Shown here: in pieces, positions 1 through 64,000 of the stretch
How positions within the stretch are numbered: position 1 is the stretch's first letter
How the letters are laid out: each line of letters opens with the position of its first letter
Assembly (NCBI GenBank): GCA_947346365.1
Contig: CANAAV010000005.1
Coordinates: 29,177 to 93,176, forward strand
Length of the DNA: 64,000 nt
Source of the DNA: an uncultured Flavonifractor sp.
GTDB lineage: Bacteria > Bacillota > Clostridia > Oscillospirales > Oscillospiraceae
Direction of reading: 5' to 3'
Notes under the pieces: model-generated
Seen by the model: only the letters and a program-made list of their open reading frames with translations
What the model was told of the DNA's origin: nothing
Database searches by the model: none
Translations under genes and position numbers: made by a program

Positions 1-68
1 CGGGGGCCCCGGTCCCCGATCAGGAGGCGTTCTTAACCCCCAAATCCGTAGAGTGAGGAGGCTGCACA

Positions 69-1529
69 ATGGAATGGAGCGCATACACCGCCCTGGAGCT
101 GGGCACGGCAATCAAAGAAGGAGCTCTCTCCCCGGCGCAGGCCGTCCAGGCCGGCCTGGACGCCGCCGGCAGGCACACGCACCTCAACAGCTTCATCACC
201 CTCGCCGGAACGCGGGCCCTGGAGCGGGCGCAGCAGCTCCGCCCCGGTGGAGCAGGAGCGGAATCCCCCCTGTACGGCGTGCCTATGGGCGTTAAAGACA
301 ATATCTGCACCAAGGGAATCAAAACTACCTGCGCCTCTATGATCCTTGGGGATTTCGCCCCTCCCTATGACGCCGCCGCCGTGGAACGGCTGAATCAGGC
401 CGGGGCGGTCTGCCTGGGCAAGCTGAATATGGACGAGTTTGCCATGGGCTCCACCACGGAGACCTCATACTACGGCCCGGTCCGCAACCCCTGGGACCCC
501 GGCCGGGTCCCGGGTGGCTCCTCCGGCGGAGCGGCGGCGGCGGTGGCCGCCGGGGAGATCTGGTACGCCATTGGCTCCGACACCGGGGGTTCTATCCGTC
601 AGCCCGCCGCCTTCTGCGGCGTCACCGGTATGAAGCCCACCTACGGCGCCGTCTCCCGGTACGGGCTCATCGCCTACGCTTCTTCCCTGGACCAGGTCGG
701 CCCCATCGCCCGCTCCGCCGCCGACTGCGCCGCGGTGCTGGACGTCATCGCCGGGCGGGACCGCCGGGACAGCACTTCCCTGGAGTACGCGGGGCCCCTG
801 CTGCCCCGCCTCACCGGGGAGGTACGGGGGATGCGGATTGGCCTGCCAGGGCAGTGCTTCGGAGACGGTCTGAACAAAGAGGTCCGCGCCGCGGTGCTGG
901 CCGCGGCGGAAATCCTCAAAAGCCGGGGGGCCAGGGTGGAGGAATTCTCCATGCCCATGCTGGACTACGGCGTGCCCGCCTACTATATCATCGCCTGCGC
1001 CGAGGCCAGCTCTAACCTCGCCCGCTTCGACGGGGTAAAATACGGCTGGCGGGCGGAAGGCTGCCAGGATCTGACCGAGCTGTACACCAAAACCCGCACC
1101 CAGGGCTTTGGTCCGGAAGTAAAGCGGCGGATTCTGCTGGGGACCTTCGTGCTGTCCGCCGGATACTACGACGCCTATTACAAAAAGGCCCTCCAGGCAA
1201 AGGCTCTCATAAAGTCGGCCTTTGACCTGGCCTTTCAAACCTACGACCTGCTGCTCACCCCTGTGACCCCCACCACCGCCCCCAAGCTGGGCGAGACCCT
1301 GTCCGATCCCCTGCAAATGTACCTCAGCGATGTCTATACCGTTCCGGTAAATCTGGCGGGCCTTCCAGGGCTGTCCATGCCCTGCGGCTTCGACTCCCGC
1401 GGCCTGCCCATCGGCGCTCAGCTCATCGGCCCTCTGCTGGGAGACCTGCCGGTGCTCAACGCCGCCCACGCCTTCCAGCTGGAAACCGATTATCACCGGC
1501 GCATGCCGAAAGGAGGAGACGCGCTGTGA
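69..1529 (+). CDS. gatA: Glu-tRNA(Gln)/Asp-tRNA(Asn) amidotransferase subunit A
   Basis: 486 aa; amidase signature GGSSGGAAAAVAAG and Ser-cisSer-Lys context; GAGGAG RBS at 55-60; followed directly by gatB with a 4-nt overlap. Confidence 0.95.
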   Translation: MEWSAYTALELGTAIKEGALSPAQAVQAGLDAAGRHTHLNSFITLAGTRALERAQQLRPGGAGAESPLYGVPMGVKDNICTKGIKTTCASMILGDFAPPYDAAAVERLNQAGAVCLGKLNMDEFAMGSTTETSYYGPVRNPWDPGRVPGGSSGGAAAAVAAGEIWYAIGSDTGGSIRQPAAFCGVTGMKPTYGAVSRYGLIAYASSLDQVGPIARSAADCAAVLDVIAGRDRRDSTSLEYAGPLLPRLTGEVRGMRIGLPGQCFGDGLNKEVRAAVLAAAEILKSRGARVEEFSMPMLDYGVPAYYIIACAEASSNLARFDGVKYGWRAEGCQDLTELYTKTRTQGFGPEVKRRILLGTFVLSAGYYDAYYKKALQAKALIKSAFDLAFQTYDLLLTPVTPTTAPKLGETLSDPLQMYLSDVYTVPVNLAGLPGLSMPCGFDSRGLPIGAQLIGPLLGDLPVLNAAHAFQLETDYHRRMPKGGDAL

Positions 1530-2956
1530 CCTGGGAAACCGTCATTGGCCTGGAGACCCATGTGGAGCTTGCCACCAAGACGAAAATCTTCTGCTCCTGC
1601 ACCACCCAGTTCGGCGGAGAGCCTAACACCCACTGCTGCCCGGTGTGCACGGGAATGCCGGGAGCGCTGCCCGTACTCAACGAAAAAGTTCTGGAGTTCG
1701 CCGTAAAGGCGGGTCTGGCGCTCAACTGCCAGATTACCCGCCGCTGCCGCTTCGACCGGAAAAATTATTTTTATCCCGACCTGCCCAAAGCCTATCAGAT
1801 CTCTCAGCTCTATCTCCCCATCTGCCGGGACGGGGCGGTGTCCCTCTCCACCCCGGCGGGAGAAAAACATATCCGCATCCATGAGCTGCATATGGAGGAA
1901 GACGCCGGCAAGCTGGTCCATGACCCCTGGCTTGACCAGACCCGCGCGGACTATAACCGCTGCGGCGTGCCCCTGATCGAAATCGTCACAGAGCCGGATT
2001 TCCGCACGGCAGACGAAGTCGTCGCCTATCTGGAGCATCTGCGCTCCACCCTACAGTACCTGGGGGTGTCCGACTGCAAGATGCAGGAGGGCTCTTTGCG
2101 CTGTGACGTGAACCTGTCGGTGCGCCCCGCCGGGTCGGCGCAGCTGGGCACCCGCACAGAGATGAAGAATCTCAGCTCCTTTAAGGCCATCACCCGGGCT
2201 ATCGCCTATGAGGCCAGGCGGCAGATCGAGCTGCTTGAGGAGGGAAAGCCGGTGGTGCAGCAGACCCGCCGCTGGGATGAGAATAAGGACGCCACCTTTG
2301 CCATGCGCTCCAAGGAGAACGCCCAGGACTACCGCTATTTCCCCGACCCGGATCTGCCCCAGCTCTTCCTCAGCGAGGCGTACCTGGAGCGCCTGCGCAG
2401 GGAGCAGCCTGAGCTCTCCCCGGCCAAAGCCGCCCGGTACCGGCGGGACTGGGACCTTCCCCCTTACGACGTCCAGATGCTCACCAGCCAGAAGGCGCTG
2501 GCGGACTTTTTTGAACAGACCGTGGCCCTGGGCGCGCCGCCCAAGCAGGCGTCCAACTGGATTATGGGTCAGGTGCTGGGGGCGCTCTCCGCCAGAGGGC
2601 TGGACAGCCGGGACATGCCCCTGACCCCCAGAACCCTGGCCCGGCTGATCCAGCTGGTGCAGTCCGGACGGCTCAACCGCAACACGGCGGTCAAAGTCTT
2701 TGACGCGGTGTTTGACTCCGATGCAGACGTGGACGCCTATGTCAAGGAACACGGGCTGGAGCAGGTCTGCGACGCCGAGCTGGTGGAGGACGCCGTGGCG
2801 CAGGTTCTGGCCGATCACCCCAAATCCGTCGCGGATTACCGCTCCGGCAAGGAGAAGGCCTTTGGATTTTTGGTGGGCCAGGTAATGCGCAGGCTGAAAG
2901 GCCAGGCCAGCCCACCGGCGGTCCACGCCGCGCTGCACAGTCGCCTGGACAAATAA
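1526..2956 (+). CDS. gatB: Glu-tRNA(Gln)/Asp-tRNA(Asn) amidotransferase subunit B
   Basis: 476 aa; GTG start overlapping the gatA stop; GatB N-terminal motif WEXVIGLEXHVEL; AAAGGAGGAG RBS. Confidence 0.95.
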   Translation: MTWETVIGLETHVELATKTKIFCSCTTQFGGEPNTHCCPVCTGMPGALPVLNEKVLEFAVKAGLALNCQITRRCRFDRKNYFYPDLPKAYQISQLYLPICRDGAVSLSTPAGEKHIRIHELHMEEDAGKLVHDPWLDQTRADYNRCGVPLIEIVTEPDFRTADEVVAYLEHLRSTLQYLGVSDCKMQEGSLRCDVNLSVRPAGSAQLGTRTEMKNLSSFKAITRAIAYEARRQIELLEEGKPVVQQTRRWDENKDATFAMRSKENAQDYRYFPDPDLPQLFLSEAYLERLRREQPELSPAKAARYRRDWDLPPYDVQMLTSQKALADFFEQTVALGAPPKQASNWIMGQVLGALSARGLDSRDMPLTPRTLARLIQLVQSGRLNRNTAVKVFDAVFDSDADVDAYVKEHGLEQVCDAELVEDAVAQVLADHPKSVADYRSGKEKAFGFLVGQVMRRLKGQASPPAVHAALHSRLDK

Positions 2957-3012
2957 GTAAAGCAGCAGGCCCCCCGGCTTATCGGGGGGCCTGCTGTAGC
3001 TTTGATAGATCG

Positions 3013-4206
3013 TTACCTGGCCTCAGGCGCCAGGATAATGAGCTGATCCACTGCGTTGAGATCCTCTGTATTGGCGGTAAATGCGGCGTTGGTGTTCTTC
3101 TCCACCCGGAAGGTCACGGTCTGCTCCGGCAGGTAGTCCAGCTTCTCCACCTGGGTGCGCAGCAGGTCCAGTACCATTCTGGCGTAGGCCACACAGTACG
3201 CGTCATACTGCGCCGGAGTGGCTGTGGCGAAAAAGCTGTCGGGGTAATTCACGTGGAACTGCTCGCTGACGCTGTCATACGCCGTGTCAAACAGCTGTAA
3301 CACATTGATGGGGCTGACCGTTACGTCCACTGTGTAATCACCGTTCCCCAGGGCCTTGGGGTTGGACACGGTAAACTTGGACTTGCTGTAAATGGTCTGG
3401 AAGAGGGTCATCAGCTGGTTGCTGATTTCGGGATCCAGCTTGTCGAAGGTCTCCTCCTCGGTGGTGCCGGTAATGCCGCTGAAGTCGCTGAAGATCTGGG
3501 CCTCCGCCATCACGTTCGTCAAATGGGCCGCCTCAGCGCTCTCCTTCGTGCCGCTCACCAGATCCAGATAGGCCTGGTCGTACTGGCCCAGATACAGCGC
3601 GTTCAAAAGTCCCTGTACATAGGTCACGGCAATCTCATCGGTAATTTCAAAAGGCTCGGTGGACAGGGTGACCACATGATTTTCCGCATTCCAGCCCACT
3701 TCCAGGCCCAGGGCGTTGGAGATGGCCCGGATGGGCAGATAGGTCGTGCCGTCCACGGCAAAAGGCTCCACTGTTTTGCCGCTGGCATCGGTCAGGGTCA
3801 GCGGTTTTCCGTCCAGAGTGACCTTAATGTCCGCGTAGTCGGCGCTCAGGCCGATGTTGATGGTGCGGCCCTTAGCGGGGTCCTGGGTGGTCTTGGTGGT
3901 CTTCTCTCCACCGGAGGTCAGGGCGACCGTGCTGGTTTCGGCAAGCCAGTCCACGCCCAGGCCCAGGGCGCCGGCCACCGCCCGGACGGGCAGATAAGTC
4001 GTGCCGTCCACGGCAAAGGGCTCCACAGTCTTTCCGTTGGCGTCGGTCAGCACCAGAAACTCTCCGTCCAACATCACCTTAATATCGGTGTAGTTGGCCT
4101 GGATGGGCCGAGAGCCGGTGACGGCGGCGGCGGGAACGGCCAGCGATGCGGCCAGCGCCAGGGACATAATCGCGGCGCCCATGCGCCGCAGGGGATGCTT
4201 GTGCAT
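3013..4206 (-). CDS. secreted protein with duplicated copper-amine-oxidase N-terminal-like (stalk) domains
   Basis: 397 aa; N-terminal signal peptide (MSLALAASLAVPAAAV); two repeats of TVEPFAVDGTTYLP(V/I)RA(V/I)..ALGL.V.W typical of Cu_amine_oxidN1 domains. Confidence 0.6.
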   Translation of the reverse strand: MHKHPLRRMGAAIMSLALAASLAVPAAAVTGSRPIQANYTDIKVMLDGEFLVLTDANGKTVEPFAVDGTTYLPVRAVAGALGLGVDWLAETSTVALTSGGEKTTKTTQDPAKGRTINIGLSADYADIKVTLDGKPLTLTDASGKTVEPFAVDGTTYLPIRAISNALGLEVGWNAENHVVTLSTEPFEITDEIAVTYVQGLLNALYLGQYDQAYLDLVSGTKESAEAAHLTNVMAEAQIFSDFSGITGTTEEETFDKLDPEISNQLMTLFQTIYSKSKFTVSNPKALGNGDYTVDVTVSPINVLQLFDTAYDSVSEQFHVNYPDSFFATATPAQYDAYCVAYARMVLDLLRTQVEKLDYLPEQTVTFRVEKNTNAAFTANTEDLNAVDQLIILAPEAR

Positions 4207-4450
4207 GTCAAAGACTCCTTTCCGTTTGAGCTTCCGCCCCTTGGTTGACGGGGCAGGCTGTCTTTATTCTAGCGCGGAGCCAAGCCGCTGTAAAGTGCTT
4301 TTCCAAAAAAATTGGAGATGCGCGAAAGGAGTATACTCCATAAAAATCAAAGGCAAGGCAGGCCGCAATGGTTTGCCTCACTCTTTTCGGAGTGTATCAC
4401 ACCCATTATGACACTTTCAGCAAAGGTGTCAGCGGAAGGGAACCATAAAA

Positions 4451-4888
4451 GTGGTCCTCAATTTGACCGAAACCCATAAGACCGTGAAAAATATCAAAGC
4501 GCGGGGTGCTTTCACGGTGAGCATAGCCGACGCCGCCCATATGGTAGAGGCAGACTATTTCGGAATAGAATCCGGAAACAGCTTCGTCGGCAAGTTTGCC
4601 CGCAGCGGCCTTACCGCCAGCAAGGCTGAAACGGTGGACGCCCCTGCTATCAATGAATTTCCGTTGTGTCTCGAGTGTGAATTTATTGCCTATCAGGACG
4701 GCGAATATGGCTACGGAGTCATTGGAAAGGTCATCAATATCACTGCGGACAAAAGCGTCATAGTAGATGGTCAGATCAATATGTCGCTGGTGAACGCCAT
4801 TGCCTTCGCCCCCTACACTCACGGATACTACAAGGTGACACAACGTGTTGGGGAAGCGTTTAAAGACGGCCTGAATTTGAAAAAATGA
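4451..4888 (+). CDS. flavin reductase-like FMN-binding domain protein
   Basis: 145 aa; GTG start; resemblance to flavin reductase-like split-barrel proteins. Confidence 0.55.
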   Translation: MVLNLTETHKTVKNIKARGAFTVSIADAAHMVEADYFGIESGNSFVGKFARSGLTASKAETVDAPAINEFPLCLECEFIAYQDGEYGYGVIGKVINITADKSVIVDGQINMSLVNAIAFAPYTHGYYKVTQRVGEAFKDGLNLKK

Positions 4889-4981
4889 AAATGACGCCCG
4901 CTGAAAAGCAAATGCTTTTCAGCGGGCGTTCGCTTCTTTATGGCAGCTGTCCCAAGTGCCTGCCCCCGCTGCAAATCTATC

Positions 4982-5401
4982 TCAGGGGAGATCATCCGCG
5001 TCAATCAGGATATTATCGGTGCCGTGCTCTTCAAATTCGGCAATATAGGCCTCAATGCGGCGGTTGAGCTCATCATAATTGCTCTCGTCGATTGGGGCGT
5101 CGTCCATATCCCGGCGGGCCAGATCCTCCGCCAAAATATCAAAAAAGACGTTGTTTTCATACTCCATTATGGCCTCGTGGATGCCGCCCTCCGCAAACGC
5201 GCGGGATGGGACCGTCTCCCCCTGCCACTCCTCTGCCAGTACGCCCATGCCCTCTTCTTTTGCTTTGGCAAACAGAAGGCTTTCCACATCGTCATAATCC
5301 TTAAAGCGGTCGTCGCCCCGGGTGGAGTTGAGCACCCAGTTGCCGATATAGGCCATATCCAGCAGGCGGCGGAATTGCTTGCCTGTCAATTCCAAATTCA
5401 T
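4982..5401 (-). CDS. hypothetical acidic protein
   Basis: 139 aa ORF; clean ATG start; no recognisable domain. Confidence 0.4.
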   Translation of the reverse strand: MNLELTGKQFRRLLDMAYIGNWVLNSTRGDDRFKDYDDVESLLFAKAKEEGMGVLAEEWQGETVPSRAFAEGGIHEAIMEYENNVFFDILAEDLARRDMDDAPIDESNYDELNRRIEAYIAEFEEHGTDNILIDADDLP

Positions 5402-5600
5402 AGGATAAAACCTCCTCGCTGTCCTTCGAGCTTACCCGCGCAGGCCGGCAGGCCCCGCTCTTTTTATATTATAATCACGCCGGCTGAAATGTCAAACAGG
5501 GGAAATTGGAAAATGGTGGGAGCGTTCTCCAAGTCTCTCTTGTGTTTTGAAGGATTTTCGCATATGATGGGTAGGAAACACAGTTTGGGAGGGAATTTCC

Positions 5601-6416
5601 TTGGACGCAAGACCCATCGGTATTTTTGACTCCGGCCTGGGCGGACTGACCACCGTGCGGGAGGTGCGCCGCCTTCTGCCGGGAGAAGAGCTTGTCTATT
5701 TCGGAGACACCGGGCGGGTGCCTTACGGCAGCCGCTCCAGAGACACCATCATCAAATACGCCCGGCAGGATGTGGCCTTCCTGCGGCAGTTTGATCTCAA
5801 AGCCGTCATAATCGCCTGCGGCACTGTGTCCACCACGGCACTGGATATACTCTGTCAGGAAAATTCCCTGCCGGTGCTGGGGGTGGTGGCTCCGGCGGCA
5901 CAGACGGCAGCCCGGCGGACCCGCAGCGGGCGTATCGGTCTGATCGGCACCCAGGCCACCATCCGCAGCGGGGCCTATGAGCGCCACATCGCCCAGGTCC
6001 GCCCGGACGCCCAGGTGTTCGCCCAGGCCTGTCCGCTCTTCGTCCCCCTGGTAGAAAACGGCCGCACCCGTCCGGGAGACGTGGTCATCGAGACGGTGGC
6101 CGCGGAATATCTGGCCCCTTTGAAGCAGGCGCAGGTAGACACGCTGGTGCTGGGTTGCACCCACTACCCGCTGCTGGAGGCGGTAATCCGCAGCAGCATG
6201 GGCCCCCAGGTGGAGCTGGTCAGCGCCGGCGCCGAGGGAGCCCGGGCCGCGGCGGAGCTGCTGCGCAGATCAGACGCCCTGGCTCCTCAGGACGCCCCGG
6301 GCGGCCTGAAGTGCTATGTCAGCGACCAGGTGGCCGACTTTTCCCGGCTGGCGTCGCTGTTTTTGGGCTGGGATGTAGCCGGACAGGTGGAGCATGTGGA
6401 CATTGACCGATATTAG
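5601..6416 (+). CDS. murI: glutamate racemase
   Basis: 271 aa; IGIFDSGLGGLT N-terminal motif and GCTHYPLL C-terminal motif; TTG start 7 nt after GGGAGGG. Confidence 0.9.
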   Translation: MDARPIGIFDSGLGGLTTVREVRRLLPGEELVYFGDTGRVPYGSRSRDTIIKYARQDVAFLRQFDLKAVIIACGTVSTTALDILCQENSLPVLGVVAPAAQTAARRTRSGRIGLIGTQATIRSGAYERHIAQVRPDAQVFAQACPLFVPLVENGRTRPGDVVIETVAAEYLAPLKQAQVDTLVLGCTHYPLLEAVIRSSMGPQVELVSAGAEGARAAAELLRRSDALAPQDAPGGLKCYVSDQVADFSRLASLFLGWDVAGQVEHVDIDRY

Positions 6417-6457
6417 ACCCTGTTTGAAAAATCCCGCCGGGAATCCTTCGGGTCATC

Positions 6458-6486
6458 TTTACAACGGGCGCCGCATTGTGTATAAT
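6458..6486 (+). promoter_or_regulatory. sigma-A-type promoter for the DUF1934-argS operon (-35 TTTACA, 17 bp spacer, -10 TATAAT)
   Basis: TTTACA at 6458-6463 and TATAAT at 6481-6486 upstream of the 6524 start. Confidence 0.45.
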
Positions 6487-6523
6487 AGCTTGCAATTCGC
6501 ATGGGCCGGAGGTAGCGCAGCAT

Positions 6524-6964
6524 ATGCACAACAACGTTATTATTTCCATTAAAGGGACGCAGTCCTTTGTGGGCATGGAGGCGGACGCCGTCGAGCTGGT
6601 CACAGAGGGCCGCCTGGACCCAGACGGCGATGGATACACCCTCAGTTATCAGGAGAGCGAGCTTACCGGGCTGGACGGCACTCTGACCACCTTCCAGATT
6701 GAGCCCGAGCGCATTACCCTGCTGCGGATGGGAGAGGTCAACTCCCAGATGGTCTTTCAGGAGGGGAAGCGGCATCTGTCCATGTACGACACACCCTACG
6801 GCGCCTTGTCGGTGGGCGTGCGCACCAAGCGGATGCGCGCTGCGCTCTCTCAGGCCGGCGGGGCCATTGAGATACAATACGCCATCGAAATCGACCACGC
6901 GGCGGCGGGAGAAAACCAGTTTCGCATTCAGGTAAAAGAGAAAACGCCTCTTCTGCGGTCATAA
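6524..6964 (+). CDS. DUF1934 (YwiB-like) protein
   Basis: about 146 aa from ATG 6524 (GGAGGTAG RBS); conserved position immediately upstream of argS as in Bacillus ywiB-argS. Confidence 0.6.
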   Translation: MHNNVIISIKGTQSFVGMEADAVELVTEGRLDPDGDGYTLSYQESELTGLDGTLTTFQIEPERITLLRMGEVNSQMVFQEGKRHLSMYDTPYGALSVGVRTKRMRAALSQAGGAIEIQYAIEIDHAAAGENQFRIQVKEKTPLLRS

Positions 6965-7038
6965 AGGCGGTATATTCGCGCTCCGCTTTCTGAACATCGC
7001 CGGTATTTTGGAAGCGGGCCAGAAAAAGGTGATAAAAT

Positions 7039-8787
7039 ATGTCCAATTTAATTCAAGCGGCAAAGGATCAGGTTCACGCCCTAACCCAGGCCGCCTATGA
7101 GAAAGCCGCGGCGGAACAGTTGCTGCCCGCCGGAGCCCAGGTAAAGGCCACGGTTGAAATCCCCAAGGACGTCTCCCACGGAGACTACGCCTCCTCCTTC
7201 GCCATGGCAGGAGCCAAGGCGCTGCGCATGCCCCCCCGGACGCTCGCTCAAATTATTGTGGAGCGGCTGGACCTGTCCGGCAGCTATTTTGACAAGGTGG
7301 AAATTGCCGGACCGGGCTTTTTGAACTTCACTCTGGGCAGCAAGTGGTACGGGCAGGTCCTCCGGGACATTCAGGCCGAGGGCGGTGCCTACGGTTCTTT
7401 GCAAGAGGGCGAGGGCAGGCGGGTAATGGTAGAATTCGTCTCCGCCAACCCCACCGGCCCTATGCATATCGGCAACGCCCGGGGCGGCGTTCTGGGGGAC
7501 GCCCTGGCCAGCGTGCTGGAACGGGCCGGGTACCGCGTCTGGAGGGAATTTTACGTCAATGATGCGGGTAATCAAATCCACAAATTCGCCGTCTCCATTG
7601 AGGCCCGCTACCTCCAGCTGGTACGTGGAGAAGAAAATGTGCCTTTCCCCGAAGACGGCTACCACGGCGAGGATATTCGGGAGCTGGCCCAGGCCTTTTT
7701 AGACCGGGAGGGTTCCGGCTGGAAGGACCGCCCCGAGGAGGAACGCCGGGCGGCCATGGCCCAATTCGGTCTGTCCGCCAACATTCCTAAGATGAAGAAC
7801 GACCTGCGCCGGTACAAAATTGAATACGACCAGTGGTTCTTGGAGTCCACCCTTCACGACAGCGGCTATGTAGAAGAGACCGTGGGTCTTTTAAAGGACA
7901 GGGGCTGGACCTACGAGAAGGACGGAGCCCTGTGGCTGGACACCACCCAGCTTTTAAAGGCAAAATACCTGCGGGAGGGCAAAACCCAAGAGCAGGTGGA
8001 CAAGCTGGAGCTGAAAGACGACGTGCTGCAGCGGGCCAACGGGTTTTACACCTACTTTGCCGCCGACATCGCCTATCACCGGGACAAGCTGGAGCGCCGG
8101 GGGTTCGACCTGGCGGTCAATATCTGGGGGGCGGACCACCACGGGCATGTAGCGCGGCTCCAGGCGGCGCTGGACGGACTGGGGCTGGACGGCTCCCACC
8201 GGCTGGTCATTGTGCTGATGCAGCTGGTGAACCTGCTCCAGGACGGCCAACCCGTGCGCATGTCCAAGCGCTCCGGCAAAGCCATCGCTCTGCGGGACCT
8301 GCTGGACGAGGTCAGCGTGGACGCCGCCCGCTTCTTTTTCAATTCCCGCTCCGCCACCAGCCCGGTGGATTTCGATCTGGACCTGGCGGTCCGGGAGGAC
8401 AGTGAAAATCCGGTGTACTATGTCCAATACGCCCACGCCCGGATTTGCTCCCTGATTTCCCGTCTGGCGGAAGAGGGCGCCCAGGTTCCCAGCGCGAAGG
8501 CTGTGGACGCGGCGGTCTTCACCACAGCGGAGGAGCGCGCGCTCATCAAAACCCTCTCTCAGCTGCCCGACACCATCCGCTTGGCGGCCCAGAATTACGA
8601 CCCCTCTCATATCAACCGCTATCTGCTGGCCCTGGCGGGGGATTTCCACCGTTTCTACAATGCCTGTCATATCAAAGGGGAGCAGCCCTCAATTCTCTCC
8701 GCCCGTCTTAAGCTGGCGGATGCCGTGCGCAGCGTCATTGCCACCGGCCTGAGACTGATCGGCGTTGCCGCGCCGGAAAAAATGTAA
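7039..8787 (+). CDS. argS: arginine--tRNA ligase
   Basis: 582 aa; class I HIGH-like motif (PTGPMHIGNARGG) and KMSK motif (RMSKRSGK); DALR anticodon-binding C-terminus. Confidence 0.95.
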   Translation: MSNLIQAAKDQVHALTQAAYEKAAAEQLLPAGAQVKATVEIPKDVSHGDYASSFAMAGAKALRMPPRTLAQIIVERLDLSGSYFDKVEIAGPGFLNFTLGSKWYGQVLRDIQAEGGAYGSLQEGEGRRVMVEFVSANPTGPMHIGNARGGVLGDALASVLERAGYRVWREFYVNDAGNQIHKFAVSIEARYLQLVRGEENVPFPEDGYHGEDIRELAQAFLDREGSGWKDRPEEERRAAMAQFGLSANIPKMKNDLRRYKIEYDQWFLESTLHDSGYVEETVGLLKDRGWTYEKDGALWLDTTQLLKAKYLREGKTQEQVDKLELKDDVLQRANGFYTYFAADIAYHRDKLERRGFDLAVNIWGADHHGHVARLQAALDGLGLDGSHRLVIVLMQLVNLLQDGQPVRMSKRSGKAIALRDLLDEVSVDAARFFFNSRSATSPVDFDLDLAVREDSENPVYYVQYAHARICSLISRLAEEGAQVPSAKAVDAAVFTTAEERALIKTLSQLPDTIRLAAQNYDPSHINRYLLALAGDFHRFYNACHIKGEQPSILSARLKLADAVRSVIATGLRLIGVAAPEKM

Positions 8788-8851
8788 TCAAACAGCAATG
8801 GGCCCCCGCTCAAAAAGACGGGGGTCCATTTTAAACGGAGGAGGGCGGCTT

Positions 8852-9805
8852 ATGAGTCAGACTGTCCGGGGGCGCTTCGCCCCCAGCCCCAGCGGGCGGA
8901 TGCACCTGGGGAATCTGTTTTCCGCTCTGCTGGCCTGGCTGTCGGTCCGGTCGGCAGGCGGCATCATGGTCCTGCGCATAGAAGACCTGGACCCAGACCG
9001 CTGCCGGGAGGAGTACGCCGTGCAGCTGGCAGACGACCTGCGCTGGCTGGGGCTGGACTGGGACGAGGGCTATCAGGCCGGGGGACCCCACGCTCCCTAC
9101 CGGCAGAGCCAGCGCACCGCGTCCTATGCCGCCGCTTTCCACACCCTACAGGAGCGCGGGCTGATTTACCCCTGTTTCTGCACACGGGCAGAACGGCTTG
9201 CCGCCAGCGCCCCCCACCTGGGCCAGGGGCAGGGAGCCTACGGGGGAAAATGCCGCAGCCTGACCCCCCGGCAGCGGGAGGAGCTGTCTGCCTGCCGCCA
9301 CCCGTCTTGGCGGCTCCAGGTCCCGGATCAGACGGCAGCCTTTCAGGACGGCTTGCAGGGGGCTTACGCGGAAAATCTCCTGCGCGGCTGCGGGGACTTT
9401 ATCCTGCGCCGGTCCGACGGCGTGTACGCCTATCAGCTGGCGGTTGTGTGCGACGATGCGGACATGGAGATTACTCAGGTGGTCCGGGGGCGGGACCTGC
9501 TCTCCTCCACGCCCCGGCAGCTGTATTTATACCAGCTGTTAGGGCGGAAAGCCCCTCAGTTTTGTCATGTGCCCCTGCTGCTCTCCGAGGACGGCCGGCG
9601 GCTCTCCAAACGGGACGGCGATCTGGACATGGGCGCCCTGCGGGAACGTTGTACACCCCAGGCGCTGCTGGGCCGTCTGGCCTATCTGGCAGGCTTGCTG
9701 CCTCTGCCGGAACCTGTATCCGCAGCTGAACTCATCCCCCTGTTCTCTTGGGAACAGGTGCGCAAAGAGGATGTCACCCTTTCCGACACTTCCGATGCTT
9801 TTTAG
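8852..9805 (+). CDS. gluQ: glutamyl-Q tRNA(Asp) synthetase (truncated GluRS paralog)
   Basis: 317 aa from ATG 8852 (GGAGGAGGG RBS); RFAPSPSGRMHLGN HIGH region and LSKRDG KMSKS-like motif; lacks anticodon-binding domain. Confidence 0.8.
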   Translation: MSQTVRGRFAPSPSGRMHLGNLFSALLAWLSVRSAGGIMVLRIEDLDPDRCREEYAVQLADDLRWLGLDWDEGYQAGGPHAPYRQSQRTASYAAAFHTLQERGLIYPCFCTRAERLAASAPHLGQGQGAYGGKCRSLTPRQREELSACRHPSWRLQVPDQTAAFQDGLQGAYAENLLRGCGDFILRRSDGVYAYQLAVVCDDADMEITQVVRGRDLLSSTPRQLYLYQLLGRKAPQFCHVPLLLSEDGRRLSKRDGDLDMGALRERCTPQALLGRLAYLAGLLPLPEPVSAAELIPLFSWEQVRKEDVTLSDTSDAF

Positions 9806-10007
9806 GGCGGCCGGCCCATCCCACGGACTTGAGCGTTCAACCCCCGGCCGGGGGCTGCTGGAGATAATCATGCCGGCCGTGGGCCGCAGGCCCCTTTTTC
9901 ACAGTCTGGAGTATGCCGCTGTAGCCATAACCAGCGCCGTCTCTGACGCTCTTTTTGAGCAGATACCCACTCTGCCGCTGCGGCCGTGAAGAGGGCGCAG
10001 CAAAATT

Positions 10008-10055
10008 ATAAAAAAATCCCTCCACCAGTTCTCACAGGTGGAGGGATTTTTTTAT
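10008..10055. terminator. bidirectional intrinsic terminator between gluQ and the MFS gene
   Basis: AAAAAAATCCCTCCACC..GGTGGAGGGATTTTTTT perfect hairpin flanked by A and T runs. Confidence 0.7.
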
Positions 10056-11272
10056 GTGCGTGTACAGCCGCGCACGGCCGGCAGCGTCATTCCCAGCACG
10101 CCGCAGAGGATCGTCACCCCTCCGGAGAGCAGAAACCACACGGTCAGCCCGGCCCGTTCCGCCAGCAAGGCCGTAGCCGCCAGTCCCAGCGGGGAGGCCA
10201 GCGTCATGATCGCACCGGACAGTCCCAGCACCCGGCCCAGATATTCCGGCGCCACCTTTTCCTGGATCAGCGCCATAAAAACCGAGTTGAAAAACGGGCA
10301 CGTCAGCCCCATCACCAGGGACATCCCGGCAAACCACCAAAATCCTGAGGGCGGCAGCATTCCGGTGATTACCAACGCGCCGCCCATCGCAAAGACGGCG
10401 CTCATCATGGTTAAAATTTTGTCTTTTCCGCCACCCCATAACCCCAAAACCACAGAGCCCGCCAGCATGCCGAGAGAAAATGCCGTCTCTACCAGCGCCG
10501 CGGCGCCGGTATCCCGGCCAAAATACTGCATACTCATCAAAGGGAACAGGGCTGACACGGGCATAAACGCCACCGAAAACAGTGCGCAGATTAAGCACAG
10601 CTCCCACAGCCACCGGTAAGAGCGCAGTACGGCAAAGCCCTCCTTCGTGTCCTGCCACAGCCGCAGCTTCTGCCCCTGACCGTTCACCCGCAGGGCGGGC
10701 AGCCGGGCCAGCAGCAGTCCTCCGGTGGCGAAAACCGCGCCCAACGTATCCATCAAGAGCATCCAGTGCAGAGGCAGCGCCGCATACAGCGCCGCCGCCA
10801 GTGCGGGAGACAGCAGCATAGATACCGTCTGAATCCCTTGGCTCCATCCGGCGCATTTGCCCAGGGCCTCCGCTGGAGCAATCAGCGGCGTCACCGCCTG
10901 TAGGCAGGGGGAGTGGAACGCGCCGCCCACACTGCGCAGGGTGACCACCGCCAAAATGGGTCCTAATCCTAAGCGGCCCTGCAGGGCCAGCAGAGACAGC
11001 CCCAGAGAGAGCAGGCCGATGGATAGATCTGAAACCACCATAATCACCCGCCGGTCAAAGCGGTCGGCAAAGGCACCCGTAAACATACTCAGCACACCCT
11101 GGGGCAGCATCGCCACCAAGGTAATCAGGGAAAGCACCGTTGCCGACCCGGTAAGGTCCGTTACATACCAAATTAGGGCATATTGGGATATCATGCTGGT
11201 GAAGATAGACAGGGCCTGCCCTGTCCAAAGGGCGGCAAATTTCCGTTTCCAATGGGGAATCATGCGCATCAC
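10052..11272 (-). CDS. MFS transporter
   Basis: 406 aa; 12 predicted TM helices; MFS motif G(x)xADRxDRR (GAFADRFDRR). Confidence 0.85.
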   Translation of the reverse strand: MMRMIPHWKRKFAALWTGQALSIFTSMISQYALIWYVTDLTGSATVLSLITLVAMLPQGVLSMFTGAFADRFDRRVIMVVSDLSIGLLSLGLSLLALQGRLGLGPILAVVTLRSVGGAFHSPCLQAVTPLIAPAEALGKCAGWSQGIQTVSMLLSPALAAALYAALPLHWMLLMDTLGAVFATGGLLLARLPALRVNGQGQKLRLWQDTKEGFAVLRSYRWLWELCLICALFSVAFMPVSALFPLMSMQYFGRDTGAAALVETAFSLGMLAGSVVLGLWGGGKDKILTMMSAVFAMGGALVITGMLPPSGFWWFAGMSLVMGLTCPFFNSVFMALIQEKVAPEYLGRVLGLSGAIMTLASPLGLAATALLAERAGLTVWFLLSGGVTILCGVLGMTLPAVRGCTRT

Positions 11273-11301
11273 TCCTTTCCCAGCCGCGGTAAAGGAGTGA
11301 A

Positions 11302-11330
11302 ATCATACCACAGCTGCGCCCTCTTGTCAA
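11302..11330 (-). promoter_or_regulatory. sigma-A promoter for the MFS gene (-35 TTGACA, 17 bp spacer, -10 TATGAT on minus strand)
   Basis: minus-strand TTGACA (11325-11330) and TATGAT (11302-11307) directly downstream of the last phage-like gene. Confidence 0.55.
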
Positions 11331-11368
11331 GCGCAGCCGGCACCTCCCAACCGCCAGAGGCTTTGCGT

Positions 11369-11959
11369 TTACCCCGCGCAGTACGTCTCTTCCTCTTTTA
11401 CCAGCTTCTCCAGCTCCTCCCAGGTCAGCGCCATGCACTCAACCTCTTCCCAGGTCTGAAAGCGCTTTTCCATTAGTTCCCACGTGATATACCAGTATAC
11501 ATATAAGATGTTCAAATGGCATGGCAGGATATCTTCTATGATGGCGCGCATTTCCTCAAAGCGCTCTGGAATCCCCGGCACATCAGGAAAACGCACCTCC
11601 ACATGTCCGGGCTGCCCAGTTTCACTGGCCACGGCGTTCAGGCCGCAGCCTTTCAGATTGCTGTTGACAGCCTCCAAAGTAAAGCTGTCTCCCCCAATCC
11701 GCAGCAGCGCCGCCAATGCCTCTCTCCGCCGCTGCAGCGTATCCGCCACCGGTTTTTGCGCCAGCAGGCGTTCTATCGCGTCCAGTCCCGGTCCTTGGGC
11801 CGTAGAAACCAGCATCTCCCGTTCCAGCGCCTCCAGCCAGCCTCCGCAGCCGTCCAGCGCTGCCCCCTCGGCGGCCAGCTCCGCGCCGTTGTAGGAATTT
11901 TCCAGCCGGTAGACCCGCAGAGGGCGCAGCAGGTCTTTTAAATACTGTTCGTATCCCAT
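11369..11959 (-). CDS. XkdU-like phage tail protein (DUF2313/YmfQ family)
   Basis: 196 aa; immediately downstream of the baseplate J gene as xkdU is in PBSX; ATGA start/stop overlap. Confidence 0.6.
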   Translation of the reverse strand: MGYEQYLKDLLRPLRVYRLENSYNGAELAAEGAALDGCGGWLEALEREMLVSTAQGPGLDAIERLLAQKPVADTLQRRREALAALLRIGGDSFTLEAVNSNLKGCGLNAVASETGQPGHVEVRFPDVPGIPERFEEMRAIIEDILPCHLNILYVYWYITWELMEKRFQTWEEVECMALTWEELEKLVKEEETYCAG

Positions 11960-13011
11960 CAGGCCGTCTCCGTTACCGACAGCCGCTCCAGCCAGGGCAG
12001 CTCAGACCTGTCCACCGTTATGTCAGCCGCGGGCGCACGGAAAGCATAGTTCTCCACTCCATCTACGCTGTAGACCAGCCCGCCCAGCTTGGCCCGCAGT
12101 ATGTCCTGCCCCAGCAGCTTCCCGTCAAACCACCCCCGCAGGCGCTCCTCTACCCCGCGCAGCACCGCCGCCTTGTCCGCTCCCTTTCTGGGCGTAACAG
12201 AGACCTCCACGTTGACCGGCTTTATCTCGGGCGCCTTCACCTGTACGTCTACGGCAATCTCCCTGCGCGCGCGAAAGTACTCCTTCAGCTCCTCCAGCAG
12301 CGCATTCTCCGGCAGTCCGGCGGCCGTGGATACCACCACGTCCACCGTTCCCACGCCCCGGGGCCGCGGAATCACCACGGCCGCCGCCACCTCCGAAAAG
12401 GACATCGCCCCCTGCTGGTAAAAAGCGGCGTTGGCCCCGTTGGGCATCCGCTGAAAGGTCTCCAGTACCCGTACTCGCAGGGCCTCATCGTCCTCCCGGT
12501 CCGCTCCGCCGGAAAACGCCTCCGGATTACTGCACCGGCTGACGCCGATCGGAGCCACCGCCATGGCCCGTATGGAGCCCGCCGCCGCATTGCCCGCCGC
12601 TCCCGGCGTTACGGCACGCGCCCGTACCTCTGCGCTTGTCTCCTCCGCGCCCAAAACAGCGTCTTCCTCCGTTTCAAACCGCACCTGTCCCGCCGTCAGG
12701 CATACCGTTCCCGCCGGAATGGTCAAATCGGCCGCCGCCGTGCTGTCCCGCTCAAACCGGAGTACTCCCCGCGCGGCCACTGCCTCCCGCCGTTCCAGCC
12801 CCCGCAACTGGGCGTGGCGGTCCAAAAACTCCCCCTGGGCAGTCTGGGGAAAGCATTGCCTGCCCACCCAGTCGGCCTGTACATACAGCGCATAAATCTG
12901 CGCCGCCACCGCATACAGCCGCACCGCCATGTCCCCGTCCCCGGCCAGATTCATTCCGGTCTCCCGCCGAAAAACCTCTGCCATCTCCTGATAGATTTTC
13001 TCCACCGTCAT
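11959..13011 (-). CDS. baseplate J-like protein (XkdT-like)
   Basis: 350 aa; gpJ/Baseplate_J family features and position. Confidence 0.75.
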   Translation of the reverse strand: MTVEKIYQEMAEVFRRETGMNLAGDGDMAVRLYAVAAQIYALYVQADWVGRQCFPQTAQGEFLDRHAQLRGLERREAVAARGVLRFERDSTAAADLTIPAGTVCLTAGQVRFETEEDAVLGAEETSAEVRARAVTPGAAGNAAAGSIRAMAVAPIGVSRCSNPEAFSGGADREDDEALRVRVLETFQRMPNGANAAFYQQGAMSFSEVAAAVVIPRPRGVGTVDVVVSTAAGLPENALLEELKEYFRARREIAVDVQVKAPEIKPVNVEVSVTPRKGADKAAVLRGVEERLRGWFDGKLLGQDILRAKLGGLVYSVDGVENYAFRAPAADITVDRSELPWLERLSVTETA

Positions 13012-13404
13012 CTACCGCACCTCCGCCGTCACACGCAGCGTCTCGCCCCGCCAGAGCAGGTCCACTTTCAGACAGCCGTCCTCCCCCAGCTCTACCTGCT
13101 CCACCTCCAGCTCCGTCTCTCCCGCCAGGGCTTCCGCTACGTATTGCCGGGCCAGTCCCGTCCGCCGGGAGGGCGGCTGGCCGAAGAGCAGGTAGAGCCT
13201 GCTGCCCAGCTGGGGCAGCGGTGGGAACGCGCCGCACTGTATGCTCAGCTTCCATTGCACCCGCTGCAGTATCTCCTCGCTCTCCCCGCTGCGTACAAAG
13301 CCTCCTCGCCCGTCGCTCAGATAATCTCCATCTTGTACCTTCAGCTCCACGCCTATCCCTCCTGTACCAGGACGGGCTTGCCGTTGACCAGCACGTCCCC
13401 CCAC
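13012..13404 (-). CDS. XkdS-like baseplate protein (DUF2634, gpW-like)
   Basis: about 120-130 aa, position between XkdR-like and baseplate J; start may lie downstream of 13404 because the ORF overlaps the upstream gene. Confidence 0.5.
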   Translation of the reverse strand: MGGRAGQRQARPGTGGIGVELKVQDGDYLSDGRGGFVRSGESEEILQRVQWKLSIQCGAFPPLPQLGSRLYLLFGQPPSRRTGLARQYVAEALAGETELEVEQVELGEDGCLKVDLLWRGETLRVTAEVR

Positions 13405-13724
13405 ATGGAGATCGTCCCCGTGTTGCTCAGAAAAATAGACGCTCCGCCGCTGTAAATATAAATTTCGCCGGGCGCCAAGGCCAGATTACCGCCCTCCCGC
13501 ACCCCTGCCGCACAGGGCTGTTCTTTGTCGGCGCCCGCCTTAACCACCAAGATCTCCTGCCCCGCTCTGGGCCGCCAGGCATATCCGCCAGGTCCGAATA
13601 CCGGCATATCCCTCCGCTCGGCGCCCAGCACCGCACCCGCCGGGTCTCCGGGCAGCGTCACCCTCCCCACCTGGGCGGTCTCTTCCTGCCGCCGCTGTGT
13701 CTCGTTCCGTCTTGAAAGCCACAC
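13353..13724 (-). CDS. XkdR-like small baseplate/spike protein
   Basis: 123 aa; C-terminal GDVLVNGKPV resembling gpV/XkdR small beta proteins; synteny. Confidence 0.45.
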   Translation of the reverse strand: MWLSRRNETQRRQEETAQVGRVTLPGDPAGAVLGAERRDMPVFGPGGYAWRPRAGQEILVVKAGADKEQPCAAGVREGGNLALAPGEIYIYSGGASIFLSNTGTISMWGDVLVNGKPVLVQEG

Positions 13725-13760
13725 TGTGTCGATACTCCCCCTTGTCCATTTTCCGTCCGG

Positions 13761-14711
13761 CTACGGCAGCGTCCCCCTCTCGCCCAGGGTCAAAACCGTG
13801 TATGTCCCGCGGCTGTCCAGGCCGGAGGCGCTCTCCACCACCTGCCAGATCCCGCCGCACACATTCTGCTTCAGCGCCAGCTCCACCATATCGCCGGGCC
13901 ACGCCCGAAAAGCCCCCGGCAGCGTCACTTCCAGCCGCCGCAGCTCTTCCGCTGAGCGCCGGAGCTGGTACTCTCCAGAATAACGCATAGCCTGATAGCT
14001 GCTGCGCCCCGGCATGGTCAGCACCCTCCTGCACCGGCCGCCCCGGCCGGCAAAGGGCTCGTTGCGCACCTTCTGCACCTTGCCGCTGCTCCTCTCCCGC
14101 ACCAAAATTTCAGACAGCACCCCGTACCGCCGCTCCCGCAGGGTGAAAGCGGTCACCGCCGTGCTGCCGTCCAGGCGAATGCGCTCTCCCTCCTTCCATG
14201 GGGCGGCTGTCAGCCGCCCCATGCGGTCAAATCGGGGGGTCACACCCCCATAATAACGGCAGAATTCATAGAGCACCTGCCACTCGCTGCTTCCCGTAGC
14301 CACGGAAAACCCCGGCACAGAGGGCAGTTCCGCCAGTTCGGCCGTCTCAATTCCATAGGGGGCCACATGGTCCCGCAAGATATCCGCAAAACTGGCTATC
14401 TGGTAATCGCAGCCCAAAGCCTCATTGTCCAGCAGCAGGGCCGCCATGCCCCGTCCGGAGACGCTCAGCCGTCCGCCGCCGCCGTCCCAGCCGCATTCGA
14501 TCTCGTCCACTACGCCGGTGAAAACCCGTTCTCCGTTCTCATCCGCCGTAAAGCGAACCGCTTCCGCCAGTATTCCCGCCTCTTCCGGCTTCCAGAGGCA
14601 GGTCAAAAAAAAACTGTCGCAGGGAACGCCGCAGGCATATTCCATTTTCCAGCCTGTCATATCGGGCAGCGCGATGCGCCGCCCATCCCAGCACTCCAGC
14701 GTTCCTCTCAT
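13761..14711 (-). CDS. XkdQ-like baseplate hub / late control gene D-like protein
   Basis: 316 aa; follows the LysM protein with overlapping stop/start; size and position as xkdQ. Confidence 0.6.
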   Translation of the reverse strand: MRGTLECWDGRRIALPDMTGWKMEYACGVPCDSFFLTCLWKPEEAGILAEAVRFTADENGERVFTGVVDEIECGWDGGGGRLSVSGRGMAALLLDNEALGCDYQIASFADILRDHVAPYGIETAELAELPSVPGFSVATGSSEWQVLYEFCRYYGGVTPRFDRMGRLTAAPWKEGERIRLDGSTAVTAFTLRERRYGVLSEILVRERSSGKVQKVRNEPFAGRGGRCRRVLTMPGRSSYQAMRYSGEYQLRRSAEELRRLEVTLPGAFRAWPGDMVELALKQNVCGGIWQVVESASGLDSRGTYTVLTLGERGTLP

Positions 14712-15274
14712 CGCACGCGCACCTTCTCCCCCGTCAAAACGAAATTGGGATTTTTGATCTGGGGGTTAAGGGCAATCACCGCGCTCAGGCTGACCCCATA
14801 AGCCTGGGCAATTCCCCAAAGGGTCTCTCCCTGGCGCACGGTGTGCCAAAGGCCGCCTCCCCAAGCGGCGGAGGCAGCACCCTGCGCGTTCTTTTCCTCC
14901 ACCCGTATCCCTGTGTTGTGCCCGTCAAACCCCTCCCAGAAGGCAAAGGCATAGCGCACATAATCCGCTCTGGGCTCCTGCCTCAGAGAGAGTTCTACAA
15001 AGTAGGCGTCGGACGTCTGCCAAACCGGATGGATCAGCAGTCCCGGCCCGTCCTCGTAAAACACGCTGGCCAGCTGCTTAAACTGCTGATAGGCCTCCAG
15101 CCCTACAAACTCTCCCTCGCCCCTCATGATCCGTTTCGCGGGCCCCATGTCCTGGAGAAAATACCGTCCAAAGGGGACCTTCTGCTCTCCCATAACCCGT
15201 TCATATTCAATGGTATAGGTCCTGGGATTGTGCGGCCATACAAACCCTTTATACCGCATTGCCGCCAGCTTCAC
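14708..15274 (-). CDS. XkdP-like tail protein with C-terminal LysM domain
   Basis: 188 aa; C-terminal LysM motif (GETLWGIAQAYGVSLSAVIALNPQIKNPNFVLTGEKVRV). Confidence 0.75.
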   Translation of the reverse strand: MKLAAMRYKGFVWPHNPRTYTIEYERVMGEQKVPFGRYFLQDMGPAKRIMRGEGEFVGLEAYQQFKQLASVFYEDGPGLLIHPVWQTSDAYFVELSLRQEPRADYVRYAFAFWEGFDGHNTGIRVEEKNAQGAASAAWGGGLWHTVRQGETLWGIAQAYGVSLSAVIALNPQIKNPNFVLTGEKVRVR

Positions 15275-15295
15275 CGCCGGTGCACCTCCTCGCTT

Positions 15296-15958
15296 TTACA
15301 AAAGGGAAAAGCCCCCGTCATACCGTCTGGCGTCCCGTTCCAGCACTCGGTCCAGCTCCGCCGGCGAAAGGACTTCTTTGTAAACAGCGCCCTGCCGCAC
15401 CGCCGCAGCGGCCGCAGCGCTGCGCGGCTGTATCCGGTGCTCCAGCGCTGCCGCGCCGGCGCCCAGCCGGCGGTACAACCAGCCAGCCCCTGCCCTCTGC
15501 CTCAAGGGCGCCGCCCCTTCGCCCCCTGCTGACTGTTCCCGCATTGTACCCTCCTGCATATCCGGGGACTCCGGCGCAGTCCTCTGCGCTTCTAGGGCAG
15601 CTTGGCTCCTTTCCGCTCCCCGCTCTGGCCGCGCCGGTTCTGCGCCGCCCCGCTCCGCCCTTTTCTCTTTCCTGAGTTCCAGATCAATCGGACTGCGCGC
15701 CGCCCACCGCTTCAGCGCCCCGCCTGCGCCGCGGTATCCCTGCGCCCCATCCTGTTCCCGCAGCTCCGGCGCTGCGCGCCCCCACGCCGCCTCCCCGCCA
15801 CGGAAATCCGACCCGTCCGCCGTCTGTCCCGGTGCCTGCTCTCCCACCGGTTTTCTTCGAAGCAGCGCCATCCCTCCGGCTTCCAGCGCCACCCCCAGCT
15901 CATCCCGCTCCTGTTCCCGCTCTTGCTCCTCCAGCAGCAGCGCCAGATAGTCCGTCAC
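15296..15958 (-). CDS. putative very short tape measure-like protein (Ala/Arg/Glu/Gly-rich)
   Basis: 220 aa, low-complexity predicted helical; sits in the tape-measure position between chaperone GT and XkdP; ATGA overlap with upstream stop. Confidence 0.4.
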   Translation of the reverse strand: MTDYLALLLEEQEREQERDELGVALEAGGMALLRRKPVGEQAPGQTADGSDFRGGEAAWGRAAPELREQDGAQGYRGAGGALKRWAARSPIDLELRKEKRAERGGAEPARPERGAERSQAALEAQRTAPESPDMQEGTMREQSAGGEGAAPLRQRAGAGWLYRRLGAGAAALEHRIQPRSAAAAAAVRQGAVYKEVLSPAELDRVLERDARRYDGGFSLL

Positions 15959-16254
15959 TGTGCTTCCCCCCGCTCCAGCTGCCGGAACCGCTGTAGGTCA
16001 AAGCAGGGGTTCTCCCCCGCATCCTCCGCCGCGGCACCGCCGCACACCGGGCAGCGCGCCTGCTGCGCCTCCGCCCGGCAGGACGGACACAAATGAGACA
16101 GCTCTTCCTCCTGGTCCAGTATCAGATTCAGCGCGCACCACAGATAGTCTCTGGGCTTCATTTTCTGGGCCCGCTCCTCTGTGGGCAACGCCCCGAATGT
16201 TTTAAGCACATGCCAGCGCAGGCGTTCATCCGGCATGTGCTCTAGGCTTTTTTT
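15955..16254 (-). CDS. -1 frameshift extension of tail assembly chaperone (GT product), with C-terminal CxxC..CxxC zinc ribbon
   Basis: -1 frame open from the A7 site (16248-16254) to the stop at 15955-15957; fused product about 217 aa; CPSCRAEAQQARCPVCGG motif. Confidence 0.55.
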   Translation of the reverse strand, partial: KKSLEHMPDERLRWHVLKTFGALPTEERAQKMKPRDYLWCALNLILDQEEELSHLCPSCRAEAQQARCPVCGGAAAEDAGENPCFDLQRFRQLERGEAQ

Positions 16255-16607
16255 AGCCCCTGGCACCGTTCCTCTCCATCCTCCGGCGCCGGGTCCTCCG
16301 CCCGGTCGAACTGCGCCCACTGCCGGGCCAGCGCACCGATTTCTCGGGCCGTCATCCGCTCCAACGCTTCCGCCCCGGTTGAAAAGACAGCCTTTCCGTC
16401 TCGCACTAAGGCCCTCGCCAGCAGGCAGGCGTTGGCGCACAGGGCCTGCTCTTCCTCCCTTTGGGCAAGCTGCGCCGCCTCCCGCCGGGCCTGTAAAATT
16501 TCCCTTGCGCTCAGCAGCCGCAGGACGCTCCCATCTTCCAGCTGCATCTGCTCCCGCCCGTATAAGAAACCATGCTCCTCCATTTTCTTCCTCCCAGCGC
16601 GGCTCAC
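16242..16607 (-). CDS. tail assembly chaperone (XkdN-like, G product)
   Basis: 121 aa; between tube and tape-measure position; ends CTA AAA AAA GCC TAG with an A7 slippery run. Confidence 0.65.
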   Translation of the reverse strand: MSRAGRKKMEEHGFLYGREQMQLEDGSVLRLLSAREILQARREAAQLAQREEEQALCANACLLARALVRDGKAVFSTGAEALERMTAREIGALARQWAQFDRAEDPAPEDGEERCQGLKKA

Positions 16608-16993
16608 ACCGCCGTCTCAATCCGCTTCGTCGCCGTCACCGTAATCTTTTCCAGCACCATGTTCCCTAACGTCCCATTTTCACCGATGCTGCTCCACTGG
16701 CAGCCGGAGTAGATAATACGCCGGTCCGGCTTGCAGATCACTAGGCTGAAATCCTCCAGCTCATGAAAATTCAATCCATCCCGAATCGCCTCGTCCGTGG
16801 CGTAAAGCCGGGTCAGCTCAATCACATGGCTGCGCGGCCCCGCAATGGTCGCCACCGGCTCCTCCTCGCCAAAGGCCTCTATCACCTGGCTGCTGCGGGT
16901 GGTGCGCACGCTGTAGCTCTGCACCACGGCCACTTTCTTTCCCTCTGCCTCCAAATAAATGTCGCTACTGGTGGGAAATCCCGCAATTTTCAT
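16604..16993 (-). CDS. phage tail tube protein (XkdM-like)
   Basis: 129 aa; XkdM/DUF2001-like; immediately after sheath gene. Confidence 0.75.
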   Translation of the reverse strand: MKIAGFPTSSDIYLEAEGKKVAVVQSYSVRTTRSSQVIEAFGEEEPVATIAGPRSHVIELTRLYATDEAIRDGLNFHELEDFSLVICKPDRRIIYSGCQWSSIGENGTLGNMVLEKITVTATKRIETAV

Positions 16994-17009
16994 CTGTCAC
17001 TCCTCGCTC

Positions 17010-18038
17010 TCAAACGGTAATATGGGCGCTGATCCAAATCTGGTTGAGCCCATGGGCCACCGTAAAGGAAAACTCCACCAGGCACACGGTGGGCTCTTCC
17101 TCGTCCGCCCGGACATTGACTCCGCTGTAGCCGGTAATAATCTCCCGCGCCAGCTTATTTTCCAGCTCCATAATCACCTGGGAGCGGATCGCCCCCCGGC
17201 TCTGCTCGGTATTTTTCGCTCTGCGGAATCTACTGCGCAGGGCGTTGCGCACGGTGGGAATCACATCGTCCACTATGCGTATGGTGGTCAGCTCCCGCCA
17301 TGTGCTGTCCGATGCATCTCCGCTTTTGGTGCGGGTGGTAACGCCGCGCACCACGCTGACCTGGCCCAGCGTATATTCCAGGGGGGTCACCCCTCCCTGA
17401 ATCAACGTATCCAGTTCCGTGTCGTCAAAGCTGCGCTCTATTCCGTCCAGCCCCTGCAATACAGCGCCTCCCAGGGGAACAGCAGGGTCCCGCTCCGCGG
17501 CGATAACTCCCGCCACCGCCGCGGCTGCGGCGCCGTCCTTCCCCGCCGGCGCCGCCAGCACCACCCGTTCGCTGTTCAGGGCCTGCGCCCTTGCGGTAAG
17601 CTGGCTCACGTCCTCCTCCCCGCCGCCCTGTACTACCGCAATCCTCTCCCGTCTGGCCTCAGACGCGCTGTGCACGCTCTCCCGCAGCTTTTGCTGCACG
17701 CTTAGCTGTACGCTGTCGCACACCACAATGGAGATATCCTCTTCTCCCTGCAGCAGCGCAAACGCCGTATCATAGCCCTCCTCGGCCGCCACCGGAACAG
17801 CCTTCACCTGAGCCGCCCCGTTGAGGAAAAGCACTCTCGCCAGAGCGCTCAGGCCGTCTTCCGCCCCGAACTGATTTACCGCGTCCTCATAGCGGCTCAA
17901 AACATACAGCCGCCCCGCCGTGTCTTTGCCGCCCTTGGCCGCCAGGCCCACCACTCCGCCGCTCCCGCTGCCGCTGATTACTGCCGAGGCGTCATAGCTG
18001 GAATAGACCCCCGGCCTTTCATGCCTTGCCGTGCTCAA
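17010..18038 (-). CDS. phage tail sheath protein (XkdK-like)
   Basis: 342 aa; N-terminal ERPGVY motif typical of contractile sheath proteins. Confidence 0.8.
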   Translation of the reverse strand: MSTARHERPGVYSSYDASAVISGSGSGGVVGLAAKGGKDTAGRLYVLSRYEDAVNQFGAEDGLSALARVLFLNGAAQVKAVPVAAEEGYDTAFALLQGEEDISIVVCDSVQLSVQQKLRESVHSASEARRERIAVVQGGGEEDVSQLTARAQALNSERVVLAAPAGKDGAAAAAVAGVIAAERDPAVPLGGAVLQGLDGIERSFDDTELDTLIQGGVTPLEYTLGQVSVVRGVTTRTKSGDASDSTWRELTTIRIVDDVIPTVRNALRSRFRRAKNTEQSRGAIRSQVIMELENKLAREIITGYSGVNVRADEEEPTVCLVEFSFTVAHGLNQIWISAHITV

Positions 18039-18592
18039 ATCCTGCCCTCTCCTTTTACGATAAAGTCTAAAAATGCGCCGCCCTCATCCGCCACAGCGTA
18101 AAGATAGCCGTCGCAGATGGCCTGCGCCGGGCAGTGGAACAGTCCCATCCCCTGGTCGTATTCCACCTCTGTACAGGATATTTCCCGTATCTTCAATCCC
18201 GCCGGTCCCGCCTGGTGAAAGGCCTGGACCATCCGGTCAAACACCGCCCGGATGCCCTCCGCCCCGCACCCTTTAGGCGCGTACAGGTCCAGTCCGAACC
18301 TCAGTTGAATCTTCCGCCCGTACAGCTCTTCCCAGCGGCCGGCCTCCTCATTGTACCGCTCCCCCAGGTAGTCCTGGAATCCCCCCGGTCCCCCCTGACA
18401 GGCCCGCAGGGATACCGCCGCCGCCGCGCCCTCCCGGCGCGCTCTGGCTCCGTCTGGCCAGGCACATACCGCGTCAACTCCATGCTGCCGTAAAAATTCC
18501 GCCATCCGTTCCCTCGCCCGGTCCAGCGCCGCCGCTCTATCCTCCCTCCGGGGGGTGGGGCCCTGCAGCCCCGCCTTATATGCCTCCGGCAT
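18035..18592 (-). CDS. phage tail completion / XkdJ-like protein
   Basis: 185 aa; position between head-tail joining genes and sheath; translationally coupled. Confidence 0.4.
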   Translation of the reverse strand: MPEAYKAGLQGPTPRREDRAAALDRARERMAEFLRQHGVDAVCAWPDGARARREGAAAAVSLRACQGGPGGFQDYLGERYNEEAGRWEELYGRKIQLRFGLDLYAPKGCGAEGIRAVFDRMVQAFHQAGPAGLKIREISCTEVEYDQGMGLFHCPAQAICDGYLYAVADEGGAFLDFIVKGEGRI

Positions 18593-18920
18593 CTGGATCC
18601 CTCCGTTTCAAAATCGCCCGCCAGTGGTTTACCTGCCCGCCCAAATAGACCGGGCAGGCATTTACCACCTCGAATTTCTCTCCCTGCCACAGGATATATC
18701 CCGCTTCTATCCCCTCCAGGGAGAGTTGCGGATGCCCCAGGTACCGCCACCGCCCCTGGGGCGCTCCGCCCAGGGGCGTAGGCAGCGGATCCTGTCTCTC
18801 CTGCCTAAGCGGCTGTACAAATGCCTTGCCGCTTTCACCGCACTCCTCTTCTCCGCGGCAGACCTTCACCCGCTCCCCGTAACGCTCCAGCACGGCGGCA
18901 AACGCTTCTCCGGGGCTCAT
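18576..18920 (-). CDS. phage head-tail joining protein (XkdI-like)
   Basis: about 114 aa from ATG at comp(18918..18920) overlapping upstream stop (ATGA). Confidence 0.4.
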   Translation of the reverse strand: MSPGEAFAAVLERYGERVKVCRGEEECGESGKAFVQPLRQERQDPLPTPLGGAPQGRWRYLGHPQLSLEGIEAGYILWQGEKFEVVNACPVYLGGQVNHWRAILKRRDPDAGGI

Positions 18921-19279
18921 CCTGGCGTCCTCCGGAAGGCGAAGCCCTCGTCTTGGAGATAGGGCGCCATAATCCTCCGGGCCTGGCGCTGCAGAGCCGC
19001 CTGCCGGGCCGGAGCGCCTGCGCACCCTTCCATCTGAACAGACACATCTCCCGCGGTAAACCGCTCCACCCTGCTCTCCTGCCCCGCGGCCAATCCGGCC
19101 AGGGCCAGCCAGGCCCCCGCCAGGAGAAAAGCGTCTCCGCAGTCACGGGGAGATACCCCGTCCCGCAGCCTGCCACGCAGCTCCGCCTCCGCCCCGCGGC
19201 AGAGCACGCGCAGTCTCTCGTCCTCCTCCGGCACTTGACCCAGCTTTTTCGCCAATGCGAAAATCTCTTCCTCAATCAC
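18917..19279 (-). CDS. phage head-tail connector (gp6-like) protein
   Basis: 120 aa, directly after major capsid gene with ATGA overlap. Confidence 0.45.
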   Translation of the reverse strand: MIEEEIFALAKKLGQVPEEDERLRVLCRGAEAELRGRLRDGVSPRDCGDAFLLAGAWLALAGLAAGQESRVERFTAGDVSVQMEGCAGAPARQAALQRQARRIMAPYLQDEGFAFRRTPG

Positions 19280-20304
19280 AGGGACAGCACCTTGGCAGCG
19301 TCCGCAAAGAGCTTGGCAAAGCCGCTGACGCTGGTAATCGCGGCCCGCTCCAGCTGCCGGTCAATGAGCTTGTCGTATTCCACCAGCACATCGGACCCCT
19401 GCACCATCTCCAGCGCATAGCGCTTGTCCAGGCCGACCACCGTGCCGCTTTCCAGCGCGGAAGTCCGCAGCAGCGTCGCCCCCAGGGGTGTAGCCAGCTT
19501 TCCGGTGCCCTGGAAATTGAGCCCTGTCAGGGGATTCTGGAACTCGGGGAGCTTGAGCATCTGAAGCATCACATCCCCGGATACCAGCAGCGTGTTCATC
19601 TCATAGGGGTCAAACTTGGCCCAAAAGTCCACCAAGTCCTCATATTTCAGGGCCTTTTTCTGGCCGCCCGTCCCTGCGGAAGCCTGGAACACCTCTGCGG
19701 GGTTGCCGTTGCCGTCTCCGTGTAAAAGCACGTCAATGGCGTCCTCGAGATGCATCCGGTTGATGTGCGCGCCAATCTGCCGCAGCGTCACTGAAAACAG
19801 GTCCAGCTTTTGGTAGCGGATCGCCTCGTAAGAGGCCACCAGCATCCGCCCCCGCTTGTGCAGGCGCACCAGGTTTTCCTGGGTCTTGATCTTGGTCTGG
19901 GGGATGGCCGCCCCCTCTTCCACATAGCGCAGCTGCTTTTGTTCCTCGTCGGGTACGGAGGTGATCGAACGGTAGTCCGCGCCGTTAAACTTGGTCACCG
20001 TGGCGGCAATGTGGGGAAGCAGATTGGCCTCCTCCATGCCCTGCCGCACAGACCGGGCCACATATTCCGGAAAAAGCACGGCGGACTGCGTGGTGTGGAA
20101 AAACTTTTCCACCACGTCGGACCCTGCGCCCTTCACTTTGATGTCAAACCGCTTTAGCTGCCGCTGATAGGCGTCCATCCCCTCCAGGGCGGTGCCCTTA
20201 TAGGCCCCGGAGGGGTCCTCCCGTTCCAGCGTCTGCGTAAAGGAGCGCCCTGCTTCGCTGTACATTCCCTTTTCCAGCTTCAAATTATCGTAACGGTAAG
20301 CCAT
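19276..20304 (-). CDS. major capsid protein
   Basis: 342 aa; size and position after scaffold/protease-like gene. Confidence 0.65.
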   Translation of the reverse strand: MAYRYDNLKLEKGMYSEAGRSFTQTLEREDPSGAYKGTALEGMDAYQRQLKRFDIKVKGAGSDVVEKFFHTTQSAVLFPEYVARSVRQGMEEANLLPHIAATVTKFNGADYRSITSVPDEEQKQLRYVEEGAAIPQTKIKTQENLVRLHKRGRMLVASYEAIRYQKLDLFSVTLRQIGAHINRMHLEDAIDVLLHGDGNGNPAEVFQASAGTGGQKKALKYEDLVDFWAKFDPYEMNTLLVSGDVMLQMLKLPEFQNPLTGLNFQGTGKLATPLGATLLRTSALESGTVVGLDKRYALEMVQGSDVLVEYDKLIDRQLERAAITSVSGFAKLFADAAKVLSL

Positions 20305-20319
20305 GCTATCTCCTCCTCC

Positions 20320-20658
20320 TTACAGCCGGATCACAGCGCCGGCGCTGCCGGCGCTGACCACTAAAAACTCGTCCCCCGCGCTCTCGTCTTTCTTTACGCC
20401 GCCTGCGCCGTCGGCGCTCAGCTTGACCCAACCGGCGTCCACCTCACCGGAGATCCTCACCGTAGCCAGGCCGCTCAGCTGCACGCTGGCCCGCCCATCT
20501 CCGGTGTGTAGCGCCACGCCGCAAAACCGCTCTCCAGCCCCACAGGCGCCTACCGTCCCATCGCCTGTGATTTTGACCACCTGCCCGTCCAGCGCCCCGT
20601 CTCCACACTCGAACGTAGCCGCCACCTCGCCAATTCCCTCAAATGAAATCTTTTTCAT
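20320..20658 (-). CDS. small Gly-rich head protein (possible decoration protein)
   Basis: about 112 aa from ATG at comp(20656..20658) with AAGGAG RBS; Gly/Asp-rich beta-type sequence between scaffold and capsid genes. Confidence 0.4.
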   Translation of the reverse strand: MKKISFEGIGEVAATFECGDGALDGQVVKITGDGTVGACGAGERFCGVALHTGDGRASVQLSGLATVRISGEVDAGWVKLSADGAGGVKKDESAGDEFLVVSAGSAGAVIRL

Positions 20659-20761
20659 GCTCCGCTGCTCCTTTCCTATCTCAAGCTGTTCTATCTGCAA
20701 ACACGCTGCCCCCGCATGTCCTTCCTCCCGCCCCCATATTCTGGGGTACCCCCCGTTCCGC

Positions 20762-21640
20762 TCAGATCAAAAACGCGCCGTCTTTCCCGCCGCCCTCCCC
20801 CGCCGGACCGGCGTACTCCAGTTGGGTCTTCACGGGAAAGCGCTCACTCAGCCTTCGCTCATAGTTCTTTTTCAGCGCCAGCAGCTCCGTTTCCCCCAGC
20901 TTTTCGGCAATGCTCTTGCAGACGTCTCTCCCCAGCTCCGGCTCGGCCAGACCGCCCAGGCGCACAACCTCCCAGCGCAGGCCCTCCAGATATTTCCGCC
21001 CCAGGGCCGCCTCCTGCTCCAGCCGCTCCCGCTGCTGCAGGCCTTTTAATACCCCGGCCTTGGGCTGGGCCGGCACCGCTACAAAGGACCACTCATAGGC
21101 GTCGGTGGCCCCTATCAGCTCGCTCCAGCACAGCTTTCCTCCATATTCCTGCCCTTTTACGTGGGCGCAGCCGCGCGCCTCTTCTCCACAGACAGAGCAC
21201 ACAGTCCGCGCCACTGCGCAGCTGATGGAGACCTCCTTTTTGATCCCGCCCTCAATCTCTTCAATCAGCTCCCGGTTTGCCTGCGTGCGCAGCATGTAGG
21301 CGTATCCCTTCAAATAACAGTAAGGGTCTCCCGCTCTGGTCAGCAGCCCCTCTTCCCGCACCAGCTCCGTGCGGTAGAGCCGGGCGGCCTGCCCCCGGGC
21401 GCTCCACTGGTGGTCGAACATGCCGCTCTTCCCCACAAACAGCCGGGACAGCTCCTCCAGCGTCTCCACCGGAAAGCGCTCATAGTCCCGGTCCACCTCG
21501 TTGTCGCACAGCCTTACGCAGAAGGTGTATACCTCTTCCGCCTGTAGTGTCCTTCGGCTCAGGGCGTTGATTTGGCTCAGCACCTGCGCATCCACCGCCG
21601 TGCCCATGCCCCCGGCGGCCGCTTCCTTGACAATTTTCAT
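20762..21640 (-). CDS. XkdF-like prohead protease/scaffold protein
   Basis: about 293 aa from ATG at comp(21638..21640), AAGGAGGGG RBS; N-terminal enzymatic-like half with C..C..C....C cluster and coiled-coil C-terminal half. Confidence 0.5.
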   Translation of the reverse strand: MKIVKEAAAGGMGTAVDAQVLSQINALSRRTLQAEEVYTFCVRLCDNEVDRDYERFPVETLEELSRLFVGKSGMFDHQWSARGQAARLYRTELVREEGLLTRAGDPYCYLKGYAYMLRTQANRELIEEIEGGIKKEVSISCAVARTVCSVCGEEARGCAHVKGQEYGGKLCWSELIGATDAYEWSFVAVPAQPKAGVLKGLQQRERLEQEAALGRKYLEGLRWEVVRLGGLAEPELGRDVCKSIAEKLGETELLALKKNYERRLSERFPVKTQLEYAGPAGEGGGKDGAFLI

Positions 21641-21657
21641 GCTGCTCGCTCCCCTCC

Positions 21658-22818
21658 TTATTCTGCTCCCGCTTTTTGATTGTTCTCTCGCAGTGCTTTT
21701 GCCTGCTCCCGGTAGAGTTCCGCTCTGGCCTCCTCCACCAGGTCCTGCAAGTTCATGTCCTCCCACTCCACCTCCACCTGTCCGCTGTATCCATGCAGCC
21801 GCAGCCACAGCTCGCAGATGCGCTCCACCACGGGGGTCAGCCCCCGCCGTATGGCGGTAATCTCGCTGGTCATCATGTCGGCCTGCTGTGCGCTCATGCG
21901 TTCGGTAGAGGACCAGGACAGTCCCAGCAGGAAGGGTGGGATTCCTGTGCGGGCAACCAGCTGCTCCAAAATCTGCCGCACCGGCGTCTGGCTGTCCAGC
22001 ACCTGATTGTCCGCCCCGATAACTTTAATGTCCACGTCGCCTACGGCGACGAAATCCCGCACGCTGCCATCCTTTCCCGCCTGCATGGCGGCGGACCACT
22101 CCTGGGCAATCTGGCGGCTGCGCTCCTGGGCCCAAACGCCGTCCAGCTCGTCTCCGCCGGGCTTGTAGACCACGGCAAAGCGCACGTTCCCCATCCGTTC
22201 CCAGTTCATGCCTACCGCCTGATAAATTTTCAGCAGGATCTCGGTCAAAAACGGCATGGACCGCAGCAGGCTTACCCCATAGGGGTTGTCTGCCTCCGGC
22301 TGGAAGGGCGTAAACAACAGCAGCTCCTGCCAGGGCAGCTCTTTCAGGGCCGCGCCCTGCCTGGTGCACAGCGTAAACTGTAAGGGCGAATCTCCCTCTT
22401 TGATCTCCACATCCGCCGGATTGCCGCACAGTACGGCGGCGATCTCCTTTTTGGACCAGTCCAGCACAATCTCACCCACGCCGCGCCCACAGGTGAGCAT
22501 GGAGTCCAAATACTGGTCCAAAAAGGACTGGAGCCCCCGCTGTCCCCGTCCGGTGTTCACCTGGCGCAGGAAGCGGTCAAGTTCTTTCTGACCTCCCCCG
22601 TCCGCACAGCGGACCTGCACGCCGCCCGCCAGCCGGATCAGCTTCCAAATTGCCGCGTCCACCACCGGCACCGCCTCCCGGATGCTCCGATACAGCTGAA
22701 TCTCGCCGTTTTTCAGCGGCACATATCCGTCCAGTAGCCCAAAGGGATGCCGCTGTCCGCTCCGAATCTGCACGGCGCTCCCCGCCGCCGGGGCCTTCCT
22801 TTTGTTCCAAAATCCCAC
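21658..22818 (-). CDS. phage portal protein
   Basis: 386 aa; follows terminase large subunit; SPP1/PBSX-type portal features. Confidence 0.75.
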   Translation of the reverse strand: MGFWNKRKAPAAGSAVQIRSGQRHPFGLLDGYVPLKNGEIQLYRSIREAVPVVDAAIWKLIRLAGGVQVRCADGGGQKELDRFLRQVNTGRGQRGLQSFLDQYLDSMLTCGRGVGEIVLDWSKKEIAAVLCGNPADVEIKEGDSPLQFTLCTRQGAALKELPWQELLLFTPFQPEADNPYGVSLLRSMPFLTEILLKIYQAVGMNWERMGNVRFAVVYKPGGDELDGVWAQERSRQIAQEWSAAMQAGKDGSVRDFVAVGDVDIKVIGADNQVLDSQTPVRQILEQLVARTGIPPFLLGLSWSSTERMSAQQADMMTSEITAIRRGLTPVVERICELWLRLHGYSGQVEVEWEDMNLQDLVEEARAELYREQAKALRENNQKAGAE

Positions 22819-22833
22819 GTCTCTCCCTCCTAT

Positions 22834-24090
22834 TTAAAAGCGCCGCCGTTCGGCCGTCGCCGCCGCCAGGGCTCCTCCCTGCCGCCCTGCCGCCACCGTG
22901 GCGGCAAAATAGCGGATGTCGTCCATCGCGTGATCGTGCGCCTTTTTCACCCGGTCCCCCACGGCCCGCTCGTCCCAGCAGTACTGGGAAAATTCCCGGA
23001 TTGCGTCCGTACATCCCTGGCAGATCACCAGCCTGCCCTGCCGCAGCAGCTCTGCGGTCGTCCGTATGCCGGAGATCACGTCGTTTTCTGCCCGCGCCAC
23101 CCGCCAGCCTCTGCGGCGCAGCGTCTCAATAAAGCTGGCGGCCGAGGGGTCCACCACTGCCAGCTCTATCCTCCGCCCCCCTGCCAGCCGCTCCAAATCC
23201 TGCGCGTATTCTCCGTCTGTCTTTTGCCGCCCGTGGATTTTGGAGTCATAATAGTACTCCTTGACCCGGTACCACACCCCGTCCCGCTTCCCCCACAGCC
23301 CAAAGGAGGCGGGATTCACCGTGCCGTAGTCGCAGGAGACGCACCACCGCTCCAACTCCCCCTCTGGCGGCGGGCGCACATAGCGCTCGTCGAAAAAGTC
23401 GTACACTCTCCCCTCGGCGGCTGTCCATTCCCCCAGCACAAACCGCCGGAAGAAAGCCCCGCTGAAATTTCTCGCGTAGCGCTGAATCACCTCCGGCGGC
23501 AGCGCAGGATTGTCCTGCATGAAAAAGTGCAGGTACAGCGCCCCCCGTTCCTCGCTTTTCTGAATCCATTCCCGGTAAAACCAGTGCTCCGGCCCTTCCG
23601 GGTTGCAGGAAAACCACAACTTGCTCCCCTTTACCGAACACCGGGCGCAGGTCTGCTCCACAAAGGACCTGGGCATCAGCGCCACCTCGTCCAGCAGCGC
23701 CCCCGCCAGCGTAATCCCCTGAATCAGCGCGGCGCTCCCCTCATCCTTTCCTCCAAAAAGATAAAACGTGTTTTCCCGTCCTCCAAAGCGCACATCCAGC
23801 GTATTTTGGGCCGTCCGCTCCCTGCACGTAAATCCCAGCTCCCGCAGCGCCGGCAGCAGTCCGTACAGCAGATTGCGCCGCAGCGCCCCTATGGTCTTTC
23901 CGCACAGGGCAAAGCGCTGCGCGTGAAACCTGCGCATAGCCCAGCAGAAAAAGGAAAGACCGAGGCACAGGGTCTTCCCGCTGCGCACCGCCCCGTCACA
24001 GATTACGGCCTCCCGTCCAGAGGTCTCCGCCCCATCGCACCACCAGGTCAGCGCCAGCCGCTGTTTTTCTGAAAAGGCCTCAAACTCCAT
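22834..24090 (-). CDS. phage terminase large subunit (PBSX XtmB family)
   Basis: 418 aa; Walker A GAVRSGKT; terminase_6-type ATPase and nuclease halves. Confidence 0.85.
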   Translation of the reverse strand: MEFEAFSEKQRLALTWWCDGAETSGREAVICDGAVRSGKTLCLGLSFFCWAMRRFHAQRFALCGKTIGALRRNLLYGLLPALRELGFTCRERTAQNTLDVRFGGRENTFYLFGGKDEGSAALIQGITLAGALLDEVALMPRSFVEQTCARCSVKGSKLWFSCNPEGPEHWFYREWIQKSEERGALYLHFFMQDNPALPPEVIQRYARNFSGAFFRRFVLGEWTAAEGRVYDFFDERYVRPPPEGELERWCVSCDYGTVNPASFGLWGKRDGVWYRVKEYYYDSKIHGRQKTDGEYAQDLERLAGGRRIELAVVDPSAASFIETLRRRGWRVARAENDVISGIRTTAELLRQGRLVICQGCTDAIREFSQYCWDERAVGDRVKKAHDHAMDDIRYFAATVAAGRQGGALAAATAERRRF

Positions 24091-24433
24091 CCGTCCGCCC
24101 GTCTCCTGCCTTTCCCTCCAGAGCCCGGAAGAACTGCTCGGCCCGCTCGGCCTCCCCCTCTCCGCTCAGCGCAGCCAGCTTTTCCAGCGCCGCGATCCGG
24201 TCAACCAGCTTGATCTCCACCCCCCCGCTGGCGTTGCGCCTGAACTCCGCCAGCGCCCCCAGCTCCAGAGCGTCGATTCCCTTCATCTGCTCCGTATCCA
24301 GTCCGCCGTCCAAAAACGCCAGCTTTACCGCGTCGTTGACCCGGCAGTCTGCAATCCGCCGAATTCTGCACAGGGCCTGCCTGCGTCCATTTCTGCCCTT
24401 GGAATCCCCGTTCATCCTGTTCTCCCCCCTCAT
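24080..24433 (-). CDS. phage terminase small subunit (Terminase_2 / XtmA-like)
   Basis: 117 aa; KLVDRIAALEKL motif characteristic of the Terminase_2 family; overlaps start of large subunit. Confidence 0.6.
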   Translation of the reverse strand: MRGENRMNGDSKGRNGRRQALCRIRRIADCRVNDAVKLAFLDGGLDTEQMKGIDALELGALAEFRRNASGGVEIKLVDRIAALEKLAALSGEGEAERAEQFFRALEGKAGDGRTDGV

Positions 24434-24504
24434 TGTCTACACGGCTGCACTGGAAATGTTTCCTGCTCCCGTACATCCTCCCGGCGTTTTGGCGTCAAAA
24501 AAAT

Positions 24505-24541
24505 TCAAAAAGCTGGCGCGGGCCCGGAATCTTTTCATTCC
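24505..24541 (-). terminator. strong stem-loop (15-bp stem) with minus-strand T-rich tail, directly upstream of the phage-like element
   Basis: GGCGCGGGCCCGGAAT-CTTTTC-ATTCCGGGCCCGCGC; on the minus strand followed by AGCTTTTTGAATTTTTTTG. Confidence 0.5.
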
Positions 24542-24668
24542 GGGCCCGCGCTAGCTTACGAAAAACCTCACTGAGCTCGCGCCCTCCGGCGCAAATCAAC
24601 GCAGCATCTGTTTATGAAATTGTTGTCAGTCCGCACCGTGCATACTTTTCTCTCTGCGGCCTATGCTA

Positions 24669-24806
24669 GGCCTTGTTTGAAGAATGGGAATATGCCCAAG
24701 GGCGAGGGATTTTTTCGGCTGGCAAGGGGTTTTGACGCAGGAATCCTGACGGATTTCAAGGAAAAACCCTGCCATTTGGACGTGTTAATAATTTTCAAAC
24801 AAGGCC
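24669..24806. repeat. MITE-like dispersed repeat, full copy A (TIR GGCCTTGTTTGAA / TTCAAACAAGGCC)
   Basis: about 138 bp; near-identical to 50890-51050; 13-16 bp terminal inverted repeats. Confidence 0.8.
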
Positions 24807-24875
24807 TAAACGGCACACAGCTCCGGCGCTCTGTCCACGGCCGGATATCAATACGCAGAAAGCGGTGTAATTTTC

Positions 24876-25421
24876 ATGGCGGTTTGGTTTTGGCAGTTTC
24901 TCTTTTATAGTTTCCTGGGCTTTGTGTTTGAGGTGTTCTTCGCCCGCGCCGTCCACAATCCAAAGCGGGACCGCAAATGCCGCTATTTTCTCCCCCTGTG
25001 CCCGGTATACGGTCTGGGGGCGGTGGCGGTGCTGCTGCTGCCGGAGCATCTTCGGTCCCATCCGGTCGTGTTCTTCCTGTGCGCAGCGGCCCTGTGCACC
25101 GTCGTGGAATACGCCACCGCGCTCTTTTATGAAAAGGCCTTGGGGGTATCCTTTTGGGACTATACCCAGCTCCCGCTCAATTTCGGCGGCCGGGTCTGCC
25201 TTCCCTTCTCTCTGCTCTGGGGACTTCTCTCTCTGCTCCTGCTGTGGATCACCCAGCCCTATGCCGCCGGCCTGGCCGGTGCGCTTCCCCCATGGCTGCT
25301 TCCGCCGGCGGTTTTGTTCTTTTTTGCGGACAGCGCCTGGAGCTTCTTCCTCCTGCGCAGAACGCAGGACACCGCTTCACTGCGCTGGTACGCCCGCCTG
25401 GGCGCCCGCCGTACGGCTTAA
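24876..25421 (+). CDS. integral membrane protein (4-5 TM)
   Basis: 181 aa hydrophobic ORF with clean ATG start. Confidence 0.5.
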   Translation: MAVWFWQFLFYSFLGFVFEVFFARAVHNPKRDRKCRYFLPLCPVYGLGAVAVLLLPEHLRSHPVVFFLCAAALCTVVEYATALFYEKALGVSFWDYTQLPLNFGGRVCLPFSLLWGLLSLLLLWITQPYAAGLAGALPPWLLPPAVLFFFADSAWSFFLLRRTQDTASLRWYARLGARRTA

Positions 25422-27658
25422 AGCCGCTTTTCTATCGACCCGCACCGGACATTTTCCCACCCCCGGCACAGCTCCGCCTCCCGGCCGTGACAGGTAAAAA
25501 GGATTACCTGCCGCTCCTGGGCCAGCTGTGCCAGGCACCTCAGCGCCAGCGCGCAACGCTCATCGTCAAAATTGGCCAGCGCGTCGTCCAGTACCAGCGG
25601 CGCCGGCTCCTCCTCCGGCAGGGCCAGCCGGCATACCGCCAGGCGTACCGCCAGGTAGAGCTGCTCCGCCGTCCCTTGGGAGAGCGCCAGTCCCCGCCTG
25701 GGGGTAAATTCCCCGGCCTGCTGGGCCAGCGCCTCAAACTGCCGGGTGAGGACCACCTGGTCGTATTTGCCCCCTGTCAGCAAGGCAAGGTACTCCCCCG
25801 CCTGCCGGTTCAGGGCCGGGGAAAATCGGGTCTGCAAGGCGCAGCGGGCCTTTTCCAGCCCCTCCAGCGCCACGCCCAGCGCCTCATGCTCTGCTCTGCG
25901 GCGGAGCAGCTCCTCCTGGAGCCGCTCGCCGCGCAGATGCAGCTCATCCGGGTCTCCCAGGCTGTTCAGCTCTCCCTGGGCGGTAGCCAAAGCGGTATGC
26001 AGCCGTTCCAGCTCCCCCTCTGCGGCGGACAGCCGGGCGGCGGTCTCTTTGGGATCAAACCGGGGGGGCGGCCCATCCTTTCCGCTGTCCGGACCTTCCA
26101 CGGGCTGGGGCAGGCCCTCTACCAGCTGGCGGGCGCTGGAAAGCCGCACCTGGGCGGCGGCGCGGCCCTCCAGCAGCTTCGCCGCCCGGTTGACTGCGGC
26201 GGTAATGCTGAATACGTCCGCCGCCTGGGGGGCAAATGCGCGTACATGCTCCAGCAAGAGCCGGCGCTGTTCCGCCTCCTGGGCGGCAATCTGCTCTAAG
26301 GCGGCCTGCGCCTGCGCGCACCGCTGCTGCGCCTGAAGAACCCGCATCCTGGCCCCGCAGTAGGCGTTGGCCCGCTCTAAAATTCCGTCCGGCGTACGCG
26401 CCTCATAGCGCTCCAGCAGGGCGTCCCGGCGCTCTCGGGCCGCCTTTTGCCGCCGCATGCTCCAAAGAAAGGCCAAGCCCGCCCCCAGCGCGCATGCCGC
26501 TCCCCCTGCGCGGCACAGCCAGGCCCAGCCGTTCGGCCCCGCCGCCAGGGGCAGCGCGAGCATAACCAGTCCCGCAGCCAGCAGGCCCAGCGCCCAGTAG
26601 GCGGGCCGCCGGACCTGCCGGGCCTCCTGCGCGTCCCGCCGGGCCTGCTCCAGGGCCTGCTCTTCCGGCAGGGAATCAAATACGGAATCGGCGGCGGCAG
26701 TCCTGGCTTCTTCCAGTTCTTGGGCGCTCTCATTCGCCCGGTGCTGCGCCTGCCTGCGTCCGGCGGCGAGGGCGTTAAGCCCACTGAGCTCTTCCTGAAC
26801 CTGATTCAGCAGCTCCTTCTCCGGAGGCGGACCGTAGCGGCACAGCTCCGCTTCAATTGCGTCCGCCTGGACCTGGGCCTGCTCCAGAGCGGTGCGGGCC
26901 TGCTCATACCTCCGGCGGCGCTCCGCTTGGGCCCGGCTCAGATAGGCGTCCCGCTCCTCCTCCAGCCGCGCGTATTCCGCCTCCAGCCGGTCCGTCTCCC
27001 GCCGGATCTCCTCCGCCAGCCGGTGGACCTTAGCCTGGCGCTCCAGCACGCCGTTGATCTGCTCCAGCTCCCCCTCCAGCTGGGGAATATACCCCGTGCG
27101 GTTGTGCTGCCGGCGGTTGCGCCAATCCCGCAGCCGGCGCTCCACCTGGGAGAAAGATACCTCCTCCTCCCCGCTGGACGCCAGCGCGGACACCCTCGCC
27201 TCCAGTGCCGGGGAGCTGTCGATGGCGGCGCGCCCCTGCCCCACAAAGGCGGAGCGTTCAAAGACATCCCTGGGCGCCCCTGTCAGAGCTTCCCCGCAAT
27301 TTTCTCCTGTCAGGCCGGGCGCCGCCTCCCCCGTTCCGGTGAAAACAGCCTCAAATTTGCCAAAGGGGACGTTTCCCCTGGGTCCCCGGCGCAGGGTGAT
27401 CTCCCTGCCCCGCCAAACCAGCTCCACTGTTCCTTCCATAGGCGCGCCGCTCCAGGGCTGGTAGCGGTTTTTTTCGGCAATGAACCCCTGCTTATCCCGC
27501 TCCTTGGTATTGATGCCGTAGAGCATCGCCCGCAGGAACGCCGACCAGGTGGATTTGCCCGCTTCGTTGGGGGCCTGGATGATGTTCAGGCCCCCCCCCA
27601 GCTCCAGCGTCTCGTGTTCCAGGCCGCCGAAGCTGGCCTGCATCCGGCGTATCTTCAT
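25418..27658 (-). CDS. SbcC/YhaN-like AAA ATPase with coiled coil (DNA repair)
   Basis: about 746 aa from ATG at comp(27656..27658) overlapping sbcD-like stop; Walker A NEAGKST; long Ala/Glu/Arg coiled coil; C-terminal signature/D-loop (LVLDDALANFDDER). Confidence 0.8.
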   Translation of the reverse strand: MKIRRMQASFGGLEHETLELGGGLNIIQAPNEAGKSTWSAFLRAMLYGINTKERDKQGFIAEKNRYQPWSGAPMEGTVELVWRGREITLRRGPRGNVPFGKFEAVFTGTGEAAPGLTGENCGEALTGAPRDVFERSAFVGQGRAAIDSSPALEARVSALASSGEEEVSFSQVERRLRDWRNRRQHNRTGYIPQLEGELEQINGVLERQAKVHRLAEEIRRETDRLEAEYARLEEERDAYLSRAQAERRRRYEQARTALEQAQVQADAIEAELCRYGPPPEKELLNQVQEELSGLNALAAGRRQAQHRANESAQELEEARTAAADSVFDSLPEEQALEQARRDAQEARQVRRPAYWALGLLAAGLVMLALPLAAGPNGWAWLCRAGGAACALGAGLAFLWSMRRQKAARERRDALLERYEARTPDGILERANAYCGARMRVLQAQQRCAQAQAALEQIAAQEAEQRRLLLEHVRAFAPQAADVFSITAAVNRAAKLLEGRAAAQVRLSSARQLVEGLPQPVEGPDSGKDGPPPRFDPKETAARLSAAEGELERLHTALATAQGELNSLGDPDELHLRGERLQEELLRRRAEHEALGVALEGLEKARCALQTRFSPALNRQAGEYLALLTGGKYDQVVLTRQFEALAQQAGEFTPRRGLALSQGTAEQLYLAVRLAVCRLALPEEEPAPLVLDDALANFDDERCALALRCLAQLAQERQVILFTCHGREAELCRGWENVRCGSIEKRL

Positions 27659-28752
27659 GGGCAGCAGTCCTCCCCGTTCTCCAGCGCCGCCAGTCCAAAA
27701 CGCGCCGCCTGGAGCAGCTTTTCCCGCTCTGCGCCGTCTTGGGCGCTCTCCCACTGCGCCCGCAGCTCCCGCAGAAACAGTCCGGTCAGGTTGTCTTCCC
27801 CCGCCCGCTCCCACAAGTCCCGGGCCGGGCGGGTCCTGTCCCGCAGGACCAAAGTAAAGCACCTGCCTGCCCCCAGCCGTTCCAAGGCAGCCAGATCCGG
27901 CAGCTGCCGCCGTTCTCCCGTCAGTACAATCCGCAGGCAGTCCTGGCTCAGCTCCGGGCTCAAAACGGCCGTCAGAGCCTCCTCCGGCGATTCCGCCTCC
28001 GTCAGGTCCACGGTGAGCTGCTGGTACCGCCGGGCCGCCAGGGGAACAAACCGGGCGCTGACTGTCCCCCCGTCCAGGGTAACGGACAAAACTCCCTTGT
28101 CCCCCGTCTCGTCAAATCCCCGGCCCTCGGGACAGCCGGGATAAGCCCAGTAGGTCTCTCCCGCCTTTTGCAGGCCGGAGCAGGTATGCACATGTCCCAA
28201 GGCTAAATAGTCCAGCCCGCTCTGCGCGATATCTTCCAGCGCAATCGGACCGTACCGCCCGCGCTTTTCCACATTGCCGTGGAGCGCCATCAGGTGTATC
28301 TTCCCATCCTTTGGCGCGGCAAACCCCATCAGAGGGGACCGGTCCGCGTGGGGCGTGGTAAACGCCGCGCCATGAACCACGCACCCCAGTTGGGGCAGCT
28401 CCACCCCTTCCACCGCCACGGTGGAAAAAATATGTACATTGTCCGGCCAGGCCGTCCCGGCGTATACCGAGCGCTCCGACCAGAAATCGTGGTTTCCCGG
28501 CGCGATCAGCACCGGAACCCCCATCTGCTCCAGGGCCTGGGAGAGGGCCTGCACCGTGTCATAATAGGTCTCTCCGCTGTCCAGCAGATCGCCGGAGAGA
28601 AGCACCAGATCGGCTCCCTCGCTGTGCACCAGCTCCGTCAAACGGCCCAGCAGGGCCCGTTGCTCCTCCCGGCGGCGGCGTGAGAGCGCCGGCGGCAGGG
28701 CGGCAAAAGGGGCGTCCAGATGGAAATCCGCCCCATGGATCAGCTTTAGCAT
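27655..28752 (-). CDS. SbcD/YhaO-like metallophosphoesterase (DNA repair exonuclease)
   Basis: 365 aa; calcineurin-like motifs GDLHL-type (ADFHLD, GDLLD, GNHD). Confidence 0.8.
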   Translation of the reverse strand: MLKLIHGADFHLDAPFAALPPALSRRRREEQRALLGRLTELVHSEGADLVLLSGDLLDSGETYYDTVQALSQALEQMGVPVLIAPGNHDFWSERSVYAGTAWPDNVHIFSTVAVEGVELPQLGCVVHGAAFTTPHADRSPLMGFAAPKDGKIHLMALHGNVEKRGRYGPIALEDIAQSGLDYLALGHVHTCSGLQKAGETYWAYPGCPEGRGFDETGDKGVLSVTLDGGTVSARFVPLAARRYQQLTVDLTEAESPEEALTAVLSPELSQDCLRIVLTGERRQLPDLAALERLGAGRCFTLVLRDRTRPARDLWERAGEDNLTGLFLRELRAQWESAQDGAEREKLLQAARFGLAALENGEDCCP

Positions 28753-28788
28753 TGTCCATTCCTCTCTTGCATGGTATCGTGCGCGCCG

Positions 28789-29568
28789 CTATTGCGCCAG
28801 GTCCAGCCGCTCCACGCTGACGCAGCGCTTGGAGACGGTGTCAATCGAAAAAATCGCGCTCTCCAGCTTGCATGGGCCGGCGGCCGGCTCGAACCGGTGG
28901 GGCAGCCCGCCCAAAAAGCGGTTGATTGCCTGCTCCGGGCGGATACCCAGCACGCTCTGGACAGGCCCGGTCATCCCCACGTCGGTGATAAAGCCCAGTC
29001 CCTGGGGAAGCACCTGCGCGTCGGCGGTGGGCACGTGGGTGTGGGTCCCCCAAAGGGCCTGGACCCTGCCATCCAGATACCAGGCCATGGCCCCCTTTTC
29101 GCTGGTGGCTTCGGCATGAAAATCCACCGCCACCAGGTCGGCCTCCATGGTCTTCAGGGCCCGGTCAGCCGTTGTAAAGGGGTTTTCAAAATTGCAGTCC
29201 ATCTCGCACCGGCCGATGAGATTGATTACCCCAATGCGCAGGCCCTTGGGGCCCTCAAACACGCCCCAGCCCCGGCCCGGGACTCGGCTTGTATAGTTGG
29301 CCGGGCGGAGGGTATAGCGGTCCTCCTCCAAAAAGCCGGCAATCTGGAGGCGGTTCCAGGTGTGGTTGCCCAGGGTAATCACATCGGCTCCCGCGTCAAA
29401 GATGGCCCGGGCCTGCCTGGGCAGGATCCCCACCCCGGAGGCATTTTCGCCATTGACCACAGCAAAATGGATGTCCTTACGTTTTTTCAGCGGATGCAGG
29501 TGCCGGCTCAAATATTCCAGTCCGCCATCCCCCACCACATCGCCTACGGCTAAAATATTGCAGATCAT
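28789..29568 (-). CDS. ymdB: YmdB-family metallophosphoesterase (2',3'-cAMP phosphodiesterase-like)
   Basis: about 259 aa from ATG at comp(29566..29568); MICNILAVGDVVG N-terminus, GNHTWN and other YmdB (TIGR00282) motifs. Confidence 0.8.
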   Translation of the reverse strand: MICNILAVGDVVGDGGLEYLSRHLHPLKKRKDIHFAVVNGENASGVGILPRQARAIFDAGADVITLGNHTWNRLQIAGFLEEDRYTLRPANYTSRVPGRGWGVFEGPKGLRIGVINLIGRCEMDCNFENPFTTADRALKTMEADLVAVDFHAEATSEKGAMAWYLDGRVQALWGTHTHVPTADAQVLPQGLGFITDVGMTGPVQSVLGIRPEQAINRFLGGLPHRFEPAAGPCKLESAIFSIDTVSKRCVSVERLDLAQ

Positions 29569-29684
29569 AATTACGCATCCTCTCCCCGCCAAACGGCCGC
29601 CTTCACTCCTATGTTTCTTTCCTTCCGGAATCTATTATAATGCCTGCCGGTCAAAGCCGCAAGCCTTGAAATCTCCGCCGTCCC

Positions 29685-29746
29685 TAAGCCTTGTTTGAAA
29701 ATGGTCCACACGTCCAAAAGGCGGGTCTTTTTCAGACTAGGCCTAA
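29685..29746. repeat. truncated, inverted copy of the MITE-like repeat (plus a further TIR-like fragment at 29661-29675)
   Basis: CTAAGCCTTGTTTGAAAATGG..CCACACGTCCAAAAGGCGGGTCTTTTTC is the reverse complement of the right end of copy B; ends in CTAGGCCTAA. Confidence 0.65.
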
Positions 29747-29854
29747 CCGCCCGCCAAAATCATCTAAATATTTTATGAAATCTTACAAATTCTATTGACA
29801 ATCAAGCGATTGTATGTTATACTCAAGTCACCCTAAAGGAAGGAGGCGGTCCCC

Positions 29855-30412
29855 TTGAAGAGCCGCTTACCCGGTACGACAATTGAGATGGAGACGTCCC
29901 ACGCCGGCGGGGCGGAGGCGCTCCTCTCCCCCCTCTTCCTGGCGGGCGGGCTGACGCTCTCTCAAGTGGCGCAGCTGACGGGACTGGAACCCCATATGAT
30001 CCAGAACTGGGTCCGGCGGGGCTTTGTCTCCCCGCCGCGGCAAAAGCGGTATACCCGGCGGCAGTTTTCCCGTATCCTGATGATCGGGATGCTCCGGGGG
30101 TGCATGCAACTGGACAAGATCTGCTCGCTGCTCTCCTATGTCAACGGCGAGCTGAATGATGAGAGCGACGACATTATTGACGATTGGCAGCTCTACTGCT
30201 ATGCCTGCCGCCTGATCCAGCGCGCCCAGGGTCAAACCCTGGCGGGACAGGAGCAGAGGCGGCGGTGGTGTCGGGAAATTCTCGCTGATTATCAGGAGCC
30301 CTCTCCCGGCGCCCGGGAACGGGTGGAGCGCTGCCTGCACATCGTCCTGACGGCCTACCTGGCCGGCCAGCTGAAACAGGAGACGGACGAGCTGCTCTGC
30401 CGGCTGTCCTGA
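29855..30412 (+). CDS. MerR-like HTH / DUF1836-type protein
   Basis: 185 aa; TTG start 6 nt after AAGGAGGCGG; N-terminal LTLSQVAQLTGLEPHMIQNWVRRG helix-turn-helix. Confidence 0.5.
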   Translation: MKSRLPGTTIEMETSHAGGAEALLSPLFLAGGLTLSQVAQLTGLEPHMIQNWVRRGFVSPPRQKRYTRRQFSRILMIGMLRGCMQLDKICSLLSYVNGELNDESDDIIDDWQLYCYACRLIQRAQGQTLAGQEQRRRWCREILADYQEPSPGARERVERCLHIVLTAYLAGQLKQETDELLCRLS

Positions 30413-30514
30413 CGCGTCATCCACGGCGGCGCGCGTAAAGCGTGTTCAACCGGCCGCTGTGTTAATATAGGCGCTTTCCATTTAATTCAAGACAATCAGA
30501 GAGGAGGAGAGCTA

Positions 30515-31189
30515 ATGTCAGCTTGGTGGCAGACCCTGACCCCGCTGGAACACGTGCTGCTCTACATCGCCGTACCGGCCACCCTGGTGCTAGTGGTGCA
30601 GACCCTGCTGCTCTTTTTCAGCGGGGACATGGACAGCGAGGGCGGCCTGGACGGCGGAGCTGAGGTGGACCTGGATGGGGACGGTGTCCCAGACGCGGTT
30701 CTGCCCGACCCAGACGGCTGCGGCGACCCGCTGTCCCACCTGGACGCGGATGACGCGGACCCTCAGGACGCTCCCCCCGGACAGGGGCTGCACATTCTCA
30801 CTGTGCGGGGCGTAGTAGTCTTTCTCACCCTATTCGGGTGGGGAGCTCTGTGGCTGTGTCAGATCGGCCTTCCCGACTGGCTGGCCCTGTTTCTGGCGGT
30901 GCCCATCGGTCTGGCCGGCATGATCGGAGTAGCTTTCATTTTGCAGCAGGCCATGCGCCTGCAATATGACGGCACCCTGGACCTGCGCAACGCCCTGGGC
31001 CGGGAGGCGACGGTCTACCTGACCGTCCCTGCCTGCCGCAGCGGAACCGGCAAGGTCAACCTGATCATCCAGGACCAGCTGCGGGAGCTTGACGCCGTCA
31101 CTGACGAGGCCGCCCCCCTGCCCACCGGCTCCCAGGTAGTTGTAGAGGCCCTGTCCGGCGGCGAATCCCTGGTGGTCCGCCGGAAATAG
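30515..31189 (+). CDS. NfeD-family membrane protein (YuaF-like)
   Basis: 224 aa; TM segments plus C-terminal NfeD OB-fold (GREATVYLTV..GKVNLIIQDQ..VVVEALSGGESLVVRR); upstream of flotillin. Confidence 0.75.
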   Translation: MSAWWQTLTPLEHVLLYIAVPATLVLVVQTLLLFFSGDMDSEGGLDGGAEVDLDGDGVPDAVLPDPDGCGDPLSHLDADDADPQDAPPGQGLHILTVRGVVVFLTLFGWGALWLCQIGLPDWLALFLAVPIGLAGMIGVAFILQQAMRLQYDGTLDLRNALGREATVYLTVPACRSGTGKVNLIIQDQLRELDAVTDEAAPLPTGSQVVVEALSGGESLVVRRK

Positions 31190-31283
31190 TGCGGCAGAAC
31201 ACCCCCTGCCCCATTTTCCCTGCGCGTTTTCACAATATGGAACGGATGAAGAAGTAGGCAGACAGACGAAAAAGGAGGATTTT

Positions 31284-32717
31284 ATGTTCGAAAATATTTT
31301 TGGCATCCTGCTCACCTGCGTCATCGTGCTCATCGTGTTTTCCCTGCTGCTTTTCCTGGTGAAGCGGTATAAAAAATGCCCCTCGGATAAGGTCATGGTC
31401 ATCTACGGTAAGGTCGGCAGCAATAAGGACGGCTCCAGCAAGTCGGCAAAATGTATTCACGGCGGCGCGGCTTTCATCTGGCCCGTCATTCAGTCCTATG
31501 AATTTCTTGATCTGACGCCCCTGTCCATCTCCGTGGACCTGGAAAACGCCCTGTCCCGTCAGAACATCCGCATCAACGTCCCCAGCCGCTTCACTGTTGG
31601 CATCTCCACCGAGCCGGGCGTCATGCAAAACGCCGCCGAGCGTCTGCTGGGCCTGCGCCTTCAGGAAATCCAGGAGCTTGCCAAGGACATTATTTTCGGC
31701 CAGCTGCGTCTGGTCATCGCCACCATGGATATCGAGGAGATCAACACCGACCGGGATAAATTCCTGGAAGCGGTCTCCCGCAACGTGGAGGGCGAGCTGA
31801 AGAAGATCGGCCTGCGCCTGATTAACGTCAACGTCACCGACATTTCCGATGAGAGCGGCTATATCGACGCCCTGGGCAAAGAGGCCGCCGCCAAGGCCAT
31901 CAACGACGCCAAGAAGAACGTGGCGGAGAAGGACCGCGACGGCTCCATCGGCGAGGCCCAGGCCCGCCGGGACCAGCGCATCCAGGTCGCCCAGGCGGAC
32001 GCCACCGCCATCCAGGGTGAAAACGCCTCCAAGGTGGAGGTCGCCATGTCCAACGCCCAGCGCCGGGAAAAGGAGGCCGAGGCCACCCGCATCGCCACCG
32101 CCGCGGAGAAGATCGCCTCCGCCCAGGCGCTGGAAGAGGCCTACGCCGCCGAGCAAAAGGCCGAAGCCGCCCGCGCCGCCCGTGAAAAGGCCACCCAGGA
32201 GGCGGACATCATCGTCAAGACCGAGATTGACAAGCGCCGCCGGGAGTTGGAGGCCGAAGCGGAAGCCGAGCAGATCCGCCGCAAGGCCCGCGGCGAGGCC
32301 GACGCCATACTCTCCAAAATGCAGGCCGAGGCCGCCGGCGCTCAGGCCATTCTGGTCAAGCAGGCGGAGGGCCTGCGAGAGGTAGTCTCCGCCGCCGGCG
32401 GGGATGCGGAGAGCGCCGTACGCCTGATGCTGGCTGACAAGATGGAAGAGCTCATGCGCATCCAGGTAGACGCTGTGAAGGGGGTCAAGATCGACAAGGT
32501 CACCGTCTGGGACTCCGGCGAGGGCCGGGACGGCAAGACCGCAACGGCGGGCTTTGTCTCCGGACTGATGAAGTCCATCCCCCCGATGAACGAGATGTTC
32601 CAGATGGCGGGCATGGACTTGCCCTCCTTCCTTGGAAAGGAGCGTCCCGCCGGGGAAGCCCAGCCCCCGGAAGCCCCTGCCCAGGCTCTTGACGCCCCGG
32701 AAGCGCCTCAAGCCTAA
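31284..32717 (+). CDS. floT: flotillin (SPFH/band 7, FloT-like)
   Basis: 477 aa; N-terminal TM, SPFH domain, long EA-rich flotillin repeat region. Confidence 0.85.
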   Translation: MFENIFGILLTCVIVLIVFSLLLFLVKRYKKCPSDKVMVIYGKVGSNKDGSSKSAKCIHGGAAFIWPVIQSYEFLDLTPLSISVDLENALSRQNIRINVPSRFTVGISTEPGVMQNAAERLLGLRLQEIQELAKDIIFGQLRLVIATMDIEEINTDRDKFLEAVSRNVEGELKKIGLRLINVNVTDISDESGYIDALGKEAAAKAINDAKKNVAEKDRDGSIGEAQARRDQRIQVAQADATAIQGENASKVEVAMSNAQRREKEAEATRIATAAEKIASAQALEEAYAAEQKAEAARAAREKATQEADIIVKTEIDKRRRELEAEAEAEQIRRKARGEADAILSKMQAEAAGAQAILVKQAEGLREVVSAAGGDAESAVRLMLADKMEELMRIQVDAVKGVKIDKVTVWDSGEGRDGKTATAGFVSGLMKSIPPMNEMFQMAGMDLPSFLGKERPAGEAQPPEAPAQALDAPEAPQA

Positions 32718-32870
32718 CGTCATATCCCTATGGACCCTGCGGGCCGCGCTGCGGCCCGCAGGGTTTTGTCCTCTTCTGCTGAAATCCGTCTGATTTCCCC
32801 TCTTGCTTTTCTGTAATAAAGTGCGTAAAATAAAATTCTGCATGATTTTAAAATGAGGAAGTGGACGTCC

Positions 32871-33593
32871 ATGGACCGTAAAACCCTCTCCGCCGCCTTC
32901 TCCGTGACTATCCCCGTGCTGATGGGCTATCTGGCCATCGGCATCGCTTTTGGGCTGATGCTTCAGGAGATCGGCTACAACTTTATCTGGGCCTTCTTCA
33001 TGAGCCTGAGCATTTACGCCGGCTCCGGGCAGTACCTGGGGGTCACCCTGCTCTCCACCTGCGCGGGGCTGGGGACGGTGGCGCTGATGACCCTGCTCAT
33101 CAATTTCCGCCACTTGGTTTACGGTCTGTCCATGCTGGAAAAATTTCGGGGCATGGGCTGGCGCAAGCTGTATATGATTTTCTCTCTCACGGATGAGACC
33201 TATGCCCTGCTCGCCTCCGCTCAGGCCCCGGCGGGCGTAGAGCCCAAAAGGTTTTACTTTGCCATCGCCCTGCTGGACCACAGCTACTGGATTTTGGGCT
33301 CAGTCATCGGCGCGGTAGCCGGGGCGCTGATCCCCCTTGATACCACCGGCATTGATTTTGCCATGACCGCGCTGTTCATCGTCATCGCCATCGACCAGTG
33401 GCAGTCCTGCTCCAAGCACCTGCCCGCCCTGCTGGGTACGGGCGCCACTGCCGTATTTTTGATCGGACTGGGCGCTTTGTGGGGACAGCAGCAGATGCTC
33501 CTGGTCTCCCTGGGCGTCATTGTGCTTGCCCTGCTGCTCCTGCGGGAGCGGCTGGACCCATCTCAACCGGGAGAGGAGGACCTGCCATGCTGA
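32871..33593 (+). CDS. azlC: branched-chain amino acid exporter AzlC
   Basis: about 240 aa from ATG 32871 (GAGGAAGTGGA RBS); AzlC family TM pattern; azlD immediately downstream with ATGCTGA overlap. Confidence 0.8.
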   Translation: MDRKTLSAAFSVTIPVLMGYLAIGIAFGLMLQEIGYNFIWAFFMSLSIYAGSGQYLGVTLLSTCAGLGTVALMTLLINFRHLVYGLSMLEKFRGMGWRKLYMIFSLTDETYALLASAQAPAGVEPKRFYFAIALLDHSYWILGSVIGAVAGALIPLDTTGIDFAMTALFIVIAIDQWQSCSKHLPALLGTGATAVFLIGLGALWGQQQMLLVSLGVIVLALLLLRERLDPSQPGEEDLPC

Positions 33594-33919
33594 CTCCTGC
33601 CTCCGCCGCCGCCTCCATTGCGGTCATGGCTGCTGTAACCTTTCTCACCCGGGCTCTCCCTTTCCTGCTCTTCGACCGGGGGGAGCGTCCCCCCAAGCTG
33701 GTGCTCTACCTGGGCCGGGTGCTTCCCCCCGCCGTCATCGCCATGCTGGTAGTCTACTGCCTGCGGACGACCTCCTTCTCATCCCCGGCTCTCTGGGTCC
33801 CCCAGGCCGCCGCTTCCGCCGCGGTGGTGTTTCTTCATCTCTGGAGGCACAACAATCTCCTGTCTATTTTCGGCGGGACCATCCTCTACATGGTTTTGGT
33901 GCAGGCGGTATTTTCATAG
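33587..33919 (+). CDS. azlD: branched-chain amino acid exporter AzlD
   Basis: 110 aa hydrophobic protein from ATG 33587 overlapping azlC stop. Confidence 0.75.
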   Translation: MLTPASAAASIAVMAAVTFLTRALPFLLFDRGERPPKLVLYLGRVLPPAVIAMLVVYCLRTTSFSSPALWVPQAAASAAVVFLHLWRHNNLLSIFGGTILYMVLVQAVFS

Positions 33920-33924
33920 CGGCA

Positions 33925-33962
33925 GCGTTATGGCAGGGGCCCGGTTTGACAGCCGGGCCCCT
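33925..33962 (+). terminator. intrinsic terminator after azlD
   Basis: CAGGGGCCCGGTTTGACAGCCGGGCCCCTG hairpin followed by T-containing tail. Confidence 0.5.
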
Positions 33963-34048
33963 GGTGCTTTCAAAAATCCCATCAAATTTTGCCATTTTCG
34001 CTTCCTCAGAAAGAAATTTAACAGTTTTCTTATTTTCCCGGCAGATTT

Positions 34049-34056
34049 GCCGATAT
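34049..34056 (+). promoter_or_regulatory. sigma-28/sigma-D-type -10 element (GCCGATAT) upstream of flgM
   Basis: exact match to the sigma-D -10 consensus GCCGATAT about 60 nt upstream of flgM; -35 TAAA element not cleanly placed. Confidence 0.4.
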
Positions 34057-34116
34057 TAATAAATGAAGTAGAAGATTAGCCCGAGGGATGTAATAGGAAA
34101 AGGGTGTGAGATATAA

Positions 34117-34425
34117 GTGCTGACTTCTTCTGGATATTCCGCGATCTCTCCGGTCGCCCCGGCAAACGCCTACCGTACCGGCACGGAGCGCGGCCGCCGT
34201 GCCGCCGCCAAAGCGTTAACCAAATATGACAGCGTCACTCTCTCCGGCCTGCCCACAAAGGAAAGCCGTTTTCGCATGGAGCTGGCCGGCCGGCTGACCC
34301 AAGAGGTGCGCACCGCCACCACCACCGGCGACATTCACGCCCTGCGCCAGCAGGTCTCTGAGGGAACTTACGTTCCTGATCCCATGGCGATTGCGGCGCG
34401 GATGATGCTGCTGGGGGAGGGCTGA
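34117..34425 (+). CDS. flgM: anti-sigma-28 factor FlgM
   Basis: 102 aa; C-terminal FlgM signature (IHALRQQVSEGTYVPDPMAIAARMM); GTG start; position before flgN-flgK-flgL. Confidence 0.7.
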   Translation: MLTSSGYSAISPVAPANAYRTGTERGRRAAAKALTKYDSVTLSGLPTKESRFRMELAGRLTQEVRTATTTGDIHALRQQVSEGTYVPDPMAIAARMMLLGEG

Positions 34426-34427
34426 GC

Positions 34428-34901
34428 ATGGAACAGCTCTACCTGGCCTATCTGGCCCTGCTGGGGGAACTCAGCAACAGCCTGGACCAGCTTGCCGGCC
34501 TGGCAAAGCAAAAGAACACCGCCATCCGCAAGGATGATCTGCTGGCCCTGGACCAGGTGCTCAATCAGGAGCAGGCCATGTCTCTGGCCCTGCGGGGGCA
34601 GGAGCAGAAACGCGCCAAGCTGCTCAGGGAGCTTGGACTGGAGGACGTCCCCCTGTCGGGGCTCAGCGAGCGGTATCCCCCCAGCCTGAAGAACCGGGCC
34701 AAGCAGGCCGCCGAAAGCCTGCGGCGCAGCTACGACGTTTACCGCTGCGCCGCCGAGGTGGCCCGGACCACGCTGGAGTGCAATCTCCATGAACTGGATA
34801 AGATTGTATCCGGCATGGGCGGCGCGCCTGCGCCTAAGACCGGCTACAGCCCCGCTGGCGCGGCCCCGCCCCCCAATATGAGAACTGATTTCCGCGCCTG
34901 A
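34428..34901 (+). CDS. flgN: FlgN-family flagellar export chaperone
   Basis: 157 aa helical protein in the conserved yvyG/flgN position between flgM and flgK; GGGGGAGGG RBS. Confidence 0.55.
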   Translation: MEQLYLAYLALLGELSNSLDQLAGLAKQKNTAIRKDDLLALDQVLNQEQAMSLALRGQEQKRAKLLRELGLEDVPLSGLSERYPPSLKNRAKQAAESLRRSYDVYRCAAEVARTTLECNLHELDKIVSGMGGAPAPKTGYSPAGAAPPPNMRTDFRA

Positions 34902-34942
34902 GCAGTCCGGCGCGCTGAGCACATGTTAAGGAGTATTTGCAT

Positions 34943-37180
34943 ATGAGTTCTGTAGGCACATTTGGAACCTTTACCACCGCCAGGCTGGGTATCTGGGCCT
35001 CCCAGAAGGGCCTGAGCGTAACGGGCAACAACATCGCCAATATCAATACGATCGGCTACACCCGCCAGCGTCTGGAGCAGTCCAGCCTGAAGACCGGCGG
35101 TGCCGACCGCTACGCCAATAAATACGACGTGCAGGTGGGCCAGGGTGTTTTGTGCACCGGCGTGTCCCAGATCCGGGACCCCTACCTGGATATCCGCTAC
35201 CGTACGGAGATGTCCAGCGCGGGGTATATGGACACCACTCTGAGCACCCTCAACGACCTGGCCGCCATTCTGGATGAGGTCGGCGACGGCACTGACGGCT
35301 ACGGCATTATTTCCGCCAATTTTGACAGCTTTATTAAGTGCCTGACTACTCTCGGAAACGGCGCCGGCCAGGCTGACCGGGAGATCCAGCTGCGGGCAGC
35401 GGCCAAGGAGCTGGCGGCCAGCTTCAACAAATATGCTGACAAGCTCCAAACGCTCAAGGAGAACAAGGAGCTGGGCCTGCGCAAGGACGTGGACAAGGTC
35501 AATACCATTTTGAACAATATCCGGGAGCTGAATACCGCCATCCGCAAAAGTGAAATCCATGGGGACAACGCCCTGGAGATGCGGGACGAACGGAATCTGC
35601 TGATCGACGAGCTGTCTGAATACGTCAAGATCAACGTGGTCTATACCATGGAGGACGTCGGCGCAGGGCGCCAGGTGGAAAAGCTGACCATCAGCCTGGG
35701 CGACGCCAACCCCCAGCTCTCCGATACGGACGAAGCCGTGCTGGTAAACGGCCAGTACGCCGCTCAGTTTGTCACCCCCAAGCTCAACCCTGACTACGGC
35801 AGCACCGATCCCAATAAAGCGGATTTGAAGGATTTCAAGTATCTGGATGAAAACGGCGACGGCACCAACGATATTCTGGATGCCAAGCAGGAATTCGACG
35901 AGAACTATAATCTGGGCATCTCCAAGCTGCTGGACAGCAAGGGCCGGGAATGGAAGGAGTTTAAGGAGCAGCCTTTGACCCTTACTCCGGAGCAAAAGGC
36001 CGCTCTGGACGCCGACGGCGAGCTCTCCATCGACAATGGGGACGGCACCCGCACCCTGATCACCGGCATAAAAGATGCGCTTCGCGAAGTCAAGGATAAC
36101 GCCGGCACTGTCATCGGCTATACCGGCGTCTTCACCACCACCACTTACAGCACCGTCATCGAACAGTTTGACGACAACGACCTGTATGGGCGGCTTCAGG
36201 CCAGCCGCGAGCTGCTCACCGAGGAGGGAGAATTCGCCAGCACGGCGGATATTGCCGTTGACGAAAAGGCTGCCACCAAACGGGGCATCCCCTATTATCA
36301 AAAGTCCCTGGACCTGCTGGCAAGGCAGTTTGCCAAGACCATTAACGAGGCAAACAACGGCTATCTGGTGGACGAAAACGGAAACTATCTGAAAAATACC
36401 GGCACTGACGAAAAGCCCGTCTACACCACTCTGGACGAAATTACCTACCGCAAGGATGCGAACGGCTGGATCTCCCTGACCAACGCCGGCGCCACGGGAG
36501 ACGATGTTTTTACCTTTAAGCCCAACAGCAAAATGACTGATGACCAGCTGGAGGCTTTCCAGCTGAAGTACAACATCCTAGGTAACATTACTCAGAAGGA
36601 CGTCATAGATACCCTGGTCGCTGCGGGGGAGATCAAGCCCGTCGGCGGCAACTTGTTCAGCATCCGCAACGATCTGGATACCGACGAGGGCATCAACGCC
36701 AGCAACATCTCTATCTCTGACAAGTGGTCCACCGGCGCGATCCATGTGGTGCCCACTTTCATAAAGCCCTTCGACAGCACGTTGGAAAACTCCACCCAGT
36801 CCGACAACATCACCCATATGCTCTCTTTGATGGATAAGGATCTGGTCTATAACCCCAAGGACTGGAGTCTGAACCCCGCCGATCCGGATATTGCCCAGAG
36901 CGAGCACCTGTTTAACGGCTCCTTTACCGAGATGCTCAATAATATGTTTACCGTTTTGGGCGGCGACCAGCGCTACGCCACCAATATGCTCAACAACTTT
37001 GCCGAAGCGGCCACCGAGTTGGACTCCAGCCGGGACGGCGTCTCCGGCGTGGACCTCAACGACGAGGCTATGAGTCTGATGCAGTATTCCAAATCTCTCA
37101 ATGCCGCCTACCGCCTGATGACCACCATTGACGAGGCTCTGGACCGTCTGATTAATAATACCGGCGTTGTCGGCAGATAA
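34943..37180 (+). CDS. flgK: flagellar hook-associated protein 1 FlgK
   Basis: about 745 aa from ATG 34943 (AAGGAG RBS 9 nt upstream); flagellin-like N-terminal (GLSVTGNNIANINTIGYTRQ) and C-terminal helices. Confidence 0.9.
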   Translation: MSSVGTFGTFTTARLGIWASQKGLSVTGNNIANINTIGYTRQRLEQSSLKTGGADRYANKYDVQVGQGVLCTGVSQIRDPYLDIRYRTEMSSAGYMDTTLSTLNDLAAILDEVGDGTDGYGIISANFDSFIKCLTTLGNGAGQADREIQLRAAAKELAASFNKYADKLQTLKENKELGLRKDVDKVNTILNNIRELNTAIRKSEIHGDNALEMRDERNLLIDELSEYVKINVVYTMEDVGAGRQVEKLTISLGDANPQLSDTDEAVLVNGQYAAQFVTPKLNPDYGSTDPNKADLKDFKYLDENGDGTNDILDAKQEFDENYNLGISKLLDSKGREWKEFKEQPLTLTPEQKAALDADGELSIDNGDGTRTLITGIKDALREVKDNAGTVIGYTGVFTTTTYSTVIEQFDDNDLYGRLQASRELLTEEGEFASTADIAVDEKAATKRGIPYYQKSLDLLARQFAKTINEANNGYLVDENGNYLKNTGTDEKPVYTTLDEITYRKDANGWISLTNAGATGDDVFTFKPNSKMTDDQLEAFQLKYNILGNITQKDVIDTLVAAGEIKPVGGNLFSIRNDLDTDEGINASNISISDKWSTGAIHVVPTFIKPFDSTLENSTQSDNITHMLSLMDKDLVYNPKDWSLNPADPDIAQSEHLFNGSFTEMLNNMFTVLGGDQRYATNMLNNFAEAATELDSSRDGVSGVDLNDEAMSLMQYSKSLNAAYRLMTTIDEALDRLINNTGVVGR

Positions 37181-37195
37181 GGAGGCTGACTGAAT

Positions 37196-38788
37196 ATGAT
37201 TCGTGCAACTACCGTTGGCGTGCTCAAGGGCTACAAGAGCAATTTGATGAAATCCTTCATCTCCTTGAACAGCGCCCGCAGGGACGTGCTCAAACCCCGC
37301 AATTTCCAATCCTACGCAGACGATCCCGCCACCGCCTCCCAGGCCTATCAGATACGCCGCGCGCTCCAGCGCACCGCCAGCCAGTTAAGCGTCAGTCAAG
37401 AGGTCACTTACAAATACGAGAGCGCCTGGGCCGCTCTGAACAGCGTGGTGGACCGGGTGGACAACGAGGGCGGCTCTGCTCACGACGCTATGCTGCGGGT
37501 TTTGGACGATCCCAAAGGAGACGCCCGTACCGCTTTGGGCAAAGTTCTCACCGAGCTGGGCAATGACATTGTCCAGAGTATGAACACCAAATATGGCGAC
37601 ACGTTTGTCTTTGCTGGGGCTGACGGGCTGAACGTACCCTTCGAGGTGCGGGAGGACGGGCACCTCTACTACCGGGGTGTCAACGTGGATACCGAGGTTC
37701 CCAAGCTGGTCAGCGACAGCAATGGCGCCCCCGTTACCGTGGACAAGGACGGGAACTATGACCCCAACGGCACCTATTACCTCAAAAGCCGGACCACCAC
37801 CATCATGAGCAAGGAGGACTACGAAGCCAAGAGCACGCTGCTCAAGGACGCCTCCGGCAACCCCCTTTGGGTAGACGCCCACGGCGTGGAAAACCCCGGC
37901 GACGCCTTCCGTTTCCTCGTCGTGGAGAGCCAGACCACTCCAGTTACCGAGGCGGATTTTACTGCGGAGGGCTCTGACTATATCGTCCTGCGGGACACAA
38001 ACGGTAATCCCGTTCCCCGGCTGGATGAGAACGGAAATCCCGCTGTGGACCTCAGCGGCAATCCGCTCTACTCTGCAATTAACAAAGCCATGGTCACCCA
38101 GGAGGAGTATGACAGCAGCGTTCCCAACGTATTCACCGACCAGGCCGGCAATCTGGTGCCGGTAACGAAGGATGGCGTTTTGGATACCACTGGCGAATAT
38201 TATATCGTCATGGACAATGCGCAGGTCATCTCTCAGGACGACTATAAGACCGCCCAGACCGATCTTGCCAAGCTGGATTTTATGCTGGGTGAGAAAAACT
38301 TTGTGGACATCGGCCTTGGCCTTCAGGAGAACCTGGACGATGAGCTGATTCAGTCCAGCGCTTTCGACGAAACCCTTCAGGGCATTTCTTTCCTGGGCTA
38401 CGGCGTGGACGAGCAAGGGCATCCCAAAAATATTTTTTCCCTCATTCGCAAGATGGGCGACATGGCGGTCAATTACGATGATGCACAGTGGGTCAAGGGC
38501 GACAGCGTCTACGAGGAATTTGACCAGCTGGTAGGCAAATTTGAAAAGATGGCCTCTGAGTTTAAGGTCATGCACAGCGACATGGATGCTCAGGCGAAGG
38601 CTCTTAAAAACAACAATGACATGCTAACAGACAATGCCGATACTCTGAAGGAACAGATCCACGACCTAGAGGATATGGACGACGCTGAAGCTATCACATC
38701 CTTCATCTGGGCGCAGTACTGTTATAACGCCGCGTTAAAGGTCGGCAACAGTATTTTATCTGAAAGCCTGATGGATTATATGAGTTAA
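37196..38788 (+). CDS. flgL: flagellar hook-associated protein 3 FlgL
   Basis: 530 aa; flagellin N- and C-terminal domains; position after flgK; TAAGGAGG RBS. Confidence 0.85.
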   Translation: MIRATTVGVLKGYKSNLMKSFISLNSARRDVLKPRNFQSYADDPATASQAYQIRRALQRTASQLSVSQEVTYKYESAWAALNSVVDRVDNEGGSAHDAMLRVLDDPKGDARTALGKVLTELGNDIVQSMNTKYGDTFVFAGADGLNVPFEVREDGHLYYRGVNVDTEVPKLVSDSNGAPVTVDKDGNYDPNGTYYLKSRTTTIMSKEDYEAKSTLLKDASGNPLWVDAHGVENPGDAFRFLVVESQTTPVTEADFTAEGSDYIVLRDTNGNPVPRLDENGNPAVDLSGNPLYSAINKAMVTQEEYDSSVPNVFTDQAGNLVPVTKDGVLDTTGEYYIVMDNAQVISQDDYKTAQTDLAKLDFMLGEKNFVDIGLGLQENLDDELIQSSAFDETLQGISFLGYGVDEQGHPKNIFSLIRKMGDMAVNYDDAQWVKGDSVYEEFDQLVGKFEKMASEFKVMHSDMDAQAKALKNNNDMLTDNADTLKEQIHDLEDMDDAEAITSFIWAQYCYNAALKVGNSILSESLMDYMS

Positions 38789-38833
38789 GTAAGGCACTGT
38801 CTGGGAGTTTGGGAAAGGAGCGCAGAATGACAT

Positions 38834-39439
38834 ATGTATCCTCTGATTGAAATCAAAACTGTCCCTATTGAAATCGAGATGAAAACGACCCACGCAAAGC
38901 TGGAGTATTCCCGCGGCACGGCTGATTTGGAAATCTCTAGGGGAGATGGCGGGTTAAGCATCAAAAGCCGTCCCATCCGCCTGAATATTGATACCTTTGA
39001 AGCCCGTAATTCGGTGGTTCCCACCGCTGTGCGCTCCGTAGAGCAGTACGCTCAAAAAGGACAGCAGGCCTCCTACGCCGCCACAGCCACTTACGCCCAG
39101 CAGGGCCAGCTTCTGCTGAGCGCCAAAATTGGTCAGGACTTGATCGGACAATTCGCCACAGAGGCTGCTACTCCGGAGGTAAATGACGTGGGTCTTGAAT
39201 TTCTTCCTTCTACCGGGCCAGAAATTACCTGGGACCCCGGCGAGATGCAGATTCGGTATGAAATGGATAAGCTGAATTTCGACTGGCGGGTTAACCGGCC
39301 CCAATTCGAATTCACGCCCGGCGACATTGAGCTCTCCGTCACCCAGCAGCCTGATGTCATCATCAAATACGTGGGCGGCCCCCTCTATGTGCCCCCCTCT
39401 GCTGACCCTAATTATGAACCGGTAGATGTTCAGGCCTGA
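38834..39439 (+). CDS. YviE-like (DUF6470) flagellar-associated protein
   Basis: 201 aa; conserved position between flgL and fliW as B. subtilis yviE. Confidence 0.55.
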   Translation: MYPLIEIKTVPIEIEMKTTHAKLEYSRGTADLEISRGDGGLSIKSRPIRLNIDTFEARNSVVPTAVRSVEQYAQKGQQASYAATATYAQQGQLLLSAKIGQDLIGQFATEAATPEVNDVGLEFLPSTGPEITWDPGEMQIRYEMDKLNFDWRVNRPQFEFTPGDIELSVTQQPDVIIKYVGGPLYVPPSADPNYEPVDVQA

Positions 39440-39453
39440 CAGGAGGCATTGTT

Positions 39454-39906
39454 TTGAAGCTACAGACCAAATATTTCGGCGAGATCGAGTACGAGGAAGA
39501 TGAAATCATCACCTTCCCTGTGGGCCTGTTCGGCTTTGAGGAAGAGCATCAATTTCTCCTGCTGCCCTTCGAGGGCAGCGCCGCTACCCTCTTATGCCTG
39601 CAAAGTGTGGCTACGCCTGCTCTGGCTTTTGTCGCCATGAATCCATTTTCTCTGGACCCCGGCTATGCCCCTGTGCTTCAGCCTAAGGAGCTCTCGCAGT
39701 TGGGCGTGCAGGACAGTCAGGATCTGGGCTTTTACGTGCTCTGCGTGGTAAAAAAGCCGGTGGCGGACAGCACTGTAAATTTAAAATGTCCTGTCGCCGT
39801 CCACCCGGCAACCCGCATCGCTCAGCAGGTTATCTTAGACAGCGACCAATATCATATGCGCCACCCCCTAGCCCAGTTTGGACGCAAGGAGGCCGCGCCA
39901 TGCTGA
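39454..39906 (+). CDS. fliW: flagellar assembly factor FliW
   Basis: 150 aa; TTG start 7 nt after CAGGAGGC; FliW motif (ITFPVGLFGFEEEHQFLLLP); directly upstream of csrA. Confidence 0.85.
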   Translation: MKLQTKYFGEIEYEEDEIITFPVGLFGFEEEHQFLLLPFEGSAATLLCLQSVATPALAFVAMNPFSLDPGYAPVLQPKELSQLGVQDSQDLGFYVLCVVKKPVADSTVNLKCPVAVHPATRIAQQVILDSDQYHMRHPLAQFGRKEAAPC

Positions 39907-40175
39907 TTTTGCAGCGCCGGGCCGGGGAATCCCTGGTCATCGGGGAAAATATCACTGTGTCTGTCGTGTCCGTGGACGGCGTGCGGGTGCGTTTGGCTAT
40001 TACCGCACCGGAGGATGTGCCCATCCTGCGCAGTGAGCTCGTTGTGGCCGCCACTGCCAACCGGGAATCCGCCCAGGAGGAAACCGCGCCGTCCGAGCTG
40101 CTGGATTTGTTAGGCGGCGTACTGGAGCAGAAGCCGGAGGGAGGCTCTTCCGAGTCTTCCCCCCTTTCTGAATAA
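39900..40175 (+). CDS. csrA: carbon storage regulator CsrA
   Basis: 91 aa from ATG 39900 (AAGGAGG RBS) overlapping fliW stop; MLILQRRAGESLVIGENITVSV.. CsrA fold. Confidence 0.9.
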   Translation: MLILQRRAGESLVIGENITVSVVSVDGVRVRLAITAPEDVPILRSELVVAATANRESAQEETAPSELLDLLGGVLEQKPEGGSSESSPLSE

Positions 40176-40199
40176 CCTTCAGGAAAGGAGGTCGCTCAT

Positions 40200-40376
40200 A
40201 TGATGGAATCCATTGCCAGCATGGCAACCGATATGAAGGCGGCGCAGTTTGCCACCAACTATTCCCTGGCTGTCACCAAGAAGATGATGGACACCCAAGA
40301 GCTGGCAGGCCAGGAGCTGTTAAACATGCTTCCTTCCACACCAGGTATGGGGGAATTTATCGACACCTATGCCTAA
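40200..40376 (+). CDS. YjfB-like putative motility protein (58 aa; absent from the ORF track)
   Basis: AGGAAAGGAGGT RBS then ATG 40200; MMESIASMATDMKAAQFATNYSLAVTKKMMDTQELAGQELLNML.. matches the small YjfB motility family. Confidence 0.6.
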   Translation: MMESIASMATDMKAAQFATNYSLAVTKKMMDTQELAGQELLNMLPSTPGMGEFIDTYA

Positions 40377-40379
40377 CAT

Positions 40380-40412
40380 AAAAAACGGCTGGCTATCAAG
40401 CCAGCCGTTTTT
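40380..40412. terminator. bidirectional intrinsic terminator ending the flagellar operon
   Basis: AAAAACGGCTGGCTATCAAGCCAGCCGTTTTTT. Confidence 0.8.
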
Positions 40413-40434
40413 TATGTGTGCTTTGCCAATTGCC

Positions 40435-40665
40435 TTAAAGCTTCCGCAGCTCTTCCAGGGTATCCTGAATTTCCTTAGGGGAGAGCCGGCCTTGGGCAAA
40501 AGAAACCGCCTGCTCCAGCGTCGCTCCCCGCGCCATTTTCAGCATAGGGTGCTTCAACAAAGTAGGAAACCGGCGCTGGAGCACCCCGTGAGAGGCCGGC
40601 GTATCCAGCAGCTCCCCCAGGGTAATACGGTTGTGCTTCAAATTCATGTAAAATTCCACCTCCAC
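40435..40665 (-). CDS. small hypothetical protein (possible DUF1858-like)
   Basis: 76 aa ORF downstream of comM on the same strand. Confidence 0.35.
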   Translation of the reverse strand: MEVEFYMNLKHNRITLGELLDTPASHGVLQRRFPTLLKHPMLKMARGATLEQAVSFAQGRLSPKEIQDTLEELRKL

Positions 40666-40706
40666 CCATATCTTATGCCAGAGTGGGTGGGCGGTGTACA
40701 GGTTCT

Positions 40707-42248
40707 TTACGGTCTCAGGTGCACACTCTCCCGGTACTGTATGGCCTCTGCCAAATGCTCTGCGCTTATCGCCCCCGCTCCGTCCAGATCCGCAATCGTG
40801 CGGGCCACCCGGAGAATGCGGTCATAGCTGCGGGCAGTAAGCCCCATCCTGCTATACACCTGCTTCATCAAGGCGGTCCCGCCGCTGTCCAGGCCGCAGC
40901 ACCTTGCCAGTTCCCCGGGCCCCATGCGGGCATTGCAGCTGGGACCGCCGGGGCCAAAGCGGGCCGTCTGGATGGCCCGCGCGGCATTTACTCTCTCTTT
41001 CATTTGGGCGGAGGATTCCGCCGCCGGGGCTTTTCCCGACAGCTCCTCAAAATTCAGCGGCGGAACCTGCACATATAAGTCAATCCGGTCCAGCAGCGGC
41101 CCGGACAGCCGCCCCAGATAGCGCTCCACTTCTCCGGCCGAACAGCGGCACCGGCCTGCATACCCGTGCCAGCCGCACTTGCAAGGGTTCATGGCGCATA
41201 CCAGCATGAACTGAGCGGGATATACCTCTGTTCCCGTCACGCGGGAAATCTGCACCTGTCCGTCCTCCATGGGCTGGCGCAATACCTCCAGCGTCTCCTT
41301 TCCGAACTCCGGAAGCTCGTCCAGAAAGAGTACGCCGTTGTGGGCCAGGGATATCTCCCCAGGCTTGGGGGGCGAACCGCCACCGGAGAGCCCCACAGCG
41401 GAGATGGTGTGGTGCGGACTCCGGAAGGGCCGCTGGAGCAGCATCGGCCTTGCCGGGGTGGTAAACCCCAGCACAGAGTGGATTTTGGTCGCCTCCAGGG
41501 CCTCCCGCCGGGTCATATCCGGCAGAATGCCGGGCAGACGCTTAGCCAGCATAGATTTTCCGGAGCCAGGCGGCCCCACCATAAGGATGTTGTGTCCCCC
41601 CGCTGCGGCAATCTCCAGGGCGCGCTTTACATTGTCCTGCCCCTTTACATCGGAAAAATCCGGGCACGCCAAATCCTCCGCGGCGGGCTGCCAAAGGGCG
41701 GCGGGCGTCAGCGGCGCCTCTCCCCGCAGATGCTTCACCAGCTGCTCCACATTTTCCACCGGGTAGACGGCCAGCCCTTCCGCCAATGTCGCCTCCGGCG
41801 CGGAGGCCGCCGGCACATAGAGCCGCTTAATCCCCGCCTCCGCCGCCGCCAGCGCCATGGGCAGCATCCCGGTGACGGGCCGCAGGGCTCCCGACAGGGA
41901 GAGCTCACCCACAAAAGCGGCGTCAGGCCCCAAGGGCCGAAGCTGTCCGCCGGCAGCCAAAATACCCACCAAAATAGGCAGGTCATACACAGTTCCCGCC
42001 TTTCGCCGGTTTGCCGGCGCCAGATTGACGATAATCCGGGAAACCGGGAAAGCAAATCCGCAGTTTTTAATGGCCGAGCGCACCCGGTCCCGGGCTTCCC
42101 GCACCGCCGCGTCGGGCAGGCCCACAATATCGAAAGCGGGCAGGCCGTTGGATAGATCGCATTCCGCGGTGACCTCATAGCCCGAAACCCCGCTCAGTCC
42201 CAGCGAGCGCACATTGTAGAGCACCGGCAACGCCGCCTTTCCCCTCAA
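40707..42248 (-). CDS. comM: YifB/ComM family Mg-chelatase-like AAA+ ATPase
   Basis: 513 aa; N-terminal Lon-like domain, Walker A GPPGSGKS, Walker B LFLDELPEF, C-terminal Mg chelatase domain. Confidence 0.9.
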   Translation of the reverse strand: MRGKAALPVLYNVRSLGLSGVSGYEVTAECDLSNGLPAFDIVGLPDAAVREARDRVRSAIKNCGFAFPVSRIIVNLAPANRRKAGTVYDLPILVGILAAGGQLRPLGPDAAFVGELSLSGALRPVTGMLPMALAAAEAGIKRLYVPAASAPEATLAEGLAVYPVENVEQLVKHLRGEAPLTPAALWQPAAEDLACPDFSDVKGQDNVKRALEIAAAGGHNILMVGPPGSGKSMLAKRLPGILPDMTRREALEATKIHSVLGFTTPARPMLLQRPFRSPHHTISAVGLSGGGSPPKPGEISLAHNGVLFLDELPEFGKETLEVLRQPMEDGQVQISRVTGTEVYPAQFMLVCAMNPCKCGWHGYAGRCRCSAGEVERYLGRLSGPLLDRIDLYVQVPPLNFEELSGKAPAAESSAQMKERVNAARAIQTARFGPGGPSCNARMGPGELARCCGLDSGGTALMKQVYSRMGLTARSYDRILRVARTIADLDGAGAISAEHLAEAIQYRESVHLRP

Positions 42249-42257
42249 ATTGCTGCG

Positions 42258-42962
42258 CTACACTGCGCGCAGCCGGTAGCCGCAGGCGCTGATGCACCGT
42301 TCCGCCAGCACATCCATAGCGTCCAGATAGTAGTCCGGCAGACCGTGGTAGGTCCGGTAAACCGACAGCTCGGTACACGCCAAAATAGCGCCGTCGCACC
42401 CGCTGCCCTTCAGCCAGCGGTCAATTGCGGCAAATTTCTCCCGGCTCCCGGTCTCCCCCCGTTTGATCTCATCGTAAATAATGCTCATCACCAGGGCCTG
42501 AATGTCCCCAGGCGGAGATACCCCCTCCATTTCCCGAGCGGCGCACTCCTTTTGGTATACCCCCGTCCGGATGGTGCCGTCCGTTCCCAGAACCCCCACC
42601 CTCTTCCGGCCCTCCTTCGCCAGCCGTGCCACCGTCTCCCGGGGCATATGCATCAGAGGGATACCCAGCTCTCCCTGAAGCCGGTCGGCAAAAAAGTGGG
42701 AGGTATTGCAGGGAATCGCCAGCAGGGTGCATTCCTCCCGTTCCAACAGCTTCGCGCCGGATAGCAGCCGCCGGTAGCACCCCTCTGCGTCGCCGCCCAG
42801 AATCGCCTCCGTGCGGTCCGGCATCCCGGTGTCGCTGAAAATCAGCGTAGGCAGGTGCTCCTGGTCCCTCGCCGCGTCGGTGCGGTCTAAAATGCGCTGG
42901 TAAAAATCCTGGGTGGCCTGCGGCCCCATACCGCCTAAAATACCCAGCCGTGCCTGACTCAT
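42258..42962 (-). CDS. aspartate/glutamate racemase family protein (aspartate racemase)
   Basis: about 234 aa from ATG at comp(42960..42962); GILGGMGPQAT N-terminal and GCTELS C-terminal racemase motifs; overlaps upstream ATP-grasp gene stop. Confidence 0.8.
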   Translation of the reverse strand: MSQARLGILGGMGPQATQDFYQRILDRTDAARDQEHLPTLIFSDTGMPDRTEAILGGDAEGCYRRLLSGAKLLEREECTLLAIPCNTSHFFADRLQGELGIPLMHMPRETVARLAKEGRKRVGVLGTDGTIRTGVYQKECAAREMEGVSPPGDIQALVMSIIYDEIKRGETGSREKFAAIDRWLKGSGCDGAILACTELSVYRTYHGLPDYYLDAMDVLAERCISACGYRLRAV

Positions 42963-44167
42963 TTCACCTTCTCCATGCAGGAGGCATACCATTTGACATA
43001 CCGCCGCTGCCCCCGCCAGATGCGCAGCCGGTGCATCAGGCCTCTGTCCGCCTCGCACACCAGAGGATTTACCGCCGCTCCGGCCTTCTCTAGCGCGCGC
43101 ATTTCCTCGTGATACCGGGGATTGACATAGTCGTAGGCCACCTGCCTGGGCACTACCTGCCACAGGTGGCGGTTTTTTGTCACGGTCAGGGGTTGTTCCC
43201 TGCGCTCAATCCGGTCTTCCACCAGATACTGGGCCAGGTTATAGCCCGCCCCGGTCACATAGTAGTTGCTGCGGCCTTGGCGGCAGTTAATCTCAAAGGC
43301 TTTGAATCTTCCGTCCCTCTGGTCGTATTTAATGTCGAAATTGGAAAAGCCCACAAAACGGATGTCCTCTAAAAAGGCCCTCAGCTTTTCGCAAAGCTCT
43401 GGCTCATGCTCCGTGATGATAACGGCGTGGTTGCCGATGGCGTGTCCGGTGTGCTCCTCCAGCAGCACATGCCCTACGCACATCAGGCGCACCTTTCCGT
43501 CCGCGCCAGAGTAATTGGTCACCACCCGCATGTAGCTGTCGTCGCCGGGGATGAAATCCTGCAAGATCAAAGCGTCCTCATATCCCGCCTCATAAATCTG
43601 GTCGATCACCTGATCCACCTCGGCGCGGGTTTGGAGCACATAGGCCTTTTTCTGCGTGGGGAAGGGGTGCTTCCAATAGGTATCCGACTCGGCGGGCTTC
43701 ACCACAAAAGGTCCGTCAAAGGGCAGCTTAAAATCATGGCCCATCCCTTTGCGGTAGACCACCGTGGCCGGATAATCAATACCGTAGCGCTCGCACAGCT
43801 CATAGAATTTCTCCTTGTGTATGAGCTGTTCCAGCATGGGCAGAGCCACATAGGGGGCAATCACATTGCCGGGATAGCGCAGCAGATTCGCTGAAATGGC
43901 GTTCAGGTAATTATCGCCGCAGCCCAGCAGCAGAATCTGCCGGTCCGGCCACTGTCCGGCCACCTCCACGGCGTTGGCCAGAACCTGCTCTACGCTGTCG
44001 TTTCCGGGGCGCACCCGGTAGTCGATAAACCGGCTCCCCGCGCACACGCTGGCGGGGTAAATGCCGTACACCACGCTTTTCACGCCGTACGCCTCATAAA
44101 AGGCCCGGGCCATGCTGTATGCGTTGATATCCGCGCCTAACAGCACGGGAATAAAATCAGATCTCAT
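42959..44167 (-). CDS. ATP-grasp D-aspartate ligase-like enzyme
   Basis: about 402 aa from ATG at comp(44165..44167); N-terminal FIPVLLGADINAYSMARAFYEAYG; ATP-grasp fold; co-operonic with Asp racemase as in Enterococcus faecium aslfm-racfm. Confidence 0.65.
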   Translation of the reverse strand: MRSDFIPVLLGADINAYSMARAFYEAYGVKSVVYGIYPASVCAGSRFIDYRVRPGNDSVEQVLANAVEVAGQWPDRQILLLGCGDNYLNAISANLLRYPGNVIAPYVALPMLEQLIHKEKFYELCERYGIDYPATVVYRKGMGHDFKLPFDGPFVVKPAESDTYWKHPFPTQKKAYVLQTRAEVDQVIDQIYEAGYEDALILQDFIPGDDSYMRVVTNYSGADGKVRLMCVGHVLLEEHTGHAIGNHAVIITEHEPELCEKLRAFLEDIRFVGFSNFDIKYDQRDGRFKAFEINCRQGRSNYYVTGAGYNLAQYLVEDRIERREQPLTVTKNRHLWQVVPRQVAYDYVNPRYHEEMRALEKAGAAVNPLVCEADRGLMHRLRIWRGQRRYVKWYASCMEKVK

Positions 44168-44357
44168 GGCAGTATTCTCCCTGGAAGGTAATCTCATACC
44201 AGCTCTCCCCCATGGGGCGCACGCTGGCTGGGTAAGCCCGGGACACCCGCCCCGCCTGCTCAGCGGTCAGGCGCAGCTCCCGGCGGCGGATCTCCCCGCC
44301 GGCAAAGCACTCGGAAACCAATTGCTCCAAGTCCTGTTTCTCGTCTATTGTAGGCAT
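44157..44357 (-). CDS. small hypothetical protein
   Basis: 66 aa ORF, overlaps ligase start by 11 nt; no known domain. Confidence 0.3.
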   Translation of the reverse strand: MPTIDEKQDLEQLVSECFAGGEIRRRELRLTAEQAGRVSRAYPASVRPMGESWYEITFQGEYCHEI

Positions 44358-44402
44358 CTTCCATTCTCCTTAGCAGGAATTCCTTCTTTTTCTCACTGGG
44401 CC

Positions 44403-46628
44403 TCATCCCGCCGCCCGCTTTACCTGGTAGACTCCCGGAATCTGGCTGAGCTTGTTGATCACTCCGGTCAGCTCTGCCTGGTTCTTGACCTCCAGTACAA
44501 TCGAGATGTTGGCATAGCCGTCCGGCATTCCTCTGGCAGACAGGCTCTTCGTCTTTACCTTGGCGGCAGACAGGGCCATCGCCACATCCAGCGTCAGGCC
44601 GTCCCGGTCTTTGGCGGATATCTCCAGGGAGGTCTGATAATTGGACAAGTCTCCTTCCGCCCAGGCGACTTTGATCCACCGTCCGGTCTCCTCCGGCTTG
44701 CGGCGTTCCGGCGAAGCGTTGGGGCAGTCCGCCCGGTGAACCGAAACGCCGAATCCCCGGGTGATAAACCCCACCACCGGATCGCCGGGCACCGGCGTGC
44801 AGCATTTGGCAAACTTGACCAAACAGTTGCCGATGCCTTCCACAATGATCCCAGAGGTATTTTTTCCGCTGGGAGGCGCCGCCGGAGCCAGATTAACCGC
44901 CGGGCGGACCACCTCTACCTGGGCGGCGGCCTTCTCGGCGGCCTGCTGCTCAGCGTGAAGGCGGCTCAGGCGGGTCATCTCATCCTTAATGCGCACCACC
45001 GCCTTCTGGGCGGACATGCCGCCGTAGCCGATGGCGGCGTACAGGTCGTCCAGCGTGCCGAAACGCACCTTTTTCAAAACGGAGGGCAGCACCTCCTCGG
45101 CGGTAATCGCCGCCAGGCTCAGCCCCACATGCTTTAGCTCCGATTCAAAGGAGGAACGCCCAGTGGCAATATTCTCCTCCCGGCGTTCCCGTTTAAACCA
45201 CTGGCGGATTTTATTGCGGGCCTCGTTGGACTTGCAGATTTTCATCCAGTCCCGGCTGGGGCCGTGGGCGGAATTCGAGGTAATGACCTCCACAATGTCG
45301 CCGTTTTTCAGGGCGGTGTCAAAGGGAACCATGCGCCCGTTGACCTTGGCGCCGGTCATGCGGTTGCCCACGGCGGAGTGGATGTTGTAGGCAAAATCAA
45401 TGGGTGTCGCTCCGGTGGGGAGATTGATCACGTCCCCCCTGGGGGTAAACACAAACACCTCGTCGGCAAACAGATCCACCCGCATGGTGCGCACAAATTC
45501 CTCCGCATCCACATCCTGCTGGCTCTCCAGCAGCTTGCGCACCCACTCAAAGGCCTCCTCGGTGCCCAGCTTGGTGTTCGCCATGCCCTGCTTGTACTTC
45601 CAGTGGGCGGCAATGCCGTATTCGGCGGTGTTGTGCATTTCGCGGGTGCGGATCTGCACCTCAAAGGGCAGCCCCTCCCGCCCGATGACCGTGGTGTGCA
45701 GGCTTTGATAACCGTTGGGCTTGGGGGTGCCGATATAGTCTTTAAATCGTCCCAGCACCGGATTAAATAGGTCATGGATGCACCCCAGCACATTATAGCA
45801 CTCGGGCACGTCGTCCACAATCACCCGGAACGCGTACAGGTCGAAAATCTCGTCCATGGTCTTGTTCTGGGCATACATCTTCCGGTAGATGGAGTAGATA
45901 TGCTTGACCCTTCCATAGATGCTGAAGCGGATATTTTCCTCTGACAGCCGGGTCTGAATCCGCCGCTGGATATTGCCTAAGAACTCCTCATGGGCGGAGG
46001 AGCGGGCGGAGAGCTCGTCGGCAATCTCCTGATAGCCCACAGGGTCCAGATATTTCAGGGAGGTGTCCTCCAGCTCCCACTTGATTTTCTGCATCCCCAG
46101 CCGGTGGGCGATGGGAGCGTAAATCTCCATCGTCTCCAGGGCCTTTTCCTTTTGCTTGCGGGGCGACTGGTAGGCCATGGTGCGCATGTTGTGCAGCCTG
46201 TCGCAGATCTTAATGAGAATGACCCGGATATCCTTGGCCATGGCCATAAGCATCTTGCGCAGGTTCTCCATCTGCTCCTCCTCTTTGGAGGTATACTGCA
46301 CCCTGGTCAGCTTGGTCACTCCCTCCACCAGGTCGGCCACCGTGGGGCCAAAGAGCTTGGCGATCTCCTCATGGGTGGACCCGGTGTCCTCAATGCAGTC
46401 GTGAAGAAGCGCGGCAATGATGGAATCCGTATCCAGCTCCAGCTCCGCCACGATCTCCGCCACCGCCAGAGGGTGGGTGATATAGGGGCTGCCGTCCTTG
46501 CGCAGCTGCCCAGAATGGGCGTTATCCGCGTAAGTGAACGCGCTGAACAGGCGCTGGGTATCCAGCGCCGGATGATAGCTTTTTACTTTGTCCTCCAGCT
46601 CCTGATAGCGCTCTAAAATAGGGTCCAT
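44403..46628 (-). CDS. relA: bifunctional (p)ppGpp synthetase/hydrolase RelA/SpoT
   Basis: 741 aa; HD hydrolase domain, RelA_SpoT synthetase, TGS and ACT domains. Confidence 0.95.
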   Translation of the reverse strand: MDPILERYQELEDKVKSYHPALDTQRLFSAFTYADNAHSGQLRKDGSPYITHPLAVAEIVAELELDTDSIIAALLHDCIEDTGSTHEEIAKLFGPTVADLVEGVTKLTRVQYTSKEEEQMENLRKMLMAMAKDIRVILIKICDRLHNMRTMAYQSPRKQKEKALETMEIYAPIAHRLGMQKIKWELEDTSLKYLDPVGYQEIADELSARSSAHEEFLGNIQRRIQTRLSEENIRFSIYGRVKHIYSIYRKMYAQNKTMDEIFDLYAFRVIVDDVPECYNVLGCIHDLFNPVLGRFKDYIGTPKPNGYQSLHTTVIGREGLPFEVQIRTREMHNTAEYGIAAHWKYKQGMANTKLGTEEAFEWVRKLLESQQDVDAEEFVRTMRVDLFADEVFVFTPRGDVINLPTGATPIDFAYNIHSAVGNRMTGAKVNGRMVPFDTALKNGDIVEVITSNSAHGPSRDWMKICKSNEARNKIRQWFKRERREENIATGRSSFESELKHVGLSLAAITAEEVLPSVLKKVRFGTLDDLYAAIGYGGMSAQKAVVRIKDEMTRLSRLHAEQQAAEKAAAQVEVVRPAVNLAPAAPPSGKNTSGIIVEGIGNCLVKFAKCCTPVPGDPVVGFITRGFGVSVHRADCPNASPERRKPEETGRWIKVAWAEGDLSNYQTSLEISAKDRDGLTLDVAMALSAAKVKTKSLSARGMPDGYANISIVLEVKNQAELTGVINKLSQIPGVYQVKRAAG

Positions 46629-46668
46629 CGGATCACCTCAATTCGGTCGGGCACACGGCCCCTCCGCT

Positions 46669-48735
46669 CTATTCGCAAAGCCTGCGCAGCCTGCGCATAA
46701 TATCGGACGCCTCTAAGTCCACCTTCCCCTCCACAGGGTTTAAGTCGATCTGGAGATGGTCGGTGGTGCGGCGCAGGCAGATCAGCCCCCGCTCGTCAAA
46801 GACCTCCAGGCATACCATCGTGCGCATCACCGTCTCCCGCCGCCCGCAGGCGCGGGAGATGCTCCGGGCCAGCCGGGGCACGGTCTCCTCCAAGGGGCCG
46901 GGCATAGCGTGGCCCTTGAGATACCGCCACAGCGTCACAAACTCTTCCCGGCTGGGCAGCAGGGCGGCGGCCTCCCGACGGGTCAGCGCCTCTCCCCGCC
47001 GGAATTTTTCATACAAAGCCTCCTCCGCCTGGGCGCGGGTCAGGGCGGGGCGCAGGTCGCATATCTGTAACTGCACGCTGCGCCACCCCCGGTATTCATT
47101 GACCTGGGGCGTAAAGGCCACGTCGATTCTGGCCCCCTGCGCCACCTCCGTTTCCGCCAGGGTAGCGGAAAAAAAGATAGCGTCCAGGCTGCGCCCCCCG
47201 GCGGAAAGCTTGAGCTTCAAGTGCCTGCCGCCGCCTACCTCGCTCACCGCGGATACGGCGCATCCGCTCAGGCAGAACACCGGCTTGGGGTTCCCTGCGC
47301 CATAGGGCTCCAGCAGCTCCAACCCCTCCACGTTCTCTAAGGAGAGCAGCGCCGCGTCGTCAATCTCGCCGTCCAGCTCCAGGGTGGAAATCATCTCCGC
47401 CCCCCCGGTGCGCTGCCGGACACACTCGTTCATCCGCTGGGCAAAGGCGGGGATATTTTCCTCCAAAATCGTAAAGCCCGCGGCCAGCTCGTGTCCGCCA
47501 AAGCCCTCCAGCAGTCCGGCGCAGCTCTCCAGCGCCGCAAACAGGTTAAAGCCGCCGAAGGACCGGCAGGAGCCCTTGCCCCTGCCCCCCTGAAGGCAGA
47601 TCATGAAGGTGGGGCAGGAGTATTTTTCCGCCAGGCGGGAGGCCACAATGCCCACCACCCCCTGGTGCCAGCCCTCTCCCGCTAACACCAGGGCGGAGCG
47701 CTCCCCGGCGGGAATGGCCTGCACCAGCGCCTGGCACTGCTCATAGATGCCCGCCTCAATGACCTGCCGCTCCCGGTTGAGCTCGCACAGCCGACGGGCC
47801 AGCTCCTCTCCCCGCGCCGGATCAGCCGTCAGCAAAAGCTCCGCCGCCAGCGCCGCGCAGCCCATCCGGCCGGAGGCATTGATCCTGGGCGCCAGCGTAA
47901 AGCCGATGGAAACCGAGCTCATGGGTTTTTCATCCATCCCGATCTCATGCAGAAGTGCCCGCAGACCGGGCCGCTGCGTCCGCCGCAGCGTCTCCAGCCC
48001 CAAGCGCACCAGGAACCGGTTCTCCCCGGTGATGCTCATCACATCGGCCACCGTGCCGATGGCCGCCAGGTCCGCGTACCGCTCCAGCAGCTCCCCGCTC
48101 CGGGGAGCTCCCCCCATGGCCAGCGCCAGCTTCAGCGCCACCCCCACCCCCGCCAGGGCCTTAAAGGGATAGGGGCACCCGCTCCGGTGGGGGTCCACCA
48201 CCGCCGCGGCCTGGGGCAGCGCCGCCTTGCACTCGTGGTGGTCAGTGATTACCACGTCCACTCCCAGCTCTCCGGCCCAACGGGCCTCCTCCACAGCGGT
48301 AATGCCGCAGTCCACCGTCACAATCAAGGACACGCCCTGGTCCTTCAGCAGCCGCACCGCCTCCCGGTTGAGGCCGTATCCCTCCTCCATCCGGTCCGGG
48401 ATATAGGGGACCACCCGTCCCCCTTCCCCGCGCAGAAAATCGGTCAGCAGACAGGTGGCAGTGATGCCGTCCACGTCGTAATCACCGTAAACCGCCACCG
48501 TCTCTCCCGTCTCCAGCGCGCTTTGCAGCCGCTTTACCGCCCGGTCCATATCCAGCATTAAAAACGGGTCCTCCAGCAGTCCCCAGTCCGCCGCCAGAAA
48601 ATCCTGCGCCTTTTCCAGCGTGTCCAGCCCGCGGGCGCACAGGGTCAGCGCCGCCAGAGGGGGCACGCCCGCCCTCTCCATCGCCGCTCTGGCGCCGGGA
48701 TTGCTCTCAGAACAGTTCCATTGCCGGTATTTCAT
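46669..48735 (-). CDS. recJ: single-stranded-DNA-specific exonuclease RecJ
   Basis: about 688 aa from ATG at comp(48733..48735); DHH (VTVDCGITA; ITDHH) and DHHA1 motifs. Confidence 0.9.
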   Translation of the reverse strand: MKYRQWNCSESNPGARAAMERAGVPPLAALTLCARGLDTLEKAQDFLAADWGLLEDPFLMLDMDRAVKRLQSALETGETVAVYGDYDVDGITATCLLTDFLRGEGGRVVPYIPDRMEEGYGLNREAVRLLKDQGVSLIVTVDCGITAVEEARWAGELGVDVVITDHHECKAALPQAAAVVDPHRSGCPYPFKALAGVGVALKLALAMGGAPRSGELLERYADLAAIGTVADVMSITGENRFLVRLGLETLRRTQRPGLRALLHEIGMDEKPMSSVSIGFTLAPRINASGRMGCAALAAELLLTADPARGEELARRLCELNRERQVIEAGIYEQCQALVQAIPAGERSALVLAGEGWHQGVVGIVASRLAEKYSCPTFMICLQGGRGKGSCRSFGGFNLFAALESCAGLLEGFGGHELAAGFTILEENIPAFAQRMNECVRQRTGGAEMISTLELDGEIDDAALLSLENVEGLELLEPYGAGNPKPVFCLSGCAVSAVSEVGGGRHLKLKLSAGGRSLDAIFFSATLAETEVAQGARIDVAFTPQVNEYRGWRSVQLQICDLRPALTRAQAEEALYEKFRRGEALTRREAAALLPSREEFVTLWRYLKGHAMPGPLEETVPRLARSISRACGRRETVMRTMVCLEVFDERGLICLRRTTDHLQIDLNPVEGKVDLEASDIMRRLRRLCE

Positions 48736-48785
48736 CGCCGTGCTGTCCCTCCCCTCTGCGCCAGTCAGGCGGATAGAACCGCCAT

Positions 48786-48820
48786 GGGACGTGTGAACAA
48801 TTTTCAACCAAGGCTTAAAC
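48786..48820. repeat. right-end fragment of the MITE-like repeat
   Basis: GGGACGTGTGAACAATTTTCAACCAAGGCTTAAAC matches the right ends of copies A and B; a further degenerate end (GATTTTCCGCCGGACAAGGCCTAAT) at 49046-49070. Confidence 0.6.
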
Positions 48821-48947
48821 AAAGCCAGCGGCCCTTGAGAGCCCTGGCTTCTAAAGCCCGCTGACTTTGCTCAGTGCGCATTATTATAGCAAATTTCGCC
48901 CCAGGTGACAAGTATAATCACAAATATGCCCGTTCAGGCCCTCAAAA

Positions 48948-48994
48948 AACCGGGAAACCGCCCCCCGAAAGGAGCCGTCTCCCGGTTTCAAAAT
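48948..48994 (-). terminator. probable terminator downstream of degV
   Basis: minus strand AAACCGGGA..TCCCGGTTTTTT stem with large loop and T6 tail. Confidence 0.35.
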
Positions 48995-49065
48995 TCCTCG
49001 GCTTTCTCCTGTGCTTGGCAATTGGCAGTATGCCCGACGGCGAAAGATTTTCCGCCGGACAAGGC

Positions 49066-49902
49066 CTAATAGGCCGCCACTACGCCGCCGTCGTTGGCGT
49101 ATACGGTGGACACGCCGCAGGTATCGCTGACCACCACTTCGCTGAACCGGCAGCGCTCCAGGGCCAAGTCCTTCAGATAAAAGGCCCGGTCCAGGCAGTT
49201 GCAGTGGGCAATGGCCAGGCGGCGGCCCACATGCTTTTCGTCCTCCGCCATAAAAGACACCATTTTGGACAGGGCCTGTCTTACCGACAGCGCCTGCCCC
49301 TTTTTACAGATTTCTCCCTCCCGGGTGGCCCCCATCAACAGCTTGATCTTCAGCGTGCTGGTCACGATATTCTGCAGCCGGGTCAGCCGCCCGTTTTTAC
49401 GCAGATTGTCCAGGGTCTCCAGCACAAAAAAGGTCTCCATTCCGCCGATATAGCGGGACGCCTCGCTGACCACCCCGGAAAACGGCATTCCGCTCTCCGC
49501 CAGATCCCTGATCTTCAGGGCCAGAGCCACTTCCCCGGCGGAGGCAGAACAGGAATTGAAAATATGCACATTGGCGTTTGGATGATCCTCCAGCCACATC
49601 AGCCGCGCCTGAGCGGCAGAGTTGTGGGAGCCAGACAGCAGCGCGGAGAGGGTAACCACATAGATGTCGTCTGCGCCGCAGTCAAAGGCCTGCATATACT
49701 CCACCGGCGAAGGGCAGGCGGTGTGGGGGGCGCTCTCGCACTCCCGCATCCTCCAGAGCAGCTCAGCCTGGTCAAAGGCGGCGTTGTCCAAAACCGCGTA
49801 CTCCCCCGCATGGATAGTCAGCGGTACGCTGAGAAAACAGCCTGTCTGGAGCTGGGCCGGCGTCAGATCGCAGCAGCTGTCGACGATGATTTTAAAGCTC
49901 AT
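49066..49902 (-). CDS. DegV family fatty-acid-binding protein
   Basis: 278 aa; MSFKIIVDSCCDL N-terminus typical of DegV/DUF194. Confidence 0.85.
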   Translation of the reverse strand: MSFKIIVDSCCDLTPAQLQTGCFLSVPLTIHAGEYAVLDNAAFDQAELLWRMRECESAPHTACPSPVEYMQAFDCGADDIYVVTLSALLSGSHNSAAQARLMWLEDHPNANVHIFNSCSASAGEVALALKIRDLAESGMPFSGVVSEASRYIGGMETFFVLETLDNLRKNGRLTRLQNIVTSTLKIKLLMGATREGEICKKGQALSVRQALSKMVSFMAEDEKHVGRRLAIAHCNCLDRAFYLKDLALERCRFSEVVVSDTCGVSTVYANDGGVVAAY

Positions 49903-50212
49903 AACCGTAATCTCCCGATATAGTTTTTAAAATCAGATCTGGGGTTGACGTTATTGTACCATCCTTTGGCAGAAAAGTAAAGGGGAACTGTGTAAAAACT
50001 TCCGTTCCGCAGGCATACCGGTATGGTTTCCCCTCTCGCCCTGTTTGAATCTTGCGGCCTTCCTGAGATCCTCCCAGCTCCTTTCATGACCCGCTGGAAT
50101 AAACGCCGCTTAAATTATTACCCTTTTGGGGTGAGAAAATCTCTTTTCTCCTCAGCAGATTTGTACTATACTAAGCTCACGTTAATTTGTCATATGCGGA
50201 GGGGTGGACATT

Positions 50213-50890
50213 ATGCGGCCTGATAACGATAAACGGCTCTACCTGGTAGACGGCTCCCCCGAAGTTGTCTACCTGAAAAACGTAGTGCATGACCCTGAGA
50301 TTGAGGTGGGCGTGCATACCTATTACCATGACGACCAAAAGGACCCCCGTGACTTTGTGAAGAACAACGTGCTCTACCACTTCCCCGGCGTGGGAGACCA
50401 CATCAAAATCGGCTCTTACTGCTCCATCGCCAGCGGAGTAAAATTTATGTGCTCTATCTGTCACCACGATCCCAGCTCTTTGTCCTGGTATCCCTTTGGC
50501 TGGCTTCACGAGCACTGGGATACTCTGGATTTTGACCGGGACTTTACCTGGGGCCACCGGGGCCAAGGCATCGAGGTGGGCAGCGACGTATGGATCGGCC
50601 GGGAGGCCGTTCTCATGCCCGGCGTGACGGTCGGCCACGGTGCCGCCATCGGCACCCGCAGTATCGTCACCCACGATGTTCCGCCCTACACCATTGTAGC
50701 CGGCGCCCCCGCCAAATTCATTAAGAAGCGCTTTGACGGCGCCACCATTGAACGGCTGCTGGCGCTCAAATGGTGGGAGCTGCCTGAGGAGGAGATCAAT
50801 ATTTTGTTGCCCTCCCTGGTGCACGGGGACCTGGACGGCGTTTTCCTGCGCAAAGCCATCTATGAGGCCGCCAAAAGCGTGATGCGCTAG
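50213..50890 (+). CDS. vat: Vat-family streptogramin A O-acetyltransferase (xenobiotic acetyltransferase, hexapeptide repeat)
   Basis: about 225 aa from ATG 50213 (GGAGGGGTG RBS); alignment by eye to Vat proteins: ILYHYP..KIG..CSI..GV, HR.DG.STYPF, DVWIG.DVVIMPGV.IG.GA, PY.I..G.PAK.IK.RFD..TI..LL..KWW. Confidence 0.8.
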   Translation: MRPDNDKRLYLVDGSPEVVYLKNVVHDPEIEVGVHTYYHDDQKDPRDFVKNNVLYHFPGVGDHIKIGSYCSIASGVKFMCSICHHDPSSLSWYPFGWLHEHWDTLDFDRDFTWGHRGQGIEVGSDVWIGREAVLMPGVTVGHGAAIGTRSIVTHDVPPYTIVAGAPAKFIKKRFDGATIERLLALKWWELPEEEINILLPSLVHGDLDGVFLRKAIYEAAKSVMR

Positions 50891-51050
50891 GCCTTGTTTG
50901 AAAAATGGGAATATGCCCAAGGGCGAGGGATTTTTTCAGCTGGCAAGGGGTTTTGACGCAGAAATCCTGCCGGATTTCAAGGAAAACCCCCGCCGTCCAG
51001 GCGGAAAAAGACCCGCCATTTGGGCGTGTGAACAATTTTCAAACAAGGCC
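50890..51050. repeat. MITE-like dispersed repeat, full copy B (161 bp, with 25-bp internal insertion relative to copy A)
   Basis: starts at last base of vat stop; TIR GGCCTTGTTTGAA/TTCAAACAAGGCC; about 90% identical to copy A outside the insertion CGCCGTCCAGGCGGAAAAAGACCCG. Confidence 0.8.
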
Positions 51051-51103
51051 TAGTCCCGGCCTCCCCTCTATTCTAGCGCTCCAAAGGTTTTAAAACCATC
51101 TCC

Positions 51104-51146
51104 CCCGCGGCGTGCCCGTAAACCGGGACCTGCCGCGGGATTTTTT
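51104..51146 (+). terminator. intrinsic terminator downstream of vat
   Basis: CCCGCGGC..(20 nt)..GCCGCGGG followed by TTTTTT. Confidence 0.6.
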
Positions 51147-51261
51147 ACGCCCCGGCTGCCTCCCCCTCTCCCCCGCTGTGCAGAAAGGCCGTCCAACTCC
51201 CCGTACTATCCTGTCCGCACTTCCCATATAAATGGGTAAACGAGAAAGGTGGGGATCTACA

Positions 51262-51552
51262 ATGCCGTATGAGGAAGCCGGGGCCCGCCGGGAGGCGGCC
51301 CACCATATCATTCTGGAGGAACGGGAACAGCTTTCGGTCTCCGGTGTGGAGGAGGTGGAGAGCTTTGATGAGAACACGATCGTTATGTACACCAGCCGGG
51401 GCACCCTGGTGGTCCGGGGCGAGGGGCTGCACATCGAAAAACTGAGCTTGGACGGGGGCGACCTGCGAGTGGAGGGTGAAATTGACTCTCTGTCCTACGA
51501 GGACGACCACCGTGAACGGGGCGGCGGACTGCTCTCCCGCCTCTTCCGCTGA
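51262..51552 (+). CDS. yabP: sporulation protein YabP
   Basis: 96 aa from ATG 51262; YabP family pattern (LSVSGVEEVESFDENTIVMYTSRGTLVVRGEGLHIEKLSLDGGDLRVEGEI). Confidence 0.8.
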   Translation: MPYEEAGARREAAHHIILEEREQLSVSGVEEVESFDENTIVMYTSRGTLVVRGEGLHIEKLSLDGGDLRVEGEIDSLSYEDDHRERGGGLLSRLFR

Positions 51553-51553
51553 C

Positions 51554-52270
51554 ATGGCTGTTTCAATTGCCGCCCAGGCGGCCATGCTGGGCGGCGCGCT
51601 GATTCTAGGGGCGGCCGTAGGCGTGCTGTACGACGCCTTTCGCATCCTGCGGGTCCGCCTGCCCCTGCCTCTTTTAGGAGGAATTTTGGACCTGCTGTTC
51701 TGGCTGGCGGTAACGGCGGCTCTGTTCGTCTACGCTGTGGCTGCGGGAAACGGAGAGGTGCGCATTTTCATGGTGTTGGCGGTTCTCGGCGGAGCCGCAG
51801 CCTATTTTTGGCTGCTCAGCCGCGGCATCCTGCGGCTGGGCTATCTGCTGGCAGACCTGGTTGGGGTGTTGTGGCGCCTGGCTACACTACCCCTTGTGGC
51901 TACTGCCGCCCTGGCGAAAAAAATTAGGGAAACTGCAAAAAAGTTCTTCCATTATCGGCGCAAGTGGTATAAAATAAAGAAGATATCCGGAGAAATGGAA
52001 GACGTGCGGCGCATAGCCCGCAGGAAAGAGGAGGGGCAAGGTCATGAACATCCAACGGGCGCCGTTAATAACCAAGCTGGTGGTACTGGCGCTGCTTATC
52101 GCCGTGGCCGTCACTCTGCTCGATCTTCGGGGGCAATTTCAGCAGGCCCAGAGCGACCTGGAGCTGGTTCAGGCCCAGGTGACCGTCCAGCGGCAGACCA
52201 ACGCCGCGCTGGCCGACGCCGTAGAGAACAGCGAAGATCCCGGCCGTCAGGCCGACATCGCCCGCGATAA
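51554..52270 (+). CDS. yabQ: spore cortex biosynthesis protein YabQ (3' end uncertain)
   Basis: ATG 51554 immediately after yabP stop; hydrophobic YabQ-like N-terminal 160 aa; frame stays open to 52270, overlapping divIC out of frame with an Arg/Gly/Pro-rich tail. Confidence 0.6.
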   Translation: MAVSIAAQAAMLGGALILGAAVGVLYDAFRILRVRLPLPLLGGILDLLFWLAVTAALFVYAVAAGNGEVRIFMVLAVLGGAAAYFWLLSRGILRLGYLLADLVGVLWRLATLPLVATAALAKKIRETAKKFFHYRRKWYKIKKISGEMEDVRRIARRKEEGQGHEHPTGAVNNQAGGTGAAYRRGRHSARSSGAISAGPERPGAGSGPGDRPAADQRRAGRRRREQRRSRPSGRHRPR

Positions 52271-52319
52271 GCTGGGCCTGGTAGAGCCCGGCGAGATTCT
52301 CTTCTATTTCACCGATTAG
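52044..52319 (+). CDS. divIC: septum formation initiator DivIC/FtsB-like protein
   Basis: 91 aa; N-terminal TM then coiled coil; AAAGAGGAGGGG RBS; conserved yabP-yabQ-divIC-yabR order. Confidence 0.75.
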   Translation: MNIQRAPLITKLVVLALLIAVAVTLLDLRGQFQQAQSDLELVQAQVTVQRQTNAALADAVENSEDPGRQADIARDKLGLVEPGEILFYFTD

Positions 52320-52384
52320 ACCGCCGCTGAGCGGCCTGGTACATCAGCGTCCTGCAAAATTTTGAAGGAGGAACATTCGGTCAG

Positions 52385-52810
52385 ATGGAGTTCGGTGTTG
52401 GTTCGGTAGTAGAGGGAAAGGTCACAGGGATCACAAAATTCGGCGCGTTTGTCAGCTTGCCGGAAAACAAGTCGGGGTTGGTACACATCTCAGAGATTGC
52501 CTATACCTATGTAAACGACGTAAAAGACCACCTGAAAGAGGGACAGGAGGTCAAGGTCAAGGTCATTGGAATTGATGAGAACGGCCGCATCAACCTCTCC
52601 ATCAAAAAGGCAATGGACCCGCCGCCCCGCCCTGCGGGCGCGGGCAGGGGAGCGGGCCGCCCCCAGGGCGGCGGCTTCCGGGGCAGGCCCGTCCAGGCAG
52701 AGCCCGCCACCTTTGAGGACCGTTTAAAACAGTTTATGGCCTCTTCGGACAGCAAGCTGTCTGAACTGCGTCAGGCGGAGCGCCGCAGCTCCCGCCGGGG
52801 ACGCAAGTAA
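52385..52810 (+). CDS. S1 RNA-binding domain protein (YabR-like)
   Basis: 141 aa; S1 domain (GSVVEGKVTGITKFGAFVSLPENKSGLVHISEIA) and basic C-terminal tail. Confidence 0.8.
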   Translation: MEFGVGSVVEGKVTGITKFGAFVSLPENKSGLVHISEIAYTYVNDVKDHLKEGQEVKVKVIGIDENGRINLSIKKAMDPPPRPAGAGRGAGRPQGGGFRGRPVQAEPATFEDRLKQFMASSDSKLSELRQAERRSSRRGRK

Positions 52811-52887
52811 GCCTGTTATTGCAGCCGGAGGCAGCCGAAACGGCTGTCTCCGTTTTTTGCCCTGGGACAGAGAAAGGGAGGGACGGC

Positions 52888-53475
52888 ATGAGCGCCAAAG
52901 AAGAATTTATCCAAATTTATCAGGAACACATCCGCCGGGAGGGGGCCGACGCCCTGCTGGACTATCTGGAGCATAAGAGCGACTTTTTCACCGCTCCGGC
53001 CTCCGCCCGCTACCACGGAGCCTATGCGGGGGGACTGTGCGAGCACAGCGTCAACGTCTACCACTGCCTTCAGGCCTACCTGGAGCGGGAGCGGGTCAGG
53101 GAGCTTTACGGCCTGGAGTACAGCCAGGAATCCGCCGCCGTGGCGGCGCTGCTGCACGATCTATGTAAAATCGGCTGCTATAAATCCGGTGTCCGCAACG
53201 TCAAAGGTCCCGACGGCAAGTGGCAGTCGGTACCCACCTTTTTTTATGAGGACCCGCTGCCCTACGGGCACGGAGAAAAATCCGTGTACATTATTTCCGG
53301 CTTTATGCGCCTAAACCGGGAGGAAGCCATGGCAATCCGCTGGCATATGGGCTTTTCCGGCGGAGAGGATAACCGCCTGATCGGCCAGGCCCTCCAGCGC
53401 TATCCCCTGGCGTTCGCTCTCAGCGTGGCGGATATGGAGGCCTCCTATTTCCTGGAGGGGGAGGACAGCCTCTAA
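52888..53475 (+). CDS. HD-domain hydrolase
   Basis: 195 aa from ATG 52888 (AAGGGAGGGA RBS); H..H and HD-type motifs (ARYHGAYAGGLCEHS; LLHDLCK). Confidence 0.6.
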   Translation: MSAKEEFIQIYQEHIRREGADALLDYLEHKSDFFTAPASARYHGAYAGGLCEHSVNVYHCLQAYLERERVRELYGLEYSQESAAVAALLHDLCKIGCYKSGVRNVKGPDGKWQSVPTFFYEDPLPYGHGEKSVYIISGFMRLNREEAMAIRWHMGFSGGEDNRLIGQALQRYPLAFALSVADMEASYFLEGEDSL

Positions 53476-53500
53476 GCCGCTTTGAAAAGGAGGAAGGGCA

Positions 53501-54133
53501 TTGCAGGACGGATACCGGCTGCTTCACCCGGAATTTTACCGTCTCGCCGGTCCCGGCGGCAAGATCACGCAGGGAGCGGATCAGGATTGGTTTCCCACCT
53601 TTTGGCAGCGGGAGGCCGGCTGCGGCCCCACCGCCGCGGCTGTCGTCTTTGCCTATCTGGCCCAGGCCTATCCCCGCCTGCGCCCCCTGGGCCCGGAAGA
53701 GACCGGCAGGCGCGACTCTTTTACTACGCTGATGTGCCGTGTGTGGGAGTATGTCACCCCAGGGATATACGGCCTCAACCGCCCCCAGGTCATGCGGGAC
53801 GGCATGGCCTCCTATGCCAAGGCCCGGGGCGTGGAGTTGTCCCCCGCCCTGCTGGAAATTCCCGCCGCTTCTACAAAGCGGCCCAGCTTTGCGCAGGTCA
53901 GCCGTTTTGTAGGCAGGAGCCTGGAGCTGGAGTGTCCGGTGGCCTTTTTAAATCTGCACAATGGGAAGGTGCATGAGCTGGACCGCTGGCACTGGGTCAC
54001 CGTCGCCGCCCTGGAAGGGGAGCGGGCGGTCATACTGGACAGCGGACACACGTTGGAGATCAACCTTGCCCTGTGGCTGTCTACCACCCGGCGGCGGGGC
54101 GGATTCGTCTCGGCGTTAGGAGGCACCCAATGA
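53501..54133 (+). CDS. hypothetical protein, possible C39-like cysteine peptidase domain
   Basis: 210 aa; CGPTAAAVVFAYL resembles the Cys region of C39_2 peptidases. Confidence 0.35.
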   Translation: MQDGYRLLHPEFYRLAGPGGKITQGADQDWFPTFWQREAGCGPTAAAVVFAYLAQAYPRLRPLGPEETGRRDSFTTLMCRVWEYVTPGIYGLNRPQVMRDGMASYAKARGVELSPALLEIPAASTKRPSFAQVSRFVGRSLELECPVAFLNLHNGKVHELDRWHWVTVAALEGERAVILDSGHTLEINLALWLSTTRRRGGFVSALGGTQ

Positions 54134-54420
54134 TGGATTTTTTGCCGGCCTGGGGGCTCTGGGCCGCGGGGTACGCAGCGGTTATAAGTCTGCTGGCCTT
54201 CTGCCTTATGGGTCTGGACAAGGGCCGCGCCCAGCGGCGGGGCGCCCGCCGGGTGCCGGAGCGCGCTTTGTTCCTCTGCGCCCTGCTGGGCGGGTCGCCT
54301 GGGGCGCTTCTCGGCATGTGGGCGTTCCGCCACAAGACCAAGCACTGGTATTTCAAATACGGCCTGCCCGCCATCCTGCTGCTCCAGCTGGGACTTCTCT
54401 GGCGGCTGGCGGTACGGTAG
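54130..54420 (+). CDS. DUF1294 membrane protein
   Basis: 96 aa from ATG 54130 overlapping upstream stop; two TM helices and KTKHWYFKYG motif typical of DUF1294. Confidence 0.6.
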   Translation: MMDFLPAWGLWAAGYAAVISLLAFCLMGLDKGRAQRRGARRVPERALFLCALLGGSPGALLGMWAFRHKTKHWYFKYGLPAILLLQLGLLWRLAVR

Positions 54421-54477
54421 CAAAACGGAGGGGGCATACCGCGCCCCCTCCGTTTTGGCATGTTTTGCAGGGCCCTG

Positions 54478-54684
54478 TTACGACCGCCTTTTCAAGTGCC
54501 GCCGGGTACCGTCCGGCTCCACAATAACGGTGCGGTCCAACTGCTCCTCCAGATTTTTTCGGTAGGCCGCAATATACTCCTGCCGCAGGGCAGAGCGTTC
54601 GGCGGTCTCCTCCGGCGTGAGCCCGCCGGGACTCTTTGCCTTCTTCGCCAGCTGGTTGATCCGGTCAATTTTTGCCTGTTCCAT
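54478..54684 (-). CDS. UPF0291/DUF896 (YnzC-like) small protein
   Basis: 68 aa from ATG at comp(54682..54684); MEQAKIDRINQLAKKAK..LTPEETAERSALRQEYIAAYRKNL matches the DUF896 family. Confidence 0.7.
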   Translation of the reverse strand: MEQAKIDRINQLAKKAKSPGGLTPEETAERSALRQEYIAAYRKNLEEQLDRTVIVEPDGTRRHLKRRS

Positions 54685-55478
54685 TATACATACCGCTCCA
54701 ATACCAACATAATGCGCCCCTTTTTGGACGGACCGCCCACCTCCCGAACCACGCATTTGCCCAGTCCCCGGCAGGTGAGCACATCTCCTTGGACCACTGC
54801 CCGGTCCGGTTTGAGGCAGTCTCGGTGGTTGAGCTGAACGCGTCCGGAGCAGATCAGGTCCGCCGCCTTCCCTCTGGACACAGAGAAACCGGAGCCGGCC
54901 ACCGCATCCAGCCGCAGGGAGGACACCGTGTCCCGGATCGTTTTGACCTGTACCGCCGGGGGCGAAAGCTGAGAAAGCGCTATCGGGGACACGTTCAGGC
55001 GGGCCCGGCCGGCCTGGTCCAGGTGCAGCAGCAAAAACTCCTGCATATCCGCCAGCACCAGCAGATCGCACCGCCCCTCTCCTACCAGCAGATCCCCCAC
55101 CTTTTCCCGGTCCAGGCCTAAGCCCAAAACCGCTCCCAGGAAATCCCGGTGGGAAAGCGCCGGCCCGGTGTAAACGGCCCGCAGGGCCCGGATAGGGCAC
55201 TCCTCCCCCGCTAAGACCGCCTCCGGCTCCTGCCAATCGGGCAGGAACGCACAGATGCAGCGCTCCGCTCCCTCAAAACCGCCGAAAAACAAATGCCGGG
55301 GGTGTCCGCTGGCGTTGAGCAGGGCCTCCACCGACACACGCTCTTGGGGCGAGAGGAACCCGGTGTGGCTGGGGACATTGCGGGTACGGGCCAGCTCCAG
55401 CTTGTCCAGCACCCGGGAAAGCAGGACCCGCTCCTCCTCCGACTGGGCCGTTTTATTCAGCAGCTCGGTTTTTGTCAT
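54684..55478 (-). CDS. YlmH-like RNA-binding protein with C-terminal S4 domain
   Basis: 264 aa; C-terminal S4-like region (RLDAVAGSGFSVSRGKAADLICSGRVQLNHR). Confidence 0.6.
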   Translation of the reverse strand: MTKTELLNKTAQSEEERVLLSRVLDKLELARTRNVPSHTGFLSPQERVSVEALLNASGHPRHLFFGGFEGAERCICAFLPDWQEPEAVLAGEECPIRALRAVYTGPALSHRDFLGAVLGLGLDREKVGDLLVGEGRCDLLVLADMQEFLLLHLDQAGRARLNVSPIALSQLSPPAVQVKTIRDTVSSLRLDAVAGSGFSVSRGKAADLICSGRVQLNHRDCLKPDRAVVQGDVLTCRGLGKCVVREVGGPSKKGRIMLVLERYV

Positions 55479-55524
55479 ATGCCGTTACACTCCAATATAA
55501 GAATAGCTATTTTAAGATATTGCT

Positions 55525-55828
55525 TCACTTCACGCCCATTTGGACCAGCGCAGCGCACAGCATGCGCCACTGCGTCAAAAGCTCTTCCCGCCGCACCTGC
55601 CCGGCACAGGTCAGCCGGTAATATTTCCGGGCAGGCCCGCCGGAGCTCTCCCCCCGGTAATGCTCGGTATGTCCCTGCCTGCACAGCCCTCTCAAAATGG
55701 CATAGACGGTGCTCTCCTGGGTATCGGGAAAAGCGGCGTGAAGCTGGCGCAGCAGCTCATAGCCGTACCGGTCTCCGCCTTCGAGCAGCTGGAGCAGGCA
55801 TAGCTCCAGCAGGTCCTTTTTCAGCACA
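55525..55828 (-). CDS. PadR family transcriptional regulator
   Basis: about 101 aa from GTG at comp(55826..55828); LLELCLLQLLEGGDRYGYELLRQL winged-helix PadR signature. Confidence 0.7.
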
Positions 55829-56597
55829 GGGCCACCCCCGTTCCAATTACTCCCGCCGCCGCCAACAGGCCCATGCGCTGAGCATAGGGGACCCACCAAG
55901 TGTCCCCTGCAATATCCAGCGCCATGTTGTGCAGCACGCTCAGCAGAAACAGGGTGTTCAGCAGAACGGTCAGCCCCAGCAGGTATACGCCTACCCACCG
56001 GCGGTCTCCCAGCCGGGCGCGGACCAGTCCCGCCATCCCCGCCAGGACACAAAGGGCACAGACGCCGCACAGCAGCAGATGCACGGCAAATCCTGCGCTG
56101 CCGGGGGAGGCGGTCCCGGACAGCTCCAGCAGGGCGGGGGAAAAGCAGATGCCGGCCAGGAACATGACGCACACCCCCAGGGCCAGCAGCAAAAGAAGCT
56201 GAGGAACCAGCCCTATGGGCAGCTCCCGGCTTCGCTCCCCCTCATAGCGGAACCAGACCAGAGAGAGAATTACGCCCAGCAGCAGGGGCAAAAACAGCGC
56301 CTCCCGAGGCAGTTCAAACTGGAAATGCGGGAATTGGAGCAGCAGCCATGCGGCGGGCGCCGCCAGGCAGGCGGCCAGCACTAGGAATACCGCCATCCAC
56401 CTTCCATAATCGGCAAAGGTAGTCAGCTGTTTGACCGCCTGCTTGGGGGTGCCGTAGTCCTTGCACTGGTCCTCGTAAAGCCGGGGGTCGATAGCCATTA
56501 TCTCCGAGTAGTCTGAGATCACATCGGCCGCCTCTTTGGGGGGCAGCCGCCACCGGGCAATGCGGCTGAGCCGGATTAAATACGGCGAGGGTTCCAT
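55821..56597 (-). CDS. DUF1700 (HAAS) membrane protein, PadR partner
   Basis: 258 aa; N-terminal cytoplasmic EAADVISDYSEIMA region then 5-6 TM helices; overlaps PadR start by 8 nt. Confidence 0.6.
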   Translation of the reverse strand: MEPSPYLIRLSRIARWRLPPKEAADVISDYSEIMAIDPRLYEDQCKDYGTPKQAVKQLTTFADYGRWMAVFLVLAACLAAPAAWLLLQFPHFQFELPREALFLPLLLGVILSLVWFRYEGERSRELPIGLVPQLLLLLALGVCVMFLAGICFSPALLELSGTASPGSAGFAVHLLLCGVCALCVLAGMAGLVRARLGDRRWVGVYLLGLTVLLNTLFLLSVLHNMALDIAGDTWWVPYAQRMGLLAAAGVIGTGVALC

Positions 56598-56844
56598 GAA
56601 CAGCGCTCCTTTTTACTATTGTTTCTTTAACTGCTGTTGAAAATACTATAGACAAAAAGCAGTATAGCATACTTGCCGGTAAAAAGCAACCCTTTCCCTG
56701 AGAGAAAGGAAAAAGGACAGAAACAGGGGCCCGCTCTCAGTGGAAAGCGGGCCCCTTAGACCGTTGAAAAACCTTACCGCGTTCACGTCCGCAGGCGGAG
56801 CGCATTCTCTCCGAAAAGCGGCAGAGCCGCTTTTCCGGCGTCTC

Positions 56845-57768
56845 TCAGGCCTTGGGCTTATTGGGCTCCACCCCGTCAAAAACGGCCTTGGCGGAGGCGC
56901 ACAGTCCGGCCAGTCCCTGGATCTCGCTGGGGATGATAATTTTGGTGGCCTTGCCGTCGGCGGCGGCCTGGAACGCCTCCAGGGCCTTGATCTTGACCAC
57001 CTGGTCATTGGGACAGGCGTCGTTCAAAAGCTTGAGCGCTTCGGCGGTGGCCTGCTGCACCTTCAGGATCGCCTCCGCCTCGCCCTCAGCCTTGAGGATG
57101 GCGGCCTGCTTGGCGGCGTCCGCCTGGAGGATCATGGCCTCCTTCTCGCCCTCGGCCACCAGGATCTGGCTCTGCCGCTGGCCCTCGGCCCGAAGGACCG
57201 CCTCGCGCTTCTCCCGCTCGGCCTTCATCTGTTTTTCCATGGCGTTTTGGATATCCGGGGGCGGCTGAATATTCTTCACCTCAACGCGGTTGACCTTAAT
57301 GCCCCAGGGATCGGTGGCCTCGTCCAGCAAAGAGCGCATCTGGGCGTTGATGGTATCCCGGCTGGTGAGGGTCTGCTCCAGGTCCATGTCGCCGATGATG
57401 TTGCGCATGGTAGTGACGGACAGGTTCTCAATGGCGCTCATGGGCCGCTCCACACCGTAGGCGTAAAGCTTGGGGTCGGTAATCTGGAAGTAGAGCACCG
57501 TGTCGATCTGCATGGTGACGTTGTCCTTGGTAATTACCGGCTGGGGCGGGAAATCCACCACCTGCTCCTTGAGGGAGACCACCTTGGCGATCTTCTCCAG
57601 GAAGGGAATTTTAAAGTGGGGGCCCACGTTCCAAATGGCGTGGAAGGCTCCCAGGCGCTCAATGACATAGGCCTTGGACTGCTGGACAAATTTGATGCTG
57701 GTGGCCACCACGGCAATGATGAGCACCACCAAAATAACCAGGATAATACGAATCGGTATGGGCAGCAT
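56845..57768 (-). CDS. floA: SPFH/band 7 stomatin-like protein (FloA/YqfA-like)
   Basis: 307 aa; N-terminal TM, SPFH domain, C-terminal EA coiled-coil. Confidence 0.85.
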   Translation of the reverse strand: MLPIPIRIILVILVVLIIAVVATSIKFVQQSKAYVIERLGAFHAIWNVGPHFKIPFLEKIAKVVSLKEQVVDFPPQPVITKDNVTMQIDTVLYFQITDPKLYAYGVERPMSAIENLSVTTMRNIIGDMDLEQTLTSRDTINAQMRSLLDEATDPWGIKVNRVEVKNIQPPPDIQNAMEKQMKAEREKREAVLRAEGQRQSQILVAEGEKEAMILQADAAKQAAILKAEGEAEAILKVQQATAEALKLLNDACPNDQVVKIKALEAFQAAADGKATKIIIPSEIQGLAGLCASAKAVFDGVEPNKPKA

Positions 57769-57783
57769 TCTGATTCCTCCTCT

Positions 57784-58245
57784 TTACTGATGAGCAGCGT
57801 TCGCTGCGGCGGGAAGGGGCGCCACAATGGCCTTGACGCCCTCAATGCGGAGCACCTGCACATGCTCTCCTGCGGAAATGACGCTCCCATCGGCCTCGGT
57901 GCGGGCAGTCCAGAGCGCCCCTTTCACCTTAATCTGTCCTCTGCCGTTGAGATTGTCGATGGCCTCTGTGACCACTCCCTCCGCCCCGATGGTGCTGTCA
58001 GCGTTGGTTGCGACGCTTTTGGGGAGCAGATACCCCTTGACCACCGGACGCACCGCCAGCAGGCACAGGGCCGACACCGCCAGGAACACCGTGAGTTGAA
58101 TCCAGACGTTGCCGGTAAAAAAGGATACTACCAGTCCCGCCAGGGCGCCCACGCCGAACCAAATGGAGACCAGTCCTACAGTCAGCGCTTCCCCGATGAA
58201 CAAAAGCACCACCGCCGCCAGCCAGATTATGCTTTGCGTTGGCAT
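57784..58245 (-). CDS. NfeD-family protein (short form)
   Basis: 153 aa; TM helices and C-terminal NfeD OB-fold (GRGQIKVKGALWTARTEAD..GEHVQVLRIEGVKAIVAP); upstream of SPFH gene. Confidence 0.8.
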   Translation of the reverse strand: MPTQSIIWLAAVVLLFIGEALTVGLVSIWFGVGALAGLVVSFFTGNVWIQLTVFLAVSALCLLAVRPVVKGYLLPKSVATNADSTIGAEGVVTEAIDNLNGRGQIKVKGALWTARTEADGSVISAGEHVQVLRIEGVKAIVAPLPAAANAAHQ

Positions 58246-58507
58246 TTACGACCCTCCTTTGCCGCACAAGCAGCCGGTATGGACACCGCCGCACAGGACC
58301 TTATTTGAAAATTGGCAAAGTGTACGGCGGTGTCTGACCACATTATAGCATATCTCGTCGAAAAAGGGAACCGGCAAAAAAATTCCCGGCAAAAAACTTT
58401 TTGTACCGGCAGGAAAAAGTATCCCACAGGGTTTGCCAAGCGGGCAAAAATACGCTATACTAATACCCAATACACCAATACCATCAAATGACTTGGAGCC
58501 AAAAAAT

Positions 58508-59629
58508 ATGACAGCTTTGCGATTATGGATCCCCACGCTGTTCGGCCTGGAGGGCCTGTGCGCCGGAGAGCTGCGGCGGCTGGGCCTGCCGGAGGTCCGG
58601 GCGGAAAACGGGCGTGTGCTCTGCTCCGCCCGGCCGGAGGACATTGCGCGCCTTAACCTGAACCTGCGTACCGGCGAACGGGTGCTGCTGCTGCTGGGGC
58701 AGTTTCCCGCGGCAGATTTCGACGCCCTGTTCGAAGGGGTCCGAGCCTTGCCTTGGGAGCAGTTTATTCCCAGGGAGGGGGCCTTTCCGGTTAAGGGCCA
58801 CAGCCTGAACTCCGCGCTCCATGCCGTGCCCGCCTGCCAATCCATCATCAAAAAAGCCGCCGCTGCCCGGCTGGGTCAGGCCTACGGTCTCAAAACGCTG
58901 CCGGAGAATGGGCCCCTCTATCAAATTCAGTTCGCCCTGCAGCATGATACGGCCTCCCTGATGCTGGACACCACCGGGCCGGGCCTGCACAAGCGGGGTT
59001 ACCGGGCAGTGGGAGTGGCCGCCCCCCTGCGGGAAACCCTGGCGGCCGCCATGGTACTGCTCTGCAAATACCGGGGCAGGGACCCCTTCTGCGATCCTTT
59101 CTGCGGTTCAGGCACGATCGCCATCGAGGCGGCGCTGATCGCCAAAAACCGTGCCCCCGGCCTGTCCCGCAGCTTTTCTGCCCAAAAGTGGCGCTGGCTG
59201 GACAGCCGCATCTGGCTGGACGGGGCGGAAGAGGCCATAGCCGGGGAATTTTCCGGAACTTACGACATCTGGGGCGGGGATATCGACCCGCGGGCGGTGG
59301 AGATTGCCCGGGCCAACGCGGTCAAAGCCGACGTGGAGGAGCTGGTGCGCTTTGAGGTGGCGGACGCCGTCCGTTTCCACCGCGCATCCCAGAAAGGACG
59401 GCTGGTGACCAATCCCCCTTATGGAGAGCGCATCCTGGAAAAGCGGGAGGCGCAGGAGCTCTACCGGCGCTTTGGCCTGGCGGCCCGCTCCCTGCCGGGG
59501 GGCTGGCAGATCGGAGTGCTCTCCTCCCACACGGAGTTTGAGCGCAGCTTCGGGCGGACGGCGGATAAAAAGCGCAAGCTGTATAACGGTATGCTCCGCT
59601 GTGATTTGTTTTTGTACGGAAACGTGTAG
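58508..59629 (+). CDS. THUMP-domain class I SAM-dependent RNA methyltransferase (RlmL/YpsC-like)
   Basis: 373 aa from ATG 58508; THUMP region then methylase motifs (DPFCGSGTI; NPPYG). Confidence 0.8.
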   Translation: MTALRLWIPTLFGLEGLCAGELRRLGLPEVRAENGRVLCSARPEDIARLNLNLRTGERVLLLLGQFPAADFDALFEGVRALPWEQFIPREGAFPVKGHSLNSALHAVPACQSIIKKAAAARLGQAYGLKTLPENGPLYQIQFALQHDTASLMLDTTGPGLHKRGYRAVGVAAPLRETLAAAMVLLCKYRGRDPFCDPFCGSGTIAIEAALIAKNRAPGLSRSFSAQKWRWLDSRIWLDGAEEAIAGEFSGTYDIWGGDIDPRAVEIARANAVKADVEELVRFEVADAVRFHRASQKGRLVTNPPYGERILEKREAQELYRRFGLAARSLPGGWQIGVLSSHTEFERSFGRTADKKRKLYNGMLRCDLFLYGNV

Positions 59630-59656
59630 ACTCTACCGAAACAGAGAGGATAAGGC

Positions 59657-60820
59657 ATGAGAAATAGAGCAATAGGAAAAAAACTGCTGCTGCGGAGCCT
59701 GGCGCTGCTGCTGGGCGCGGCGCTGCTGCTGGGGGGCGGCGCCCTGGCCGCCCCTCCGGAAGGGACTACGGTCTGGGGATTCAGCGAGGGAATGGCCCTG
59801 TGCGAGCTGGATGGAAAATGGGGCTATGTCGACGGCAGCCGCAGCGTGTCAATTCCGATCCAATACGACAGCGCAGTCTCTTTTTCTCTGGGCTTTGCCG
59901 CCGTAAACCTGGGCGGCAAGCTGGGGGTAATCCGCCCGGATGGAACCTACCTGATCCGTCCGGAATACGACACACTGATGCCGATTGACTGCGGACTCTA
60001 CATCGCCCAGAAGGGCACCCGCTGGGGCGTGGTCAGCATTCTGCCCCAGTCCTCCACCTCCGGCGGCTCCACCAACGTCATCTATGAACTGATTTATGAC
60101 AGCGTGCAGGTAACCCAGCAGGGGAAAACCCCTGTGCTCACCCTGACCCTGGGGGGGAGCCGCACCATGATCCCGGTGTTTGATCTGCCCGCCCTGCTCT
60201 CCCGGCGGGGAGTGGATTCGGCCAAGTTTCCCCTGACACGGGGCCGCCTGCCTGACTTTTCCGACGTATCTCCCAGGGACTGGTATGCCCTGTGGGTGGA
60301 CATTGCCTATAATGTCGGGCTCACCGACGGCGTGGGGGGCGGCTGCTTTGCGCCCGCCCAGGTCCTCACTGTGGCGGAGGCCCTTAAGCTGGCGGCCACC
60401 ATGGAGAGCCGCTACCGGGGGGATAACTTCCATCTACAGGAAAACCGGAGCGGCAGCTGGTATGTCCCCGCAGTGGACTACTGTCTGGCCAGCGGCCTTT
60501 TCCGCGCAGGGACCTTTACCCACACCGACTACGCCCGTCCCATCACGCGGGAGGAGATGGCCTCCCTCTTCGCCGCCACCACCCTGGCCCGGGACATGAA
60601 GCAAATCAACAGCCTGTCCCGTGTGCAGCAGTGGATTCCGGACGTAGACAGCGCCTCTCCCCAGGCCAGTGCGATTTACAGTCTGTATACCAAGGGCATT
60701 TTGGCCGGTGTGGACGGACACGGAACCTTCTGCGGAACCCAGTCCGTCACCCGCGCGGAAGCGGCGGCGATTATCTCCCGGATGGCACGGGCGGAACAGC
60801 GGCTCGTGCTGTCCTTCTGA
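59657..60820 (+). CDS. secreted WG-repeat protein with C-terminal SLH domains
   Basis: 387 aa; signal peptide; KWGYVD/RWGVV WG-repeat units; SLH-like segments (FSDVSPRDWYALWVDIAYNVGLTDG; WYVPAVDYCLASGLF; ASAIYSLYTKGILAGVDGHGTF). Confidence 0.6.
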   Translation: MRNRAIGKKLLLRSLALLLGAALLLGGGALAAPPEGTTVWGFSEGMALCELDGKWGYVDGSRSVSIPIQYDSAVSFSLGFAAVNLGGKLGVIRPDGTYLIRPEYDTLMPIDCGLYIAQKGTRWGVVSILPQSSTSGGSTNVIYELIYDSVQVTQQGKTPVLTLTLGGSRTMIPVFDLPALLSRRGVDSAKFPLTRGRLPDFSDVSPRDWYALWVDIAYNVGLTDGVGGGCFAPAQVLTVAEALKLAATMESRYRGDNFHLQENRSGSWYVPAVDYCLASGLFRAGTFTHTDYARPITREEMASLFAATTLARDMKQINSLSRVQQWIPDVDSASPQASAIYSLYTKGILAGVDGHGTFCGTQSVTRAEAAAIISRMARAEQRLVLSF

Positions 60821-60845
60821 CTGATTCAGCACGGGGGGAATTTTT

Positions 60846-61790
60846 ATGAAGCATCTCTTCATCATCAATCCCTGCGCCGGGAAATTTGACCGCAGCCACG
60901 AGCTGCGCCAGCGCATCGAGGCTCTGATGCACAGCCGGAATCTGGAGTGGGAGATCCTGGTGACCCAGCACCCCGGTCACGGTACGGAGCATGTGCGCCG
61001 CCAAGCGGCGCGGGGAAAGCCGCTGCGCATATACGCCTGCGGCGGGGACGGTACCCTCAATGAATGCGCCGCCGGGGCGGCGGGCTTTGCCAACGCCGCG
61101 CTCACCCATTACCCCACCGGCTCAGGCAACGACTTCATCCGCATGTTCGGCCCGGATGCCGCCGCTTTTCAGAATCTGCCCGCCCTGCTGGAGGGACCTC
61201 AGGCGCCGGTGGATTTGATCGACTGCAACGGGCATATCGCGCTGAATATCTGCTCGGTCGGATTTGACGCCCGCATCGGTTTAGGTATGGCAGATTTTAA
61301 GCGTCTGCCCCTGGTAGGCGGAAGCCTGGCTTATCAGCTCTCCGCCGTGCGCACCATCATCCAGGGTATTCACCGCCCCTATCGGGTGGAAATAGACGGC
61401 CAGGAGCTGCCGGAGCGGAATTTCACCCTTTTATGCGTCTGCAATGGGCGGTATTACGGCGGGGGCTTCAACCCCTCCCACCAGGCCATGCCGGACGACG
61501 GCGTGTTGGAGTTTATTGTCATCCGCGCGGTCTCCCGGCTGACGGTGGCCGCGTTGATCGGGACCTACGGCAGAGGCGGCGCACCGGACATGCCGGACAA
61601 GGCCATCGTCCGCCGGGGCAGGTCCATTAAAATCACCTGCGTAAAGGAGGAAATCGTCAATCTTGACGGCGAGCGGCTGGACGCCGCCGAGCTCTCCATC
61701 TGCCTGTCTGCTAAAAAAATAGACTTCTTTTTCCCAGAAGGAACCCATTGGGATCCCGCGCGGCGGGGGACATCTGGTGAAAAAATCTGA
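60846..61790 (+). CDS. diacylglycerol/lipid kinase (YegS/DagK family)
   Basis: 314 aa; DAGK catalytic motif (ACGGDGTLNE). Confidence 0.8.
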   Translation: MKHLFIINPCAGKFDRSHELRQRIEALMHSRNLEWEILVTQHPGHGTEHVRRQAARGKPLRIYACGGDGTLNECAAGAAGFANAALTHYPTGSGNDFIRMFGPDAAAFQNLPALLEGPQAPVDLIDCNGHIALNICSVGFDARIGLGMADFKRLPLVGGSLAYQLSAVRTIIQGIHRPYRVEIDGQELPERNFTLLCVCNGRYYGGGFNPSHQAMPDDGVLEFIVIRAVSRLTVAALIGTYGRGGAPDMPDKAIVRRGRSIKITCVKEEIVNLDGERLDAAELSICLSAKKIDFFFPEGTHWDPARRGTSGEKI

Positions 61791-61928
61791 ATTTAAGAGA
61801 TATCCGGTATTTTCAGGAGAATAGCTGTGATAAATCCATATAAAATATCTCTCACCTGGAAAATTCACAAAATATTCAAAAAATAGGACTTGCGCAATTT
61901 AGCAAGGCGGGGTATTATAATAAGCGTG

Positions 61929-61955
61929 TTAGCACTCAAAAGAAATGAGTGCTAA
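61929..61955 (+). promoter_or_regulatory. CIRCE operator (HrcA binding site) upstream of groES
   Basis: TTAGCACTC-AAAAGAAAT-GAGTGCTAA, perfect 9-bp inverted repeat with 9-nt spacer; candidate -35/-10 (TTGCGC/TATTAT-TATAAT) at 61890-61921. Confidence 0.9.
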
Positions 61956-62011
61956 CACGCTTGACAGGTTTACGAGAAAAAATCAAACATAGATCAAAGG
62001 AGGAATCCCAA

Positions 62012-62296
62012 ATGAATCTCAAACCCCTTGCAGACCGCGTCGTCCTGAAAATGGTAGAGGCGGAAGAAAAGACCAAGAGCGGCATCATTCTCACCGGCTC
62101 CGCTAAGGAGAAGCCTGAGGTAGCCGAGGTCATCGAGGTCGGCCCCGGCGGCCTGGTGGACGGCAAGGAAGTCACCATGACCGTGAAGAAGGGCGACAAA
62201 GTCATCACCAGCAAGTATTCCGGCACCGAGGTCAAAGTGGACGGTGAGGAATACACCATTGTCCGGCAGAACGATATTCTGGCAATCGTGGAGTAA
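62012..62296 (+). CDS. groES: co-chaperonin GroES
   Basis: 94 aa from ATG 62012 (AAAGGAGGAA RBS); MNLKPLADRVVLK.. Confidence 0.95.
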   Translation: MNLKPLADRVVLKMVEAEEKTKSGIILTGSAKEKPEVAEVIEVGPGGLVDGKEVTMTVKKGDKVITSKYSGTEVKVDGEEYTIVRQNDILAIVE

Positions 62297-62372
62297 TCGC
62301 CGCGGCGCAGCTCCCCGCATAATCTGAATTACAACAGGGGCGGTTTTTCCGCTCCTGTCCAAACGGAGGTAA

Positions 62373-64000
<1,628 letters not shown>

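Follow-up and report, generated by a model that had tools for sequence, protein, structure and literature searches.

The window, that is, the whole stretch of 64,000 nucleotides analysed from an uncultured Flavonifractor species, carries on its minus strand (11369-24415) a cluster of about 13 kb in which 19 tightly coupled ORFs and one -1 frameshift product make up 20 genes. We consider it, with a probability of about 0.6, to be a phage-derived operon that was domesticated and chromosomally fixed (a 'viriform') in the Flavonifractor/Lawsonibacter/Intestinimonas/Evtepia branch of Oscillospiraceae and whose particles would have a small head and a short, contractile tail. The cluster is thereby a strong candidate for an undescribed gene transfer agent (GTA) or PBSX-like particle. 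It encodes TerS, TerL, a portal, a protease/scaffold, a capsid, connectors, a sheath, a tube, a chaperone, a very short tape measure and a Mu/PBSX-type baseplate, a full head, packaging and contractile-tail set with no other functions. Intergenic gaps do not exceed 103 nt, overlaps of 1-17 nt are numerous, and gene calls made independently on public assemblies with the same sequence returned the identical 20 genes. The first-pass annotation had described 20 coupled minus-strand genes in PBSX order with a host-like composition, and both descriptions hold: every gene lies where it had been placed, with profile matches, and the element is ameliorated to its host in base composition and codon use (GC 63.1% against 62.8%, GC3 75% against 77%, RSCU correlation 0.90).

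All features discussed here lie on the minus strand. The first gene encodes TerS (24080-24415, 111 aa), a Terminase_2 family protein from which the N-terminal helix-turn-helix half is absent, followed by a TerL of the PBSX family (22834-24090; TIGR01547, 163.9 bits with a cut-off of 105; Terminase_6N and Terminase_6C; dN/dS 0.08). The portal (21658-22818; dN/dS 0.08) is recognised by phrog_30703 (2.9e-166), its match to Pfam Phage_portal (1.6e-8) being below the cut-off. The next gene (20762-21640), earlier labelled xkdF, is better described as a prohead protease/scaffold protein without a Pfam match (292 aa as called; phrog_16951, 3.6e-116), the N-terminal part of which shares 43% identity with the 'major head and protease protein' of Flavonifractor phage Cormatin. 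A small head protein of 112 aa (20320-20658), scaffold- or decoration-like, matches phrog_4588 (1.7e-17) and phrog_673 'head scaffolding' (1.2e-6), and precedes the HK97-type major capsid protein (19276-20304; Phage_capsid_4, 59.3 bits; TIGR01554; phrog_3922, 1.5e-113; dN/dS 0.05). Three ORFs of 120, 114 and 185 aa (18035-19279), kept in 75-81 loci with dN/dS of 0.13-0.24, are assigned by position as head-tail connector or tail completion proteins, with a weak match to phrog_939 and one to phrog_25177 (4.7e-39).

The tail genes begin with a minimal contractile sheath of 342 aa (17010-18038; Phage_sheath_1 and Phage_sheath_1C), for which more than 3,000 homologues were found, the best 120 all having about 340-345 aa. 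The tail tube (16604-16993, 129 aa), assigned by its position after the sheath and by phrog_27038 (8e-61), is the most constrained gene of the cluster (dN/dS 0.04). The tail assembly chaperone occupies 15955-16583, with a first frame at 16242-16583 and a -1 frame extension to 15955; an A7 slippery site (16248-16254) sits just before the stop codon, and the extension frame is kept in 70 loci with a dN/dS of 0.17. The order of the earlier gene list stands, and its 'tape measure' has to be corrected to a protein of only 220 aa (15296-15958), assigned by position and ending in the conserved C-terminus RDARRYDGGFSLL; across at least 70 loci this ORF ranges from 137 to 297 aa, its body being variable and a motif at its C-terminus conserved. 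The baseplate genes comprise an XkdP/Mu gp43-like protein (14708-15274; DNA_circ_N and LysM; phrog_184 'baseplate hub'), a hub of the Mu gp44/P2 gpD type (13761-14711; phrog_177, 1.1e-33; Gp44-like_2nd weak) and two small proteins kept in 69 loci (13012-13724), one of 123 aa at the spike position (phrog_25991, 1.7e-25) and a gp25-like wedge of 112 aa (phrog_43 'baseplate wedge', 4e-4). They are followed by Baseplate J (11959-13011; PF04865, 184 bits; phrog_6, 1.3e-77) and by the last gene of the cluster, a Mu gp48/XkdU-type baseplate protein (11369-11959) with a PF10076 match below the cut-off (1e-5) and a match to phrog_521 'tail protein' (6e-17).

With regard to TerS, its homologues have 93-125 aa and many of them carry a precomputed PF03592 match, which is limited to profile positions of about 56-130 out of 141. 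Full-length relatives have 152-169 aa, with about 55 extra residues at the N-terminus, and a related head module also encodes a full-length TerS. The protein has thus lost the N-terminal DNA-binding half known from full-length relatives; the structure model is of low confidence (pLDDT 60). Such a loss is a published hallmark of GTA small terminases, and by this feature TerS would be of the GTA type; some true phages also have short TerS proteins, which counts against the GTA reading.

The island had been taken to end at 24433; the TerS start is more likely at 24415, and the unit reaches further upstream to a conserved 24-nt promoter-proximal motif (24454-24477), some 38 nt before terS begins. 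The copy in the window is GATGTACGGGAGCAGGAAACATTT and the family consensus GGTGTACGCAAACGTACAACTTTT. With a PWM built from the loci, 58 of 61 show the motif in front of terS, and matches of at least 20 bits to this PWM in 1.41 Mb of related loci number 58, all of them upstream of terS and none elsewhere. It does not form a conserved hairpin, it was not found alongside other phage genes in IMG/VR, and neither a sigma-70-like promoter in 24380-24900 nor a regulator gene within the cluster was detected. Further upstream, a strong intrinsic terminator (24516-24551; a stem of 15 bp, 12 of them G-C, and then a T-run), single-copy in the window, probably shields the operon from upstream transcription. 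Many related loci have comparably strong terminators 40-120 nt upstream of terS, the stem sequence not being conserved, and the MFS transporter after the last cluster gene has its own promoter-like site.

At least 60 species-level genomes of Flavonifractor, Pseudoflavonifractor, Lawsonibacter, Intestinimonas and Evtepia have these 20 genes in unchanged order within 12.0-13.3 kb. Purifying selection acts on every testable gene, with median dN/dS values of 0.04-0.25 for all 19 of them (13 species pairs). The pairwise identities of head and tail genes are strongly correlated (r = 0.95; 1,891 pairs): both share one evolutionary history, without mosaicism. In closely related species the flanking genes are syntenic and have a dS similar to that of the element, and flanking genes vary from genus to genus; vertical descent across the whole clade is suggested by the non-mosaic co-divergence, the synteny supporting it for closely related species only. 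The element sits at one chromosomal site in all six contigs examined of this species, which were assembled independently and some of which cover the flanks only in part. It is old, non-mosaic, under selection throughout and diverging in step with its flanks in close species. A search of 50,697 phage records gave no close relative other than faecal contigs of unverified status, sequenced phages reach an identity of 31% or less, and no Faecalibacterium locus is among the best 80 sheath loci.

One flank comprises gatCAB, murI, argS, a gluQ-like gene and the MFS transporter, and the other a CmpB-like membrane protein, sbcCD and ymdB, so that the housekeeping surroundings (gluQ/MFS and sbcCD) noted at first pass were recovered on both sides. 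The reported absence of integrase, repressor, replication and lysis modules likewise extends to about 84 kb (the window and about 10 kb on each side), in which no such gene was found; the rest of this region holds no phage-type genes. Direct repeats of at least 10 bp, as expected of att sites, do not flank the element, and no tail fibre or receptor-binding gene lies within the cluster. The lack of these genes and of lysis genes weighs against the reading favoured here. Since in a minority of relatives the last baseplate gene is immediately followed by a gene for a holin, an amidase or an M15 peptidase, the lysis cassette was part of the ancestral element and is gone from the cluster in this species.

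Among known systems, PBSX of Bacillus subtilis (xtmA-xkdU late operon) shares the gene order TerS-TerL-portal-protease/scaffold-capsid-connectors-sheath-tube-chaperone-tape measure-LysM-hub-small baseplate-Baseplate J-XkdU-type, as well as the TIGR01547 TerL model, and is a chromosomally fixed, non-replicating particle cluster of a Firmicute, as the element is predicted to be. The PBSX kinship proposed earlier can be demonstrated for TerL and gene order, not for most tail proteins: the tube, the chaperone and the proteins at the XkdR and XkdS positions miss the Pfam families that hold their PBSX counterparts. Moreover, the element in this species lacks adjacent xre/xpf-type regulators, a tail fibre (xkdV) and an xhlAB/xlyA lysis cassette, its sheath is minimal, its TerS is truncated, its tape measure has about 220 aa whereas that of PBSX has roughly 1,300 aa, and its hosts are Oscillospiraceae, strict anaerobes of about 62% GC. 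The RcGTA-type agents (Rhodobacter capsulatus; Caulobacter CcGTA) are likewise compact head-tail clusters of about 13-15 kb without integration or replication genes, vertically inherited under purifying selection, whose genes for lysis and attachment lie apart from the main cluster and whose regulators are encoded elsewhere. However, their tail is of the siphovirus type, while that of the element is contractile (myovirus-type) with a Mu/P2-type baseplate; the sequence families are unrelated, the host here is Gram-positive, and packaging and transfer by the element are predictions. FpGTA of Faecalibacterium prausnitzii (Borodovich et al. 2026, PMC12946183) also has a gut Oscillospirales host and a head/packaging operon whose TerS lacks an obvious DNA-binding domain, has no replication genes and is near-ubiquitous within its genus, a distribution likened to that of the element. 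It is nevertheless podovirus-like, its genes being divided between operon I, with 10 genes, and a second operon, II, carrying baseplate, fibre, holin and endolysin genes, and packages 8.4-8.9 kb (PMC12946183); by this description the element differs in that all its 20 genes form one operon, which includes a sheath, a tube, a chaperone frameshift and a tape measure. In the literature searched, no such system was found described for this clade, as stated earlier, but GTA-like DNA packaging was reported in 2026 for a gut Oscillospiraceae MAG, the responsible genes not being identified there (PMC12946183).

The first-pass view of a domesticated particle rather than an active prophage is supported by the missing modules, the constancy over at least 60 species, the selection, the lack of mosaicism, the co-divergence with the flanks and the TerS truncation. 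R-type tailocins (pyocin R2, diffocin) and Mu/P2-type myovirus tail modules share the sheath, tube, G/GT-type chaperone frameshift, hub, gp25-like, J-like and gp48/I-like genes, but tailocins lack capsid, portal and terminase, their clusters include fibres and lysis cassettes, and they have much longer tape measures. The head and packaging genes of the element are constrained as much as its tail genes, which makes a pure tailocin unlikely. It is possible, albeit doubtful, that the operon makes a PBSX-style killer, with DNA-filled, non-transducing particles that kill competitor strains by tail contraction and packaging kept merely for head assembly or stability. The strongly constrained contractile tail and baseplate, the PBSX-family TerL and the gene order are consistent with such a role, and PBSX itself, the nearest functional analogue, packages 13-kb host DNA and yet behaves as a tailocin rather than a transfer agent (PMC12946183). 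Against this stand the lack of a fibre or receptor-binding gene, a tape measure far shorter than in PBSX and known R-type tailocins, and the constraint on the head and packaging genes, truncated TerS included, which is difficult to account for if DNA does not matter.

It is considerably less probable that a co-resident prophage provides induction, packaging and spread to a helper-dependent selfish element, phage- or satellite-like, whose functions in integration, replication, regulation and lysis have been lost. A promoter motif without a regulator in cis could be a late promoter under a helper-phage activator, some relatives carry lysis genes, and related faecal contigs, deposited as 'Bacteriophage sp.', may come from a virus-like-particle data set. 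However, there are no att repeats, the site is the same in all six contigs, dS equals that of the flanks, which are syntenic in sister species, mosaicism is absent, the composition is ameliorated, and IMG/VR did not yield the motif with other phage genes. An inert, slowly decaying prophage remnant without present function would fit the loss of most phage modules and the short provirus called by detection tools (the IMG/VR callers excise just 12.9-13.9 kb), but this very improbable reading is already contradicted by the data, as 20 of 20 genes are intact and ordered in at least 60 species, dN/dS is 0.04-0.25, the frameshift site and promoter motif are conserved and the element size is constant.

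For the domesticated operon that we favour, a dedicated promoter with the conserved 24-nt motif would drive expression, its reader being a regulator or an alternative sigma factor from another place in the genome, although the motif could serve another role. The heads would package host DNA at random, with no preference for particular sequences, and the tail would be only about 20-45 nm long, given a tape measure of 137-297 aa. Lysis and receptor binding in this species would be supplied by unlinked genes, as arranged in RcGTA and FpGTA. If the heads do contain random host DNA, the element would be either a gene transfer agent or a particle that contains DNA as PBSX does, and, if its regulator sits elsewhere, it would be the host that sets the moment at which a cell commits to production.

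The phage-like operon at 11369-24415 on the minus strand comprises 19 ORFs and one frameshift product, packed with gaps of no more than 103 nt and with overlaps of 1-17 nt at many gene junctions, and the same 20 genes were called independently in public assemblies that contain the identical sequence. These calls, together with profile searches, bear out the order of the PBSX late operon, from xtmA to xkdU, that the first-pass annotation had recognised. The large terminase (TerL) belongs to the PBSX family, reaching 163.9 bits in a profile search with the TIGR01547 equivalog against a cut-off of 105. Profile searches also identified, on the same strand of the cluster, a portal, a small scaffold-like protein and an HK97-type capsid protein, along with a protease/scaffold protein; over its N-terminal part, the latter shares 43% identity with the head protease of the Flavonifractor phage Cormatin. 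The cluster further holds three small connector ORFs, a minimal sheath (342 aa) with its tube (129 aa), a LysM/DNA_circ_N protein followed by a gp44-like hub, a pair of small baseplate proteins, a Baseplate J protein and a Mu-gp48/XkdU-type protein. Sequence searches of the PDB with the small terminase (TerS) and the capsid protein returned no match. With regard to the frameshift product, an A7 slippery run (16248-16254, minus strand) lies directly 5’ of the stop codon of the tail chaperone, beyond which the -1 frame stays open for about 100 codons; since this extension is kept in 70 related loci with a dN/dS of 0.17, it is a classic G/GT-type frameshift.

The cluster lies among chromosomal genes, with gatCAB, murI, argS, a gluQ-like gene and an MFS transporter on one side and a CmpB-like membrane protein, sbcCD and ymdB on the other, while flagellar, relA, recJ, sporulation and rRNA-methylase genes make up the rest of the window. 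In longer contigs from this species, the ~10 kb beyond each side of the window carry no phage-like genes. No integrase with att sites, immunity repressor, replication module or lysis module is contiguous with the structural genes, and xre/xpf regulators, a tail fibre and a holin/endolysin cassette are absent from the window and the approximately 10 kb beyond it. Moreover, no direct repeats of at least 10 bp bracket the cluster, no tRNA or Rfam family was detected in the window by Rfam and tRNA scans, and an E-value RNA-family scan of the terS leader yielded hairpin look-alikes only. In this window of about 62% GC, the cluster and the host genes have GC contents of 63.1% vs 62.8% and GC3 values of 75% vs 77%, and their codon usage is correlated (RSCU r = 0.90). 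Gene content, flanks, repeat and RNA scans and composition all confirm what the first-pass annotation had observed, namely a cluster devoid of integrase, repressor, replication, fibre and lysis genes, here over the window and about 10 kb on each side, which is set between housekeeping genes (gluQ-like/MFS and sbcCD) and resembles its host in composition and codon usage, as judged by GC, GC3 and RSCU.

A small terminase without a sequence-specific N-terminal DNA-binding domain has been described as a mark of gene transfer agents (GTAs; PMC6854486), and the TerS of the Faecalibacterium prausnitzii GTA (FpGTA) likewise lacks this domain (Borodovich et al., PMC12946183). The terS product of the window has 111 aa, and an in-frame upstream extension could bring it to 117 aa at most. 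Its homologues measure 93-125 aa, and many of them have a precomputed Terminase_2 match, which spans only positions ~56-130 of the 141 in the profile. Full-length relatives (152-169 aa) are longer by some 55 residues at the N-terminus, and it is these residues that cover the first half of the profile. The AlphaFold model of TerS is too poor for a fold search (pLDDT 60), and for this reason the assignment rests on sequence and profile coverage, by which the protein appears to be of the GTA type, with the N-terminal DNA-binding domain missing. The combination of such a TerS with a TerL of the PBSX family supports packaging by the cluster that would be independent of sequence.

The ORF at the tape-measure position (15296-15958) encodes 220 aa, and its counterparts range from 137 to 297 aa across loci, with a variable body of low complexity and a strongly conserved C-terminus, LDRxxxRDARRYDGGFxL[Y/L]. 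Even close, Flavonifractor-like relatives differ almost two-fold in the length of this protein (for example, 166 vs 297 aa), with the last ~20 residues near-invariant. As a rule of thumb, each tape-measure residue accounts for about 0.15 nm of tail, so that 137-297 aa would imply a predicted tail of ~20-45 nm, very short among contractile systems. The gp48-type protein is encoded by the last gene of the cluster, which thus contains no fibre gene. In a minority of loci (~13 of 64), a CBM_5_12 protein (150 aa) and/or a holin (PF05105) is encoded on the same strand directly after the gp48-type gene, and an Amidase_2 gene and an M15 peptidase gene each occupy that position in a single locus. Small co-directional genes of this kind, encoding CBM_5_12 (~153 aa), Phage_holin_4_1, Amidase_2 and Peptidase_M15_4 proteins, occupy 16530-16991 in locus L034, 16540-16986 in L040, 13348-14246 in L036, 14163-15461 in L064 and 16085-16759 in L082. 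They may be remnants of an ancestral cassette for receptor binding and lysis. Because lysis genes follow gp48 in some loci, the lysis cassette is probably ancestral, and it was probably lost from the cluster or relocated in most lineages, including the window species.

Homologues of the sheath number in the thousands, and the best 120 all measure ~340-345 aa and share at least 63% identity. When one genome per species was scanned, a relative was recovered in 254 species. The 80 highest-ranking loci belong to Flavonifractor (F. plautii ATCC 29863 among them), Pseudoflavonifractor, Lawsonibacter, Intestinimonas, Evtepia and unnamed Oscillospiraceae MAGs; besides F. plautii, the cultured carriers comprise Intestinimonas massiliensis and several Lawsonibacter species. 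The cluster itself is found in at least 60 species, with all 20 genes in identical order wherever the contig permits and a span from TerL to gp48 of 12.0-13.3 kb. Many provirus calls in IMG/VR, 12.9-13.9 kb in length, consist of the cluster alone; two IMG/VR copies, L092 (5457-6404) and L095 (6117-6490), are longer between the portal and protease genes by 370-950 nt, which the other loci lack. Among 50,697 phage genomes, none encodes a protein more than 31% identical to the capsid or sheath, barring unverified contigs from human faeces deposited as ‘Bacteriophage sp.’. One of these, the 46.7-kb contig MT835508.1 (47.5% GC), carries at 22800-27705 a related head module from TerS to capsid (39-57% identity) and no tail genes, with a full-length TerS of up to 191 aa that includes the N-terminal region missing from the Oscillospiraceae element; the module is preceded by MarR and ABC-transporter genes. 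Another phage-labelled faecal contig, MT835769.1 (10400-18586), contains a related element and ~8 kb of upstream sequence foreign to the element, two ORFs of which, possibly of bacterial origin, had no match in a PDB sequence search. This flank would represent host DNA inside particles if the data set is DNase-treated DNA from virus-like particles (VLPs); no firm link was found between the MT835xxx records and the Mexican VLP study.

All 19 testable genes are under constraint, with median dN/dS values of 0.04-0.25 (Nei-Gojobori, 13 species pairs), the few values above 1 deriving from misaligned HSPs. Constraint on the tail genes is matched by that on the head and packaging genes (TerL 0.08, portal 0.08, capsid 0.05). 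Across 62 genomes, the pairwise identities of head and tail are tightly correlated (r = 0.95, residual SD 0.027), so the cluster evolves as one unit, and the module shuffling typical of temperate phages is not seen in it. In close species pairs, the flanks are syntenic on both sides and their synonymous divergence equals that of the element, as in the loci L042 and L043 (dS of 0.17-0.32 for flanks vs 0.15-0.36 for the element). Within the window species, whose exact capsid sequence occurs in 72 indexed blocks of the collection, the six contigs examined share an identical layout; all six show the downstream MFS/gluQ side, and the one contig long enough shows the upstream sbcCD-CmpB side as well. 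In the nearest relative (L007), sbcC still adjoins the element, at 75% identity, similar to that of the element’s proteins. Clustering of flanking genes revealed none that accompanies the element universally; flanks differ between genera, and for that reason descent across the whole clade is proposed from the joint divergence of the non-mosaic cluster. As in GTAs, the cluster thus appears to have been inherited vertically over the long term under purifying selection, the deeper part of this descent being the one we infer.

Upstream of terS, no sigma-70-like promoter was found within 520 nt. A 24-nt motif lies at 24454-24477 (minus strand), ~38 nt before the terS start codon, with the consensus GGTGTACGCAAACGTACAACTTTT and usually an A6T6 tract in front. 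Scanning with a weight matrix built from related loci located it ahead of terS in 58 of the 61 loci, and these 58 are the only matches of at least 20 bits in the 1.41 Mb of loci. The sole other near-match in the window, GGTGGACGAAAACGGAAACTATCT at 36367-36390 on the plus strand (19.9 bits), falls inside a flgK-like gene and is probably due to chance. The motif is partly palindromic (TGTACG-N4-CGTACA). That it acts in the RNA, as a hairpin or attenuator, was rejected, given that pairing at 7 or more of the 8 positions is seen in only 8 of 56 copies and the copy in the window does not fold. Since most copies are unable to form a hairpin, the motif is read as a DNA signal, a predicted promoter or operator for a factor encoded outside the cluster, which itself contains no regulator gene; another role, for instance in packaging, is conceivable. 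By inspection, the spacing and the GG/GC elements do not fit a sigma-54 promoter, and an ECF-like -35 element (‘AAC’ followed by a T-tract) is possible. A motif scan of IMG/VR, in which the regulator was sought via true phages, returned element copies and unrelated contigs only.

A strong intrinsic terminator with a 15-bp stem (24516-24551, minus strand) also lies upstream of terS. It ends no annotated gene, being placed between a divergently transcribed gene and the promoter of the element; in many relatives, too, a strong terminator lies a short way ahead of the motif, there after a co-directional gene. As this arrangement, with the motif downstream of the terminator, prevails in most relatives, the terminator is read as an insulator and a leader controlled by antitermination was rejected. 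Further upstream, at 24667-24808, lies a palindromic MITE/REP-like repeat, a dispersed type of ~60-165 nt with perfect 15-nt termini TAGGCCTTGTTTGAA (8 matches vs 0.11 expected). Other copies at 50888-51052 and 29685-29745 show that it is not specific to the element; the two long copies are closely similar over most of their aligned length, and single repeat ends occur near 6414 and 48803. In independent assemblies, contigs end inside or beside this repeat, which accounts for the breaks upstream of terS. These breaks at inverted repeats had raised the possibility of an invertible promoter, which was discarded given that they correspond to a dispersed repeat copy and the terminator hairpin.

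What kind of particle the cluster encodes has to be weighed against several known systems. The first-pass annotation had proposed a domesticated particle, either a tailocin or GTA-like, and not an active prophage. Domestication is upheld, and so is the argument against a functional temperate prophage, as modules are missing and provirus calls for relatives cover only ~13 kb. The tailocin part is not, because the head genes are constrained: R-type tailocins are tail clusters without capsid or packaging genes, whereas TerS, TerL, portal, protease and capsid are all present here. The main rival is a killing particle of the PBSX type, with which the cluster shares gene order, the TerL family, XkdP-like (LysM) and XkdT-like (Baseplate_J) proteins and, weakly, an XkdU-like one (PF10076, below the cut-off). 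The likeness does not extend to XkdM, XkdN, XkdR and XkdS, as the tube, the chaperone and the 123-aa and 112-aa proteins have no Pfam match at E ≤0.01, and unlike PBSX the cluster has no linked xre/xpf regulators, fibre or holin/endolysin cassette. The reading as a killing particle has roughly one chance in four.

The most likely reading, with a probability of about 0.6, is a particle operon maintained by the host that packages DNA non-specifically. The cluster is chromosomal and combines head, packaging and tail genes with no genes for integration/excision or for replication of its own genome, as is the case in GTAs. With the GTA of Rhodobacter capsulatus (RcGTA) and its type, and with FpGTA, it shares compactness, a TerS without the DNA-binding domain and vertical inheritance, and it would also resemble them in having unlinked lysis and attachment genes and regulation in trans. 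To our knowledge, the genes are known for only a handful of GTAs or GTA-like systems, the Gram-positive ones being PBSX and, since 2026, FpGTA. The latter differs from the cluster in being podovirus-like and split into two operons (PMC12946183). For an Oscillospiraceae MAG (Onthomonas), the same study reported GTA-like packaging of ~5.9 kb and did not find the gene cluster, and the packaging of random bacterial DNA was seen to be common for human gut Ruminococcaceae and Oscillospiraceae in long-read viromes (PMC12946183). The literature searched described no such element in these genera, and searches for GTA with the genus names returned nothing. More tentatively, and somewhat short of an even chance, the cluster might be the genetic basis of GTA-like packaging in gut Oscillospiraceae and the first GTA to bear a miniature contractile tail, occurring almost universally in Flavonifractor, Lawsonibacter, Intestinimonas and their relatives, under an unlinked host regulator acting via the clade-wide 24-nt signal and with lysis and receptor-binding genes elsewhere in the chromosome.

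The cluster is thus a concrete candidate for GTA-like packaging in Oscillospiraceae that can be tested by PCR, and directly so because cultured type strains carry it. Its unusual traits are a TerS apparently without a DNA-binding domain, a very short tape measure alongside a contractile sheath, and a promoter motif whose deep conservation suggests a regulator encoded elsewhere. If active, the element would systematically contribute ‘viral’ contigs and host DNA to VLP data sets, and it would provide a route for gene flow, or for killing between strains, among abundant gut anaerobes that metabolise butyrate and flavonoids.

Follow-up and report, generated by a model that had tools for sequence, protein, structure and literature searches.

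Does the gene at the tail-chaperone position of a phage-like cluster in a gut bacterium encode one protein or two, and if two, how is the second reading frame reached? This question was raised by a 64,000-nucleotide stretch of DNA from an uncultured Flavonifractor sp., which we refer to as the window. The original prediction proposed that a run of seven A's ending the tail assembly chaperone gene is a programmed -1 frameshift site, at which a short protein (G) and a longer fusion (GT) are made. Our comparison supports this proposal through the conservation of the site, a hairpin downstream of it, a T frame that mostly lacks start codons, and a predicted chaperone fold. Overall, we consider it very probable from these sequence comparisons that ribosomes undergo a programmed -1 frameshift here, within the tail assembly chaperone gene of a phage-like cluster for a contractile tail. 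Most likely it belongs to the known G/GT kind of frameshift, here in an unannotated family of gut Oscillospiraceae.

Reading frames around the A7 run

The slippery heptamer A_AAA_AAA lies at 16248-16254 on the minus strand, in phase with the 0-frame codons CTA AAA AAA and two codons ahead of the stop of G. The 3' end of the 0 frame reads ...CAG GGG CTA AAA AAA GCC TAG, with the TAG at 16244-16242 (minus); direct reading of the sequence therefore bore out the A7 run that had been noted at the end of the chaperone ORF. Two tRNA-Lys can re-pair perfectly in the -1 frame on this heptamer, as in the pattern X_XXY_YYZ.

The 0-frame ORF, G, spans 16242-16583 (minus) and encodes 113 aa from the ATG at 16583. 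A Shine-Dalgarno-like sequence, GGGAGGAAG, is found 5' of this ATG at 16587-16595 (minus) and may function as its ribosome-binding site. The lengths given earlier, 121 aa for G and about 217 aa for the fusion, hold only from an alternative start, the GTG at 16607. The ATG at 16583 is the likelier start, and gene callers picked it on independent contigs as well; with this start G has 113 aa and the GT fusion 209 aa.

From 16248 (minus) the -1 frame continues as AGC CTA GAG CAC... for 97 sense codons down to a TGA at 15957-15955. This extension, T (15955-16248, minus), ends at the stop that had been predicted, and its length of 98 codons is corrected to 97 codons plus the TGA. Most likely T is made only when fused to G, as the C-terminal portion of the 209-aa GT protein. 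One claim proved wrong, namely that the -1 frame is open from exactly the slip site: the frame is open from 16620 and is listed as an ORF of 221 aa (15955-16620). At a G+C content of about 63% such openness is no surprise, and 5' of the A-run the frame translates to noise rich in Gly, Arg and Ala. Because A7 runs are enriched in the window (15 observed, 4.9 expected), a single A7 is weak proof on its own, and the weight of the argument rests on the comparative data.

Conservation of the heptamer and the downstream hairpin

We compared 80 species-representative relatives from GTDB and 80 relatives on viral contigs from IMG/VR. Among the former, 47 leave the G frame for the -1 frame at about residues 111-113 of the query. 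The in-phase A_AAA_AAA is invariant in these 47 loci and the run is exactly 7 long; the carriers include cultured strains (Flavonifractor plautii ATCC 29863, Pseudoflavonifractor capillosus ATCC 29799, Lawsonibacter hominis and Intestinimonas massiliensis). The same -1 switch was seen in 69 of the 80 IMG/VR relatives, and every one of these 69 two-frame loci has either an in-phase A_AAA_AAA, which in a subgroup lies inside an A9 run, or A_AAA_AAC, a version with only six A's that is used by nine relatives. Heptamer, phase and -1 direction thus recur over dozens of diverged species. The loci that do not switch, 33 in the GTDB set and the rest in the IMG/VR set, are in-frame fusions.

The original prediction had suggested looking downstream for a stem-loop or a pseudoknot. 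A stem-loop is indeed present. This probable stimulatory hairpin (16204-16242, minus) has 11 bp, a 17-nt loop (16231-16215) and a predicted stability of -22 kcal/mol; its 5' arm is GAGCACAUGCC (16242-16232) and its 3' arm is GGCAUGUGCUU (16214-16204). A 5-nt spacer, GCCUA (16243-16247, minus; columns 20-24 of alignment A2), which holds the first two bases of the G stop, separates it from the heptamer. This places a covarying stem-loop within the 5-9 nt downstream at which a 3' stimulator is expected. RNAalifold independently predicts the identical 11 pairs, 5 nt past the heptamer. In the hairpin alignment 99.6% of the cells are paired, and two pairs carry compensatory changes, from A-U to G-C in 14 sequences and from C-G to U-A in 2; the version of the stem in the window itself (AUG/CAU) is one of the compensated variants. 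Folding of the single sequence gave z = -3.06. The mean stability of the hairpin segment was -23.8 kcal/mol for the frameshift loci, versus -15.2 kcal/mol for the homologous segment of the in-frame relatives. Likewise, identity at the third codon positions of the T frame was 0.92-0.96 within the stem arms versus 0.58 further downstream. Part of the hairpin conservation is at the level of protein, since each arm falls within a coding stretch that is itself conserved (E-H-x-P and W-R/H-V-L), and the shuffle statistics are inflated by related sequences.

Within +75 nt we found no conserved pseudoknot and no upstream region pairing with the loop or the downstream sequence. A scan of 15500-17000 on both strands against Rfam gave no family match at E <= 1. 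In pairing a heptamer of A-rich lysine codons with a stem-loop shortly after it, the site resembles the signals of E. coli dnaX and of IS911/IS3-type elements. Unlike dnaX, no conserved internal Shine-Dalgarno sequence was found 10-14 nt upstream, the 12 nt 5' of the heptamer being variable (alignment A2), and the shifted product, which is the shorter one in dnaX, is the longer one here. An upstream internal Shine-Dalgarno is optional for bacterial -1 frameshift signals. A GGAGAGGAG-like stretch lies ~19-27 nt 5' of the heptamer, beyond the usual stimulator spacing. A_AAA_AAA followed by a stem-loop is a proven case of frameshifting in one cluster of insertion sequences (PMC4066793).

How and how often ribosomes would slip, and what G and GT would do, we infer by analogy with lambda G/GT. 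Most ribosomes would read CTA AAA AAA GCC and end at TAG, which gives the 113-aa G. Some would pause with two tRNA-Lys on AAA AAA because the 11-bp hairpin 5 nt downstream resists unwinding. Both tRNAs would then re-pair one base back on A_AAA_AAA, and the -1 frame would be read 97 codons further. The outcome would be the 209-aa GT, and G and GT together would chaperone the product of the next gene in tail assembly.

Other explanations for the two frames

We needed to separate a ribosomal slip from other events that could produce the same picture. The alternative that survives best is transcriptional slippage, in which RNA polymerase adds one A at the A7, a minority of A8 mRNAs encode GT in frame, and no ribosome slips. 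The product would be identical (LKK-SLEH...), and polymerase is known to slip on homopolymeric A/T runs, which is why E. coli genes avoid them (PMC4066793). The subgroup of relatives with A9 at the site also favors it. Polymerase slippage is said to be efficient at that length, a finding attributed to Baranov et al. in 2005. Nevertheless, efficient slippage takes a run of about 9 or more, and the run has exactly 7 A's both in the window and at all 47 frameshift-type species loci. It is also locked in one codon phase, which counts against polymerase slippage because phase matters to ribosomes and not to the polymerase. The nine relatives with A_AAA_AAC offer a polymerase six A's only. Moreover, the conserved hairpin follows the run on its 3' side after 5 nt, where it can stall a ribosome, whereas hairpins that stimulate slippage reportedly form in the nascent RNA 5' of the run, as Penno et al. 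are said to have described in 2015. As the source of GT this process is improbable in our judgment; it may contribute a minor share.

Alternatively, T could be a separate small gene with its own start, either the GTG at 16266 (103 aa) or the ATG at 16236 (93 aa), and the A7 would be incidental. Gene callers on identical contigs do call ORFs of 103 aa or 93 aa. In the window, the GTG has a Shine-Dalgarno-like motif and stands 12 nt 5' of the heptamer, and the ATG stands 18 nt past the first base of the heptamer. However, when 48 loci were inspected from -45 to +42 nt of the site, 38 had no ATG, GTG or TTG in the T frame, and a T-frame start with a Shine-Dalgarno-like motif occurred in only 4. 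In two loci the T frame opens just 3-6 nt ahead of the heptamer, and the ATG of the window is merely the AUG/CAU compensated variant of the hairpin stem. T is also colinear with the C-terminal half of homologues encoded by a single ORF, many residues being invariant in the alignment, and in 33 species the same residues form that half of one protein, colinear across the junction. No promoter or terminator was found between G and T. On this comparison independent initiation of T is unlikely, and we give a separate T gene very little credence.

The A7 could also be an artefact, that is, a homopolymer error of sequencing or assembly, or else a recent inactivating deletion (a pseudogene), in an ORF that is truly in frame with A8. 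When the conceptual fusion was compared with databases, each of the 120 best homologues was a single protein (176-224 aa), and most of them covered 90-99% of the fusion. Two F. plautii-like contigs carry an A8 in-frame variant with the hairpin intact (protein P0001), so the length of the A-run can vary or be miscalled, and database proteins P0003, P0009 and P0057 look locally frame-scrambled near the slip site. On the other hand, the assembly collection indexes exactly this 113-aa G product, with its ...GLKKA end, in 225 blocks from unrelated samples. We read 24 contigs with this product, including two NCBI MAGs and several SRA assemblies, and so many independent assemblies effectively exclude a homopolymer sequencing error at A7. 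Furthermore, the A7 is fixed in the 47 species representatives, isolate genomes among them, with the hairpin conserved alongside, and G and T are both still conserved as protein, which is not expected of pseudogenes. The comparison has largely refuted the reading of A7 as an error or a pseudogene, which we regard as hardly credible.

Finally, a hypermutable A-run could toggle between A7 and A8 within a population, making cells G-only or GT-only with no decoding event, and A7 and A8 alleles of near-identical sequence do occur in assemblies (L064, from F. plautii ATCC 29863, versus L090 and L091); but we rate the chance of this as minimal, since the A8 allele is rare (P0001 on 2 contigs, versus the A7 product in 225 blocks), a mutational switch would need neither a phase-locked heptamer nor a hairpin at 5-nt spacing, and G-only cells could not supply the T domain that every relative keeps. 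A crude neighbour-joining tree of the fusion proteins shows frameshift and in-frame types interleaved, a point for phase variation and against the ribosomal frameshift; this tree is too crude for counting gains and losses of the frameshift and is taken as a hint only.

We return to programmed ribosomal frameshifting as the preferred reading and to what the in-frame relatives say about it. The 33 GTDB loci that encode G and T as a single in-frame protein have neither an in-phase heptamer nor the 5' arm of the stem. Since a third or more of the sampled relatives are fusion-only, a separate G is not indispensable in this chaperone family, unlike in lambda, which suggests that it is not universally required there. 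Frameshift pairs and constitutive fusions in one family, sometimes one A apart, amount to a natural experiment that asks whether the short G and the G:GT ratio are truly needed in tail assembly.

Taken by itself this is recoding of a textbook kind, in a protein family that is new, and its main practical value lies in annotation. In hundreds of Oscillospiraceae genomes these genes are labelled "hypothetical protein" or appear as two unrelated small ORFs, or they risk a pseudogene flag. The conserved heptamer and hairpin provide a precise annotation rule for the joined product.

Protein families, neighbouring genes and known systems

The G domain is predicted to adopt the tail-assembly-chaperone fold, and it is this predicted fold that places the first ORF among the chaperones. 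The predicted model was compared with the HK97 tail assembly chaperone (PDB 2ob9) and with B. subtilis YqbN (PDB 3klu). HK97 is a siphovirus, unlike the contractile-tail cluster here, and YqbN comes from the skin element related to PBSX. Sequence searches alone, in the form of a PDB profile search, showed no similarity to the HK97 chaperone or YqbN and returned only zinc-ribbon noise (Nop10, Spt4). When G, T and the fusion were scanned against Pfam, PHROGs and NCBIfam, all matches were sub-threshold, to Gp41_Mu and to generic zinc ribbons. The match of G to Pfam Gp41_Mu covered its full length weakly (E = 0.043, below threshold), and aligning the family profile with Mu gp41 in hhalign gave a nonsignificant E = 0.22.

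T contains a zinc-ribbon-like motif, CPSCR-X7-CPVC, at 16042-16089 (minus), formed by C166, C169, C178 and C181 of the fusion. The CPSC...CPVC motif described earlier is thus present, as CPSCR...CPVCG. Its cysteines are invariant or nearly so (alignment A1), and it matched zinc-ribbon models and the zinc ribbons of Nop10 and Spt4 weakly. These four cysteines may bind metal.

The surrounding genes were examined on the same strand. The tail sheath gene (342 aa; 17010-18038, minus) matches Pfam Phage_sheath_1 and Phage_sheath_1C as well as phrog_279 (E = 2.7e-41). Between it and G lies a 129-aa gene (16604-16993, minus) that matches phrog_27038 (E = 8e-61), a family without an assigned function; its size and its position directly after the sheath gene suggest that it is the tail tube. 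On the other side of G/GT, the next gene (220 aa; 15296-15958, minus) starts with a GTG at 15958-15956 that overlaps the T stop. The original prediction was right about this overlap and misread its sequence, which is GTGA and not ATGA. An NTGA overlap with the T stop is common to the frameshift loci where that stop is correctly read. This gene stands at what would be the tape-measure position after the chaperone, as had been stated; its product has only 220 aa and matched no family, tape-measure (TMP) families included. In the relatives, the gene at this position is similar in size and poorly conserved.

The order of sheath, tube-position gene, G/GT, 220-aa gene, LysM/DNA_circ_N protein, gp44-like hub, Baseplate_J and Mu gp48-like gene fits a contractile tail module. 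The earlier likening to PBSX-like phages holds only in part, the baseplate genes being as Mu-like as PBSX-like. In phage Mu the chaperone occupies the same slot, in the order sheath, tube, chaperone, TMP, DNA_circ_N protein, gp44 hub, ..., gp47 (J), gp48. Unlike the window, Mu gp41 uses a -2 shift, noted as verified in the Mu record. That record also cites Xu, Hendrix and Duda 2004 (PMID 15469818), through which we refer to the conserved tail-chaperone frameshift of tailed phages, lambda G/GT.

The layout is that of lambda G/GT, with an overlapping pair of ORFs immediately 5' of the gene in the tape-measure slot and the T stop up against that gene. As in lambda, ordinary termination would yield the short product, and slipping by -1 on an X_XXY_YYZ heptamer close to where the first ORF ends would yield the long one. 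The lambda heptamer is G_GGA_AAG, unlike the A_AAA_AAA found here. To our knowledge the lambda slip site needs no downstream structure, unlike the present site with its strong conserved 3' hairpin. The locus further differs from lambda in the Cys4 zinc-ribbon-like motif of T, in a downstream protein of only ~200 aa, and in the many relatives that fuse G and T with no frameshift.

No close relative turned up in the phage GenBank collection, which gave a single faecal contig without annotation and, marginally, Bacillus phage G. There, gp181/gp182 is annotated as a two-piece joined CDS for a tail assembly chaperone, directly 5' of the tape measure gene gp183. Its slip site, TTA AAA AAC TAG, resembles that of the window in its Leu-Lys codons and stands ~ten codons 5' of an RW-K-V motif that the window protein shares (K-K-L-A-S-D-T-Y-S-R-I-R-W-K-V-M-K in phage G, K-K-S-L-E-H-M-P-D-E-R-L-R-W-H-V-L-K here). 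The similarity to the frameshifted part of gp182, with E = 5e-3 in tblastn (residues 121-161) and E = 3.9e-4 in Foldseek, is marginal and limited to part of T. This annotated pair also counts in favor of the chaperone reading. Phage G differs in its heptamer, A_AAA_AAC, in the much greater length of gp182 (367 aa), and in being a jumbo phage of 498 kb whose tape measure is very long.

The host cluster, at ~13 kb, consists of structure-only head-tail genes, without integrase, replication, lysis or fibre genes. This compact element resembles a gene transfer agent (GTA) and looks like a minimal particle-building cluster of abundant gut anaerobes. GTA-like DNA packaging was recently reported from abundant gut anaerobes of such kind (PMC12946183). 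Speculatively, and with doubt, we suggest that the cluster is spread over gut Oscillospiraceae, maybe as a myovirus-like GTA or domesticated particle, with the G/GT frameshift serving as a dial by which evolution sets stoichiometry; lineages would have gone back and forth repeatedly between the signal (A7 or A9 with the hairpin) and a constitutive GT fusion, and A7 and A8 alleles would perhaps coexist within species.

The plus-strand ORFs at 15602-16096, 15960-16205 and 16181-16669 were set aside as high-GC antisense noise; GC skew and gene order favor the minus strand.

Reading frames around the probable slip site

In the window, the tail assembly chaperone ORF (G; 16242-16583) follows the tail sheath gene (17010-18038) and a 129-aa gene at the tube position (16604-16993), all on the minus strand, and its 3' end reads ...CAG GGG CTA AAA AAA GCC TAG. 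On that strand, the A7 run occupies 16254-16248 and the TAG stop 16244-16242. Reading base 16248 twice leads into the -1 frame AGC CTA GAG CAC ATG..., which gives an extension (T) of 97 codons up to a TGA at 15957-15955 (minus strand). The conceptual fusion (GT) has 209 aa if started at ATG 16583, upstream of which lies GGGAGGAAG, or about 217 aa if started at GTG 16607. The original prediction had the T frame open exactly from the A7 run. Actually, this frame is open from 16620 across the whole of G, as a 221-codon ORF, which is unremarkable because the G+C content is about 63%; its translation 5' of the run is Gly/Arg/Ala-rich noise. The T stop and the start of the next gene overlap as GTGA, which had first been read as ATGA. 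A7 runs are enriched in the window (15 observed versus 4.9 expected), so that a single sequence is insufficient to decide on a frameshift site.

The frame switch among relatives

A protein search with the conceptual GT fusion found 930 homologues. Of these, the top 120 were without exception single proteins 176-224 aa long. Most of the 120 spanned 90-99% of the fusion, and they were colinear with it across the junction (e.g. GLKKSLEHAPYERLRW in the homologue P0001). Members of the chaperone family are thus also encoded by a plain single ORF, and judging from these homologues the copy in the window could have been a broken one.

For a comparative test, we aligned the conceptual fusion by tblastn to 80 species-representative loci. 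The match stayed in one frame in 33 of them; in the other 47 it left the G frame for the -1 frame at residues ~111-113. The frame-switching loci include isolates of Flavonifractor plautii, Pseudoflavonifractor capillosus, Lawsonibacter hominis, Intestinimonas massiliensis and Evtepia gabavorous, and all 47 carry A_AAA_AAA in identical codon phase (nnA AAA AAA Gnn). The in-frame relatives occupy the same syntenic slot; the in-phase heptamer is absent from them, with variable codons in its place (CTG AAG GAG GCT and similar). Among IMG/VR relatives, an equivalent -1 switch was found in 69 of 80, each with an in-phase A_AAA_AAC or A_AAA_AAA, the latter in some cases within an A9 run that has C after it. 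The conserved G/GT arrangement of tailed phages that had been proposed is supported, with an in-phase heptamer at every frame-switching locus of both sets.

Together with L081, where the window's own element recurs, 48 frameshift loci were analysed. The 0-frame extends 29 codons beyond the heptamer in 43 of them. In locus L034 and in the element of the window it ends one codon past the heptamer through a TGG-to-TAG change, and the 0-frame tail is evidently dispensable.

Several side observations concern the individual loci. In the A9 subgroup (IMG/VR L120, L126, L130, L137, L148 etc.), the slip site at the matching position is GTA AAA AAA AAC, that is, two overlapping in-phase heptamers, and the sequence 3' of it differs. 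The A_AAA_AAC subgroup (IMG/VR L134, L135, L140, L143 etc.) has CTA AAA AAC at the matching position. For the species loci, in-frame fusions (33) and frameshift pairs (47) were compared as L001-L032 plus L042 versus L033-L080.

The downstream hairpin and the proposed mechanism

A check for a downstream stem-loop had been suggested, and an 11-bp stem was found 5 nt 3' of the heptamer. It can form in 48 of 48 aligned sequences (GAGCACrYGCC, 17-nt loop, GGCrYGUGCUC), and RNAalifold predicted it unaided. Pairing was present in 99.6% of the alignment cells of the stem, versus 18-59% when the partner strand was slid. At two pairs there were compensatory changes, from A-U to G-C (14 sequences) and from C-G to U-A (2 sequences). 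In the window, the predicted 5' arm, loop and 3' arm lie at 16242-16232, 16231-16215 and 16214-16204 (minus strand). The window has the AUG/CAU variant of the stem, so the "ATG" at 16236 is a stem part and not a conserved start. The predicted stability of this hairpin is -22 kcal/mol, and the 65-nt segment folded with z = -3.06 relative to shuffles. The frameshift loci had a mean stem stability of -23.8 kcal/mol, compared with -15.2 for the corresponding segment of in-frame relatives, the sequences being phylogenetically non-independent. Third-position identity in the T frame was 0.92-0.96 in the stem arms and 0.58 farther 3', although both arms encode conserved residues, so that arm conservation is partly protein-level. 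The stronger arguments for the hairpin are the compensatory pairs and the missing 5' arm in in-frame relatives. No conserved pseudoknot was found downstream of the heptamer, and an Rfam scan of the slip-site region matched no family.

Heptamer, spacer and predicted hairpin are therefore present and conserved at the sequence level, which supports the predicted programmed -1 frameshift at A_AAA_AAA, while the slipping itself is what we infer. The ribosome would stall at the hairpin with tRNA-Lys on AAA AAA and slip by -1 to make GT; ribosomes that do not slip would terminate two codons on and yield G. Synteny and fold suggest that G and GT chaperone the ~200-aa protein encoded next, whose start overlaps the T stop (NTGA) in relatives with the T stop correctly read.

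Polymerase slippage on the A-run could give the same protein, as A-runs are a known cause of transcriptional slippage (PMC4066793), and it may play a part, above all in the A9 subgroup. However, the run is phase-locked and exactly seven, relatives carry A_AAA_AAC variants, and the hairpin lies 3' of the run at a spacing suited to the ribosome. As to mutational phase variation, A8 with an intact hairpin gives a plain in-frame fusion in two F. plautii-like contigs, so that run-length variants exist (or are miscalled), but such variants are rare. Independent initiation of T is unlikely as a family mechanism: a T start codon between -45 and +42 nt of the site is absent in 38 of 48 loci, the T frame opens a mere 3-6 nt 5' of the heptamer in two loci, and there is no promoter-like site between G and T. 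A pseudogene or sequencing error is refuted by the conservation of frame switch, heptamer and hairpin among relatives. A one-off homopolymer error, the outcome that would have undone the ribosomal frameshift reading, is also excluded by the recurrence of the gene: the index of the public assembly collection lists the exact 113-aa G product (C-terminal GLKKA) in 225 blocks, with identical gene order in 24 of 24 contigs read (unrelated SRA runs and two NCBI MAGs).

The A8 contigs are L090 and L091, compared with the A7 locus of F. plautii ATCC 29863 (L064). L001 seems to be a decayed version, with CTG AAA AAA AGC and the stem 5' arm lost. Among homologues near P0001, P0003, P0006, P0009 and P0057 have short stretches near the slip site that are frame-scrambled or deleted; P0009 reads ...KKAWSTRPMS... 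before the frame is regained. This suggests error-prone assemblies or gene calls at the A-run, or compensating indels.

The predicted chaperone proteins and their gene cluster

The AlphaFold model, built from the family alignment, had pLDDT >90 over residues ~11-90 (G domain) and lower values for T. Among viral models, Foldseek matched gp182 and gp181 of Bacillus phage G and an entry named "phage tail assembly chaperone". The record of phage G gives gp181/gp182 as a chaperone pair with a frameshift at the join, immediately 5' of the tape measure. Their junction reads GAA TTA AAA AAC TAG, and the shifted frame ...R-I-R-W-K-V-M-K looks like the window's motif at about equal distance from the slip site, a marginal similarity (E = 5e-3). 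Sequence tests against curated families were sub-threshold (Gp41_Mu, E = 0.043; hhalign versus Mu gp41, E = 0.22).

The zinc-ribbon motif read in the extension corresponds to four invariant or nearly invariant cysteines in the family (CPxCR-X7-CPxCG), resembling zinc ribbons (16042-16089, minus strand; fusion residues 166-181), at low AF2 confidence (pLDDT 53-70). To our knowledge, no zinc ribbon has been described from tail-chaperone T domains and no role has been assigned to such a motif there. If T acts as it does in lambda, it would bind the downstream protein.

The Mu record cites experimental verification of the classic G/GT frameshift. The window's site is of this kind, so the phenomenon is already known and the member is new and unannotated. 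Mildly new are the well-supported hairpin stimulator, the T domain with its zinc-ribbon-like motif, and clear evidence that close relatives alternate between frameshift pair and constitutive fusion. The two types were interleaved in a crude tree, and the alternation casts doubt on the need for a separate G here.

The gene following T (15296-15958, minus strand) does stand at the tape-measure position, but its 220-aa product matched no tape-measure family or any other. This Ala-, Gly-, Arg- and Glu-rich protein is poorly conserved (matches in 15 of 87 related loci); relatives have a gene of similar size (~190-210 aa) at its position. Should the gene encode the tape measure, an unusually short contractile tail would be expected.

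The head-tail cluster (~11369-24433, minus strand, ~13 kb) runs from a small ORF through large terminase, portal, capsid, sheath, tube, G/GT, the 220-aa gene, a LysM/DNA_circ_N protein, hub and Baseplate_J to a Mu gp48-like protein. Host genes directly adjoin it (7039-11272 and 24876-28752), with an MFS transporter, GltX and ArgRS on one flank and ABC_trans_CmpB (ABC-type) and SbcCD-like genes on the other. Genes for integrase, repressor, replication, holin/endolysin and tail fibre were not seen in 11369-24433. Relatives in other species (L173-L175) have equal cluster size, other host flanks and no integrase, and the sizes of IMG/VR proviral predictions cluster at 12.7-14 kb. The cluster is reminiscent of a gene transfer agent (GTA) or domesticated particle. 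For gut Oscillospiraceae, a report describes GTA-like packaging (PMC12946183), but no result here connects that activity with the ~13-kb cluster.

A homopolymer of nine bases (plus-strand A9, minus-strand T9; 14605-14613) lies ~100 nt into the gp44-like hub gene (13761-14711), which is intact in the window (316 aa). In one MAG contig, L082 (GCA_948591275.1), which is near-identical in other respects, two ORFs (184 + 144 aa) are called for the hub, and the break seems to lie elsewhere than at the homopolymer.

Follow-up and report, generated by a model that had tools for sequence, protein, structure and literature searches.

A dispersed family of TA-flanked hairpin elements with a conserved interior in Oscillospiraceae

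ERIC and YPAL, the repeats of enterobacteria and yersiniae, are imperfect palindromes over their whole length of 120–170 nt, and are intergenic, TA-flanked, conserved across genera and able to fold into long hairpins when transcribed. To our knowledge, no transposase has been assigned to them. RUP of Streptococcus pneumoniae, Correia of Neisseria and Nezha of cyanobacteria are TA-duplicating MITEs linked to IS630/Tc1-mariner; they are 100–160 bp long and have terminal inverted repeats, high copy numbers and hairpin-forming transcripts. REPINs/BIMEs (RAYT) are also extragenic hairpins, but have no long perfect terminal repeats or target duplications and carry a conserved 5' tetranucleotide.

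The 64,000-nt stretch of DNA analysed here (the window) was found to contain two full copies of a repeat of this general kind, as the sequence-only reading had claimed. Copy B (plus strand, positions 50890 to 51050; 161 nt) is the canonical full-length form and runs GGCC...GGCC between TA dinucleotides at 50888–50889 and 51051–51052, so that the element with its flanking TAs spans 50888 to 51052. Copy A (plus strand, 24669 to 24806; 138 nt, or 24667 to 24808 with TA) has perfect termini and a 23-nt internal deletion. Both start with GGCCTTGTTTGAA and finish with TTCAAACAAGGCC, and the perfect 13-mer GGCCTTGTTTGAA is present at 24669 and 50890 and, on the minus strand, at 24794 and 51038. When up to two mismatches were allowed, the window contained 13 matches to the 13-mer where 1.95 were expected, and none of 100 shuffles reached 13; a pattern requiring both termini identified exactly A and B, with 0 expected. 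The inverted 13-nt termini are perfect, and the identity between the copies is 93–94% (93.4% over aligned positions and 94% across the gap-free 109 nt). Each copy is one long imperfect palindrome with halves that are 72% complementary. The RNA fold of copy A is predicted at -63.2 kcal/mol on the plus strand (z -6.8) versus -49.1 on the minus strand, and that of copy B at -90.4 (z -10.3) versus -79.9. The canonical unit is 161 bp with perfect terminal inverted repeats of 13–17 bp (GGCCTTGTTTGAA(AA)) and no coding capacity, the open reading frames that cross A and B being spurious overlaps. Compared by description and not by sequence, it differs from ERIC and YPAL in that its host belongs to the Clostridia and not to the Proteobacteria, and its length is 161 nt.

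Three further stretches had been described as truncated or inverted fragments, and all are real relatives of the repeat with different limits or anatomy. The one placed at 29661–29746 is copy C (minus strand, 29687 to 29743; 29685 to 29745 with TA), a 57-nt internally deleted derivative that retains both termini. Its left terminus is fused to its right arm, the termini match at 12 of 13 and 11 of 13 positions, and TA is present on both sides. Copy C is 84% identical to the right arm of B and 81% to that of A, and lies in the divergent intergenic region between genes for YmdB and a MerR-like regulator. The stretch at 48786–48820 belongs to copy D (plus strand, 48761 to 48815; to 48817 with TA), a right-arm remnant that is upstream of recJ and ends in TTCAACCAAGGCT followed by TA. 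The last, at 49046–49070, belongs to copy E (minus strand, 49009 to 49066; to 49068 with TA), which is degenerate and internally deleted and gave a BLAST match at 49020–49065.

The genes near the copies encode CmpB-like, SbcCD-like, YmdB, MerR-like regulator, RecJ, DegV, hexapeptide acetyltransferase, YabP and YabQ proteins, and are ordinary genes of a spore-former. Clustering of the copies beside an accessory element had also been claimed, and this holds for copy A, which has phage terminase and portal genes ~230 bp to its left, but not for the others. The window contains no tRNA genes and 0 Rfam matches at the gathering threshold. Contigs of the same species that span the site of a copy (NCBI MAGs, ENA and Logan assemblies) all carry that copy with identical spacing, and no presence/absence polymorphism was found for the window copies, as look-ups with DegV, CmpB and YmdB gave only same-species contigs, while those with the exact acetyltransferase and YabP proteins gave no record. 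The copies in the window hence appear to be old and fixed in the species. At least one of the same-species contigs is labelled as mouse gut.

The wider distribution was examined by scanning one genome per bacterial species for a pattern of both termini separated by 108–138 nt, which found at least 110 loci in 45 assemblies. After duplicates were removed, 116 non-redundant copies were available among the matches listed, including A and B. The hosts are Oscillibacter, Flavonifractor, Pseudoflavonifractor, Intestinimonas, Lawsonibacter, Pelethomonas and further Oscillospiraceae, with one Acutalibacter MAG and one small contig binned as Eisenbergiella as outliers. The mouse-gut MAG MGBC115181 carries at least 33 copies and Oscillibacter sp. 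1-3 at least 10. The proposal of a dispersed, MITE-like family with a high copy number was therefore supported, with at least 116 copies in 45 species-level assemblies. The PLSDB plasmid and phage records gave 0 family matches apart from one core-only plasmid match (see below). In viral contigs, scans with 15-mer and 17-mer termini gave single matches at chance level, and the copy on contig L036 is real.

The length between the pattern ends ranges from 136 to 162 nt among the matches listed, with 69 of 116 copies at 159 nt and 23 at 158 nt, and a B-like length of 158–159 nt is seen in 98 of the 116. As the modal length of the family is that of B, copy B is canonical and the gap in A is a deletion; the 25-bp insert that had been attributed to B is instead a difference of 23 nt caused by loss from A. 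Alignment with 114 relatives placed a 23-column gap in A, and the deletion lies between short GGAAAA repeats. The median pairwise identity among the 116 copies listed is only 73%, indicating that the family is old and diverse.

In element orientation, the flanks read Y-TA-GGCC...GGCC-TA-R. Each flank carries TA in 108 of the 116 copies listed; the base at -1 is a pyrimidine (Y) in 111 of them, and that at +1 is a purine (R) in 104. Beyond this the flank composition is random and the flanks of the 116 copies listed are otherwise unrelated. The 4-mers on the two sides are the same in just 17 of the 116, about the level expected by chance, and the duplication is therefore of 2 bp and not 4. The 14 terminal base pairs show little or no variation among the copies listed, although the search pattern itself fixed 12 of them.

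Empty and filled sites could be compared in a second repeat family of the same genomes. Uninterrupted copies of this second repeat read GTTGATTTAATCAGTGC or GTTGATTAAATCAGTGC, and interrupted copies read GTTGATT-TA-element-TA-ATCAGTGC (loci L172, L218 and L166) or GTTGAT-TA-element-TA-AATCAGTGC (L139). Relative to its empty paralogue, a filled copy has gained exactly the element and one TA, and the insertion was into the TTAA of the second repeat with duplication of TA. As the inserted elements belong to different subfamilies and have different orientations, several independent insertions into the second repeat have occurred. An orthologous empty site (L213) was too diverged from its filled counterpart (L204) for the duplication to be read. 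Copy number and target-site duplication, which the sequence-only reading had put forward as checks, thus both came out in favour of a mobile element, with at least 33 copies in one MAG and an exact TA duplication between empty and filled sites.

The copies often abut stop codons, as had been noted for the window, and this is general in the family. Among the matches listed, 43 of 116 copies (37%), including B, lie where an open frame of 100 codons or more terminates on TAG, 24 at the left end of the element and 19 at the right. In copy B, the first G is the last base of the TAG stop (50888–50890) of the hexapeptide acetyltransferase gene that lies upstream. In copy E, which also abuts a stop, the GGCC terminus ends at 49066, and the C of this terminus with the adjacent TA (49066–49068) forms the TAG stop of the DegV gene on the minus strand. 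The stop codon consists of the flanking TA and the first G of the element, and Y-TA-R contains TAA or TAG on both strands. When the TA within a TAA or TAG stop is the target, the G of the element would rebuild TAG and leave the protein unchanged, such that copies accumulate on stop codons. This explains the placement without invoking a function. For annotation, a TAG stop followed by GCCTTGTTTGAA can serve as the mark of an insertion.

The interior of the element includes an 83-nt hairpin, which in copy B is at 50931 to 51013 on the plus strand and was matched by a covariance model (R1) with 77.3 bits (E 1.6e-18) on that strand only. The deletion in copy A takes out part of this core, and the match at 24710–24792 reaches only 49.3 bits; A and B are the only matches in the window. 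In 736 kb of genome loci the model found 124 sites, nearly always on one strand only. As the copies had been picked by F1 termini (those of the window element) and spacing alone, and nearly all of them contain the core, this test is unbiased by the core. The exceptions, L181 and L168, have no core match, and their interiors align poorly with those of other copies.

RNAalifold predicted 45 pairs for the 116 copies listed, 31 of them with compensatory changes. Among 38 representatives, 92.9% of cells in the core pair, versus 72.8% in shuffles (0 of 500 reached the observed value) and at most 52.5% when the partners were slid, and in 19 of 21 core pairs both partners vary. Subfamilies differ in their apex stem, which is AATCC/GGATT, GCGGGC/GCCCGG or CAATAC/GTATTG, the first two with the loop TGAC, and the spacers beside it co-vary (AAATTTT/AAAATTT, GATTTGA/TCAAATC and AAAAATT/AATTTTT). 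Two internal loops with the unpaired motifs CAAGG and CGCAG, fixed while the stems covary, form the layout of a candidate module. Of the alternative given in the sequence-only reading that this is a structured element, the structured part holds, as the core hairpin covaries strongly with a strand bias, but a REP/REPIN signature is absent. Two other roles for the core were considered and rejected. A guide RNA with internal loops that pair with the element's own ends is contradicted by loops that stay unchanged when the termini change, and an integron attC site by the absence of the core-site consensus and by the dispersal of copies beside housekeeping genes.

The same 83-nt core was also found in elements with other ends; gut Clostridia harbour a wider group of hairpin elements, ~160 nt in length, of which the window element represents one branch (F1). 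One sister family (F2) is 159 nt long and ends in GGAAGCACTGAT, another (F3) ends in (A)GAAGCTGTATTC, and the core match among plasmids is on a Subdoligranulum variabile plasmid. A core-only pattern applied to metagenomes gave 104 sites with enough flank among the matches listed; because the core itself defined this set, the sites document that it is accompanied by many termini and not how frequent it is. A first pass over the termini of the 104 listed sites assigned 23 to F1, 11 to F2 and 24 to F3, and left 46 unassigned. A looser re-scan of the 46 identified 7 sites ending in GAGCCTGTTTAA (F4) and 2 sites of a fifth class, and the rest have more than 10 other termini, most starting TA-G, and include two loci that recur in many samples.

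Among the metagenome matches listed, the element length is 159–164 nt across the terminus classes, whereas the length of the duplication follows the class. The duplication is TA in 14 of 21 F1 sites, 4 bp and identical on both sides in 10 of 11 F2 sites (TTAA, TAAA or CTAA), 3 bp in 17 of 24 F3 sites (TAA, TTA or TGA) and 3 bp in 4 of 7 F4 sites, the 3-bp repeats of both classes having the form TNA. The differing lengths imply different transposases, suggesting that a single lineage of hairpin elements has swapped its ends more than once and thereby recruited different transposases, while the 83-nt core was kept. A full-text literature search found the termini in no paper, nor any paper linking MITEs with these genera, and we could not find a description of a variant in which a conserved structured interior is combined with interchangeable ends.

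The element would be a MITE, a non-autonomous DNA transposon that relies on a transposase supplied in trans from another genomic locus; this enzyme would bind the terminal repeats, insert the unit at Y-TA-R and duplicate the TA. Copy B would then be an intact insertion, A one that has lost 23 nt, C and E internally deleted small forms and D a remnant. The enzyme is most probably an IS5-family DDE transposase of the IS427 type, with an IS630/Tc1-mariner enzyme as the alternative. IS630-type enzymes duplicate TA, at CTAG or NTAN sites, and the duplication made by IS1031 is a 3-bp TNA. In the IS427 group, the 2-bp duplication and inverted repeats of 13–21 bp are like those seen here, and the 2-, 3- and 4-bp range of the sister classes mirrors the IS5-family subgroups. 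The F1 terminus GGCCTTGTTTGAA matches the IS903 repeat GGCTTTGTTGAA at 14 of 19 positions, which 4 of 5000 shuffles reach, and this is a resemblance and not proof; the IS903 repeat and its 9-bp duplication were confirmed on an annotated Escherichia coli copy. In a table of captured elements, duplications of 2 bp are recorded for the IS427 group, mostly 4 bp (2 of 3 listed) for the IS5 group and 9 bp for the IS903 group (PMC3281130, Table 2). The 3- and 4-bp duplications of the sister classes are in the range of the IS5 family and not in that of IS630, which thus fits poorly. The element differs from RUP, Correia and Nezha in the same respect, as their link is to IS630, while its sister classes make 3- and 4-bp duplications, its target is Y-TA-R, its terminus resembles an IS5-family inverted repeat and no IS630-like gene was found in the flanks.

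However, unlike the IS427 group, no transposase gene and no 800–1000-bp element with these ends were found. An autonomous element with F1 termini was sought in 0.9 Mb of genome loci, 0.8 Mb of metagenome loci, PLSDB and phage records, with none found, and the only pairs of termini at the spacing of an insertion sequence were at L222, where two MITE copies flank a glycosyltransferase gene, and at L205, a false positive. A metagenome pattern combining the terminus with an IS5-type OrfA motif (D..W...PLLP) gave 0 matches, as did a search of the metagenome loci for generic inverted repeats with T(N)A duplications. The IS903 transposase of the annotated E. coli copy gave no tblastn match at E < 0.01 across 1.83 Mb of flanks, and neither did approximate query sequences for IS630, IS5 InsH and IS608 TnpA. 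The genes between inverted pairs of copies are ordinary, encoding LysR, lipoate ligase, sigma factor, SDR and glycosyltransferase proteins.

The element is short and non-coding, with terminal inverted repeats, a TA duplication seen between empty and filled sites and many dispersed copies. It is of the MITE kind, and in its habit is closest to ERIC/YPAL and the TA-duplicating MITEs, though the core here, as ERIC and YPAL are described, sets it apart in being common to sister elements with other termini and other duplication lengths. The repeats in the window are very likely copies of a MITE. Against this reading count the lack of an autonomous partner in the sequences searched and of presence/absence polymorphism for the window copies, and two further observations. 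A conserved core with variable termini is the reverse of the normal MITE family, and folding consistently favours one strand, a bias not expected of cut-and-paste transposition of double-stranded DNA. With the plus strand defined by the core, it is this strand that folds better in 113 of the 116 copies listed (mean -87.9 versus -70.2 kcal/mol), and in a strand-neutral self-alignment G-T mismatches exceed A-C mismatches by 660 to 372, with G-T in excess in 95 elements and A-C in 12. The arms alone behave likewise in 33 metagenome representatives whose arms are <80% alike and are outside the search pattern, the plus strand being more stable in 29 versus 4 (sign test 1e-5; means -52.9 and -41.6 kcal/mol). 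Within subfamilies, G-T variants are common to more copies than A-C variants (88 versus 31 cells), and such sharing would follow if source copies in which one strand is foldable spread more successfully.

These strand data would also suit a folded single strand, of DNA or RNA, that moves as a hairpin in the manner of REPIN/RAYT or IS200/IS605-HUH systems, with the apparent TA duplication made up of a target TA and a TA borne by the element. The covarying stems with fixed loop motifs and the highly variable termini around a core of kept length point the same way, and in F1 taken alone a fixed terminal TA is indistinguishable from a duplicated one. Like REPINs/BIMEs, the element is extragenic and forms strand-specific hairpins with compensatory changes. 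However, the 4-bp repeats of F2 and 3-bp repeats of F3 vary from copy to copy and match on both sides, and are therefore true duplications, and the terminal inverted repeats are perfect over 13–17 bp. Orientation relative to flanking genes, a rough proxy for replication direction, is unbiased (30 versus 26), the GTAG-type REP signature is absent, and the approximate IS608 query detected no Y1/HUH transposase in the 1.83 Mb of flanks. Movement as a single-stranded hairpin is consequently improbable. Membership of REP/REPIN was likewise rejected, since duplications are present here, the flanks are Y-TA, no RAYT-like gene is near any copy and the genes between inverted pairs are the ordinary ones named above, and a palindromic element derived from IS200/IS605 was set aside on the perfect terminal repeats, the duplications and the lack of orientation bias.

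A host regulatory RNA that is merely copied around, whether a small RNA gene, a terminator or a stabiliser of 3'-UTRs, would account for the very stable hairpins (the z scores of A and B given above), the frequent position directly after stop codons and the covariation of the core. That position is already explained by the TA target, and the element shows no preferred orientation relative to neighbouring genes, whether at stops (the 24 and 19 above) or in tandem contexts (19 same versus 17 opposite among the copies listed). No promoter was found in the element, and terminator-like sites are no more frequent than in shuffles. Random orientation together with these two results makes a host RNA function tied to the neighbouring genes unlikely. 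No Rfam family matches at the gathering threshold, only generic hairpins below it, and pair-breaking variants occur within subfamilies, indicating that inserted copies are drifting. A host RNA is on balance a still weaker candidate than single-strand movement. An origin of the repeats by local duplication, or as residual ends of a known insertion sequence, is barely credible. There are only two full copies in the window and A is close to phage genes, but the first of these ideas is already refuted by the same termini and interior with unrelated flanks in 45 assemblies. No insertion sequence with these termini was found, and hence an origin as an annotated insertion sequence end does not apply, the searched loci holding no genuine pair of termini at insertion sequence spacing and the plasmid and phage collections nothing beyond the core-only match.

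The 83-nt core may be a strand-specific module, acting as RNA or single-stranded DNA, that is older than its ends and has repeatedly exchanged termini to parasitise different IS5-family transposases, with 2-, 3- and 4-bp duplications as the result. Selection would meanwhile have maintained the foldability of one strand. This proposal is tentative, and possible rather than probable. Were it true, the element would be a modular mobile element in which the interior and not the ends is conserved. The core and strand findings raise the element above a routine repeat family. The inverted MITE pattern offers a tractable case for the switching of transposase partners and for asking whether hairpin formation is selected during transposition.

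Oscillospiraceae are abundant gut commensals known mostly through draft assemblies, in which a 160-bp repeat with tens of copies interrupts contigs and may also mediate rearrangements. Several same-species contigs were found to end within copy A, as a repeat would predict.

In the same-species MAG GCA_948591275.1, the acetyltransferase gene whose stop codon is completed by copy B of the F1 element was found linked directly to the CmpB-like gene by a hybrid element (loci L233 and L241, contig CAPCJO010000010.1). The left part of this hybrid is derived from copy B and the right part from copy A, and the crossover falls within a 23-nt stretch that is identical in the two copies; the corresponding region of the window is 24666-51053. 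The contig is 26,236 bp long, close to the A-to-B spacing of 26,221, and its two ends are calculated to overlap each other inside relA. Given this size match, the relA end overlap and the hybrid junction, the 26.2-kb segment between the direct copies A and B appears as a circular path in GCA_948591275.1. Such a path could represent either an excised circle or a tandem duplication generated by recombination between A and B; alternatively, it could be an assembly loop.

Directly left of copy A are genes for a phage portal and a large terminase together with a small ORF (window 21658-24433), and the same arrangement was found in other same-species contigs, indicating that the prophage-like region beside copy A is conserved in the species. 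Terminator-like structures, each a strong GC-rich hairpin followed by a T run, are located just outside copy A (24516-24551, minus strand, from a terminator scan) and just outside copy B (~51100-51145, read from the sequence). It is probably at these hairpins, and not within the elements, that the adjacent genes stop being transcribed.

An inverted pair of F1 copies was identified in Oscillibacter sp. 1-3 (NZ_KE159703.1; locus L222, coordinates 4630-7027), with outer ends identical over 25 nt and TA flanking both sides. The pair encloses a gene for a family-4 glycosyltransferase and a 260-aa gene without a Pfam match, a layout that resembles a composite transposon.

A second repeat family of 159 nt, with termini GGAAGCACTGATTAAATC, shares the core hairpin with F1 and is flanked by 4-bp duplications (TTAA, TAAA or CTAA). 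Copies include L139:7346-7504, L196:4293-4451, L167:6300-6458 and L199:5365-5523, among others. The F1 element has repeatedly inserted at the terminal TTAA of this family, producing nested 322-nt composites.

The sole match in the plasmid collection (PLSDB) was a core-bearing element with a third terminus type, AGAATCTGTATTC, which lies immediately past a stop codon on a 154-kb Subdoligranulum variabile plasmid (OY725836.1, 57465-57550; L257:1457-1626). Two further core-bearing loci recurred, with near-identical flanks, across many metagenome samples, several of them labelled human gut (the first in L264, L283, L290, L316, L324, L343, L346, L348, L350, L368 and L370; the second in L274, L276, L288, L291, L321, L378 and L380). 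These two loci lack recognisable TA-flanked termini; they could be copies that became fixed long ago in species of high abundance, or copies that have been domesticated.

An F1 copy was located on a very short contig (2.6 kb) binned as Eisenbergiella (a Lachnospiraceae MAG; L210), which could reflect mis-binning or transfer. In Candidatus Acutalibacter pullicola (L181), F1 termini are present around an unrelated interior, and the TA is missing on one flank. No direct repeat in the window is longer than a 163-nt pair (3681-3843 and 3936-4098; 78% identical, 255 nt apart), which is unrelated to the MITE.
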